Assembly (NCBI GenBank): GCA_002269645.1
Contig: NIVC01001600.1
Span: 186,001 to 250,000, forward strand
Length of the DNA stretch: 64,000 bases
Reading direction: 5' to 3'
From: Macrostomum lignano
Taxonomy: Eukaryota
The position numbers were made by a program, and so were the translations under genes. How positions within the stretch are numbered: position 1 is the first letter of the stretch; the number at the start of each line of letters is the position of its first letter. Below, one piece after another: positions 1 to 64,000 of the stretch. Below the pieces are notes generated by a model that worked only from the letters and a program-made list of their open reading frames with translations, made no database searches and was not told where the DNA came from.

Positions 1-58
1 GTCCAGGCCGATTAGACACCAAGCCTGAGCGCGGGAGATTGGGAAGAAAGTAAGGAGA

Positions 59-1910
59 ATGAAGGAATCTGGGGTTTGGGGATTTCTTGCCGATCTGGGA
101 TTTGGGGATTTCTTGTGGATCTGGGATTTGGGATTTCTTGTGGATCTGGGGTTTGGGGATTTCTGTGAAGGATCTGGGATTTGGGGATTTCTTGTGGATC
201 TGGGATTTCTTGTAGATTATCTTGTGGATCTGGGATTTGGGGATTTCTTGTGGATATGGGATTTCTTGTAGATTATCTTGTGGATCAGGGATTTGGGGAT
301 TTCTGTGAAGGATCTGGGATTTGGGGATTTCTTGTGGATCTGGGATTTCTTGTAGATTATCTTGTGGATCTGGGATTTGGGGATTTCTGTGAAGGATCTG
401 GGATTTGGGGATTTCTTGTGGATCTGGGATTTCTTGTAGATTATCTTGTGGATCTGGGATTTGGGGATTTCTTGTGGATCTGGGATTTGGGGATGTCTTG
501 TGGATCTGGGATTTGGAGATTTCTTGTGGATCTGGGATTTGGAGATTTCTTGTGGATCTGGGATTTGGAGATTTCTTGTGGATCTGGGATTTGGAGATTT
601 CTTGTGGATCTGGGATTTGGGATTTCTTGTGGATCTGGGATTTGGAGATTTCTTGTGGATCTGGGATTTGGGGATTTCTTGTGGATCTGGGATTTCTTGT
701 AGATTATCTTGTGGATCTGGGATTTGGGGATTTCTTGTGGATCTGGGATTTGGGGATGTCTTGTGGATCTGGGATTTGGAGATTTCTTGTGGATCTGGGA
801 TTTGGGGATTTCTTGTGGATATGGGATTTCTTGTAGATTATCTTGTGGATCTAGGATTTGGGGATTTCTTGTGGATATGGGATTTCTTGTAGATTATCTT
901 GTGGATCTAGGATTTGGGGATTTCTTGTGGATCTGGGATTTCTTGTAGATTATCTTGTGGATCTGGGATTTGGGGATTTCTTGTGGATCTGGGATTTGGG
1001 GATGTCTTGTGGATCTGGGATTTGGAGATTTCTTGTGGATCTGGGATTTGGAGATTTCTTGTGGATCTGGGATTTGGAGATTTCTTGTGGATCTGGGATT
1101 TGGAGATTTCTTGTGGATCTGGGATTTGGGGATTTCTTGTGGATCTGGGATTTGGAGATTTCTTGTGGATCTGGGATTTGGGGATTTCTTGTGGATCTGG
1201 GATTTGGGGATTTCTTGTGGATCTGGGATTTCTTGTAGATTATCTTGTGGATCTGGGATTTGGGGATTTCTTGTGGATCTGGGATTTGGGGATGTCTTGT
1301 GGATCTGGGATTTGGAGATTTCTTGTGGATCTGGGATTTGGAGATTTCTTGTGGATCTGGGATTTGGAGATTTCTTGTGGATCTGGGATTTGGAGATTTC
1401 TTGTGGATCTGGGATTTGGAGATTTCTTGTGGATCTGGGATTTGGGGATTTTTTGTGGATCTGGGATTTGGAGATTTCTTGTGGATCTGGGATTTGGAGA
1501 TTTCTTGTAGATCTGGGATTTGGGGATTTTTTGTGGATCTGGGATTTGGAGATTTCTTGTGGATCTGGGATTTGGAGATTTCTTGTGGATCTGGGATTTG
1601 GAGATTTCTTGTGGATCTGGGATTTGGGATTTCTTGTGGATCTGGGATTTGGAGATTTCTTGTGGATCTGGGATTTGGAGATTTCTTGTGGATCTGGGAT
1701 TTGGAGATTTCTTGTGGATCTGGGATTTGGAGATTTCCTGTGGATCTGGGATTTGGAGATTTCTTGTGGATCTGGGATTTGGAGACATCTGAAGGATCTA
1801 GATTTTAGGGACTTTTGGAGAATATGGGATTTGGGGATTTCTTGTGAATGTGGGATTTGGATTTTTCAGGGATCTGGGATTTGTAGGGATTTTTGAAGGA
1901 TCTGGGATTC
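59..1910. repeat. Minisatellite, ~26-bp unit GGATCTGGGATTTGG(A/G)GATTTCTTGT with shorter variants
   Basis: Direct tandem repetition; all ORF-track entries in 59-1896 are translations of this repeat. Confidence 0.97.
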
Positions 1911-2914
1911 GGCATGTTTAAATCCAAGGAATAATAAACTTTTACGATGCAAAGTTATTTTAGAAAGCACAAACTAAATACCACACTACTACTAAGCAGA
2001 AAGATAAGTAAGTAGTATATAGTTATGTGCGAGAGAATATAACAGCATTAATTTAGGGCATGCTTGGCAATCGAACGGCTTTTGTTTCGTCGAGCAAAAA
2101 TCGCTCTGATAAAAATTACAGCTTTTATAGCGGCGATTGAAGCACCTCGATGAGCACTGTAGTGACACCGCGCCGTTACAAGTCATATTGAGTAATTTTT
2201 TATTATTAGCAACTTGTCGCTAAAACACAGCGCAATGCAACTACAATGCATCACCAAGTGGTGCTGACATTATTATGATTCTTCCAGATTTAATGAATAA
2301 TTAGTATCACGAAGCTTAATTAAATGATTCACAGATCAAACAGTAAGCCGCAGGCAGATTTCAAAAAGCGCATATTAAACTGCAAGCCGCTAATTATTGC
2401 TTCGATATAAAAAACCGTTATAGAAGCCATTCAATTGCAAGCTGCCAAGTAAAAAAACTAATTTGCGATTCATGCAGATACACACACTTAACACCCTACT
2501 TAAAGTAGGCAAGTAGAGAATATCAATGCCATATTTTGTGACCAAAACGTACATTAAAAATAAAAGAAGTATTTTGCGTCTCAAACGCACTACTTAGAGT
2601 AGGCGACTAAAGAATATTGGTGCTGGTTTTCATTCTTTTCAACTAAAATAAGTAACTGAGATTTACTACTATAACAAAATACAACTGCATGTAAATAACA
2701 ACTAAATTTATATTACGAGTCTAGTACTTTTCACCTACTTAAAGTAGGTACAAACTGTGTGTAATTAACGCAAAAATAATTTTGGCTTATTTATCCTACT
2801 GTAAGTAGGCAAGTAGCATATATCAGTGTCGTTATTTAAACATTTTTCCTAACTACTCTACTAAAAGTAGTCAAGTAGCGAGTTTTGTTGATAAATGAAA
2901 TAAAATATGCATAC

Positions 2915-5900
2915 CTGCGTCATCCAGCGAAGCCGCTGCTGCGGCTGACCATCGTCAGGAACAGACGACGACGACAAGAGTTCGCGCAGACCGGCTGACG
3001 CTAAATCGGCTGCTTGTTCAGCGGCAGCTAACGCCGAAGCGGCGCTAGAAGTCCCGGTCAGGCCGAAAACAGCAGTTCGGTAGGCGCGCGCCGCCAGCGT
3101 CAGCGAGGCGGCCAGTCTGTCGGCCTTCAAACCGGCCGGCAGCGGCGCCGGCGTCATCGAGGCGGCTTCGGCGTTGTCCCCGTTGCGCCAGGCGGCGGCT
3201 AGGCGGGCGGTGGCGGCCCACCAGCAGGACTCCGGGTCGCGGCCGGCGAAAAGATCCTGCGATATGGGATGGATTGAATGGGAAAATTGGATTCAAACTC
3301 GGGACCTCAATGTATTATATTTTTCGAATCTAAAAATAGATTTTAAAGCAATTTGCTTAGGTTTTTTTAACAGGTCTTTATATGCAACTGTGAATCGCAG
3401 AATCTGGGAGGCTGGTGGCCCAGCAACTGAGGATCTGGGAGGCTGGTGGCCCAGCAACTGAGGATCTGGGAGGCTGGTGGCCCAGCAACTGAGGATCTGG
3501 AAGGCTGGCCCAGCAACTGAGGACCTGGGAGGCATTAAAGGCACCACAGAGCTATCAAAATTTGCAGTGGTAATTAATTAGCCCACCTGGCACAGTCTAG
3601 TGGTATCAGCGATGCAGCAGTTTGAAGTAGCCAACGAAGCTGACAAAACCAAATCCTCAACCGAAGCTTCTAGCAGGCTTTCCACAAACACAGACCGAGC
3701 CCGGTCCAACGGTTTGGCTGGACAACCGCTTGACGAATAGACGGTATCGTCAAGCCTGTGAGACATCGGCAGCGGACCTCCCGGACGGTACTCGGCCAGG
3801 AAGGCGGCGCCCTGCGGTGTGGCCATCCAGCTCAGACTGCCGCTACTACTATTAGTATTATTAGCAGCAGTAGCAGAGGCCAGCATAGCAGCTCCATCAT
3901 AGAACTGTTTAGCTATGCAAGCGGGCAGGCCTACCCGCCTGGCGGCCAGTCCCATTGACGCTAGCAGACGGATTCGTTCGCCAATCGGTAGGACAGTATC
4001 GGCACTGCTACCAGCTAGGTTTAGAAAGTTATTACAGTTGAGTAGTAGGACTCGGAGTTGCCACCGGCTCACCGTGCAATCGCTTCTGTGTCTGTCGGTA
4101 TCGCCAATGCCGATGGTCAGTTGGAGCAGGCGGCCGTATGTTAGAGAGGCCAGGGCTGCCAGATGGCGCTGCTGCTCTGACACTGGCAGGGCTAGCCGGA
4201 ACTGGATTAAGGCGAGGAGGGGATGAGGCAATAAGAGATTGCTAATCTGTTGGTAGAATGGTGTAGCTTAGATTGCTAATCTGTTGGTAGAATGGTGTAG
4301 CTTAGATTGCTAATCTGTTGGTAGAATGGTGTAGCTTAGATTGGTAATCTGTTGGTAAAATGGTGTATATTGGTAATACTAACAAAGCGGTAGGTAATGC
4401 TAACAAAGCGGTAGGTAATACCAACAAAGCGGTAGGTAATACTAACAAAGCGGTAGGTAATACCAACAAAGCGGTAGGTAATACCAACAAAGCGGTAGGT
4501 AATACCAACAAAGCGGTAGGTAATACCAACAAAGCGGTAGGTAATGCTAACAAAGCGGTAGGTAATGCTAACAAAGCGGTAGGTAATGCCAACAAAGCGG
4601 TAGGTAATGCTAACAAAGCGGTAGGTAATGCCAACAAAGCGGTAGGTAATGCTAACAAAGCGGTAGGTAATACCAACAAAGCGGTAGGTAATGCTGCACT
4701 AACCCAGACTCACCAGAGAGCAGATCTGCAGGCAGGCGGCCAGCACCAGATGCCAGCCCATCTGGGCCATCCAATCAAAACTGCCAGCCACGGGCAGAGG
4801 CCGATGAAGCAGCACGAGACAGGTGCGCAGCCTGGACCAAGCTCGATCCCAGCTGCCAGCTCGAATATCCGAGTCTGCAAGGCTGCAGCACCGTTCGAAT
4901 GCCAGCAGGCGTGCGGCGTGTCGCTTCGGATCCTCCGACCGACTCACAGTGCTTGGCAACGGGCTATAGCGGCAGCCCAAGCACAACAGAATCAAACAGT
5001 TCACCAGAGTGGTCAGCCACCACCACACAGAGCTGCTCCAGCCGTTGTCTTCTTCTTTTACTAAATCCACACTTTTCAATGCTCGACCAGACGCGGAGCC
5101 AGATAAGCCGACACCGGCGCCGACACCGCCGCTGAGCCAGACGGCGCCCAGCTGCAGCGGATTAAGCAGAAACAGAAAACAGCAAGCGGCAAGCATCATA
5201 GTGCAGCGAACTGCTGTAGATGGCTGTTGCATACTACTGCCGCTAGTAACTGTAGCAGTAGTCACTCCCGACTGCTGCAACAATTGTACCAGAGTGGAAC
5301 CAACTCCGATAGCATTGTTGCCATGGTTACCGCCGGAAGAAGATGGGCTAGGCAAACTGGTTGGCGAGTCTGTGCCATTGCCAGCGCTACTGTTGTGATT
5401 GCTGCTGCCGCTGCTGACCACGTCTTCGAATGCGCCGGGTGACAGGCCGCCGGCTGAGAGAGAGGAGTCTGCGGGTGTGGGTGATTGCATTGGAGACTTG
5501 GGTAATGTGATGGCATTGGAGACTTGGGTAATGTGATGGCATTGGAGACTTGGGTAATGTGATGGCATTGGAGACTTGGGTAATGTGATGGCATTGGAGA
5601 CTTGGGTAATGTGATGGCATTGGAGACTTGGGTAATGTGATCGCATTGGAGACTTGGGTAATGTGATGGCATTGGAGACTTGGGTAATAATGATTAAATA
5701 AAGCCAATAACATTTACCTCGCTCATGGATGTAGTAACCAGACCCGTTACTATGCTGTTGCTGGCCCAATTGTCGTCGCAAGCTTTCATTCTCGCGCTCC
5801 AACAGGTGAATACGATCGATAGTGCGCTTCAGCACCAGACTCTTGCTTAGCTGCAATGCGAGGGTTGGGAAATGCAGAGGTAGAAAAATGTTACAACTTG

Positions 5901-8900
5901 CTTGCATATCGCATATATAAGCCTCAGTTCGCATCGGCCTTGACTTTAACAACCAATCGGAACTTCCACCTCATGAACCTTTTTTCGGTTATTGCTTGGG
6001 CTTGGGTTTCTAATCCAGACAATCCAGACGTCCCTGACAAGCTTGAAGCACTCTGTCATTTCTGACAGGCGAAACACTTCTTCATGTGCGCCTGGCGCGG
6101 ATTCCGAAGAGGATCTGCTTTGATCAGCAAGCCGCTATCTTGCCCGACTCATGGAGTTCTAGGACGTAGTCTGGATTGGAGGGCCAACCCCCAAGTCACT
6201 GAGAGTGTGTACATGCCCATTACATGCGCAATATCTTGGCAAAAGGGGGCCCAGCCAAGGTAAGTCGCAGAAACAACCACCCAAAAAATACGGACGTAGT
6301 ACTATGAGTAATTAGATGACGAGGCATATAGACCTAATAATACAGTGATAGTTACTCCTGCCGTTTACCAAATATTAATAAGGCAGTTGGACACCAGCAA
6401 ATTTTAGCACTCCTTGTCTCAGAACCTTGCATCCAGTGCAGGAAAGAAGAAGGGTCATAAATCATTTTACTCCCGATTTCCTTTCCTCTCTGACAGGCGG
6501 ATGGGTACCTAATCCTGCCCTTTGCTTACCTGTAATGTTATACACTGCGATGGTTAATTTATTGCAGTAACATTTCCCTATCACACTCAGTGGCATAGCC
6601 TATGTATATAGATTAACTAATATAATCATTTCTTTTGTAATTAAACCCAACCCTGTTGCTTATGAAACACTGGTTAAACCAAAAAAAGTTTATTTAAATT
6701 GTTTACTAAAACACAATTGTAGTTTGTGGATTCGCCTGCTATTGCACTCTCGGAGTGGATAATGAATTAGGGAAGAGGGTAATGAATAAGGGGAGAGGGT
6801 AATGAATAAGGGGAGAGGGTAATGAATAAGGGGAGAGGGTAATGAATAAGGGGAGAGGGTAATGAATAAGGGGAGAGGGTAATGAATAAGGGGAGAGGGT
6901 AATGAATAAGGGGAGAGGGTAATGAATAAGGGGAGAGGGTAATGAATAAGGGGAGAGGGTAATGAATAAGGGGAGAGGGTAATGAATAAGGGGAGAGGGT
7001 AATGAATAAGGGGAGAGGGTAATGAATAAGGGGAGAGGGTAATGAATAAGGGGAGAGGGTAATGAATAAGGGGAGAGGGTAATGAATAAGGGGAGGGATA
7101 ATGAATAACGGGAGAGGGTAATGAATAAGGGGAGAGGGTAATGAATAACGGGAGAGGGTAATGAATAAGGGGAGAGGGTAATGAATAACGGGAGAGGGTA
7201 ATGAATAACGGGAGAGGGTAATGAATAACGGGAGAGGGTAATGAATAAGGGGAGAGGGTAATGAATAAGGGGAGAGGGTAATGAATAAGGAGAGAGGGTA
7301 ATGAATAAGGGGAGAGGGTAATGAATAAGGGGAGAGGGTAATGAAGAAGGGGAGAGGGTAATGAAGAAGGTAAGAGGGTAATCAGAGAAGGTAATTGATA
7401 AGTGGAAAGAGTAATTAGAGAAGGTAATGAAGAAGGGGAGCGGGTAATCAGAAGGGCAATCATTGAGAGTAATGAAGAGGTGTAAATACCAGCAAATAAG
7501 TAATTTTACAAAACGCACCTTGCCATCACGCCCAACCAGCATCCTGCGCAGCTCGTCAATCTTGTTATTAATACTCTGCCTGTACTTCTTCTCGATGACG
7601 GTGTGCGAAGATTTTCGACCGCCGCTGCCGCCGCCAGAGCGTCGGTTGGTCGAGCCGCTGACGCCGCCGCCGACATCCTGATCGACCAGCATCTCCTCGT
7701 CTTCCTCATCATCATCCTCGTTGTCCTCGAAGGTCGGGGCTGGAGGTTCAGCAACTCGAGTGTGCTGCTTTTGCTGCTGCTGTTGAACAATGTGCTGCTG
7801 AAGCGGCAGCGACGGTGGCGACGCCTTCGGTGGGGAGACTGACAGAGGCGGGGTCAGCCGCTCCAGCTGAGGGCGAGAATTTCAGTCGCATGAGAATTGC
7901 GAATGGCGACTTGAGACATCCCTGAAGACACAGCAGATTTCAGCTGAGACACCCCTGAAGACACAGCAGATTTCAGCTGAGACACCCCTGAAGACACAGC
8001 AGATCTGAGACACCCCCGAAGACACACCAGATCTCATCTGAGACACCCCCGAAGACACAGCAGATCTCATCTGAGACAATCTTGAAGACACAGTAGATCT
8101 CATCCGAGACACCCCTGAAGACACAGCAGATCTCAGCTGAGACACCACCGAAGACACAGCAGATCTCATCCGAGACACCACCGAAGACACAGCAGATCTC
8201 ATCCGAGACACCCCTGAAGACACAGCAGATCTTATCCGAGACACCCCTGAAGACACAGTAGATCTCATCCGAGACACCCCTGAAGACATAGCAGATCTCA
8301 TCTGAGACAATCTTGAAGACACAGTAGATCTCATCCGAGACACCCCTGAAGACACAGCAGATCTCAGCTGAGACACCACCGAAGACACAGTAGATCTCAT
8401 CCGAGACACCCCTGAAGACACAGTAGATCTCATCCGAGACACCCCTGAAGACATAGCAGATCTCATCTGAGACAATCTTGAAGACACAGTAGATCTCATC
8501 TGAGACTACTGAAGACAAAGCAGATCTCTCATCTGAGACACCCCTGAAGACAAAGCAGATCTCAGCTGAGACACCCCTGAAGACACAGCAGATCCCAGCT
8601 GAGACACCCCTGAAGACAAAGCAGATCTCTCATCTGAGACACCCCTGAAGACAAAGCAGATCTCAGCTGAGACACCCCTGAAGACAAAGCAGATCTCATC
8701 CGAGACACCCCTGAAGACACAGCAGATCTCATCCGAGACACCACCGAAGACACAGCAGATCTCATCCGAGACACCACCGAAGACACAGCAGATCTCATCC
8801 GAGACACCCCTGAAGACACAGTAGATCTCAGCTGAGACACCCCTGAAGACACAGCAGATCTCATCCGAGACACCCCTGAAGACATAGCAGATCTCATCCG

Positions 8901-11900
8901 AGACACCACCGAAGACACAGCAGATCTCATCCGAGACACCCCTGAAGACACAGTAGATCTCAGCTGAGACACCCCTGAAGACACAGCAGATCTCATCCGA
9001 GACACCCCTGAAGACATAGTAGATCTCATCTGAGACAATCTTGAAGACACAGTAGATCTCATCCGAGACACCCCTGAAGACACAGTAGATCTCATCCGAG
9101 ACACCCCTGAAGACACAGCAGATCTCATCTGAGACACCCCTGAAGACATAGCAGATCTCTCATCTGAGACACCCCTGAAGACAAAGCAGATCTCAGCTGA
9201 GACACCCCTGAAGACACAGCAGATCCCAGCTGAGACACCCCTGAAGACACAGCAGATCCCAGCTGAGACACCCCTGAAGACAAAGCAGATCTCAGCTGAG
9301 ACACCCCTGAAGACAAAGCAGATCTCAGCTGAGACACCCCTGAAGACAAAGCAGATCTCAGCTGAGACACCCCTGAAGACAAAGCAGATCTCATCTGAGA
9401 CACCCCTGAAGACACAGCAGATCTCATCTGAGACACCCCTGAAGACACAGCAGATCTCAACTGAGACACCCCTGAAGACACAGCAGATCTGAGACACCCC
9501 CGAAGACACACCAGATCTCATCTGAGACACCCCCGAAGACACAGCAGATCTCATCTGAGACAATCTTGAAGACACAGTAGATCTCATCCGAGACACCCCT
9601 GAAGACACAGCAGATCTCAGCTGAGACACCACCGAAGACACAGCAGATCTCATCCGAGACACCACCGAAGACACAGCAGATCTCATCCGAGACACCCCTG
9701 AAGACACAGCAGATCTTATCCGAGACACCCCTGAAGACACAGTAGATCTCATCCGAGACACCCCTGAAGACATAGCAGATCTCATCTGAGACAATCTTGA
9801 AGACACAGTAGATCTCATCCGAGACACCCCTGAAGACACAGCAGATCTCAGCTGAGACACCACCGAAGACACAGTAGATCTCATCCGAGACACCCCTGAA
9901 GACACAGTAGATCTCATCCGAGACACCCCTGAAGACATAGCAGATCTCATCTGAGACAATCTTGAAGACACAGTAGATCTCATCTGAGACTACTGAAGAC
10001 AAAGCAGATCTCTCATCTGAGACACCCCTGAAGACAAAGCAGATCTCAGCTGAGACACCCCTGAAGACACAGCAGATCCCAGCTGAGACACCCCTGAAGA
10101 CAAAGCAGATCTCTCATCTGAGACACCCCTGAAGACAAAGCAGATCTCAGCTGAGACACCCCTGAAGACAAAGCAGATCTCATCCGAGACACCCCTGAAG
10201 ACACAGCAGATCTCATCCGAGACACCACCGAAGACACAGCAGATCTCATCCGCGACACCACCGAAGACACAGCAGATCTCATCCGAGACACCCCTGAAGA
10301 CACAGTAGATCTCAGCTGAGACACCCCTGAAGACACAGCAGATCTCATCCGAGACACCCCTGAAGACATAGCAGATCTCATCCGAGACACCACCGAAGAC
10401 ACAGCAGATCTCATCCGAGACACCCCTGAAGACACAGTAGATCTCAGCTGAGACACCCCTGAAGACACAGCAGATCTCATCCGAGACACCCCTGAAGACA
10501 TAGTAGATCTCATCTGAGACAATCTTGAAGACACAGTAGATCTCATCCGAGACACCCCTGAAGACACAGTAGATCTCATCCGAGACACCCCTGAAGACAC
10601 AGCAGATCTCATCTGAGACACCCCTGAAGACATAGCAGATCTCTCATCTGAGACACCCCTGAAGACAAAGCAGATCTCAGCTGAGACACCCCTGAAGACA
10701 CAGCAGATCCCAGCTGAGACACCCCTGAAGACACAGCAGATCCCAGCTGAGACACCCCTGAAGACAAAGCAGATCTCAGCTGAGACACCCCTGAAGACAA
10801 AGCAGATCTCAGCTGAGACACCCCTGAAGACAAAGCAGATCTCAGCTGAGACACCCCTGAAGACAAAGCAGATCTCATCTGAGACACCCCTGAAGACACA
10901 GCAGATCTCATCTGAGACACCCCTGAAGACACAGCAGATCTCAACTGAGACACCCCTGAAGACACAGCAGATCTCAACTGAGACACCCCTGAAGACACAG
11001 CAGATCTCAACTGAGACACCCCTGAAGACACAGCAGATCTCATCTGAGACACCTGAAGACACAGCAGATCTCAACTGAGACACCCCTGAAGACACACCAG
11101 ATCTCATCTGAGACACCACCGAAGACACAACAGATCTCATCTGAGACACCACCGAAGACACACCAGATCTCATCTGAGACACCCCTGAAGACACAGCAGA
11201 TCTCAGCTGAGACACCCCCAAGACACAGCAGATCTCAGCTGAGACAACCCTGAAGACACACCAGATCTCAGCTGAGACACCCCCGAAGACACAGCAAATC
11301 TGAACTGCTGCGATGCCAGTCTTATATACTAAAAATTCTCAACTATAACTTTACAATAAAAGAAAAACTCACTTTAAAATTAGCTGCAGTCACAGTCGGC
11401 TGCTGCTGCTGCTGCTGATGCACAGTTGACACATGACCGGGATTTTGAATTGGCGCCAAAGAAACCGCAGGATGATTAGCGGCAGTAGTAGTAACAGTAG
11501 TATTATTAGCATTTGGCAATACAAGTTGCAAACTACCACTAGCCAATTGTTCCAACTGAGCGGTGGAAAGTTCTCTAAAAGCAGCGGCTAGCTGCTCTGC
11601 TTGTGGTCCGGGCCTGTGCTGCTTCAACTGTTGCTGCTCCTGGCAGACTTGGCGTACTAATTTAGCAATGAGATCTTCGCGCTTGGCTGTGTCCTCGCGC
11701 TGTTGCAACAGCAAGGCGATGAGTTTATCAGTGGCCGTGACAGACTGGTTAGCAGCGGACTGAGAGGCAACTGCTGTGGAAGTGGTTGAACTGACAGCAC
11801 ACGGCGTGGTTGTCACGGCAGGCGGAGCGGGTGTCACCACGGGTCCGGAGGTTGGATTGCGCAACAAAGACTCGAGAACGTTGAACTTTTGTTGATGGAC

Positions 11901-14900
11901 AGGTTCAGCTTTTAGCAATGCTGGCTGCTGCTGCTGTTGTTGCTGCTCCAGAGGCTGGTCCAGCACGCCATTGAATTGGTCAAACTCGCCCATGATCTGC
12001 TGGACAAATGTATCATCGAGCAGTGGATCGTGATCTGGTATCACGCCTGACATTAGGTCAAAGTCGGTGCCAAGCTCATCTGTGCGCAGGTCGCTCAGGA
12101 TGTCATCTAGAGGATCTAGAGGAGAAGAGGTTGTTGGGAATAAGAAATGATGGGAAAAAATTAATGACAAGAAAAACTAGTTTAAGATCTCAAATATTTT
12201 CAGGACTTAGAATATAGGTCAAATAAATAGATTTGATAAAGGATTTCTTATATTTTCTGATATCTCTTCAACAATAAGTATCCCCTGGCAGTCTATTGAC
12301 AGTCCCTTGATGGGCTTCTTACAGACACTTGATAGCAAATTTGTATACTTAGTTCTTAGCTACAGATTTATATTACTGCATATTTTAAGTTAGTATTACT
12401 CTTGCTGTGATACAATGTAGATGAATGAAGGGTATACTTAGAAATAAATATTAGTAACAATACTTATGAAAATGTAAGTGCAAATAATGTTCCTTAGCAT
12501 TCTTAAAATCACTCCTTATGCATTTATCACCTTTGGCTAATATATTGGTTTGCTACCTTCCCTATGTATCTCTTTTGCTTCTAGCTAGGCTGGAGCTATC
12601 ATTAGCTTTATTCCTTTAGTTTTATTATATACCACCTATTGCCATGCCAGCCTAGTAAATAAATGCAAATTTAAACAAAAGTTAGCCTCTATCAATTGTC
12701 ATGAATATTGCCAATTTGACTCAAGTGTTATTTGAACATTAAATTTGATTGCCATCTATCAAAGTATTTGTATTGCTTCAAAAAGTTCTATCACTATACC
12801 CATACAAAAACTCTTTATACTAGGTCAATTGATAGGGACTCAAGTGAAATTTTGAAAGTTACTTTTTAGTATTTTTCGATTAGGTCTTTCAATTAATAAT
12901 TTATAGAATTAGTGATTACTTGAAGGCATTTTGCTCTAACTTGTACTCGTTACATTATTTACTTTGTTGGTTACAAAACTTCATATCAATTTTGTTGTGT
13001 TTTACTTCTTCATCTTGACAATCTTTTCTCAATTTTGTTTAACTTTACATGGACAATACACTAAAAGACCTGATCCTGATTCCTGAATCCCAATCCCAAT
13101 CCCGATCCCAAGAAAAAAATTATTCCCGATTCCGATCCCACCCAAAGATTTCAATCCCATCCAACCTCTAGTCTCAACCTTATTACCAAAGCTAATAAAT
13201 TGACCCACTGAATACAAATTGACAACCAACCCTTTCCCATAATAGACTAAACCTTTGGTTCTCCTGAATATTTTGAACCCATTGTAAATTGAGCCAATTG
13301 AGCTTCTTATTTGGAATACTATCTTTTTATGTTATTAATATGTTTTAAGACAATATCTAGAGATTGTGACTATCAAACACAACAATCTGTAAGTTACTAT
13401 CAAGTGATTTGCATTATCAGGAAGTCAGTTGAATCTGCTACCTCAGTTATTTAGCTCTCAGTGATTATCAAAGTTATATATAGAGCCAAAGTAGTAAGAA
13501 ACTAAAAGACTAATGATACTCAAGATAGAAAACAACAAACATCTAAAATAATCCACTAATATAACTAGAATAACCAAAAACCTTTGCAACAATGTTTAAA
13601 AATTAGACCTAGATTTAAAATATAAATAGGATTATAAAAAAACATTTTTTACAATTTGGCTATGTAGTGTGAGCATCTTTGCGTTTATTTTGTTGTAAAT
13701 TGACTGCATTAGTTTCTATATTGTTATTGAATTGTTATTTTGCTTTAGTTTAGTCATGCGTTTTTTGTGTACTTTTTCTTGTTAGTTAGAATCTAAATTT
13801 GTAAACAGGTTAGAGTTAGACGCCATCTGTGACTCAGCGGAGGGTTGAGTTTTGTCTGCGAACCCCAGCTTTGCGCGGTCAGCCAATCAGAACCGGCCTG
13901 GACCCTGGCACGCGGCAAGTTTCAGTTCTACCCGGCGCCGCGGGCACAGTGCAAATCGGCTTAGCAAGCGGCCGGCCAGACGACCACCACCCGGCTTGAG
14001 GGGGTTTTGAGGGGTTGACTCTGACTATATATGAAGGTGTGTTTTGGCAATCGGATCTCACTTTTTTTCCTTCTCTCCTTTTCCCCGGTTTGTCTTGTCC
14101 AGTTCCCGGCCGGTGGCCCGACTTTTCCTCCCCTTGTTGGTTCGCGCTTTGAGGCGTTTTGATTTCATCACCCCCGGTCCATATCTTTGTTCCCGCCCAA
14201 CCGCAGTAGTCTTGTGGCGTAACGTCTACGGCAAATTCCTGTCTGAAGTCGTCGCTATCAAGCGCGGTTAGATAGAGACTGTCGGATCTGATCAAGTACG
14301 CGGCCTCGACCCCGAGGGCCCCAGTGTTACACTGAAGGGCAGTGCCGATAGAACTTAGTCGGTACTCCGTTGAACGGTCGGTTCGGCAGGGCTCTCGTTT
14401 GAGAGTAGGTTCTGGCTTAGGCCAGGGGTTAGGAGTCTTCTCCGTGGTCCTGTGTTCGGTGCCTCCTCCTTCTTCTTCAGCTGAGATCCGCTTGTCAGTG
14501 CGTGTATAATCATTATTTATTAACCGTTGTTGTCGTTTTGTCAACTCTAGTTATCTGCGCCGTTTGCTTGAATCTTGTAACTCAGCTAATCAAATTAAAC
14601 CGTCAATCAAGTTAGTTATTCTTGAAATAGGATTATCACTCTCTAAATCTTTCGGTTTGTGTTCCCTCGTGTTCTTTCTTTTCTTGTACTGTACCTGCGG
14701 CTATTGGAGAAAGACTGGTAGGACTCGCCGACCGGCGATAGGCGATTAGGATTAATAGCTTTAAAATCTTCGAACGCTCCAAGTAGGTTTGTCTAGGGCC
14801 TAAATAATTGCTCACCGTGCATGCTATTATCTAATTGCCTATTTATCACAAGTGGAGCCCCTGGGATTCCAATAGTTAGCAGGCGGCAGTTTATTGGTAG

Positions 14901-17900
14901 GCGCTCTAAGTGAGCAAGCTTAGACTAAAATTCAACGAGTCTGTTCCAGGCTCGTAGCGGCTATTTCGTCAACCACGCAGTGTGCAGCAATTCCGCATTA
15001 GGTGTGGTTTTGCGGTTGGCCAGTTACCCCAAAATACTGAATAGGATTTAGGAGTGGGAAAAATAAAATTGACCTTCTAAAACTAAAATTAGTACTTTAA
15101 TAGAAACTTGCGTGTGAAAGTAGATTTTGTTTACAGTTGAAAATTTCATTAGTGTTTATCAGCATAGTCTGCGAGTGCGCGCACTAGAGAGTACACCGGT
15201 TGAATTTGTCTCAGTGTACATTCAGTTTTCTTATCAGTTATTGCCAGTGCGAGCGAGGCGACCGATTCCGCTCAGTAGATAAAATAGAAAACTAGATTAT
15301 TGAAATTGTTATAGCCTTACAAGTTGTACTTTCTGAAGTTGCAGTAATAGAAATTCCAATTGGTTGAAACTTAGCAATGGCGCAGGACGGAGAAAATAGT
15401 CAAGAATCGAAGTCAGCTGAGATTAGGAACGAAGGCGAAATAGATGAGGCCGAACATTTGAGAACAGTAGTGAGAGAACTGCAGGATCGCATAAGAAGAA
15501 TGGAAACCGAAAATCCCGAACCTAGAGTGATTTTGAAGTCGCATAACAGCGTAGCAAAGCCAAAGCCATACCGACTTGGCTCAGATTTCGAATTGTTTCT
15601 AAGAATCTTCAACAACTACTGTCAAGGCAACAGTATAGACGAATCGGCTAAAGTGTATCAACTATTGTCGCTCCTAGACGAAGACGCCTACAAGGTTTAC
15701 ATTAACTTAGGCCTAGCGAGCACCGAATCATTTGAAAGCATCGAAAAGACTTTAAAGGACAAATTTAAGCCCGTAGGACAGAAGGAAGAAGCGAAGCTAG
15801 AGCTGATGAACCGCAGGCAGAAGGAAGACGAATCGTTAGAAGAATTTTACGACGCGCTAGTTGAATTAGTTAGGAAAGCAGGACTAGAGAGTCAGGCTAG
15901 AGAGCGAGTTTCTGAACGATTTGAAGCCGGCATAGCAAATTATAAAGTCAGGCGCGCAGTTATTGCCTATCGCAGAACGCATGAATCGAAATACCAGACG
16001 CAAGATTTACTGACTGCAGCAAAGAACGAGGAGATCCTCGAAGAACTCGCAAATCCAGGCAGTCAAAAGAATAGGAGGAAGCAGGAGGGCTCAAATACTT
16101 TGACAGCTCAAGTAGAAAAAGAGCAGAAAAAGCCAGCACCCAGCGCGGACCAAGGCCACCAGTCATTTGGACCTCAGTTTGCTTCCCCGAGCAATTATCC
16201 TTCGCAGTACCAACCGTACCAGAATTATCAGCCTCAGTTCGACTACAGGCAATGGCAACCTAGGTTCGCCCATAGACAAATGAACCCAAGCTATAGGCCA
16301 CAGGCACCAGTGCAGCCTCCGAATAGCTTTCGGCCACAGCATCACATGAGCAGTTACTCGAGACCCTATAATAGGCAGTCTTCGCCATTTGTCAGGCCCG
16401 CCATGACACGCCCGTCACGCTTTGGTCACGAGGCCGGAGGGGCCAATGACAGGTTCACACCTTCGGGGGCGAACGCGCCAAATGCGAGAAAGGCCTGTTA
16501 TGAGTGCGGCGAAGAAACTCACCTGGCTAGAGACTGCCCAGTTAGACGAAATTCTTTAAACTACCGACGGGGCGGCACCAAGGGAGGGCCAACCGCCCCC
16601 AGCCATTAAACCGATTCACTCCCAATAGAAGAGCTGCAGCAGTAGAGGACCAGCAAGACAGCTCAGTCAATGTAGAATATGGCAACTTAGTTTGGTACAA
16701 TTATTACAGAGGCTACGGATTTCTGCGAGATAGCGATAATAGAGATATATTCTTTCATGTGACTAATACTAATATAGCAACTGATTACGAAATTATGCAT
16801 TTTCTGCGCCAGAGGGCGACAGTAAAATTTATTCGCACTAACGATACTACTCATAGTAGGAAACAGAGAGCGGTCAATGTTAAAATTTGCTCAAGCGAGG
16901 AACGCAGATTAGCAGAAATTAACAAACAGAAGTCAGCGAGCTTAGCTAGACAGTCAGAGCAATTGAAAGAAGAATTAGAGAAGCGAAGCGAAGCTGCGGC
17001 AGCTCAGAGAAGCGCATTGAATAGCATAGACTTGAGACTCAGTGAGGTGGAAGGCAAGAAAGCTTCATCAGACGAACCGAAAGTAGTAAAAGAATTGTCA
17101 GAACTTAGAACCGAACTGAAGGACTTACGCCAATGCTTGGTAGGAAAAGTCCAAGAAGAGCCAGCGAAAGTAGTATTAGACAGTAGTGCAACGACAACAG
17201 AACTTAGAGCTGAACTTAGGGAAATGAAGCAGGAATTAAGGAAGTTAGAGACAGCCATCCAGCGAGATGTGGCAGCTGAAAAGAAAGCAACAGAGAAGCG
17301 AGAGAAGACCGTAGAAGCAGACATATCTAGCCAATTAGTGAATTCAGGATTATTCCTCGATAGCCAGATTAACGGACTAAGCGAAAAAATATTAGTTGAT
17401 ACCGGCGCCTCAAATTGCCTAATTGATAATAAATTATATCAACGCCTCTATCCAGCCAATCATAGTCTGAAGCCATGCTCAGTGAATATGCGATCCGCCA
17501 ATGGCCAGACTTCAAATTTATTAGGCCAAGTAGCATTGCGTGTTAGATTTGGGGACTGCGAGATTACGCACCCATTCTATGTTGCTGAAGGCTTACTAAC
17601 ATCATCAATAATAGGCATCGATTTGTTAACCAGGCATAAAATTAAATTAGATATAGCAGGAAAATCCTTAGAATTTAGTGATCGCAGAATTCCGCTTGTA
17701 ACAACGAGTGATGAAACGCGTTGCGTCCTACTGCAAGTAGTCAAGAAAGTATCTATAGCACCGATGAGCGAAATTTATGTCAAGGCTAAATGTAAAGATA
17801 CTCCAGAAACTGCAGAACTCGGCTTCATTTCAGGCCGCAGTCAAATTAGCGAGAAAGATGAGCCATTAGTAGCTAAAGCTATTACTAGATTGGACGAATT

Positions 17901-20900
17901 CGGCGAAACTTACGTTAGATTAATGAACCTGACAGAAGAGGCACAGACAATTCATAAGGATGAGGTAGTTGCGCAGTATCAACCGATGAAGGAGGAAGTA
18001 GAACTTTTCGCAATGTCAGAAACTGATTTAGAAGTAAGTGCGCAGAAGCAATCGAAGGCAGCAATTACGGTGCAAGAAGCTGATAGACTTAGGGAGCAAT
18101 TCCGCTTAAACGAGACCGATTTAAGTGAGGCTCAGAAGAGAAAAGTAATTGAATTATTACATCGTTATCAAAATATAGTTTCGAAGGATCAGTGGGATAT
18201 CGGCAAGACCCAGATGGGCGAATTCAAGATTGAGACTACCGATGAAATTCCAGTCAGAATTCCCCTGCGCAAGCAAAGCCCTGAGCAACGAGAATTTGTT
18301 AGCGGACATGTGCAGCAGCTGTTAGAGCACGATTTGATTGAGCCCTCAGAATCTGAGTGGAGTTGCCCTATAGTTCTCGCCCGGAAGAAGTCCGGAGAAT
18401 TCAGATTTTGCTGTGATTTTAGACAACTAAATAATAAGACTAAGAAGGACAGTTTTCCGTTACCGCTAATTCAAGAATCGCTGGAATCCCTGGCAGGCAA
18501 CATGTACTTTAGCACCCTAGACATGGTCGGCGCTTATTGGTCAGTGAAGGTCAGAGAGACTGACCGCGAGAAATTAGCGTTTCGAACCCATGATGGCCTG
18601 TTCCAGTGGAAAGTTTTGCCTTTCGGAGTCACGAATGGACCCGCTTGCTTTCAGCGCATAATGCAGAAGATCTTAGGCGATTACGCTTATAAGTTCGCTT
18701 TACTCTACCTAGATGATGTTATTTGCACAGGCAAGAATTTCGAAGCAATGCTAAGTAATTTAGAATTAATTTTCTCTCGATTAGCAGATGCTGGTATGAA
18801 AATCAAGCCAGAGAAGACCTTTCTGTTTCGGAAAGAAGTCACCTTCCTAGGGCACACCGTCTGCCAGCACGGTATCTATACCAGCAAAGATAAGATAGAA
18901 AAAGTCCAAACATGGCCCCGGCCAGAGAATATCTCTGAGCTGCGCGGATTCTTAGGCTTAGCCGGCTACTATCGCAGATTTATTAAAGACTTTGCGCGAA
19001 TAAGTGAGCCCTTGAATAATTTAACTAGAAAAGATGTCAAGTATAAGTGGGATGACAGTTGCCAGAAGGCATTCGATCTATTAAAGCAGAAGCTAGTAAG
19101 CGCACCTGTACTGAGCTACCCCAGGTTCGATAGCGACGCGGGACCGTTCATCCTCGATGTCGACGCCTGTGACGTAGCTATAGGTGGAAATTTATTACAA
19201 GAGCAAGATGGTGAAGAAAAAGTGATAGCCTATGCTTCGCATCCGTTAAATGAGCATCAGTTGAATTACTGCACTACGATGAAGGAAATGTTTGCGCTGA
19301 TATATTTCTTAGAACATTACCGGCCTTATCTGGTCGGCCGTCGTTTCAAGGTCAGGACAGACCACGCGGCCCTCCAATGGCTACGCAAGTGCCACGGTGC
19401 AAAAGGCATGCTAGGCAGATGGAATATGATTCTTGAGCAGTTTGATCAATTTGAAGTAATTCGAGAATGGAGGAATATGACTTTGCAATTCAGTACCGCC
19501 AAGGGATTGCCCATGGTAACGCAGACGCCCTGAGTCGCAGACCTCAGCGGGATGGTCCCCCGAAACGCTACCATGAGGAATGCCCCACTTGCAGTGCGAC
19601 GAAGACAGCAACAGTCCACTGCGGTGCAATTAATATCGATACGCCAGCAGGAATTGTAGAACTGCAGGAGAGCCAGCCAGAGTTGCTGCTGCTCAAGCAA
19701 AAGCTCAGACAGGGAGAGCCCTGTCCACCCAAGAATGAATGGGTTGGAATGAGCCGCAGTTATAAGTCATTATTTAGCGATTATGAGCAGCTATTAGTGA
19801 AAAATGACATAATTTACAGGAATTGGATAGATTCCGAAGGCCGAAAATTTGAGCAGATTGTACTGCCGGAAAATCAAGCCCTGGAGCAGCAGTTGTTTCG
19901 AGCTTACCACGATCAAATGGCTCACGGCGGTATTTCGAAGACAAAAGATTTGATTCGACAGAGATTTTGGTGGCCAAACTATTCAACGAACTTAGATAGA
20001 TATATTAAGACTTGTACTGAGTGTCAGACAAGAAAGAAATACGGGCCGAAGCCACGAGCGCCCTTAGAGCCAGAAGTCAGCAGTTACATGGGCGAGAAAG
20101 TACATATAGATTTCGCCGGTCCGTTTAACGCCACAGCACGGGGGAACAAGTACCTCCTGCTGATGGTTGATCACTTTACGGGTGGCTAGAGGTAAAAGCG
20201 CTTAGAGATTGTACAGCTGAGAGAACAGCTTGGGCCCTGTACACAGAGTGGATCACTCGGCATGGTGCCCCTGAAGCATTCATATCAGACAGAGGAACAT
20301 CATTTACTGCAGAATTAGTGAAGTCATTAACCGAAAATTTCCGAATAGATTTGCGCCATACTACTAGCTACCATCCGCAGGCAAACGGTCGCTGCGAGCG
20401 CATGGTCAGAGTAGTGAAAGATGGAATCAGATTAGCTCAGGTGAACTCAGTTTGGCATGGGATGAGGTGCTTCCGCACGCTTTGATGGTTCAGCGAAGCA
20501 CGGTCAGTGAAAGCAATAAATTTAGTCCGTTCGAATTAGTCTATGGTCGAAAGATGCGGCTACCGGTTGATGCTGAGCTTGGATTGCCTTCGCCGGAGCG
20601 CAAGACCCGTGATAAACATTTACATGATCTGTATAAGAAGTGCATGGAATCGTATAGAATCGCCAGAGAAAAGCAGCAAATATCAGTCAGGCGGCAGAAA
20701 TCTAATTATGACACGAAAGTATTCCAGCAGTATTATCAGCCAGGTGACCTGGTCTGGATAGCGAATACGCAGAATTGTTATGATACGAATAGGAAGTGGG
20801 TAGGTCCGTATCGAGTGCTTGAAGTAAGAAATAATGGAAAAAATTTAAAAATTGAACCCGGTCCAAAGGTTGACCGAATAGAGCAACCCGTCAGAATTCA

Positions 20901-23900
20901 TGACGTAGTGACAGTAGACAGAACAAAGCCCTGCTACTTGTCAGAAGAAAAGTTGCGTCAATATCGAGAAGAGGAAGCTGGAAGTGCTAGTGATGACGGC
21001 TCGGAGGAGTCAGAAAGAGTCCAAGTGGAGATTCAGAGACCAGAGAGAATTAGATTTTTGCAACGTGAGAGAGCTCACGAAGCTACTGGAAGTAATAAAG
21101 ATAGAACAGTGGAAAATACTCAGACAGCGGGCAATGCAAACCAGCAGGCGCAGGCGAGTCCTGCGGGGTCTCAGGCCAGGCAGAGTCCTGTGCGCACTCC
21201 ACCGAATTTAATGCATCTGAGCCCGGTGCACAGTACGCCCCCGCAGCGGGCAGGCATGAATAATGTTAGCTGGATACCGCGGCTGCGGAACCGCGCGGCG
21301 ATTAGACCCCCGGAACGATACGGTTATCATTGAATGGAGTCTATAGAAACGAAAGGCACTGTCGAGACGAAAATTTCAATTGTATTACTAATAGTAACTT
21401 GTCGAGACATACGCGAGAAAATTGTAGAACGCAAAAATGGAACCAGAGAAAAATAGTCAATAGAAAAAATAATAAAGACTTGCAAGTGCTGATGTTGACA
21501 CTGCAGTTGCAGGAGTTGAAGACTAACTGCTCGAGCTGCCACACCTGGTAGATTCCAGGACGCTAATGAAAGAGAAATACCATAGACGACCATAGAAAGT
21601 GTATGAAACGATTGGAAGTTGCAAATAGAAATTGAAATTGAATTGAGCCCAGATTGAAGTCGTCTGCGGTTCCATCGGCCAGTATATTCGGAATTATTAT
21701 AATGAGAAATTATTAAGGAATAAATATTATTATAAATGTTATTAAAAAAAACAGTCTTGCAGTAGAACTGACATGCGTGAATATTCGATACAAACATAAA
21801 AAATTGTAAAAGCTTCATAAAACAACACAAAAATATTATTCAAATTGCTTGAGTCAGAACACTGCTTGACACAAAAATATTAAAAACTTACAGCTAACCG
21901 ACATGTTACATGTTGCAGCTGAAATGGCTGAGCGAGAGGAAGGGGAGATTCCCGACGGCGCTACTGCGGTCCCGGAGGTGGACGTATTGGATGTGTGCGC
22001 CGCCGTCGACGACCTGGGTATGTCGGAGGCGACGGCGAAGCCATCACGAGCTGAACGGCGGCGAGAGCGGGCTCAGAGGCATTACGAACAACGACGTGCC
22101 GTGCGCCGCGCTGAACGCGAACTTGAGACATCGACGGCGCTGACGCGGCCTCAGGTTTTTTCGGCCCTGAAGCGCTACATTAGGAACGACTGGAGCCGGA
22201 ATCCGTCGGTTGATACGCTTCGCGCAAAGCTCCGGCACGTGCGGCTTGCTGGTCAGCAAGGCGGCATTCCGATGCCCGAGTTGTTCGACGCGATGGCGAC
22301 GGCCGTGTCGGTGGCCATTGCTTTCACACCGCGCCAGCGAATGCCTGACACTAGTATCGACGACATCCGCACGGCCTGTCAGGCGGAAGGGCTCGCCTTG
22401 AAGGGTCGCAACGGCACTGGGTCCGCGTCGACATCGATGGGGGCGTTCTGCCCGCTGGCCGCTGCGAGTCATTGTTCGGCGCCGGTTACCGCCGCCAGCT
22501 GGAAGAGGACGGTTCAGTAACGGTTCGCAGCGTGGCGCGTTTTCGAGTCGACACCCACGCGGCTGCTGACAGGTTTGAGTGCTTGTATATGCGCACCCCA
22601 CCACGTGCTAAGCGGGACCCGTAGTTGGTGAGCGACTGTTGTTGATGGTTGACTAGGCTTTAGTCGTCATTGGTTGTACGGTTCCGCGGGGTCGTCTCGT
22701 CAGGTTGTCGTTCGGGCAGCGGGTCAAGTTGAGTAGTTGGGCTGCGAATCGGGGCGCCGTCTGAGCCTCGTTGGGCGCTTAAATAGTTTTGTCCTGGGCA
22801 CGACAGAAAACTGCAGCCATTGGGCGGTGAATTTCGCCACGGGGATTGGTCCTGGGCAAGACCATAAACTGCAGCCAATGGGCGATAGTTTTCGCGCGCT
22901 GAGTGTTAGTCCGCCACGGGAGCGTGGGTGGAACTTAATTATCGTCGAGGCATCCAATTAGAGATAAGCGTCGTGGTTTATTGCGATAAGAATTCCGCTG
23001 TGGAGACAGTGAGGGTCGTAGCGCCCACCCTACCTTTTTTAGGAGGGGGGAGGTGCGGATAGTTAAATCAGCGAGTAATAAAATTTTGCCAGCCGATAAG
23101 GTTCATCGTAGCACGTCGAGAAGGAGTAATTTAATTAATTTGTGTAAAATGCGTCAACGCGTTATTTGTTCTTGGTGATGGGTAGCATGCGTTTCTTTTT
23201 GTTTCATTATGTTTCAAGTGCGCGAGGTTTTTGCTTTAGTTCTTTGCCGCGGGAAAGTCGTGCCATAGTTTGCGTAAACGTTGCGTTCTGTCGCGATTTG
23301 TTTCGATTTATTTATTGATTTGCTTGTGTTTTGTCTTGTCGCGTATTGAATAGTAACTTTGCTTATGTATTTGATTGCGTTTTGCCGTGTCATAGAATTG
23401 TATTTGTGTTCTTGTTTGCGTTTCATTGTCGTGTCATGTTTCGCATAGTGAATTACGTTGTGTTCCCATTTGCGTTTTTTTCCCAGTTGCTATAGTTATA
23501 CCCTTGTTATAGTGCTCTTGTTCTTGAATTTTGAATTTTGCTTTCCGCGAATGCGTTCCGTGCTGTACTGTACCAACTTGCTTACTAGGAGTAGTATGTC
23601 GTGAATATGACGCAAATTTTCATTTGTTGTAAAAGTTTTTTCTTCTTTTGTACTCTATTTCTTTTAGGAGGGGGGAGTGTAGTGTGAGCATCTTTGCGTT
23701 TATTTTGTTGTAAATTGACTGCATTAGTTTCTATATTGTTATTGAATTGTTATTTTGCTTTAGTTTAGTCATGCGTTTTTTGTGTACTTTTTCTTGTTAG
23801 TTAGAATCTAAATTTGTAAACAGGTTAGAGTTAGACGCCATCTGTGACTCAGCGGAGGGTTGAGTTTTGTCTGCGAACCCCAGCTTTGCGCGGTCAGCCA

Positions 23901-26369
23901 ATCAGAACCGGCCTGGACCCTGGCACGCGGCAAGTTTCAGTTCTACCCGGCGCCGCGGGCACAGTGCAAATCGGCTTAGCAAGCGGCCGGCCAGACGACC
24001 ACCACCCGGCTTGAGGGGGTTTTGAGGGGTTGACTCTGACTATATATGAAGGTGTGTTTTGGCAATCGGATCTCACTTTTTTTCCTTCTCTCCTTTTCCC
24101 CGGTTTGTCTTGTCCAGTTCCCGGCCGGTGGCCCGACTTTTCCTCCCCTTGTTGGTTCGCGCTTTGAGGCGTTTTGATTTCATCACCCCCGGTCCATATC
24201 TTTGTTCCCGCCCAACCGCAGTAGTCTTGTGGCGTAACGTCTACGGCAAATTCCTGTCTGAAGTCGTCGCTATCAAGCGCGGTTAGATAGAGACTGTCGG
24301 ATCTGATCAAGTACGCGGCCTCGACCCCGAGGGCCCCAGTGTTACACTGAAGGGCAGTGCCGATAGAACTTAGTCGGTACTCCGTTGAACGGTCGGTTCG
24401 GCAGGGCTCTCGTTTGAGAGTAGGTTCTGGCTTAGGCCAGGGGTTAGGAGTCTTCTCCGTGGTCCTGTGTTCGGTGCCTCCTCCTTCTTCTTCAGCTGAG
24501 ATCCGCTTGTCAGTGCGTGTATAATCATTATTTATTAACCGTTGTTGTCGTTTTGTCAACTCTAGTTATCTGCGCCGTTTGCTTGAATCTTGTAACTCAG
24601 CTAATCAAATTAAACCGTCAATCAAGTTAGTTATTCTTGAAATAGGATTATCACTCTCTAAATCTTTCGGTTTGTGTTCCCTCGTGTTCTTTCTTTTCTT
24701 GTACTGTACCTGCGGCTATTGGAGAAAGACTGGTAGGACTCGCCGACCGGCGATAGGCGATTAGGATTAATAGCTTTAAAATCTTCGAACGCTCCAAGTA
24801 GGTTTGTCTAGGGCCTAAATAATTGCTCACCGTGCATGCTATTATCTAATTGCCTATTTATCACAGCTACAACAAATGCTTTGTTGCAAATATAATTTAA
24901 CATTTTAAGTTATTTTTTTCTAGGGACAACAAAGGCAAAGCTAACCTTTTGAAAAAATAAAAACAATATCAATGAGAATTTTGTTAATTCTTTAGCATAT
25001 CTAATTTAAAAAATAGTTTATTATATTAGCTTTATATTTTATTCTAGAAATGACTTTTCATGCTAGAAATTTCCATTTTAAAAAAATACAAAAATAGAGG
25101 CCTCTTTGTATCTTGTACATTATAGTTTTTTTAAAAGCCATTTCTATGCAAAAGATAACATAGTTTGCTATTACTCTATACCCTATCATCCTAACAAAAT
25201 ATAAGAAGAATGTTTTAGATAATAAACATTTTTTAAGTTTTTTTTTCAAAGATAACTTGTATTTTTTCTTTTATCTAATATATATTTGCTTTTTATTCTA
25301 TGTATATATAAGTTATTTTATGTAATAATATTATAAATGTATATAATGTACCCCATGTAATATACCATTGCATTTAAAAGTTACCTATAAACCTGCAATA
25401 TTTCATTTGAATTTTCAATGAAAAAAGTATAAATAGTAAAGCAATATATTGTAAAAATGGCAAAAAGGTCAATTTTTATAAATATGATAGTTTTTTAGTA
25501 TACTTTTATTTAGAACTTTAGATAAAAAATTATTTTTAGTTACATTTTTCAACTATAATTTAATATTTAAGTATCAAATTGCATAAGTTTAAACTTGAGC
25601 AAGATATAACACAAAGTATTAAAATTGAAGTACAAAATTATTCTATTTTTGAACAAGCTTTTCAAAGCTTTGGCTTATATTGAAAGACATAATGGCTGGC
25701 AGTAGGCTAGCTTGGAAAAAAGATCAAAATATTTCTAGGCTAGCCTAGGAAAAGATCTGGCTATCCTGCAGAATCATTGATTTTGTTAAACTCACTGTAT
25801 ATATATTTTTTAGCCATTGATATAAAACTTGCCAAAAATGAGTATTTTCATTATGCCAATATTTTGGAAGTGTTTTGGCATTAAAATTCCATTTGTGGGT
25901 TTTTTGTCTGGTTTAACAAATGATTCTGCAGGATAGCCAAGGATCTTCTATTTATCTTTCTTATATAGACCCTATGTTGCCTGGAAAAAGATCATCTTTG
26001 ACTAAATGAATTAAATATCAAAGTGTCAATGTAGAAAATAAGCAAAACACATATTTGCTTATGTTTGGTATTCACTTAAAAATGACAAGAAGTTTAAATT
26101 GAATTTTTTCTCCCAATTTAAATTACATGAATTATAAATTTATAAACTTCTTGTTTTTTATTATATCATATTATATATATAATATTATATATATTATAAT
26201 TTATTTATAAATTGAATTATATAATTTGAATGAATGTATATAAGCAAGATCAACAGAATATCTTTTCCCAGGCTAGCCTGGAGATATTTTGATCTTTTTT
26301 TCCAGGCTAGCCTACTACTGCCGTAGGGTGCACCATTGAAAAGAAAAAATGTTTGTACTTACACGACAT
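2915..26369 (-). CDS. SREBF: Sterol regulatory element-binding protein (bHLH-ZIP, membrane-bound), multi-exon; C-terminal end unresolved
   Basis: Exons with GT-AG borders and consistent phases: 12115-11373, 7866-7519, 5850-5718, 5468-4714, 4201-3587, 3256-2915; tentative exon 1 at 26369-26363 (ATG TCG T|GTAAGT). Basic region SHTVIEKKYRQSINNKIDEL has the SREBP-diagnostic Tyr. Also helix2/zipper LSKSLVLKRTIDRIHLLERENESL, TM1 with an NP motif, luminal RALK, TM2, and C-terminal DPESCWWAATA resembling SREBP DPVAKWW. Confidence 0.92.
3400..3535. repeat. Intronic 31-bp minisatellite (SREBP intron 3586-3257)
   Basis: About four copies of CTGAGGATCTGGGAGGCTGGTGGCCCAGCAA. Confidence 0.9.
4237..4695. 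repeat. Intronic tandem repeats: 34-bp unit x3, then 21-bp unit (GGTAAT[A/G]C[C/T]AACAAAGCGGTA)
   Basis: Direct repetition filling the SREBP intron 4713-4202. Confidence 0.95.
5483..5690. repeat. Intronic 26-bp minisatellite GCATTGGAGACTTGGGTAATGTGATG
   Basis: About eight copies filling the SREBP intron 5717-5469. Confidence 0.95.
6765..7445. repeat. Intronic 20-bp purine-rich minisatellite GGGAGAGGGTAATGAATAAG
   Basis: Direct repetition inside the SREBP intron 7518-5851. Confidence 0.97.
7915..11300. repeat. Intronic ~31-bp satellite with a 1484-bp higher-order duplication
   Basis: Unit GAGACACCCCTGAAGACACAGCAGATCTCA(TC/GC)T; ORF-track entries recur at +1484 (7973/9457, 8562/10046, 9125/10609). 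Confidence 0.97.
13663..14850 (+). repeat. 5' LTR (1188 bp)
   Basis: Direct repeat of 23678-24865; contains CCAAT (~13883) and a TATATAT box (~14025). Confidence 0.97.
14853..14869 (+). other. Primer binding site candidate TGGAGCCCCTGGGATTC
   Basis: Starts with TGG 2 nt after the LTR; resembles a gapped complement of a tRNA-Thr-type 3' end (inference from recalled tRNA sequences). Confidence 0.6.
15377..16609 (+). CDS. gag: Gag (410 aa) with one CCHC zinc knuckle
   Basis: ORF after the leader; capsid-like RRQKEDESLEEFYDAL; CYECGEETHLARDC knuckle. Confidence 0.95.
   Translation: MAQDGENSQESKSAEIRNEGEIDEAEHLRTVVRELQDRIRRMETENPEPRVILKSHNSVAKPKPYRLGSDFELFLRIFNNYCQGNSIDESAKVYQLLSLLDEDAYKVYINLGLASTESFESIEKTLKDKFKPVGQKEEAKLELMNRRQKEDESLEEFYDALVELVRKAGLESQARERVSERFEAGIANYKVRRAVIAYRRTHESKYQTQDLLTAAKNEEILEELANPGSQKNRRKQEGSNTLTAQVEKEQKKPAPSADQGHQSFGPQFASPSNYPSQYQPYQNYQPQFDYRQWQPRFAHRQMNPSYRPQAPVQPPNSFRPQHHMSSYSRPYNRQSSPFVRPAMTRPSRFGHEAGGANDRFTPSGANAPNARKACYECGEETHLARDCPVRRNSLNYRRGGTKGGPTAPSH
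16546..21333 (+). CDS. pol: Pol: cold-shock domain - coiled coil - aspartic protease - RT - RNase H - integrase; interrupted by three apparent 1-nt deletions
   Basis: Protease LVDTGAS; RT YLDD; RNase H DVDACD...TDH; integrase HHCC (YHDQMAH...CTEC), D (VHIDF), D (SDRG), E (RCERM), GPY motif. Frame changes at ~19465, ~20181 and ~20450, each -1. Confidence 0.93.
16555..16623 (+). promoter_or_regulatory. -1 programmed ribosomal frameshift signal (U UUA AAC, 7-nt spacer, GC stem, possible pseudoknot)
   Basis: TTTAAAC at 16555-16561 in X XXY YYZ register of gag; the pol frame is -1 and open from 16546; stem GGGGCGG (16569-75) pairs with CCGCCCC (16593-99); loop GGGAG can pair with CTCCC (16619-23). 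Confidence 0.85.
16672..16890 (+). other. Cold-shock domain (Y-box/CspA-like OB fold) at the Pol N-terminus
   Basis: Hand translation of the pol frame: EYGNLVWYNYYRGYGFLRDSDNRDIFFHVTNTNIATDYEIMHFLRQRATVKFIRTNDTTHSRKQRAVNVKI; matches CSD G-x-V-x-WFN, RNP-1 (RGYGFL), RNP-2 (DIFFH), V-x-F and A-x-NV. Confidence 0.85.
21924..22520 (+). CDS. Accessory ORF3 of the LTR element (~198 aa; unknown function, not env-like)
   Basis: GC-rich ORF between pol and the 3' LTR, preceded by a branch-point-like CTAAC and TTGCAG acceptor (AG at 21917-18); no signal peptide or TM segment; Arg-rich helix. Confidence 0.65.
   Translation: MAEREEGEIPDGATAVPEVDVLDVCAAVDDLGMSEATAKPSRAERRRERAQRHYEQRRAVRRAERELETSTALTRPQVFSALKRYIRNDWSRNPSVDTLRAKLRHVRLAGQQGGIPMPELFDAMATAVSVAIAFTPRQRMPDTSIDDIRTACQAEGLALKGRNGTGSASTSMGAFCPLAAASHCSAPVTAASWKRTVQ
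23041..23052 (+). other. Internal duplicate polypurine tract
   Basis: T-run followed by AGGAGGGGGGAG, the same motif as the 3' PPT. Confidence 0.75.
23666..23677 (+). other. 3' polypurine tract
   Basis: T-run then AGGAGGGGGGAG immediately before the TG of the 3' LTR. Confidence 0.92.
23678..24865 (+). repeat. 3' LTR (1188 bp)
   Basis: Copy of the 5' LTR at offset 10015. Confidence 0.97.
25698..26322. mobile_element. MITE-like non-autonomous element with imperfect ~65-bp terminal inverted repeats
   Basis: GGCAGTAGGCTAGCTTGGAAAAAAGATCAAAATATTTCTAGGCTAGCC at the left is mirrored at 26260-26322; inner IR GGCTATCCTGCAGAATCATT / AATGATTCTGCAGGATAGCC. No TSD seen. Confidence 0.6.
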
Positions 26370-26705
26370 TGTGCTCTAGATCAGCCAAAAGTAAGTGTAC
26401 TTTTGGAACTCTAGCAGCACTGAAGGCGTCGAACAATGAATACCGGAGTCTCTATATGACTATTTTGTCGGACTATAGAAAAACTTTAGTACAGATTAAG
26501 TTTAGTTATATAGCTAATGCGTACAATACAAACAAACGAACGAAACATGAGACCATGAGTTAAAAAGCTTTCGTTCAAATCTGTTAAATTAGCGCTAAAC
26601 AAAAGTCACACCACTTTTATAACATTAAAACAAACTTATGATTAGAAGAATCTTTAAAATAAAGCAGATTGTAGATAAGTCAGTTCAAAGACAAACAAAG
26701 TAAAT

Positions 26706-26784
26706 ATTTATACTACAACTGGGTCAGTTTACATTTTAACTATATTTCATTTGTCGCAGTGATCACGCGATTTTCCTGACCAAT
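26706..26784 (-). promoter_or_regulatory. Putative SREBP promoter: CCAAT (26780-84), SRE/E-box-like ATCACGCGAT (26762-71), TATAAAT (26712-06, minus strand)
   Basis: Order and spacing fit leftward transcription toward the tentative exon 1; SRE + NF-Y pairing is typical of SREBP-regulated promoters. Confidence 0.5.
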
Positions 26785-26822
26785 TGTTTCGACTAACTAG
26801 GCCAAGGGCCAAGAAATTTGTT

Positions 26823-26980
26823 GAGGGAGCGGATTCTGAAGGGTTAAAACCGGGGGGCGGAGAGGGTGCGGCTCTGTATTTTGGCGAAAATTCGCTTGGT
26901 CCTTCCTCCCTTTGATTTTTTTCTGGTCTCCGCCTAAGAGGGGGGTGACCACCCTCCACCCCCCCTAGTTGCGCCACTGG
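26823..26980. mobile_element. Short dispersed-repeat or MITE-like fragment
   Basis: GC-rich patch in AT-rich DNA; ends read CAGTGGCGCAACTAGGGGGG and GAATCCGCTCCCT on the minus strand, like small TIR elements. Confidence 0.35.
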
Positions 26981-27749
26981 GCAAACTACGTCTTATGCTA
27001 ATCAGTGGCTCGATCCACCGACGACAAATAAGGCCAAATTTCATGTTATCACCTAACTTATAACATCAAATATTCCTTTCGGTCGTGCGATTTGATTGAA
27101 CAAGTGTGAATGGAGCCAATTAAAGCCAAAAATCATGTCAATACATGTCATTTTAATCGGCGGATGACTGGATCTAAATGGGCAATTTTCACATTTTCAA
27201 GGGGCAATTTTTAATTGCACTTTAGAATGCTATCAATAATAAAGGTATAGGCTTTCATGTTTTTAATTCAGATCCAATTCCGCCTGTCGATCGTGCCCGG
27301 CCTCGATCCTGCTTGTACACTGTAATCGGTGCGGTGGAACTCTACGCCGATTCGTTGACTTAAAAGTCTGAACGGCAAAACAGATCGTTTGAAAGTGCTT
27401 CAGGCTTATAGTTCGACCAGCAGGTCCTAATCGACAATTAACAAGCGTTATTCGAACGCTAAAGAACAATTACTGTTACGTGTACAAATGCAAATTTTAC
27501 GAGGCAATAATTGCATGCACTTGTACATTAATGTACATGTATTCGGCAGTAAATCTTTGACATTTAGTTTGTTTTCGGGATGTTCAATATTATATTCTTT
27601 TATAACTTAAATATGGATGGGCACAAGCTGGAGACGCATTTAAGTGGAGAAGATGTTTGTAAAGTACAAACATCTGTTTCTCAGGTTGTGAAGTTCATTC
27701 TTCCAGTTTCATTGAAATTCAAACAGCGCCGCTAGAGTTGACTCGTCGA

Positions 27750-29681
27750 TCAGCCGCAGCTGGTTGATGCGAACCTGACGGACACGAAGCCCTGATCGCC
27801 AGTGCAGCTGCTGCTGGAGACGCAGCCGTCCAGGCAGAAGGAGCCACCGCCGCCGCCGATGTGACTGCGGCCGACACCCGCGCCGCCGCCACTGAAGCCT
27901 CCGCCTCCGCCAGCAGCGCCTTTGATCGAGCCGCGCATGCAGCCGCAGCCGCCGCCGCCGCCGAAGCCGCCGTGGCAGGCGCTGCCACCACCGGCGCTGC
28001 CGCCGACCCAGCCTTGGGCCCGACTGCCGCCTCGTTCGCCATCCCAGGAGCTCCGCCTAGGGTTGACTGCCCTGCCAAGCCAGCCGGCGCCGCAGCCTCC
28101 GTGGTCAGAGTTTGATGGGGTGCCACTCGGATTGTTGGAGCCCGGCTGGCCGTTGATGCCGCCGAAGCCTTTGTTGTTCTCAGCTCCGATGCTGTCCGAG
28201 CCGTTAGTTCCCACTTGTCCTGGCCTTCCTGCAGTTTTTTGTATTACTATCGTACAGAGAACTATTATAGCACGATGCACAATAGTTACGGAAACTTAAT
28301 GCCCTGTAGAAACCACAATTAGTTATACCGACATATCAATATCAAACTATAATACGGTTTTGGAAAGTTTTTATCAGACAGTCCAGTTTTTACCGAAAAT
28401 ATATACATTACGGAGATAAGAGCTGCATGTTTTCATGCTATCAGCACAAAATTTATTAATGCTTTGAATGGCAGGCAGATCCAATTTTCATCTTATTATT
28501 GATATGTCTTGCCTTTCTTTTGTATAGCTCTATTGATATTCTTAGAGCCTTTTGTTTACGTCCTGTGCCTAAACATCATAAAAAATGGCACAACTTGATT
28601 CATTAATTTTATGAATCTTTTTTATCATGCTTTGCTCATTGACAGTAACGAAATGAATTTTTTTTAAGCTGCAGTTATTAAGCATTCAAACAAATGGGAC
28701 AGGCTTTTAAATAAATATGGCTTATTGGACTAATTTATCAAAAAAACCTGCCTCCTTAAAAGTTCGAGAAACATTCTTGCTCACCATCGTGTCCTATACC
28801 GGCGCCACCGCCCCCGCCGGCAGCCAGCAGCAGCAGCTGGTCGTTCGTCCGGTACACGAAGCTGCCGCCGCCTCCGCCGCCTCCTTCGCTGCTCAGGGAG
28901 GTCGAGCCGCCTGTCTGGCCCACAACGATGCTCAGCTGGGTGCCGGCCGTCAGGTTGACTCTGGCGCTCACCTGGGCTCCGGGGCCTCCGAAGTTCATCA
29001 GGGCGTTGTTGCCTCCTCTGGCACCGGCTGCCTCAATGAGGTAGCAGCCGCTAGCGGGAGCCGTGAAGGTTTCGATCGATCCGTTTCTGCCCGAGCTGCT
29101 GTCTGTGGGAGTTTATGATGAAGCTTTGACTGCAACAATTGTCGCACAGACATTTTCAAACAATTCCATATCTCGTGACTCACTTCTCAGCAGCACTTCA
29201 GCTGACGTCAAACTCATAAGGTTTTGGTCAAACTCTTCCGCTTTCCACAAAGTCACAGCGCTATCGTCGGGCGAGCCGAGCTGTATCGTCACGTGACTTC
29301 CGTTTGGACCGGCGGGCTGCCCCAATGACTCATTGTTGATGCTGACTGTCCGACAGACTCTGGCGGTCTTGTTCAGCTCGACGACAGCGCAGCCTCTGAG
29401 CTGGCACAGCAGCAGGCAATGACTTTCCTGAGCGACATCGTTATTGACGAACAAGCTGATCACAGAATCAATCAGCTCAACGGAGCTGCTGGTGACGAAT
29501 CGATTGAAGCGTTTGACGCTCAGAACGTTTTTCACTGAAATTCGAGCGAGTATAAAAAGCAGTTCACACATGCACATCCGCATGCACTCTCGTAGGAGTA
29601 GCAGGGGAGGCACGAAGCAACTAGACCGTACTCACCGCTTACTTGAATAAGCACAATGGCGAAAATTACCCAGAATTTCAT
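27750..29681 (-). CDS. Secreted protein (397 aa): signal peptide, PAN/apple-like Cys domain, ALK/LTK-type glycine-rich domain
   Basis: Exons 29681-29636, 29534-29184, 29102-28785, 28228-27750, all phase-1 GT-AG introns, giving one open frame. MKFWVIFAIVLIQVSV signal; CLLLCQLRGC..C; YLIEAAGARGG, GGGGGGGSFVY, LLLAAGGGGGA, GGFGGGGG, GGGGGFSGG motifs. Confidence 0.85.
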
Positions 29682-30398
29682 AGTCTACGACAAGATTGTA
29701 AGCTTTTAGCCTGTTAATGCTATTCAGATTGATGGTGTGCGGGGAAATGGGAAGCAGGTATATAGATCTGCTTTATACAATTTATACCGTTTGGAGCGCA
29801 AGCTGCAGCCAATCCGTGATGAAGGACGGAAGCTGGGAGATAGGAGCTCTCAGTCTCAGCTGTCGCCACCCTGTAAGTCTAACAAAGAAGCTAGCTCCAT
29901 CTCAAACCGCCCCCTAAAAAAAATTTCGGCTGCCACATCTAGTCTTCATCACATGCCACCGCCTGCTGAGTAGTGATTCTCATTTTACTTCAGTAGTTAG
30001 TAACTGACGGGTTAGCGGGTTGAAGAAAACTGCAGAGCTGGATGCATGTAGAAGCAAATTATTGCTTCTTTTGGTTTTCTGCTTTTAATGAGAGCCACCC
30101 ATACCGGCTATACGGGCTAACAACTAGAGTATAAAATATGCGTTTGCATAGCCATTTGAGAACAATAGCGTATGACGCATGTCAAGACGATGAACAATGC
30201 TTCAATTCTACTATTTGCTGTCGCCCTATGATGTTCGCACTTTGCAGCTCTCGCAGGAAAACCGGCGGGAAGTACCCAATTTGTCGCATGGTAGAGAAAG
30301 GAAGGCACTTGCATGTCTTTCGTGACTAAGATAGATCAATTATGCATACCACGTGGCTGCCGCAGACATTACTTAGTCGCCATGCACCCGATGCAACT

Positions 30399-30950
<552 letters not shown>

Positions 30951-31402
30951 GAAGCTCTGAGACGATTCATGATTACTAGTCATTTCAGCGTATTAGAATA
31001 TAGGCAAAAGAATCGATCCTTTTTACTGGTGGTTCACTCTTGATCAGCCCATTTTGCATACTTCAACCCTACCTACACCAAACCCCAACCCTCCCCCCAC
31101 TGACGACTCTTCAAAGCAGCTGCAGAGGCAGATCTGCCTATTGTGCCTTCTTCAGTCCGAATCGCTATTGTGTGGCGCCAAAGCCTTTGAGACCCCACTG
31201 CGCCACTGCTCTTCCTAAATGGTTGCTGCTGCAGCTCCAACTAATAGCTTTAGGTATACAGTATCTTCTGCGAATACCAATGCCTCCCTTCCCCCTTGAG
31301 TCGCCTTGCCCATTCGAACAAGGAGTTGAGCCCAGGGAAAAAGCTGCTGGTAATTATGGCTGGGAGAAACCTGTTTCCGCGTGGGGTGGTCAACGCCGTG
31401 TC

Positions 31403-31432
31403 GATCTAGGCTATATAATCTACCAGCATAGC
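31403..31432 (+). promoter_or_regulatory. TATA-containing core promoter TCTAGGCTATATAATCTACC(A/G)GCAT(A/G)GCTC, shared with the copy at ~37285
   Basis: TATATAA about 100 bp upstream of the ATG at 31512; near-identical 30-mer at ~37285-37312. Confidence 0.65.
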
Positions 31433-31511
31433 TCCCTCCGCTTCCTCGCTCACTTGTCAAAAATTGAAGACTGAATTTTGAACTTGAGTTAAGCTTTCTA
31501 CACACGAGGCG

Positions 31512-32956
31512 ATGTCTATCCTGAGCAAAGCTACTCTCGGAGCCGTCTTGTTGGGTCTGGTGCTGTGCTGCAGCGTTAGCGCCATCCCAGTATACAAACC
31601 CAGATGTAAGTTAACACGCCTCGACTTATTGTTGACTGAAACTGACCTTTGGAATAAATGAATTTTTATAACCCGCAGTTGCTGACTCCGGCAGTTCCGG
31701 TTCCGGAAGCTCCGAGCCTCCAATGCCTCCTCCGATGCCAACTGGTGAGGCTCCGGGTGAGTGGCTCAGAAATTTGACAGTATTCTTCCTAGCTATAAAG
31801 ATGCATATAAGTGATTTGACAATTAATTGACGCCTTCTTTACAGCCAGCGAAGCCCCACCACCGTTCATCCCAGGCGTCGGAATCCGTGAGTTTCTTTGG
31901 AGCTAAGTTTTATAGTTGCTCCTAAACAATCAAGTGTTCTAAAACGTTATAAAGTTATTTTGACAATTATATTTATTGACTTATTATACTTGCAGCCAGC
32001 GACGAGCCGCCAACTTATTCCCCAGACATCGGAATCGGTAAGTCTTTCGAAGCTGATATTCTTAGCTGTTCCTTTACAATCATGCGTTTTTAACATGCAA
32101 AGCTGTTTTGACGATTGGACCTAATTACTACTTAATTACAGCTAGCAATGCGCCGCCACCGTTCATCCCAGGCGTCAGAATCCGTGAGTTTCTTTAGAGC
32201 TGAGGTTCACAGTTTTTTCCTGAACAATCAAGTGTTCTAAAACGTTATGAAAGTATCTTACTAGTTGTGAAGTTTGCTAACTGTAATATGTTTTTGACAA
32301 TTGCATTGATTGACTTGCTTACAGCCAGCGAAGAGCCGCCAACTTCTTTCCCAGGATTCGGAAGTCGTAAGTTTATCGGAACTGATTTTTGAAGTTGTTA
32401 CTGAACAATAAAGTGTTCTAACATGTTTTTAACACGTTAGTTTTTGACAATTGCATTGATTAACTTGCTTACAGCCAGCGAAGAGCCGCCAACTTCTTTC
32501 CCAGGATTCGGAAGTCGTAAGTTTATCGGAACTGATTTTTGAAGTTGTTACTGAACAATAAAGTGTTTAGCACATGTTTTCAACACGTTAGTTTTTGACA
32601 ATTGGATTTATTGACTACATTCTTACAGCAAGCGAAGAGCCGCCAACTTCTATCCCTGTTGTGCCGTACGGAGGAAATGGTGAGTTTCTAAGAGCAAACC
32701 ACGAGTATGAAAGGTTTCTGACATTCATGCTGGATTGAATCCGAACTTCGAGGCCTATCAAGCGTAGATAATCCGTTTCCACCGAATTCACATTGCCAAA
32801 TAATCCGCAGCCATGAACGAAGAGCCGACTTCTCCGCCAGGTGCTGGATTTGGAAGTAAGTGCTAAAGCAGTTAATTTTATATATGATAGACAGCAACAG
32901 ACTTTGTGCATGACACTCCGTTATCCGCAGCTCCACTGCCGGTAGTCCGCGGCTGA
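31512..32956 (+). CDS. Secreted Pro/Ser/Gly-rich repeat protein (163 aa) encoded by 10 exons, mostly 42-nt symmetric exons
   Basis: Exons 31512-31605, 31679-31744, 31845-31886, 31996-32037, 32142-32183, 32325-32366, 32475-32516, 32629-32679, 32811-32855, 32931-32956; all nine introns GT-AG phase 1; signal peptide MSILSKATLGAVLLGLVLCCSVSA; AATAAA at ~33055. Confidence 0.85.
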
Positions 32957-34590
32957 AGGCCTGACCTGGCAGAACCTGTCGCAGCGATTGTGAAGCTTGA
33001 CGCGACACCGAATGAAGACAACAATTTCTAAGACGAGAATTAAGCAACTCTCAAAATAAAGACATTTAACTACCTAACCATTTTGGAAGTTTTTTTTCAT
33101 TTTCCTTTTGCCTAAGTGCATGTTTATCCACACACCTCTTGTCAGTTCCTTTTTGAGAAGCGGTGGAAAGTTGAATAATATAAAAGTGACATTTATCGGT
33201 TGAGAAGACAATAAAAAATTCTTGAAACCCAAGACTGTTTATCATGGACAACTGAAGTATCATATTCAAGGATGCTAGAAGTTATCTAGCAAAAGAATTG
33301 TGGGGTGAGTTCACTAATTCAAAAGTAGCCATCCCTCTACTGAAGTTGTCCACGCTCTTTATCTTTATTCTCATTTATCTTGGTTGTTTCATCTGAGCAA
33401 AGTTAATAAAATGACAGCTAGCCTTTTGATTTTTGTTCGGAAATTTCATTTGAAACTGCGTTAGATGCATTGAATGGGACGTAGCACCGTCCGTCGCAGA
33501 GGTCAAACGTACATGCATGGTAACTGCAGTACCACTAAAGCTCAAAATGGAGTTGAAACCGTTTTGCGTGGCTTAACAATGGAGTTTACTTCATTACGCT
33601 CGTAAAAACGCTTGTGCATACACAATCAAACTTCAACAACAGTTGTACACAAATGCTGTTATGAACAAACAGTATTGTCTCGTTTTACAAATTTGCTACG
33701 ATAAAACAAAGGCAAAATCGACTGACAGCAATGTGGATTTTCAATAGATACTGGCCATTGAGCATTGACGCATTGGTTGATTTACTGATCTATCAGTGAA
33801 CTTCAAGTCTCCATGCCATGTCTATTTAAGGCTTTTTAGCTTATCTACCAGCCTTAGTTTATATAGTTTATATTGTAAAACACCTTCCTAGAGCTCCAGG
33901 TCGTCACCAAAATATCACAGGAATCAGAAGGACAATTGATAGCTGGAACCGCGGATGACGGTGCATTGGAATACAGGTGTATGTGCACTACTGAATCAAT
34001 AAAAAATACCTTTAAAAATGCATTTCAAGAATGTTGATTTGTATCGAGGTGATAGTTTGACATTCTCTAGTCTTGCTATTCCAAAAATCATCTCCTTTAG
34101 TTTCTTTTGAGAAAGTTTAGATACAGGCTTCGCATTTACATGCCAGATGTAATTAGTCAAAATTTGAGCTCGGTATTACATACATTGAGAGGCATGCGAT
34201 GATCGTATTAGAGCAAAGAGGCAATGCAATTGCTTGGACGATATTCAAAATAGGACTATTCAATAAGGACTGCTCTAACTTAAAAGTCGATTATTTGCAA
34301 TTTTACTCTGCTCGCTGCTCTCAATAAAAATGATCAATATCATTTTTGGGGAGTTGCTCTGCTTTCTATAGCCTCCGTAAGTTCTCTACACCATTTTAAT
34401 GTGCAGCCAGCTAAGAGTATCGACCAGGAGCTTCTGCGCATGCACGCCATGCATGATTCGATATGCTGTCTTGTCTTCGCCAGCACGAGGCTTCCTCATG
34501 CTGCTACTTTAAGAGCCACATTCAAGAGTCGCACCACCCCAACACTTCCAACTCTAACAATCACAACTCCTGCTGGTAGTTTAAACTCAC
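32905..34590 (+). repeat. Segmental duplication, copy A (paralog at ~38139-39640)
   Basis: Long shared blocks, e.g. CTCCGTTATCCGCAGCTCCACTGCCGG, CATCTGAGCAAAGTTAATAAAATGACAGC and GAACCGCGGATGACGGTGCATTGGAATACAGGTGTATG. Confidence 0.9.
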
Positions 34591-34605
34591 TTCGTATTGA
34601 TCCAT

Positions 34606-34614
34606 ACACACACA

Positions 34615-34671
<57 letters not shown>
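34606..34671. repeat. Compound (CA)n(GA)n microsatellite
   Basis: Direct repetition. Confidence 0.98.
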
Positions 34672-34673
<2 letters not shown>

Positions 34674-36099
34674 GGAGAGGGAGTCAGCTTTTGGCCACGG
34701 CCGGCCGGTTTTGCTTAGCAGCTGTCTCGCTTCTCTATTATAATGTCTCGCTCTAAGGTCAATGTCTTTTTTCAAATGCGACCTGCCATTTGAGTCGTCA
34801 TGTTGAGGCCCATCTTTTAATGCGTCTTGCCTTTTTTATAGCCCATTGATATTCAAAGAAAATCGAATTCTACGTTAATTTTTATTCTGGCCTACGTACA
34901 ATCGTACATTTCTTATGACTCGTTCGTAGCTGACTTAAGGCTAGCATTGACCTGTCATCCAAACTAAAAAAGTGTGCTACACGAATCCTGCTCACAAACC
35001 ACATAAATTCACTGACTCTGAGTCGATCACCTTGCTCTGTAGCACATCAGGTCTGACGTGAACATCTTCTGCATGGAAGTAGCTGTTGATTACGTGACGG
35101 TCCATGATCATGGAAGTCTCGCCGGCCACAGTCACGTGACGGCCGATTGGCAGCCAATCAAAGTACACGCATACCTTTTTATTTTGCGATATCTGCGGCT
35201 GTGCAGGGTGGGAACAACAACAGAAAGGAGTTGTCGCAGACGTCAGCGAGCTGCATGGGCCGCTGCGATAGCGTCATGGATAGCGTCATGGACTGCCGGG
35301 CAGGCCGTGGCGAGGATGAAGGTGTCGGTTTTTAAGTTTTTTTAAGTATTTCTGCTAGCCGCGGAACAGGCAGAACGGCTGGGAGAAGCCGCGTCTGATC
35401 ACATCTTTCAGATCGCGGATGGGCTTCGTGTGCGTCTGCGGAGGGAAAAGCTGGAGGGTATAACCGATGCGGAGGGTGAAGCGGGTGTGGAGGGTAAAGC
35501 GGGTGTGGAGGGTAAAGGGGGTGCGAAGAATCTCCTGCGCAACTTTTGGGTGGCAATTGGTAGATGAACTTGAAGATTATTTCTAAATTTATGAAGTTCA
35601 GGGGCAGTGCCCTTGATGACAAAAAAGTTAACTTTAGATTTTGGCTATAAAAAACTAAGAACTGCAATGGGGACCCATCTAGGGGGTCAAGTCAAGATAG
35701 TCAAGCTTGATCACCCATGAAAAATGAAAGTTCTGTGCCAACATATCAATAAAATCTCACCTGAGATGCTAAAATTGGCTTCAAATCTGCTTTGAGTGTA
35801 ATTTGTAGGTTGCCTTGTACTCTGTAGCGTACTACATGTACATGTAACCGTGTACTAACCGTGGCCAGCCCTGCTTAACCTGGCATTGCAGACCGCCTGG
35901 ACGCCGTGCACGATTGTCGATGCCGATAAGCATCCGCCGGTCAGCTTCCAGCATCGCGTGGTGGATTCGTCGATATTATGGTTGGCCGCGCCTTGGTGAG
36001 CACTAGCGGCTTTCTCCGGCTTGAATTTTTTGTCCTCGCAGATGCAGACCACGCCTCACCGTGGTGGCTGAAAGCATTCAAAGCTCTTGCAATCTCTAA

Positions 36100-36950
36100 A
36101 ACGATTGCCGACAACTTCACGGCCTTGTGTGGACTGAATACACTTGAGAAGCTAACTCGCATCATTGTTTTGAGACGCTGCCATTCTAAGAGAAGGAATC
36201 TGCTATCGTCAATTATATGAAGCCCAAGAAGTCTTCAAGAGAGCACGAGATTTTTTGGTCCTTCGCCAAGCAGCTGGTGAGGAGTCCATCACGGATGTTC
36301 TATCCCGCCTGAGGTCACCGCAGGAATCAGCAACCCAGAAGTTCAGAGGCGGGTGCTGGGTGCGATTCAGACCTCGTCTGGCGTGTCTGGCCCAGAAGAA
36401 CAAAGGCAAAAGAAGGAACTGCCAATGTCGGATATTGTCGACCTCGTCAGGAACATTGAACAGGTATCGTCAGGTAGACAATGATTCGGTTCATTTTGCC
36501 AAAGATAGTCGATCATCTCTGGAGGCATCTCCATTGCAAGGAACTGTGAGTTTTGTTGCAAGTCTCATCCTGTCGGCAAATGCCTGGCTTACACCAAAGC
36601 TGTAATTCGGAAAGCGCAACCATTGTTGCCTCAGTTTGTCGCTAGGCCGGAGTGAAAGCAGTGCATCACTCGGATGTCCGACCTGATGAGACCAGTGATG
36701 GTAATATACCTGAAGTTCTTCATCTTACGGACACGGATACCGTTCAAGCTATATCTGAAGCATTAGAGGACATCATAGTCAATGATACTAAAGTGCCCAT
36801 GCAGCTTGACACTGGTGCTTGCTTTCAAGCAAAATCTGAAAGGCCCTAGATTGTCCCGTTCAATTGCTGCATGTCATCGCAAGCTCGAGGCCTGTGACGG
36901 ACACGAAATTTGCGTAAAATGCTCGGGAAGCTTTCCAAGACCGTCTAAAT
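36100..36950 (+). mobile_element. Degenerate Gypsy (Mag-like) gag-protease fragment
   Basis: Broken frames encode LRQAAGEESITDVLSRLR, paired knuckle remnants (CEFCCKSH..KC; GKRNH..ASVCR) and IIVNDTKVPMQLDTGA. Confidence 0.7.
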
Positions 36951-36956
36951 GAGAGG

Positions 36957-37009
<53 letters not shown>

Positions 37010-37013
37010 GCTG

Positions 37014-37061
<48 letters not shown>

Positions 37062-37108
37062 GCTGACTAACTAACTAACTAACTAACTAACTAACAAACT
37101 ACTAACTA
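36957..37108. repeat. (ACTA)n microsatellite
   Basis: Direct repetition; same motif as 30399-30950, and likewise upstream of the shared promoter. Confidence 0.98.
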
Positions 37109-37421
37109 GCTCTATCCAGTCAAAGCTCTTCCCAATGTAGCTAGCAGCATCTTTTGCGGACATGAATGCCTCACTTCCCTTTTTGAGTGGTCATTATCAT
37201 TCGAACAAGAATTAAGTCCAGAAAAAAGCAGGTGCTGAAAATTATTTTTGGTTATTTCGGCTTGGTGTGATCCCGCCCTCTCGGTCTAGGCTATATAATC
37301 TACCGGCATGGCTCGCGTGACATTTAGCGCCGACAACACAATCTTCACTTGATGTTTCACAACTAGAAATAGGTCTCTTGCTGCTAAACATTATCATTCA
37401 CCATTTGAATTGAATCCACAG

Positions 37422-38013
37422 AAAAGCTCAGCTTCAACAAGTGCTTCCAGACCTCGGTGGGCTGGAACGGAGTCTGCAAGCGAGCCATGGACGGAAACAA
37501 AAGCCAGGACTACTGGAAGCACTCCTGCAGCCACACTAATAACTTCAAGGGATTCAAGAGCTTTACTAAACCTGTTCATATAAAGGAGGTCGTCATCTAC
37601 AACAGGCAACCAGCTGTCTCTGAGCCAGTGCTCTCAGAGCTCTGTTGGCTGGGATGTCGTCTGCGGCAGAGCCATCGATGGAAACACCAACCAGTACTAC
37701 TGGGGACACTCGTGCACTCACACAAATCTGGAGAAGGGCTGGTGGATGGCCAAGACTGCGAAGCTGGCTCACATCAGAGGTCAAGATCTTCAACAGACTC
37801 GACTGCTGTTCTAAAAGACTCACAAACTTTGTGGTTACGGCGGACGGTCACGTGCGCGCCTCGTACAACTCTAAAAGCGCTTTCAATGTGAAGACGTTCA
37901 GTTGCAACAGACTAGGCAGGGTAGTGAAGATCACCAATCGCAAAAAAGCTTTCCTGACCCTATGCTAAGTTCAGGTGTTCGGCTTTTGCGGAAATCGGTG
38001 TACGGGGCAGTAA
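37422..38013 (+). pseudogene. F-type lectin (fucolectin/FTP domain) pseudogene, one partial plus one near-complete domain
   Basis: RAMDGN...SCSHT...VVIYNR, then RAIDGN...HSCTHT...WW, a frameshift into EVKIFNRLDCCSKRLTNF, and LTLC*VQVFG (TAA where the family has Glu). Confidence 0.82.
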
Positions 38014-38138
38014 GTTGATAAGTCTTTCTGCGTTGCCTTCGAAGACATTGCTAGGCTAAATTGTCTCGTGAAAAATTCACTAAGCCAAACTTCAAATGAG
38101 TGCTAAAGAATGCAGTTTAACATATTATACATAGTAAC

Positions 38139-39640
38139 AGACGCTCCGTTATCCGCAGCTCCACTGCCGGTTGTCGACGGTGTTGTGAGGCTTGACGACA
38201 CCGAATGAAGAGTAGAGTTCGATCTAATAGTTCTAAGACGGAGAGGATTGAGCAACTCTCAAAATAATACTTTTAATTAGCTAACAATTGTGGACGTTTT
38301 TTTCATTTTCCTTTCGAGCAGGTTTATTTAAACAAATTTTGTCAGTTCCTTTTTGAGACGCGGTGGAAAGTTTTTTATACAAAACATTTATCGGTTGAGT
38401 AGACAATATAAAAATTCACGCACGAAACCCAAAAAAATATTTATCATGGACAACTAAAGTATCATGTACAAGGATGCCAGAAACTACTTTTCTTTCTTTT
38501 CATTTATAGCTTGGTGCTTTCATCTGAGCAAAGTTAATAAAATGACAGCCTTTTGATTTTTGTTCGGAAACTTCATTTGTAACGTTCATTAAAGTTCAAA
38601 ATGGAGTTGAAATCGCTTTACGTGGCTTAATAATGGAATTTAATTCAATAAAACAAAATACATGCGCTTACATAATCAAGCTTAAACAATAAATTTGTAC
38701 ACAAATACTGTTATAACCAAACAGTATTGTCTCGTTTTACTAATTTGCTACGATAAAACAAAGGAATAAATCGACTGACAGCAATGTGGATTTTCACGAG
38801 CCATCGGCCACATGGGCATAAACGAATGGGTCGACTGATCTATCCGTGAAATTTGAGTCTCCTTGACTGATCTATTTAAGTTTTTAAAATTTATTTACCT
38901 GCTTCTATAGTAGAACACCTTCCGTCAGTACTGGAGCATCAATTGGCATCAATACAAAATCACAGGAATCAGGACAATTGGTTACCGAACCGCGGATGAC
39001 GGTGCATTGGAATACAGGTGTATGCGCACTACTGAATCAGTAAGAATATCAGTAAGAATGCATTTTAAGAATGATGATTTGCATCGGTGATACATGTAGT
39101 TCTACATTTTTTGTCTTGCTAATCGTAAACACGTACCAGCATTTACCTGCAAAAATTGAGTTCGTATCACATTACACACATTTGAGAGGATGTCAAGGGG
39201 TTTACCTAAGCTAAGCTTTCATATTTGATATTTCCTAGCAACTACATGTAGGAACATGGTCTGCATGCCCCAATAAGAAATAGAAAAGCTTATTGTTCTT
39301 ATTTTCTGGCACAATATTCAACTTGTGAGGAGTATGATAGAGAAGGACTGTTCCAATTTTGATGTCTCTAGTTTAGCAGTAGCTTTCTTGGAGTTGCTTC
39401 GCTTCCTATACAGTAGCTGATAGACGACTTTCTACACCATTTTAATTTTCAGTCAGCCAGGAGTATCGACCAAAACCACAAGTTTCCTCAAGCAGTTGCT
39501 GCAGAGCCACATTCAAGAGTTGCTGTGGCACCAACCCCAACACTTTACAACTGGTCCACTGTAGCATGTAGACACGATCTAACAGAAACTGAATTTTTTT
39601 TCAGTTTTGTTATAAGTCTGCTGGTTTAAACTTACTTTGT
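38139..39640 (+). repeat. Segmental duplication, copy B
   Basis: Homologous to 32905-34590, including the last exon of the micro-exon gene. Confidence 0.88.
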
Positions 39641-40204
39641 ACTGATAAATACGCAGAATTAAGTCATAGCTGGATTGTTTTTCGGTTGCGCCTGACTGTC
39701 TGACTATGAGAAAGTCCGGATCGCTGCATGTACACTCTGAATGTACATGACCGGTTTAAGATTATTGCATAAACTCAAACAGAATAAACCACTACGAGTA
39801 GAAGTTGATAGGCTGAATCAAGAATTTTTTAGAGTCTAATTAAATTATTATTAATCAGTTAGCTACGTTAAAAGCACAATACTGACTTTCACCAAGCAAT
39901 GCAAAAATTATTCCAAAGTTCGTAAGTGATAAAAAATTAGCTATAGTTATTACGAATGATTAGTAATGACACACCTTGCTCAAAAGAATCACGGCTCCAA
40001 AATTGAAAAGTCCCATAATTTGCTAACAACAGCGTGGACTAAACATCAGCTTGTTGCAAAATGACTAAAAATTCGATAGCAAAGAGTCACTGAGCTCACA
40101 GCTGATAGGCAGCAAGTCAGCAGCAATAGCAATGCATTTAATTGGGAAAAACAACTCAAAAAATGGGTACTCTCCGGAGTGAGATGAAAGCATTTATGAA
40201 AGTG

Positions 40205-41235
40205 GGAAAGGACGAGTAGGGAGACAGTGAATGAGTAGGGGAGAGAGCAGATGAGTAGGGGAGAGAGTGGATGAGTAGGGGGGAGCGGATAAGTAGGGGG
40301 AGCGGATGAGTAGGGGGAGCGGATGAGTAGGGGAGCGGATGAGTAGGGGGAGCGGATGAGTAGGGGAGCGGATGAGTAGGGGGTGGATGAGTAGGGGGTG
40401 GATGAGTAGGGGGAGCGGATGAGTAGGGGGAGCGGATGAGTAGGGGGTGGATGAGTAGGGGGGAGCGGATGAGTAGGGGTGGATGAGTAGGGGGAGCGGA
40501 TGAGTAGGGGGCGGATGAGTAGGGGGGAGCGGATGAGTAGGGGGAGCGGATGAGTAGGTGGAGCGGATGAGTAGGGGGAGCGGATGAGTAGGGGCGGATG
40601 AGTGGAGAGCGGATGAGTAGGGGGAGCGGATGAGTAGGGGGTGGATGAGTAGGGGGAGCGGATGAGTAGGGGGCGGATGAGTAGGGAGGAGCGGATGAGT
40701 AGGGGGAGCGGATGAGTAGGTGGAGCGGATGAGTAGGGGGAGCGGATGAGTAGGGGGCGGATGAGTGGAGAGCGGATGAGTAGGGGGAGCGTATGAGTAG
40801 GGGGGCGGATGAGTAGGGGGCGGATGAGTAGGGGGCGGATGAGTAGAGGGGAGCGGATGAGTAGGGGGGAGCGGATGAGTAGAGGGGAGCGGATGAGTAG
40901 GGGGGAGCGGATGAGTAGGGGGAGCGGATGAGTAGAGGGGAGCGGATGAGTAGGGGGGAGCGGATGAGTAGGGAGAGCGGATGAGTAGGGGGGAGCGGAT
41001 GAGTAGGGGGAGCGGATGAGTAGGTGGAGCGGATGAGTAGGGGGAGCGGATGAGTAGGGGGCGGATGAGTAGGGGGGCGGATGAGTAGGGGGAGCGGATG
41101 AGTAGGGGAGCGGATGAGTAGGGGGAGCGGATGAGTAGGGGGGCGGATGAGTAGGGGGCGGATGAGTAGGGGGGAGCGGATGAGTAGGGGGAGCGGATGA
41201 GTAGGGGGGAGCGGATGAGTAGAAGAGTGGATGAG
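40205..41235. repeat. G-rich minisatellite GAGCGGATGAGTAGGGG(G)n
   Basis: Direct repetition of 19-22 bp units with variable G-run length. Confidence 0.97.
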
Positions 41236-41407
41236 GAGGGAAAGAGCGGTTTGGATGCAAAATTGTTAAAATAATTAGACAGGCAAACATTATGACGGCT
41301 CAATGCACGTCAGGGCAATGCAATGCTTAGCAAAAAAGCTTTAAAACAATTCAGCCACCATTAAAACCATGAAAACTAAAAGCACAGCAAAAGTTATTCG
41401 GGTTGGT

Positions 41408-45242
<3,835 letters not shown>

Positions 45243-46011
45243 CTGTAGACGCCAGGAAGGTCGTGCATGCAGATGAAAATGCAGGTACAGATCCTTACTT
45301 ACACTGCACATTGGCTGCCTAAGACACCTTGAATTAAAGCTACCAAAGTACATAGATCAGGAGTCAGACAACTCCGGCTCGCAGTCTCACTATCCGGCCC
45401 TGGGGTCCTTGGAAACTTGACAATATTAATCCGACAGCTCAAGATTCGTGTCTCTGCTCAGCGCTCTTCACTCCCCACTTCCCTACTCTCCCCTTCCCTA
45501 CTCTCTCCTCTTCTCTACTCTCTCAAAGTTTGCTGACCCCTATAATAGATTTTAAAAATCTTCAAGATCCAAAAAGTAAAACAAACAAACCAGAATTACG
45601 CTGTAACTATAAAAATTAATAACTTTTATTTGGACGGACGTAATCCTATAATATTTTCGTGATTTTTTAGTTTTGAAAAAATGAAAACACTGACGTGCAA
45701 CAAAACGTTTTGAAAGAGAGTCCCAGCTCAGAAATCGAACGGGAACTCAAAAAAAGACTGCACAGCAGGGAGCAAATGGAATGTAAGACAAAAAGTGCGA
45801 GCCTGAAAAATTTACGGAAACAATTTACATTAAACCTACTGTTAGTAGCAACATTTAGTAGTTTACTTAGATTTAAATTGATACAATGTAAAGAACGAAG
45901 ATTGATTGAAAATTTCGATTTGGGGGGTTGTCTTACATCCATGAGGGCCAATCCCCAAATCCACAGAAAGTCGTTAAAAAGGTCGTTAAAAAAGTCACAA
46001 GAGTCGGCTAA

Positions 46012-46150
46012 GATGTGTGCAACCGACAGCTCAGCCGCAGCTATTGTCCAAGGACTGGGAGGGGTCGCCACACACACACCCTGAATTATCCCAGCTAATG
46101 CTGGCACACATTTTACAGCTGGGTGAACTGAAGCAATGCAGAGTTACAAA
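46012..46150 (-). mobile_element. Truncated SINE copy
   Basis: Shares GCAACCGACAGCTCAGCCGCAG and CCCAGCTAATGCTGGCAC(A/C)CATTTTACAGCTGGGTGAA with 58452-58690. Confidence 0.75.
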
Positions 46151-46303
46151 TCTTATCAAGTAGGTCGAAAATCGATTTTTCTAACTACTAAAGCTACAAC
46201 CCATTTTGTTTGATGATAAACCAATGAAAAGACACAACGTACTTTTACAGCTAAATAGTTTATTTTTTAAAACTAAAACCAGCTAAGTTTACGATGCTAA
46301 CAA

Positions 46304-49300
46304 TCAGGCGCTAGAGGCGTCGAAGCTATCAGCGTAGCTGTACGCCCCTCCGCCGCTGCGCCCCGTGTCGCCGACGTCCTCCTCTTCGATTTCCTCCTCA
46401 AATTCCTGAGCAGCGTCCTCAGCCTCCAGCTGTTGCGACGGCGGCGACAGCACAGGAGGCGGCGGCGGAGTTATCGACTGCGCGGCCGCCGCCGCCGCTG
46501 CCGACGGGCCCCTGGAGGCGGCGTCTTCATCCTCAGCGTCGGAGTCTGGGAAATCGTTGAACTGCAGCTGGTGCCGCTGTTGAAAGGCGTCGCCGGAGTC
46601 TGCAGTTGGTTGATGTTGCTGCCGCTCGGCGACAACGGCGGAATCAGCTGCCGCTGCCGACGATGGTGCAGCAGGCTGGAGCAGCGGCTGCTGACCGGAT
46701 GGCCCCAGGTCCTGCAGCACCTGGTCACCTGGGTTGGCGGGCGGGACAGGAAAGCTGAGCTCTGGGACACCTGGTGCAAACCAGCACCAGATAGGCAACT
46801 GGTTCCAACCCAGAGACACCCAGTCCCAACCCAGAGACACCCAGTCCCAACCCAGAGACACCCAGTCCCAACCCAGAGACACACCCAGTCCCAACCCAGA
46901 GACACACCCAGTCCCAACCCAGAGACACACCCAGTCGCAACCCAGAGACACCCAGTCCCAACCAAGAGACACCTAGTCCAACCCAGAGACACACCCAGTC
47001 CCAACCAAGAGACACCTAGTCCAACCCAGAGACACCCAGTCCCAACCCAGAGACATCCAGTTCCAACCCAGAGACATCCGGTCCCAACCCAGAGACACAC
47101 CCAGTCCCAACCCAGAGACATCCGGTCCCAACCCAGAGACATCCGGTCCCAACCCAGAGACACCCAGTCCCAACCCAGAGACACACCCAGTCCCAACCCA
47201 GAGACACACCCAGTCCCAACCCAGAGACACACCCAGTCGCAACCCAGAGACACCCAGTCCCAACCCAGAGACACACCCAGTCCCAACCAAGAGACACCTA
47301 GTCCAACCCAGAGACACACCCAGTCCCAACCAAGAGACACCCAGTCCCAACCAAGAGACACCTAGTCCAACCCAGAGACACACCCAGTCCCAACCCAGAG
47401 ACACACCCAGTCCCAACCCAGAGACACACCCAGTCGCAACCCAGAGACACCCAGTCCCAACCAAGAGACACCTAGTCCAACCCAGAGACACACTCAGTCC
47501 CAACCAAGAGACACCTAGTCCAACCCAGAGACACCCAGTCCCAACCCAGAGACATCCAGTTCCAACCCAGAGACATCCGGTCCCAACCCAGAGACACCCA
47601 GTCCCAACCCAGAGACACCCAGTCCCAACCCAGAGACACACCCAGTCCCAACCCAGAGACACCCAGTCCCAACCCAGAGACACCCAGTCCCAACCCAGAG
47701 ACACACCCAGTCCCAACCCAGAGACACACCCAGTCGCAACCCAGAGACACCCAGTCCCAACCCAGAGACACACCCAGTCCCAACCCAGAGACACACCCAG
47801 TCCCAACCCAGAGACACACCCAGTCCCAACCCAGAGACACACCCAGTCCAGTCCCAACCCAGAGACACACCCAGTCCCAACCCAGAGACACACCCAGTCC
47901 CAACCCAGAGACACACCCAGTCCCAACCCAGAGACACACCCAGTCGCAACCCAGAGACACCCAGTCCCAACCAAGAGACACCTAGTCCAACCCAGAGACA
48001 CACCCAGTCCCAACCCAGAGACATCCGGTCCCAACCCAGAGACACACCCAGTCCCAACCCAGAGACACACCCAGTCCCAACCCAGAGACACCCAGTCCCA
48101 ACCCAGAGACACACCCAGTCCCAACCCAGAGACACACCCAGTCCCAACCCAGAGACAACCCAAGCAGCTCACCAGTCAGCAGCTCCTGATCCCTAGCCAG
48201 CTGCAGGTGCCTCCTCAGCCGGTCATATGTCTGATCGGCATCCCGCTTAACCCTGGTAGCCCTGCTGTACATCTCGTCCCCGTTAGCGTCGTCAAACTGC
48301 AAGGAGTCGGCGCCAACAGCTGCGGAATTCGTATCGACGAGATTGTCAGCATTTCTCGACTGTTGCCGCTTCTGCTGTTGCTGAGGCTTCTTGCTACGAG
48401 CAGCGGGTGAAGGGTTCTTGGCCGCTGGTCTGCCACGAGGAGGCTGACGTTGCTGCTGCTGCTGCTGACTCTGTCCAGGGGACTCCAAGGCAGCGGCACT
48501 TGGACCGGCGCCAGTCGAAACAGCTCTGTCAGCCAAATTGAGTCCACTTGGTAAATTGTCCATGCCTGCGGCTGTGACCACTCTGCCTAGGCCTGCGGAG
48601 ACAGGGATTGGCTTTGTTGAGCTGGCGGTTCTGTCTGATATCTAACCCTATCTGTCTGATATCTAACCCTATCTGTCTGATATCTAACCCTGATATCTAA
48701 CCCTATCTGTCTGATATCTAACCCTATCTGTCTGATATCTAAACTTGATATCTAACCCTATCTGTCTGATATCTAACCCTGATATCTAACCCTATCTATC
48801 TGATATCTAACCCTATCTGTCTGATATCTAACCCTGATATCTAACCCTATCTATCTGATATCTAACCCTATCTGTCTGATATCTAACCCTATCTGTCTGA
48901 TATCTAACCCTATCTGTCTGATATCTAACCCTATCTGTCTGATATCTAATCCTATCTGTCTGATATCTAACCCTATCTGTCTGACATCTAACCCTGATAT
49001 CTAACCCTTTCTGTCTGATATCTAACCCTGATATCTAACCCTATCTGTCTGATATCTAACCCTATCTGTCTGATATCTAACCCTTTCTGTCTGATATCTA
49101 ACCCTGATATCTAACCCTATCTGTCTGATATCTAACCCTATCTGTCAGATATCCTATATACTAAAAATGAAATGTCTGTAACTAACTAGCTATGCGATAG
49201 ATTTCAAAAAAAATGGCTCAACCGATTTTCTTTAAACTTGCACCATTCGATCAGAAATGTTCCTGGGACGGTACATGCATCTTGGCTAAGAAATTGCTCA

Positions 49301-52300
49301 ATGTTAAAGGGATTAAATATTCGAAAAACATGCTTTTTTGCAAAGGTCAAGCAAAATTTTTGACTTGAAATGCATTGTAAGAATGCTAGAGAAAAAACTG
49401 ACTGGCTGAATTACGATTGTGATAAAGATTGCATCACAACAAGTTGAAAACAGTGCCACAGAAACGCACACAAGACTTCATTTAAATTGCGTAACCATAT
49501 TGCTAACTTAAATTCAGACTGATACTGGCTGACTGAGAAATTGATTATGTCATAACTTTTTACTCTAACCGACTTGCTATAAGTATTGAATTATAAGGGC
49601 CACAAGTCATGTTCTCCAATTGAAAAGAGATAGCCGGATGCAAACAGACTGGAATGCTAATGTAGCGACCTTGGTTCGAATCTTAGTAGTAAAAAATGTT
49701 TTTTTTATTAAAACACCTTAAAAAACACAAAATTCTAAACATTAAAGAGCCACCATTTCAAACCTAAAAGAGCCACCATGTCAAACATTAAAGAGCCACC
49801 ATTTCAAACCTAAAAGAGCCACCATGTCGAACATTAAAGAGCCACCATGTCGAACATAAAAGAGCCACCATATCAAACATTAAAGAGCCACCATTTCAAA
49901 CATTAAAGAGCCGCCATGTCAAACATTAAAGAGCCACCATTTCAAACCTAAAAGAGCCACCATGTCGAACATTAAAGAGCCACCATGTCGAACATAAAAG
50001 AATTACCATGTCAAACATTAAAGAGCCACCATATCAAACATAAAAGAATTACCATGTCAAACATTAAAGAGCCACCATGTCGAACATTAAAGAGCCACAA
50101 TGTCAAACATTAAAGAGCCACCATTTCAAACCTAAAAGAGCCACCATGTCGAACATTAAAAAGCCACCATGTCAAACATTAAAGAGCCACAATGGCAAAC
50201 ATTAAAGAGACACCATTAAGAACATTAAAGAGCCACCATGTCAAACATAAAACAGCCACCATTTCGAAAATTAAAGAGCCACCATTTTAAACATTAAAGA
50301 GCCACCTTGTCAAATATTAAAGAGCCACAATGTCAAACATTAAAGAGCCACCTTATCAAACATTAAAGAGCCACCATGTCGAACATAAAAGAGCCACAAT
50401 GTAGAACATAAAAGAGTCACCATGTCAAACAGTAAAGAGCCACCATGTAAAACATTAAAGAGCCACCATGTCGAACATAAAAGAGGTACCATGTCAAACA
50501 TTAATGACCCACCAGGTCAAACATGAAAGTGCCACCATGTCAAATATTAAAAAGCCACCATGTCAAACATTAAAGAGCCACCAGGTCAAACATGAAAGTG
50601 CCACCATATAAAACATTAAAGAGCCACCATGTCAAACATTAAAGAGCCACCAGGTCAAACATATACATGACTTCATGTCAAACATTAAAGAGCCACCATG
50701 TCGAACATAAAAGGGCCACCATGTCAAATATTAAAGAGCCACCATGTCAAACATTAAAGAGCAACCAGGTCAAACATGAAAGTGCCACCATGTAACACAT
50801 TAAAGAGCCACCATGTCGAACATTTAAGAACCACCATGTCAAACATAAAATAGCCACCATGTGAAACATATAGGTGACTCCATGTAAAACATTAAAGAGC
50901 TACCATATCAGACATATACATGACTCCATGTCAAACATATACGTGACTCCATGTTAGACATTAAAGAGCCACCATGTCGAACATTAAAGATCCAACGTAT
51001 TAAAAATACAAGAGCCACCATGTCAAACATATACATGACTCCATGTCAAACATTGAAGAGACACCATGTCGAACATAAAAGAGCCACCATGCAAAACATA
51101 AAAGAGCCACCATGTCTAACATTAAAGAGCCACCATGGCAAACATATACATGACTCTATGTCGAACAATCAAGAGCCACCATGTCAAACATATACATGAC
51201 TCCATGTCAAACGTTAAAGAGACACCATGTCAAACATTAAAGAGCCACCATGTCAAACATTTAAGAGCCACCAGGTCAAACATGAAAGTGCCACCATGTA
51301 AAACATTAAAGAGCCACCATGTAAAACATATACGTAACTCCATGTCAAATATTGAAGAGACCCCATGTCAAACATTAAAGAGCCACCACGTCGAACATAA
51401 AAGAGCCACCATGTAAAACATATACGTAACTCCATGTCAAACATTGAAGCGACACCATGTCGAACATAAAAGAGCCACCATGTCGAACATTAAAGAGCCA
51501 CCATGTCGAACATAAAAGAGCTACCATGTCAAACATTAAAGAGCCACCATGTTAAACATAAAAGAGCCATCATGTCAAACATATAAGTGACTTTATGTCG
51601 AACATTAAAGAGCCACCATTTCTAACATTAAAGAGCCACCATGTCCAACATTAAAGAGTCACCATGTCAAAAATTAAAGAGCCACCATGTCTATCATTAA
51701 AGAGCCATCATGTCAAACATTAAAGAGCTACTTTGTCTAACATTGAATAGCCACCATGTCAAACATTAAAGAGCCACCATGTCAAACATTAAAGAGCCAC
51801 CATGTCAAACATAAAAGAGCCACCTTTTTGAACATTAAAGAGCCACCATTTCGAACATTAAAGAGCCACCATGTCAAACATAATAGAGCCCCCATGTCAA
51901 ACATAGAAGAGCCCCCATGTCAAACATAGAAGAGCCCCATGTCAAACATTAAAGAGCCACCATGTCCAACATATACATGACTCCATGTTGAACATTCAAG
52001 AGCTACCATGTCAAACATATACATGACGCCATGTCGAACATAAAAGAGCCACCATGTCGAACATTAAAAAGCCACCATGTCAAACATTAAAGAGCCACCA
52101 TTTCAAACCTAAAAGAGCCACCATGTCGAACATTGAAGAGCCACCATGTCGAACATTAAAGGGCCAGCATGTCAAATATTAAAGGGCCACCATGTCAAAT
52201 ATTAAGGAGCCACCATGTCAAACATTAAAGAGCCACCAGGTCAAACATGAAAGTGCCACCATGTCTAACATTAAAGAGCCACCATGGCAAACATATACAT

Positions 52301-55300
52301 GACTCTATGTCGAACATTCAAGAGCTACCATGTCAAACATATACATGACTCCATGTCAAACATTAAAGAGACACTATGTCAAACATTAAAGAGCCACCAG
52401 GTCAAACATGAAAGTGCCACCATGTAACACATTAAAGAGCCACCATGTCGAACATTTAAGAACCACCATGTCAAACATATACGTGACTCCATGTAAAACA
52501 TTAAAGAGCTACCATATCAGACATATACATGACTCCATGTCAAACATATACGTGACTCCATGTTAGACATTAAAGAGCCACCATGTCGAACATTAAAGAG
52601 CCAACATGTTAAAAATACAAGAGCCACCATGTCAAACATATACATGACTCCATGTCAAACATTGAAGAGACACCATGTCGAACATAAAAGAGCCACCATG
52701 TCAAACATTAAAGAGCCACCATGTCAAACATAAAAGAGCCACCTTTTTGAACATTAAAGAGCCACCATTTCGAACATTAAAGAGCCACCATGTCAAACAT
52801 AATAGAGCCCCCATGTCAAACATAGAAGAGCCCCCATTTCAAACATAGAAGAGCCCCCATGTCAAACATAGAAGAGCCCCCATGTCAAACATTAAAGAGC
52901 CACCATGTCCAACATATACATGACTCCATGTTGAACATTCAAGAGCTACCATATCAAACATATACATGACGCCATGTCGAACATAAAAGAGCCACCATGT
53001 CGAACATTAAAAAGCCACCATGTCAAACATTAAAGAGCCACCATTTCAAACCTAAAAGAGCCACCATGTCGAACATTGAAGAGCCACCATGTCGAACATT
53101 AAAGGGCCACCATGTCAAATATTAAAGGGCCACCATGTCAAATATTAAGGAGCCACCATGTCAAACATTAAAGAGCCACCAGGTCAAACATGAAAGTGCC
53201 ACCATGTCTAACATTCAAGAGCTACCATGTCAAACATATACATGACTCCATGTCAAACATTAAAGAGACACTATGTCAAACATTAAAGAGCCACCAGGTC
53301 AAACATGAAAGTGCCACCATGTAACACATTAAAGAGCCACCATGTCGAACATTTAAGAACCACCATGTCAAACATATACGTGACTCCATGTAAAACATTA
53401 AAGAGCTACCATATCAGACATATACATGACTCCATGTCAAACATATACGTGACTCCATGTTAGACATTAAAGAGCCACCATGTCGAACATTAAAGAGCCA
53501 ACATGTTAAAAATACAAGAGCCACCATGTCAAACATATACATGACTCCATGTCAAACATTGAAGAGACACCATGTCGAACATAAAAGAGCCACCATGTCA
53601 AACATTAAAGAGCCACCATGTCAAACATAAAAGAGCCACCTTTTTGAACATTAAAGAGCCACCATTTCGAACATTAAAGAGCCACCATGTCAAACATAAT
53701 AGAGCCCCCATGTCAAACATAGAAGAGCCCCATGTCAAACATAGAAGAGCCCCCATGTCAAACATAGAAGAGCCACTATGTCAGACATTGAAAAGCCACC
53801 GTATCAAACATAAAAGATACACAATTTCAAACGTAAAAGTAAGCGAATTTAAAGGAGCCGCTATAATGCTAAGGAAATTGTCGCACTAGCTACTTATTGT
53901 CTGGTGGATGCTTGCTATTTGGGGATGCTATCTATCTCGGGGATGCTTGCTATCTGGGGGATGCTTGCTATCTTGGGGATGCTTGCAATCTGGGGGATGC
54001 TTGCTATCTGGGGGATGCTTGCTATCTGGGGGATGCTTGCTATCTGGGGGATGCTTGCTATCTTGGGGGATGCTTGCTATCTGGGGGATGCTTGCAATCT
54101 GGGGGATGCTTGCTATCTTGGGGATGCTTGCAATCTGGGGTGATGCTTGCTATCTGGGGGATGCTTGCTATCTGGGGGATGCTTGCTATCTGGGGATGCT
54201 TGCTATCTGGGGGATGCTTGCTATCTGGGGGATGCTTGCTATCTGGTGGATGCTTGCTATCTGGGGGATGCTTGCTATCTGGGGGATGCTTGCCATCTTG
54301 GGGATGCTTGCTATCTGGTGGATGCTTGCAGTCTTGGGATGATTTCTTTTTGCAATGCACTTCATTTGAGCAGTTTGTCTGTTGTCTTTTTGAAGGATTT
54401 TTGGCTGTCTTTTTGTTACTTGTAGAAAACAGAGATTCTATCCAGATGTCCCCCATCGGGGGGCGAAGATTGCTAGTCTAACCCTATCTGTCTTATATCT
54501 AACCCTATCTGTCTGATATCTAACCCTATCTGTCTGATATCTAACCCTTTCTGTCTGATATCTAAGCATGATATCTAACTCTATCTGTCTGATATCTAAC
54601 CCTATCTGTCTGATATCTAACCCTATCTGTCTGATATCTAACCCTATCTGTCTGATATCTAACCCTATCTGTCTGATATCTAACCCTTTCTGTCTGATAT
54701 CTAACCCTGATATCTAACCCTATCTGTCTGATATCTAACCCTATCTGTCTGATATCTAAACCTATCTGTCTGATATCTAACCCTATCTGTCTGATATCTA
54801 ACCCTATCTGTCTGATATCTAACCCTATCTGTCTTATATCTAACCCTATCTGTCTGATATCTAACCCTATCTGTCTGATATCTAACCCTATCTGTCTGAT
54901 ATCTAACCCTATCTGTCTGATATCTAACCCTATCTGTCTGATATCTAACCCTTTCTGTCTGATATCTAACCCTGATATCTAACCCTATCTGTCTGATATC
55001 TAACCCTATCCCTTTGACATCCGCTTTAATGACAGTCCTTTAAATGACGTCAGCACATCTCATCCATCTATCCCCATCGCCTGCACTCACCCGCATCCCT
55101 CAATATATCCAGAAATTTATGAAACCTCCTAAAAGAAGTCTCAATGCTCTCCAACAGTTCCTCATCCTGCAGGAGGCTGGCTCCGCCGCCCCTGCCAGCC
55201 TCCCGGATCCGCTGCTCAAGCTGACGTTTCAACGCCGAATTCTCCGCCCGAAGTCGGCGAGCCTCTTCGTCGGCACGCTGTCGACAGGCCGACTCGCGAC

Positions 55301-58300
55301 GGAGCCGTCGGCGCTGATTAGCCAGCTCGATTTTCAGCGCCTTGATGGCGCTAGGCGCCGGCGGCGCCTCCTCCATCTCCTTGACCAGCGGGGACACCAC
55401 CGTGGCGTCCTCCTCGTCGCCTGACTGCTCATCGTCGATGTCTACAAAATTGTCGTCCTCATCGACAATCTGCTGGCGAGGTCGGAGAGGCTCGTCCAAA
55501 TCGGCTGCAGTTCTGGGCGTGGCCATGGGGCTGGTCTTCTCCTCCAGATGGCTCTTGCCCGGCGTGTGGTTGCTGGGGTAGCCTGGGATGGGAAAGTTGA
55601 TGATGAAGAACTCACGATTCTCAGATTTTCAGGGCACGGATACTGTATGGAGGCACATAGTCGATCGTACGGCCCACGTAGCTACAATTGAAATCGTGTG
55701 AAACCCATGTGAAATCGAATTAAAATAAGCAACCGGAAGTAGGAAATAAACTAAGCAACCGGAGGTAGAAACTAAACTAAGCAACCGGAAGTAGGAACAA
55801 ATTTAAGCAACCGAAAGTAGAACTAAGCTAAGCAACCGGAAGTAGGAACCAATCTAAGCAATCGGAAGTAGGAACCAATCTAAGCAACCGGAATTAAGAA
55901 CCAATCTAAGCAATCGGAAGTAGGAACCAATCTTAACAATCGGAAGTAGGAACCAATCTAAGCAATCGGAAGTAGGAACCAATCTAAGCAATCGGAAGTA
56001 GGAACAAAACTAAGCAACCAAAAGTAGGAACCAATCTAAGCAATCGGAAGTAGGATCGAAGCAGCCGGAAGTAGGAACAAAACTAAGCAACCGGAAGTAG
56101 GAACCAATCTAAGCAATAGGACGTAGGAACCAATCTAAGCAACCGGAAGTAGGAACTAAACTAAGCAACCGGAAGTAGGAACCAATACAAGCAATCGGAC
56201 GTAGGAACCAATCTAAGCAACCGGAAGTAGGAACAAAACTAAGCAACCGGAAGTAGGAACCAATCTAAGCAACCGGAGGAAGAAACTAAACTAAGCAACC
56301 GGAAGTAGGAAAAAATTCAAGCAACCGGAAGTAGAACTAAACTAAGTAGCCGGAAGTAGGAAATAAACTAAGCAATCAGAAGTAGGAACCAATCTAAGCA
56401 ACCGGAAGTAGGAACTAAACTAAGCAACCGGAAGTAGGAACCAATCTAAGCAACCGGAAGTAGGAACCAATCTAAGCGACAGGAGGTAGGAACCGGCTTC
56501 CTAATTAACGCGCGAAGAACAGGAAAAATGAGAACCAGCAGACGAGAACCAGAAGTAAAAGAGCGCTCACCCTTGTAGCGCGAGGCACGCTGCGCCGTGC
56601 GCCACGGAATACCGACACGCCTGCCGCTAGAGGCGCCGCCGCCTCTGTGCCCGTCAGCGGTAGGCCAAAAGGCCTCCGAGCCGCCATAGTAGCCTTCGCC
56701 TCCGCGCGGCTCAGCGCTGCGACTTCGCAGTCTGCTGACGCCCGCCGGACGGAAAGCTGGCCGGCCGGGCCGGACAGAGCGACTCGTCTGCGGCATTTGA
56801 TGTCGCCGCCGCCTGCCTTGAAGATCAAAAGACGCCGCCGATGCGCCATTCTGAGCCGACGATTCCACAGGCTCCAATTTCTGCCATTTGAATTCGGAGT
56901 CTTTTCCGTCGCCGTTAACAATTACCTGAGCGCGGCAGGTGTTGGGGAACAATTACGTGTCATCACAGGTGCTAATTGGAGGTTGTAAAAAAGTAATTAA
57001 TTACGAGCTAATAATTAAAAGGTTGTAAAGATAACAGGAACAAAGTTTGAGAGTCAATTAAAATACTTAATTTCACAAACCTTATCCAATTTATAGACAC
57101 AAACTTGAACACTTAATAAACCAACCTAAACAGATTGATAACCACAAACTTCAAACCGATTGATAAACACAGACTTCAAACCGATTGATAAACAGAAACT
57201 TCAAACCAATTGATAAACACAAGCTTCAAACCGATTGATAAACACAAACTTCAAACAGATTGATAAACACAGACTTCAAACCGATTGATAAACAGAAACT
57301 TCAAACCAATTGATAAACACAAGCTTCGAACAGATTGATAAACACAAACTTCGAACAGATTGATAGACACAAGCTTCAAACCGATTGATAAACACAAACT
57401 TCAAACAGATTGATAAACACAAGCTTCGAACAGATTGATAAACACAAACTTCGAACAGATTGATAGACACAAGCTTCAAACCGATTGATAAACACAAGCT
57501 TCAAACCGATTGATAAACACAAACTTCAAACCGATTGATAAACACAAGCTTCAAACCGATTGATAAACACAAGCTTCAAACCGATTGATAAACACAAGCT
57601 TCAAACAGATTGATAAACACAAAATTCGAACAGATTGATAGACACAAGCTTCAAACCGACTGATAAACACAAGCTTCAAACAGATTGATCAACACAAACT
57701 TCAAACAGATTGATAAACACAAACTTCGAACAGATTGATAAACACAAACTTCGAACAGATTGATAGACACAAGCTTCAAACCGATTGATAAACACAAACT
57801 TCAAACCGATTGATAAACACAAGCTTCAAACCGATTGATAAACACAAGCTTCAAACCGATTGATAAACAAAAGCTTCAAACAGATTGATAAACACAAGCT
57901 TCAAACAGATTGATAAACACAAACTTCGAACAGATTGATAAACACAAATTCAAACCAATTGAGAAACACAAACTAAACCGATTGATAAACACAAACACAG
58001 AGAACGATAAACTTCAGGCAGCTAATAAACAAATCAAGTGTTTCGGCTTCACCCTCACCTGCTCAGTGAGAGCATGCAGCAGATCCTTATCAATAAGGTG
58101 ATTCCGTCGCAAGTCCAGCACCACCAGAGTCGTATTCAATTTGAGCACAGCCAGCAGACTCTTGGCTCCCGCATTTCCAATGCCGCAGCCCTGCAAGTCG
58201 ATCGCTTTGACCCACAGGTCGTCTTTAAGTGCGTCGGCCAACACCTGAGCGCCCTGGTCGTCAATTAACGGATTATTGTTCAACGCGATTCGTCTCAGGC

Positions 58301-59351
58301 CGTGCATGCTGTCGAAATTCGGTCGTCGGTAGCGAAGGCTGTCGCGCCAGGCCTCGTTGTGCCGACTGGTGGCCTGCGGTTGAGAAGTGCAAAGTGGGCG
58401 TGTTAGCTGTACATGTGCATAAAAAATGATTATTACAGGCAGCTATAATGCGCAGATGTGCAACCGACAGCTCAGCCGCAGCCATTGCGCGGCGCATCTG
58501 AAGGCTGCGTACGGCACCAACAACCCCCAATTACCCCAGCTAATGCTGGCACCCATTTTACAGCTGGGTGAATTGAAGCGAAGCAAGAGTTAGGTGTCTT
58601 GCTCGAGGACACAAATTGTTCCGAGTGGTTCAAGAATCGAGCCTCCGACCTTCCAGTTGTGAGTCCGACGCTCTAACCTCTAGGCTCCATTCCTCAAATG
58701 AAATGTCAGCAATTCATTACGATAAACACGACAAAGACAACAAAAAACTACCTGAAAGCCAATAAGTCTGCCCAGTTCGTCCACAGCGCGCCAGGTAAGA
58801 CCATTGCCGGACAGATTCAAGAAAGCCACATTGCCCGCGTGACGCAACGCCCTGCACAGGTGTTCAACACCAATATCGCCGATCTTAGCTGACTCCAAGG
58901 ACAGACTTTTTAGCGTGGAATTTGCGGCAATGCCGCGACCCAGAGCTGCCGCGTCGCGTTCTCGAAGTCGGATGCCTTCGAGTTCCAGACAGCCGAGAGC
59001 CTGCGTGCCCGACAGACAGTCGCGCAGGCTTAAGCAGAGTCGGTAGCTGATCTCCTTGCTGCAGACTGCCGGTTGCTTTCGCGATGCTCTCTGCTGCTGC
59101 TGCTGCTGCTGATGGTGATATTGACTACGAAAAGCAACGAATTCAAGGCTGCGATTGAGTCGCAGAGCCGACAGAACTGGCGCCCAATCGGCGTGGCGGA
59201 TTCTGTCGGCGTTGATGTCGATGACGCCTTCGGCTAGGTGAGCTTTCACGGAGGGTAGCGGGGCGCTGCTCTGCAGAGCGCAGAGGTTGTCATAGTAACC
59301 AGAGAAATCTACAGCAGCCTGCTGGCGTCGGACTACAGACTGGATTACCAT
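46304..59351 (-). CDS. CEP78: Centrosomal protein 78 (LRR-containing), ~882 aa
   Basis: Exons 59351-58752, 58373-58059, 56925-56571, 55582-55091, 48592-48173, 46770-46304 with consistent phases. DFSGYYDNLCALQSSAPLP, NADRIRHADWAP, WRDSLRYRRP, DDLWVKAIDLQGC and GIPWRTAQRA match CEP78 as recalled. Confidence 0.93.
46808..48160. repeat. 21/23-bp intronic minisatellite CCCAGTCCCAACCCAGAGACA(CA)
   Basis: Direct repetition in the last CEP78 intron. Confidence 0.98.
48631..49151. repeat. 21-bp minisatellite CTAACCCTATCTGTCTGATAT, left half
   Basis: The same unit resumes at 54477 after the Helitron. Confidence 0.97.
49735..53810. repeat. 22-bp satellite ATGTCAAACATTAAAGAGCCACC inside the Helitron
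   Basis: About 4 kb of tandem units with variant blocks repeated at ~0.9-kb period. Confidence 0.97.
53905..54340. repeat. 20/21-bp minisatellite GGATGCTTGCTATCTGGGG inside the Helitron
   Basis: Direct repetition. Confidence 0.96.
54477..55010. repeat. 21-bp minisatellite CTAACCCTATCTGTCTGATAT, right half
   Basis: Continuation of 48631-49151. Confidence 0.97.
55725..56490. repeat. 26-bp intronic minisatellite AAGCAACCGGAAGTAGGAACCAATCT
   Basis: About 29 units in the CEP78 intron 56570-55583. Confidence 0.96.
57125..57985. repeat. 25-bp intronic minisatellite TTCAAACCGATTGATAAACACAAGC
   Basis: Direct repetition in the CEP78 intron 58058-56926. Confidence 0.96.
58452..58690 (-). mobile_element. 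tRNA-derived SINE with a CORE/MIR-like central domain, in CEP78 intron 1
   Basis: Minus strand: A-box-like TGGAGCCTAGAGG and B-box-like GGCTCGATTC. Plus strand CCCATTTTACAG...GAGTTAGGTGTCTTGCTCGAGGACAC resembles the MIR core CCCATTTTACAG...GGTTAAGTGACTTGCCCAAGGTCAC. Second copy at 46012. Confidence 0.75.
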
Positions 59352-60475
59352 TGGGAACTGGGGCTGTTGGGGATGTACAGGAATGGGCACAACAATTTTG
59401 GATGCAAATCATATTGAAAATAAAAAAGTTTGTTTTGCTAAATGAATATGCTTAGGTTATTTGTTACATTTTGATATTTACCTAATAGATTTTTTAAAGT
59501 TTAAATTAGATAAAGGTATAAATATTAAGATTAGGCTCTCAAAAAAAAGAAAAAAAATTGAGTCAGTCCAAAATATGCTCATCAACTTTATAATATACTT
59601 TTTCAACTTGATTCTGTTAATATTGCTTCAATATTTTCTTATTCCTAAATAATTTCAGATAATTTTAATGTATATCTTTGAATTAAAATGCATATTAAAA
59701 TTTCTGCATATAATGATATAATACCATGGTATTACAGTAAATAGAACATTTCTACTACTATGGCTTATGCGTCATAGCCAAAAAATATTTTTTAATAGTT
59801 TATCAGATCAGAGCACTTAATTATATACATTATGAGAATTTGTTGTTTAGACAATAAATCTATATTTATTATGCGCTTCTTTACAACTGAAGACACTACT
59901 AGATTTGGATTAGCAAACAAAATACTTCAGACTGTAATTTATTTTGTATGAAAATACATTTTCGCTATACAGAGATTTCTCTAAAAAGTGTCTATTCAAA
60001 CTTAGCTAAATAGCTAATTACAAGCAATCGTAAAAAGGCACAATTCTTTACTCTACAAACATACTTTTTATTTAATATGACGAACACAGCACTTAAAACC
60101 AGCCTAGAACTGCATACTAAAATATACTTTGACTGGTAAAAAATTATCATAAATAATATAGGAATTCGCAAGAGGATTGAAAATGAATACTGATACAATT
60201 CTTAGACAAAACTAATATATTTACTATACTTCTTTAATTTACGAGCTATAAATAAAATGTTTAAACTGGCATAACTAACAAAAACAAAAGTTAAAAAACT
60301 GTTAAAAAGTTTGAATTTGTTTTTCTCAGTCAAAGCTAGCGATATTTTTTAACGTTTATTTAGAAATTACATTTTTCCAAGACACAACTTCCCTCTTATA
60401 GGATTTTTTCTGCCAGTGAATCGTCTAAATTATTATATAATATTTCTAATTATTCTACTTAAAGGGGTTTTTGAA

Positions 60476-61490
60476 ATGTCTGACCAGAAGCCAATTTTGC
60501 CTCCAAAACCAGGTGAGTTTTCAATATTTTGCGTTAAGTTCATTGCAATTTAATCGAAGCAAACAATGAACAAAATATCATTTACGAATTCCAATAAACT
60601 GAGTCAGAGTCGTGCATATTTAAAAAAAAGTATTTCGTACGATTCTGTCGGGTGTGTAATATTTAAAAATTGTTATTAGGTGAGAAATATTTTTAGTTAA
60701 GTGCCCTTATTCTAATGTTTAACATATTATATTTCAACATTTTCCATTTGTGTTATCGGCTGATCTATTTATATCTAAAGGCAGCGTAAAATTCCATTTT
60801 AATTTTAGGCCAAGTTCGTGTCATCAAAGCCCTATACAATTATGCTGCTCAAGCTGTATGTATTTCTAATACTTTCAACATTTCATTATTATAAAATGAT
60901 AGCTTAATGTCATAGTGATAATAAAACAATTAATTAAAAAAATGTTACCTTGATTTTGTGGCCCATTTCAGAAAGATGAACTGTCATTTGATGCAGGAGA
61001 TATTTTGTACCTAGTAGATAGCACTAACAAGGACTGGTACACAGCTAGGTGTGGCTCCTCTGTAGGCCTCATTCCTAGCAACTATGGTAAGTTTTGACAT
61101 TTCTTTAATTGCAATTTTGAGTAAAGAATATAGATCTCAGCATCAAGTATGTACTTTTGCCATTGGAAGATGCATCATAGTATGCCAGTGAATGGAATGG
61201 AAATACAAGAATAGGATAAAAGTAACTAAAAGTAGAGTAAAAGTAAAGTTTAAAAAATAAAAATTAAAAGTAATTTTGTAACTGTAGGGTAGTCAATAAG
61301 TGGCTAATAAATATTGTAAAAAAAATTCATGATCTTCAGTTGAAGAGCAGACAGAGGCAGTGCCGCAGCCGATGCACTCTGCTTGCCAATATGGAAACCT
61401 GACTTTCCTTGCCGAACTAATCGATAACAAGGTAATAATTATAAATTAATTGTATTTTACTTTGTAAAATTGTCTTTTATCTATCGCATG

Positions 61491-61543
<53 letters not shown>

Positions 61544-62676
61544 TAGGTGTCTGTCAACGGACTGGACGCTGCTGGCAACACGGCGCTGCACTGGGCTAGC
61601 AGGGGCGGTCACGCCGAATGCGTCAGGCTGCTGCTGATGGCTAAATGCGATGCCAACGCTCAGGTGAGAAGGTGTGGGAACACTGAGGAGGGTGTGGGAA
61701 CACTGAGGAGGGTGTGGGAACACTGAGGAGGGTGTGGGAACACTGAGGAGGGTGTGGGAACACTGAGGAGGGTGTGGGAACACTGAGGAGGGTGTGGGAA
61801 CACTGAGGAGGGTGTGGGAACACTGAGGAGGGTGTGGGAACACTGAGGAGGGTGTGGGAACACTGAGGAGGGTGTGGGAACACTGAGGAGGGTGTGGGAA
61901 CACTGAGGAGGGTGTGGGAACACTGAGGAGGGTGTGGGAACACGGAAGAGGGTGTGGGGACACTGAAGAGGGAGTGGGAGCACTGAGGAGGGTGTAGGGA
62001 CACTGAGGAGGGTGTGGGGACACTGAGGAGGGTGTGGAGACACTGAAGAGGGTGTGGGGACACTGAGGGGGGTGTGGAGACACTGAGGAGGGTGTGGAGA
62101 CACTGAGGAGGGTGTGGGGACACTGAGGGGGGTGTGGAGACACTGAGGAGGGTGTGGAGACACTGAAGAGGGTGTGGGGACACTGAGGGGGGTGTGGGAC
62201 ACCGAGGAGGGTATGGAGACACTGAAGAGGGTGTGGGGACACTGAGGGGGGGTGTGGAGACACTGAGGAGGGTATGGAGACACTGAAGAGGGTGTGGGGA
62301 CACTGAGGGGGGTGTGGGACACTGAGGAGGGTGTGAGAACACTGAGCGTGTGTCGATATTAGAAATTTACTTACAAATGCCAACAAAACACCGCTGTCAG
62401 AACAAATCTGGGGACACAGCCCTGCACCTGGCCGCCTGGAAGAGTCACTCCGCCGTAGTCGAACTCCTGCTGTTCGGCGACGGAGCCCAGGTCCGCACTG
62501 GCGTAGCCAATGCCAGCTTGTCGGTGAAGAATCGGCAGGGTGAGACGCCTTTAGCCATGGCCAAAGACGCCGAGGTTAAAGCGGCACTGCTGAGGGCGGC
62601 CAGGCTGCTGGGGAGAACTACCTCAGCCACCGAGGTGACCTATAGCGACTCAGACGATGGAGGCGACTCAGATTAA
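60476..62676 (+). CDS. OSTF1: Osteoclast-stimulating factor 1 (Pro-rich, SH3, ankyrin repeats), 227 aa
   Basis: Exons 60476-60512, 60809-60855, 60972-61086, 61340-61431, 61547-61663, 62401-62676 in frame. PPKPGQVRVIKALYNY, DELSFDAGD...GLIPSNYV, ankyrins GNTALHWASRGGH and GDTALHLAAWKSH, acidic tail YSDSDDGGDSD. Confidence 0.95.
61488..61541. repeat. (TCAA)n microsatellite abutting an OSTF1 splice acceptor
   Basis: Direct repetition replacing the usual polypyrimidine tract before AG at 61545-46. Confidence 0.95.
61670..62345. repeat. 20-bp intronic minisatellite GAGGAGGGTGTGGGAACACT
   Basis: Fills the last OSTF1 intron. Confidence 0.98.
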
Positions 62677-63029
62677 GGATCTATCATTCTCAAGGAAAGT
62701 GACTATAGTTTTGCTAATCTATATTAACAAAAATCACGAGATGTTGCTTCTTCAACATACTACTGTTCAGTAGGAATGCGAGAATTTTTTTAATAACGAA
62801 AACTTCTCTCTGTCAATACTTTTTATTAATCGAATCTGTTGTTTATTTAACTCTTGTATTTATTCATGAATTGTGTCTTAATGCGCAATGAGATTATAGA
62901 TATAATTAATTTTTGACGGGATATCGCCATTTCACTGCCAGAAATTCGAGTGCAAGGGACATTTTATCTTCGGACGATAAATAGAGTTAGGCTATGGTTA
63001 ACAGTTAAGTTGTGATAGTGAAAAAGGTG

Positions 63030-63775
63030 ACAGTCCAATGTCACTGACAGTCCAATGTCACTGGCAGTCAAATGTCACTGGCAGTCAAATGTCACTGGCA
63101 GTCCAATGTCACTGGCAGTCAAATGTCACTGGCAGTCCAATGTCACTGGCAGTCCAATGTCACTGGCAGTCCAATGTCACTGGCAGTCAAATGTCACTGA
63201 ATGTCAGACTTCACTGACGTCAAATGTCACTGAATGTCAGACTTCACTGACGTCAAATGTCACTGACGGTCAAATTTCACTAACTTTCGAATGTCACTGA
63301 CTGTCAGACTTCACTGACGTCAAATGTCACTGATAGCAAAATGTCACTGACGGTCAAATGTCACTGACAGTCCAATGTCACTGAATGTCAGACTTCACTG
63401 ACAGCCAAATATCACTGACGGTCAAATGTCACTGACAGCCAAATATCACTGACGGTCAAATGTCACTGACAGTCCAATGTCACTGAATGTCAGACTTCAC
63501 TGACAGCCAAATGTCACTGACTGTCAAATGTCACTGACTGTCAAGTGTCACTGACGGTCAAATGTCACTGACTGCCAAATGTCACTGACGGTCAAATGTC
63601 ACTGACAGCCAAATGTCACTGACGGTCAAATGTCACTGACAGTCCAATGTCACTGAATGTCAGACTTCACTGACAGCCAAATATCACTGACGGTCAAATG
63701 TCACTGACGGTCAAATGTCACTGACCGTCAGACTTCACTGACTGTCAAGTGCCACTGTCAGTCAAATGTCACTGC
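63030..63775. repeat. 17-bp-based minisatellite AAATGTCACTGACGGTC with variants
   Basis: Direct repetition downstream of OSTF1. Confidence 0.93.
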
Positions 63776-64000
63776 TAATTTAACTGTGTACGCTTTAAAT
63801 CATCTCTAAATGTTTATTTCAGTATGAATGCCTGCCAATAATAATTAATTTTTGTCACTGTTCCCAGGAAACTGTGTCCTAGAACACAGTGTCACAGGTG
63901 AACACTAGTGTCCTAATGTTCACCTTAGAATCGTAATCTTTGAGCGCGAAGAAAAAAAACTATCTTTCAAAAAATTATTCAATAAGCAGTGTACAAATGA

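Follow-up and report, generated by a model that had tools for sequence, protein, structure and literature searches.

Comparable gene architectures

The described systems closest to the gene reported here are the micro-exon genes (MEGs) of Schistosoma and other neodermatans, SmPoMuc of S. mansoni, vertebrate tropoelastin and the Flag silk gene of spiders. Berriman in 2009 and DeMarco in 2010 are said to have described MEG exons of 6–36 bp, together making up ~75% of the coding sequence. In this original sense of the term, the 5' exon of a MEG specifies a signal peptide or a membrane anchor. A survey of schistosome MEGs gives exons of 6–81 bp, most of them 15 bp, and introns of 0.1–5 kb (bioRxiv 10.1101/2023.06.21.545858). 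The operational criteria of Olson et al. 2020 (PMC7653826) require a gene to have seven or more exons, of which half or more are micro-exons, a micro-exon being shorter than 70 nt with a length that is a multiple of 3, and to show four or more of these in a row. Variation of the protein through exon skipping is the defining functional property of MEGs (PMC4350168, PMC4015677), and one member, MEG-26, carries an internal duplication of its exon-length pattern (PMC5825161). The micro-exon organisation is treated as restricted to platyhelminths (PMC4350168); one proposal is that the parasitic Neodermata gained it, its predating parasitism being left explicitly open (Laumer 2015, PMC4398949).

In SmPoMuc a 27-bp exon is tandemly repeated with ~1 kb of conserved intron; the encoded protein is secreted, has Ser/Thr/Pro-rich repeats and varies by recombination (PMC2576457). 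As the same article summarises, the protein repeats of spider Flag silk correspond to tandem exon+intron repeats in the gene, with introns homogenised at least as much as exons (PMC2576457). In tropoelastin all introns are in phase 1:1, the exons are in-frame cassettes of two alternating types, and the protein contains non-polar PG motifs of hPGhGG style (PMC12554196).

The locus studied here lies in a 64-kb stretch of Macrostomum lignano DNA (the window, as the whole stretch is called below) and, as judged from its sequence, is probably a gene of this species. Its best explanation (probability about 0.6 as a whole) is a lineage-specific gene for a secreted, acidic, Pro/Ser/Gly-rich disordered repeat protein, a gene that would expand and contract by unequal recombination between exon+intron units.

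Gene model and splice signals

A reading of the sequence followed by a scripted rebuild gave a 10-exon model on the plus strand (31512–32956), the features of which are listed in Table 1. All nine donors read GT[AG]AGT and all nine acceptors CAG, a pyrimidine-rich stretch preceding each acceptor, and the intron phase is 1 in nine of nine cases. The introns are 73, 88, 109, 104, 141, 108, 112, 131 and 75 nt long. These lengths take any residue modulo 3; those of the repeat exons vary by multiples of 3 alone. Branch-point-like motifs of the form yTnAy, mostly TTGAC or TTAAC, are present in introns 1–8; the final 49 nt of intron 9 contain none.

Table 1. Features of the repeat gene and its immediate flanks (positions in the window; a slash marks a splice or predicted cleavage site)
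Feature	Position	Strand	Remarks
TATA box TATATAA, putative core promoter	31412..31418	+	~94 nt upstream of ATG; sequence reading
Exon 1, coding part, 94 nt	31512..31605	+	Start codon (ATG at 31512); signal-peptide-like MSILSKATLGAVLLGLVLCCSVSA/IPVYKPR; ends in phase 1; donor gat/GTAAGT
Exon 2, 78 nt (66 nt with weaker donor after 31744)	31679..31756	+	Ser/Gly linker and first, degenerate SSEPPMPPPMPT repeat
Exon 3, 42 nt	31845..31886	+	Type A repeat, (A)SEAPPPFIPGVGI
Exon 4, 42 nt	31996..32037	+	Type B repeat, (P)SDEPPTYSPDIGI
Exon 5, 42 nt	32142..32183	+	Type A repeat, (A)SNAPPPFIPGVRI
Exon 6, 42 nt	32325..32366	+	Type B repeat, (P)SEEPPTSFPGFGS
Exon 7, 42 nt	32475..32516	+	Same sequence as exon 6
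Exon 8, 51 nt (+9 nt)	32629..32679	+	B-derived repeat, (P)SEEPPTSIPVVPYGGN
Exon 9, 45 nt	32811..32855	+	Diverged repeat, (A)MNEEPTSPPGAGFG
Exon 10, coding part, 26 nt	32931..32956	+	(T)PLPVVRG and TGA, ending at 32956
Tandem exon+intron array	31757..32810	+	Periods of 146–183 bp
AATAAA, putative polyadenylation signal	33055..33060	+	~100 nt 3' of stop codon; sequence reading

Splicing yields an ORF of 504 nt, which specifies 167 amino acids and ends in VVRG directly before the stop codon. Each of the nine introns, when retained, introduces a premature stop. The ATG is preceded, at a distance of 27 nt, by an in-frame TGA. On account of this stop and the TATA box we rejected the reading that further coding exons exist upstream and that the model covers only a portion of a longer gene. 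A gene on the minus strand was rejected as well, that strand having no exon chain.

Exon 2 can be read in two ways. The 78-nt form uses a GTGAGT donor, which matches the consensus of the other introns; a weaker, internal donor (ctg/GTGAGG at 31745) gives 66 nt. Both forms are in frame, and they differ by the residues GEAP. The anatomy proposed in the first-pass annotation, i.e. a signal-peptide exon followed by internal exons that are multiples of 3 with phase-1 ends, is reproduced by the model. So are its internal exon sizes of 42 nt (five exons), 51 nt and 45 nt; its 66-nt exon 2 requires the weaker donor.

The repeat array and its origin

The repeated element is not the exon but the exon together with its intron, recurring with a period close to the ~150–180 bp that had been noted at first reading (Table 1). 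Tandem Repeats Finder (TRF) reported a 150-bp period over 32290–32656 with 93% matches. Exons 6 and 7, described earlier as identical, are so over their full length (100%), and the introns downstream of them (I6/I7) are 95% identical. Between the two type A exons, 3 and 5, identity is 86%, and between the introns that follow them (I3/I5) it is 88%. Between A- and B-type units the exons are 67–71% and the introns ~79% identical, the intron value coming from gapped alignments and being somewhat inflated; across units, intron identity ranges from 79 to 95%. The units follow the A-B-A-B-B-B order that the annotation had proposed. In a multiple alignment introns 2–7 have a common 3' block, TTTTGACAATTG..ATTGAC..YTTACAG, which includes the branch-point-like TTGAC/TTAAC. 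Diverged copies of the unit are recognisable in exon 2 (SSEPPM), exon 8 (with its additional 9 nt) and exon 9 (MNEEPTSPPGAGFG).

Because the introns are repeated along with the exons, in A-B-A-B-B-B order and with a TRF period of 150 bp, the array would be explained most simply if a single symmetric unit of exon and intron had been duplicated in tandem. The order of units suggests that an A-B pair was duplicated and that duplications of the B unit followed, the last of which was very recent or has been homogenised. Under the reading preferred here, the array would grow through unequal recombination, by which the ~150-bp exon+intron unit is duplicated in tandem: the A-B pair first, B units next and the final B very recently. 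Each repeat sits on its own phase-1/phase-1 exon, and this symmetry preserves the reading frame whenever a unit is added or removed, be it in the DNA or by splicing. The main length variation would then be genomic, with copy number differing between alleles or homeologues, and the default splicing product would include all exons.

SmPoMuc has an array of this kind. There, as in the repeat gene, the genomic units are arranged in tandem and each consists of one small exon and a conserved intron; the kind of product is also comparable. The two differ in that SmPoMuc has a ~1-kb unit with microsatellites, up to 20 units and multigene family clusters, whereas the M. lignano gene has a ~150-bp unit without microsatellites, 6–8 units and no paralogue in the window. 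No sequence homology to SmPoMuc was found in the repeat protein. A Flag-like trait is the higher identity of introns (~79%) than of exons (67–71%) between A and B units. Flag, however, is a huge arthropod gene with large exons and GPGGX motifs, and shows no homology. With tropoelastin the gene has in common the phase-1 introns, the in-frame exon cassettes and the alternation of two exon types, and the motifs IPGVGI, FPGFGS and PPGAGFG resemble those of the vertebrate protein. Tropoelastin differs in being ~700 amino acids long, with hydrophobic domains that alternate with Lys-rich cross-linking ones; the repeat protein is small and acidic, has a single Lys and is not homologous to it. By these comparisons of sequence, the gene is unrelated to SmPoMuc, Flag, tropoelastin and the MEGs, and joins them in an architecture of repeated exon+intron units or symmetric exons.

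Comparison with micro-exon genes

By the criteria of Olson et al. 2020 (PMC7653826), the repeat gene counts as a MEG. Seven of its 10 exons qualify (five of 42 nt, one of 51 and one of 45); the 66-nt form of exon 2 would be an eighth, and the consecutive run is 7–8. Micro-exons make up 61% of the coding sequence, or 76% with exon 2 counted. The first-pass annotation, which had called the gene schistosome-MEG-like, is therefore upheld on architecture; it is not upheld on sequence, as a search at E ≤ 10 found no similarity to MEG protein families, and the protein is not a member of any of them.

Of the alternatives to our preferred reading the one that fares best, though we consider it unlikely, is diversification of the MEG type, in which symmetric exons would be skipped combinatorially and one gene would supply a pool of secreted variants. 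The layout agrees with it: in both cases the 5' exon specifies a signal peptide (a predicted one in the repeat gene), most of the coding sequence falls into successive small exons whose lengths are multiples of 3, and a short terminal exon closes the gene. Both kinds of gene are lineage-specific within one phylum, and their products are small, secreted and probably disordered (for the repeat protein, as predicted). The duplicated exons recall the internal duplication in MEG-26, and exon 2 has its in-frame alternative donor. Macrostomum, the non-schistosome animal that the first reading had supposed, is a free-living platyhelminth, and the immune-evasion rationale of MEGs is thus inapplicable to it.

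The claim that any subset of the internal exons can be skipped in frame holds good in silico: 256 of the 256 subsets of the eight internal exons were in frame with no premature stop, and they specify 192 distinct proteins. The codons at the exon junctions always encode Ser, Ala, Pro or Thr. This skippability is not independent evidence for skipping, because a tandemly duplicated coding exon must be symmetric to survive, so that symmetry is a necessary by-product of the duplication. Short introns with strong consensus signals are intron-defined, and constitutive splicing is expected of them; by this expectation, introns of 73–141 nt with uniformly strong signals favour constitutive inclusion of the exons. 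Regulated skipping would nevertheless be compatible with the sequence. The introns are also short beside the 0.1–5 kb of schistosome MEGs and do not have the great length reported there. Exons of 42–51 nt (and 66 or 78 nt for exon 2) lie above 36 bp and inside the surveyed range of 6–81 bp, MEG exons being mostly ~15 bp (10.1101/2023.06.21.545858). Unlike MEG exons, all those of the repeat gene are recognisable copies of one unit, and no paralogue cluster is present within the 64-kb window. That genuine MEG-type genes exist in early-branching, free-living Macrostomum, their symmetric mini-exons produced by tandem duplication and skipped combinatorially, is a somewhat more doubtful proposition again.

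Coding potential

Several observations set the locus apart from chance. Of the 25 GTRAGT sites that the plus strand of the window contains, nine sit within the 1.4-kb locus. Both strands were searched for chains of phase-1, stop-free exons of 27–90 nt, divisible by 3, bounded as YAG/.../GTRAG and spaced by 50–250 nt. The window contained one chain of eight, inside the locus, and no other chain on either strand was longer than 2. The GC content is 0.55–0.69 in the exons against 0.28–0.44 in the introns. SFXN5, the neighbouring gene, has genuine exons whose GC content (0.52–0.58) is similar to that of the repeat gene's exons. Among the five 42-nt exons, third codon positions account for five of the eight columns that vary in the N-terminal, conserved half of the repeat; over its C-terminal half the variable columns are spread evenly across the codon positions (4/4/3). 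Exons diverge between units about as much as introns do, so that selection on the coding sequence is weakly shown; the independent events are few. Taken together, these signatures amount to good, though not overwhelming, signs of translated sequence.

The similar pace of exons and introns is what would be expected of a recent or decaying tandem repeat with splice-like signals, a proto-gene or pseudogene that is unexpressed or untranslated. Its orphan status and the extreme richness of the window in tandem repeats would fit this too. We regard such a non-functional origin as improbable, and as less credible than diversification of the MEG type. Exons 1, 2, 9 and 10, which are unique, share the phase and the consensus splice sites of the others. 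Besides a start that is signal-peptide-like, the locus has a TATA box, an AATAAA and an in-frame stop codon 5' of the ATG. The GC contrast between exons and introns is sharp, exon lengths change in multiples of 3 only, and third positions are favoured among the changes in the conserved half of the repeat. The coding frame, moreover, contains no premature stop in 10 exons, whereas frames 2 and 3 of the spliced ORF do have stops.

Homology searches

No homologue of the 167-amino-acid protein was found at E ≤ 10 in a database of 5.8 billion proteins that includes schistosome proteomes (1521 word-sharing candidates), a search which may list only proteins up to ~1.75 times the length of the query (for a 150-amino-acid query the listed matches were ≤263 amino acids), so that a longer, fused gene model containing the repeat sequence could have been missed. 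Pfam contained no family for the repeat protein and the PDB no sequence relative. JGI metagenome contigs contained no exact copy of a 22-mer from exon 6, and no paralogue of the repeat exons was found elsewhere in the 64-kb window. Neither peptide nor DNA strings of the gene occur in the supplements of the paper on Macrostomum prostate transcripts, and none of the roles suggested at first reading (mucus, adhesive or seminal fluid) is favoured over the others. A literature search returned no report connecting micro-exon genes with Macrostomum as a finding.

M. lignano's own transcripts seem not to be represented in the protein database. A query with a 150-amino-acid exon of SFXN5 retrieved no identical M. 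lignano fragment. Absence of the repeat protein from this database is uninformative on expression, because the housekeeping gene SFXN5 of M. lignano is itself there only as frameshifted UniProt models.

Genomic neighbourhood

The SFXN5 exon in question (44036–44488, minus strand) specifies a sideroflexin (Pfam SFXNs, E = 1e-55) and matches two M. lignano UniProt entries, A0A1I8HZJ3 and A0A1I8F5J.... The former has a 72-residue block identical to the exon, and three further SFXN5 exons in the window match it at 94–96%. In both entries the flanks diverge from the window and look frame-shifted. These matches place the window in M. lignano or a very close relative, and it may represent another haplotype or homeologue.

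A (TAAC)138 microsatellite is located 560 bp upstream of the repeat gene. On the minus strand, at ~27.7–29.7 kb, another gene encodes a protein that looks secreted and carries an ALK/LTK glycine-rich domain. Downstream of the repeat gene ~8 kb are without evident coding sequence, after which SFXN5 follows. A cluster of 13 GTRAGT motifs on the minus strand, at ~43.5–45 kb, coincides with a 46-bp minisatellite (43478–44038), the reverse complement of which contains GTAAGT; it was rejected as a gene and is probably the minisatellite instead. Rfam and tRNA scans of the 64-kb window were empty.

The predicted protein

Like a signal peptide, the N-terminus (MSILSKATLGAVLLGLVLCCSVSA/IPVYKPR) runs from charged through hydrophobic to small residues, with K6, a hydrophobic core (ATLGAVLLGLVLCC) and SVSA/IP; hydropathy peaks at 2.65 over residues 11–21. 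On this heuristic reading of hydropathy it would be signal-peptide-like, which lends support to the signal-peptide exon of the earlier description. After the predicted cleavage the mature chain has 143 amino acids (~14 kDa) and an acidic pI of 4.05. It is composed of 27.3% Pro, 13.3% Ser, 12.6% Gly and 8.4% Glu, with Pro, Ser and Thr together at ~45%. There are no Cys residues, dibasic sites or N-x-S/T sequons; six S-x-(E/D) motifs, three Arg and one Lys are present, and KA and KP motifs are absent.

The 14-residue repeat has two halves. The conserved half is acidic (S-(E/D)-E-P-P-T), with S-x-E motifs and Pro-flanked Ser/Thr; the variable half is more hydrophobic and contains a PG turn, as in FIPGVGI, FPGFGS and PPGAGFG. 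The composition is mucin-like (PTS-rich), and its richness in Pro, Ser, Gly and Glu indicates intrinsic disorder. As a rule of thumb in the elastomer literature, a value of 2P+G above 0.6 marks the elastomeric disordered range, and the repeat protein presumably falls within it. A collagen-like protein was ruled out, there being no G-X-Y repeat.

The same features argue against a precursor whose repeats would be released as small amidated or bioactive peptides, with the C-terminal Gly as amide donor. A signal peptide, short repeated units and a C-terminus of VVRG are what such a precursor would have, yet no dibasic or monobasic-plus-Gly sites flank the repeats, the mature chain holds only the four basic residues named above, the repeats are acidic, Pro-rich and not peptide-like, and a single C-terminal Gly is weak evidence; we therefore hold this origin to be very improbable, and a neuropeptide precursor in particular was ruled out by the lack of basic cleavage sites around the repeats. 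The lineage-specific secreted repeat protein proposed above would likely be a component of the extracellular matrix or of a gland secretion, of a mucin-like or elastomer-like disordered kind; its secretion, expression and modification are predicted.

Implications for micro-exon genes and flatworm annotation

Annotation will probably overlook or mis-model genes which, like this one, combine short exons, low complexity and a lack of homologues; the frameshifted UniProt models of SFXN5 may be compared. If skipping is negligible, the gene is one more case, and an ordinary one, of a secreted disordered protein expanded by repeats. It displays a route to MEG-like architecture, in which tandem duplication of a symmetric exon+intron unit provides frame-safe modularity for free. 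As a gene of a free-living macrostomid that falls under the operational definition of a MEG, it is a testable data point on the origin of these genes. Were MEG-type skipping true of Macrostomum, the micro-exon organisation would be older than parasitism and would have had a non-immune purpose, for example in sexual conflict through seminal fluid, or in tunable adhesive or mucus properties.

Neighbouring genes

One neighbour of the secreted repeat-protein gene is an ALK-GRD-like gene, from which it is divergently oriented and separated by the (TAAC)138 microsatellite, about 560 bp upstream of the repeat-protein start codon. The N-terminus of the neighbouring product, with its ATG at 29681 (-), is signal-peptide-like: MKFWVIFAIVLIQVSG. 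One of its exons matches the Pfam ALK_LTK_GRD (ALK/LTK glycine-rich domain) family with a score exceeding the cut-off (34 bits, E 3e-8), and the Gly-rich ORF at 27750-28280 is a continuation of the same gene. Unexpectedly, a Pfam search with both Gly-rich pieces fused gave zero matches.

The SREBP-like gene contains an ORF (6739-7692) matching Pfam HLH and a poly-Q-rich N-terminal exon (11343-12170), and huge minisatellites lie inside its span. Each intron of the sideroflexin-5 gene carries a long tandem array; the gene's M. lignano models in UniProt (A0A1I8HZJ3, A0A1I8F5J...) show frame shifts versus the window.

Genes, tandem arrays and retrotransposon components in the window
Feature	Position	Strand	Details
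SREBP-like bHLH gene	~3500-12200	-
20-bp unit x32 minisatellite	6752-7382		within SREBP-like gene span
33-bp unit x103 minisatellite	7912-11301		within SREBP-like gene span
Ty3/Gypsy-type LTR retrotransposon, complete	13663-24865		LTRs and ORFs
LTRs	13663-14850 and 23678-24865		1188 bp each, TG...CA ends
gag ORF	15377-16609		open
protease/RT/RNase H ORF	16759-19533		open
ALK-GRD-like gene	27719-29681	-	signal-peptide-like start; Pfam match in one exon
(TAAC)138 microsatellite	30399-30950		98% pure
Sideroflexin-5 gene	41400-45260	-
24-bp x26 array	42466-43084		sideroflexin-5 intron
46-bp x12 array	43478-44038		sideroflexin-5 intron
(GTA)212 array	44514-45149		sideroflexin-5 intron

Scope of the homology search

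All matches listed by the homologous-protein search for a 150-aa query were of 263 aa or less, which suggests a length ceiling of about 1.75 times the query; with such a ceiling, a "no homologue" result (nothing in the protein database at E<=10) means less for short queries.

Minisatellites

Minisatellite DNA with units of 17-46 bp constitutes a very large share of the window (38 TRF rows), several of the arrays spanning 1-4 kb. Locally, these minisatellites skew GC and AT content strongly, and they also generate many long spurious ORFs.

Ty3/Gypsy-type retrotransposon

The two LTRs of this element are 100% identical, and it is flanked by an apparent 4-bp target duplication, GCTA. An integrase is present, spread across several ORFs. 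The element looks like a very recent insertion.
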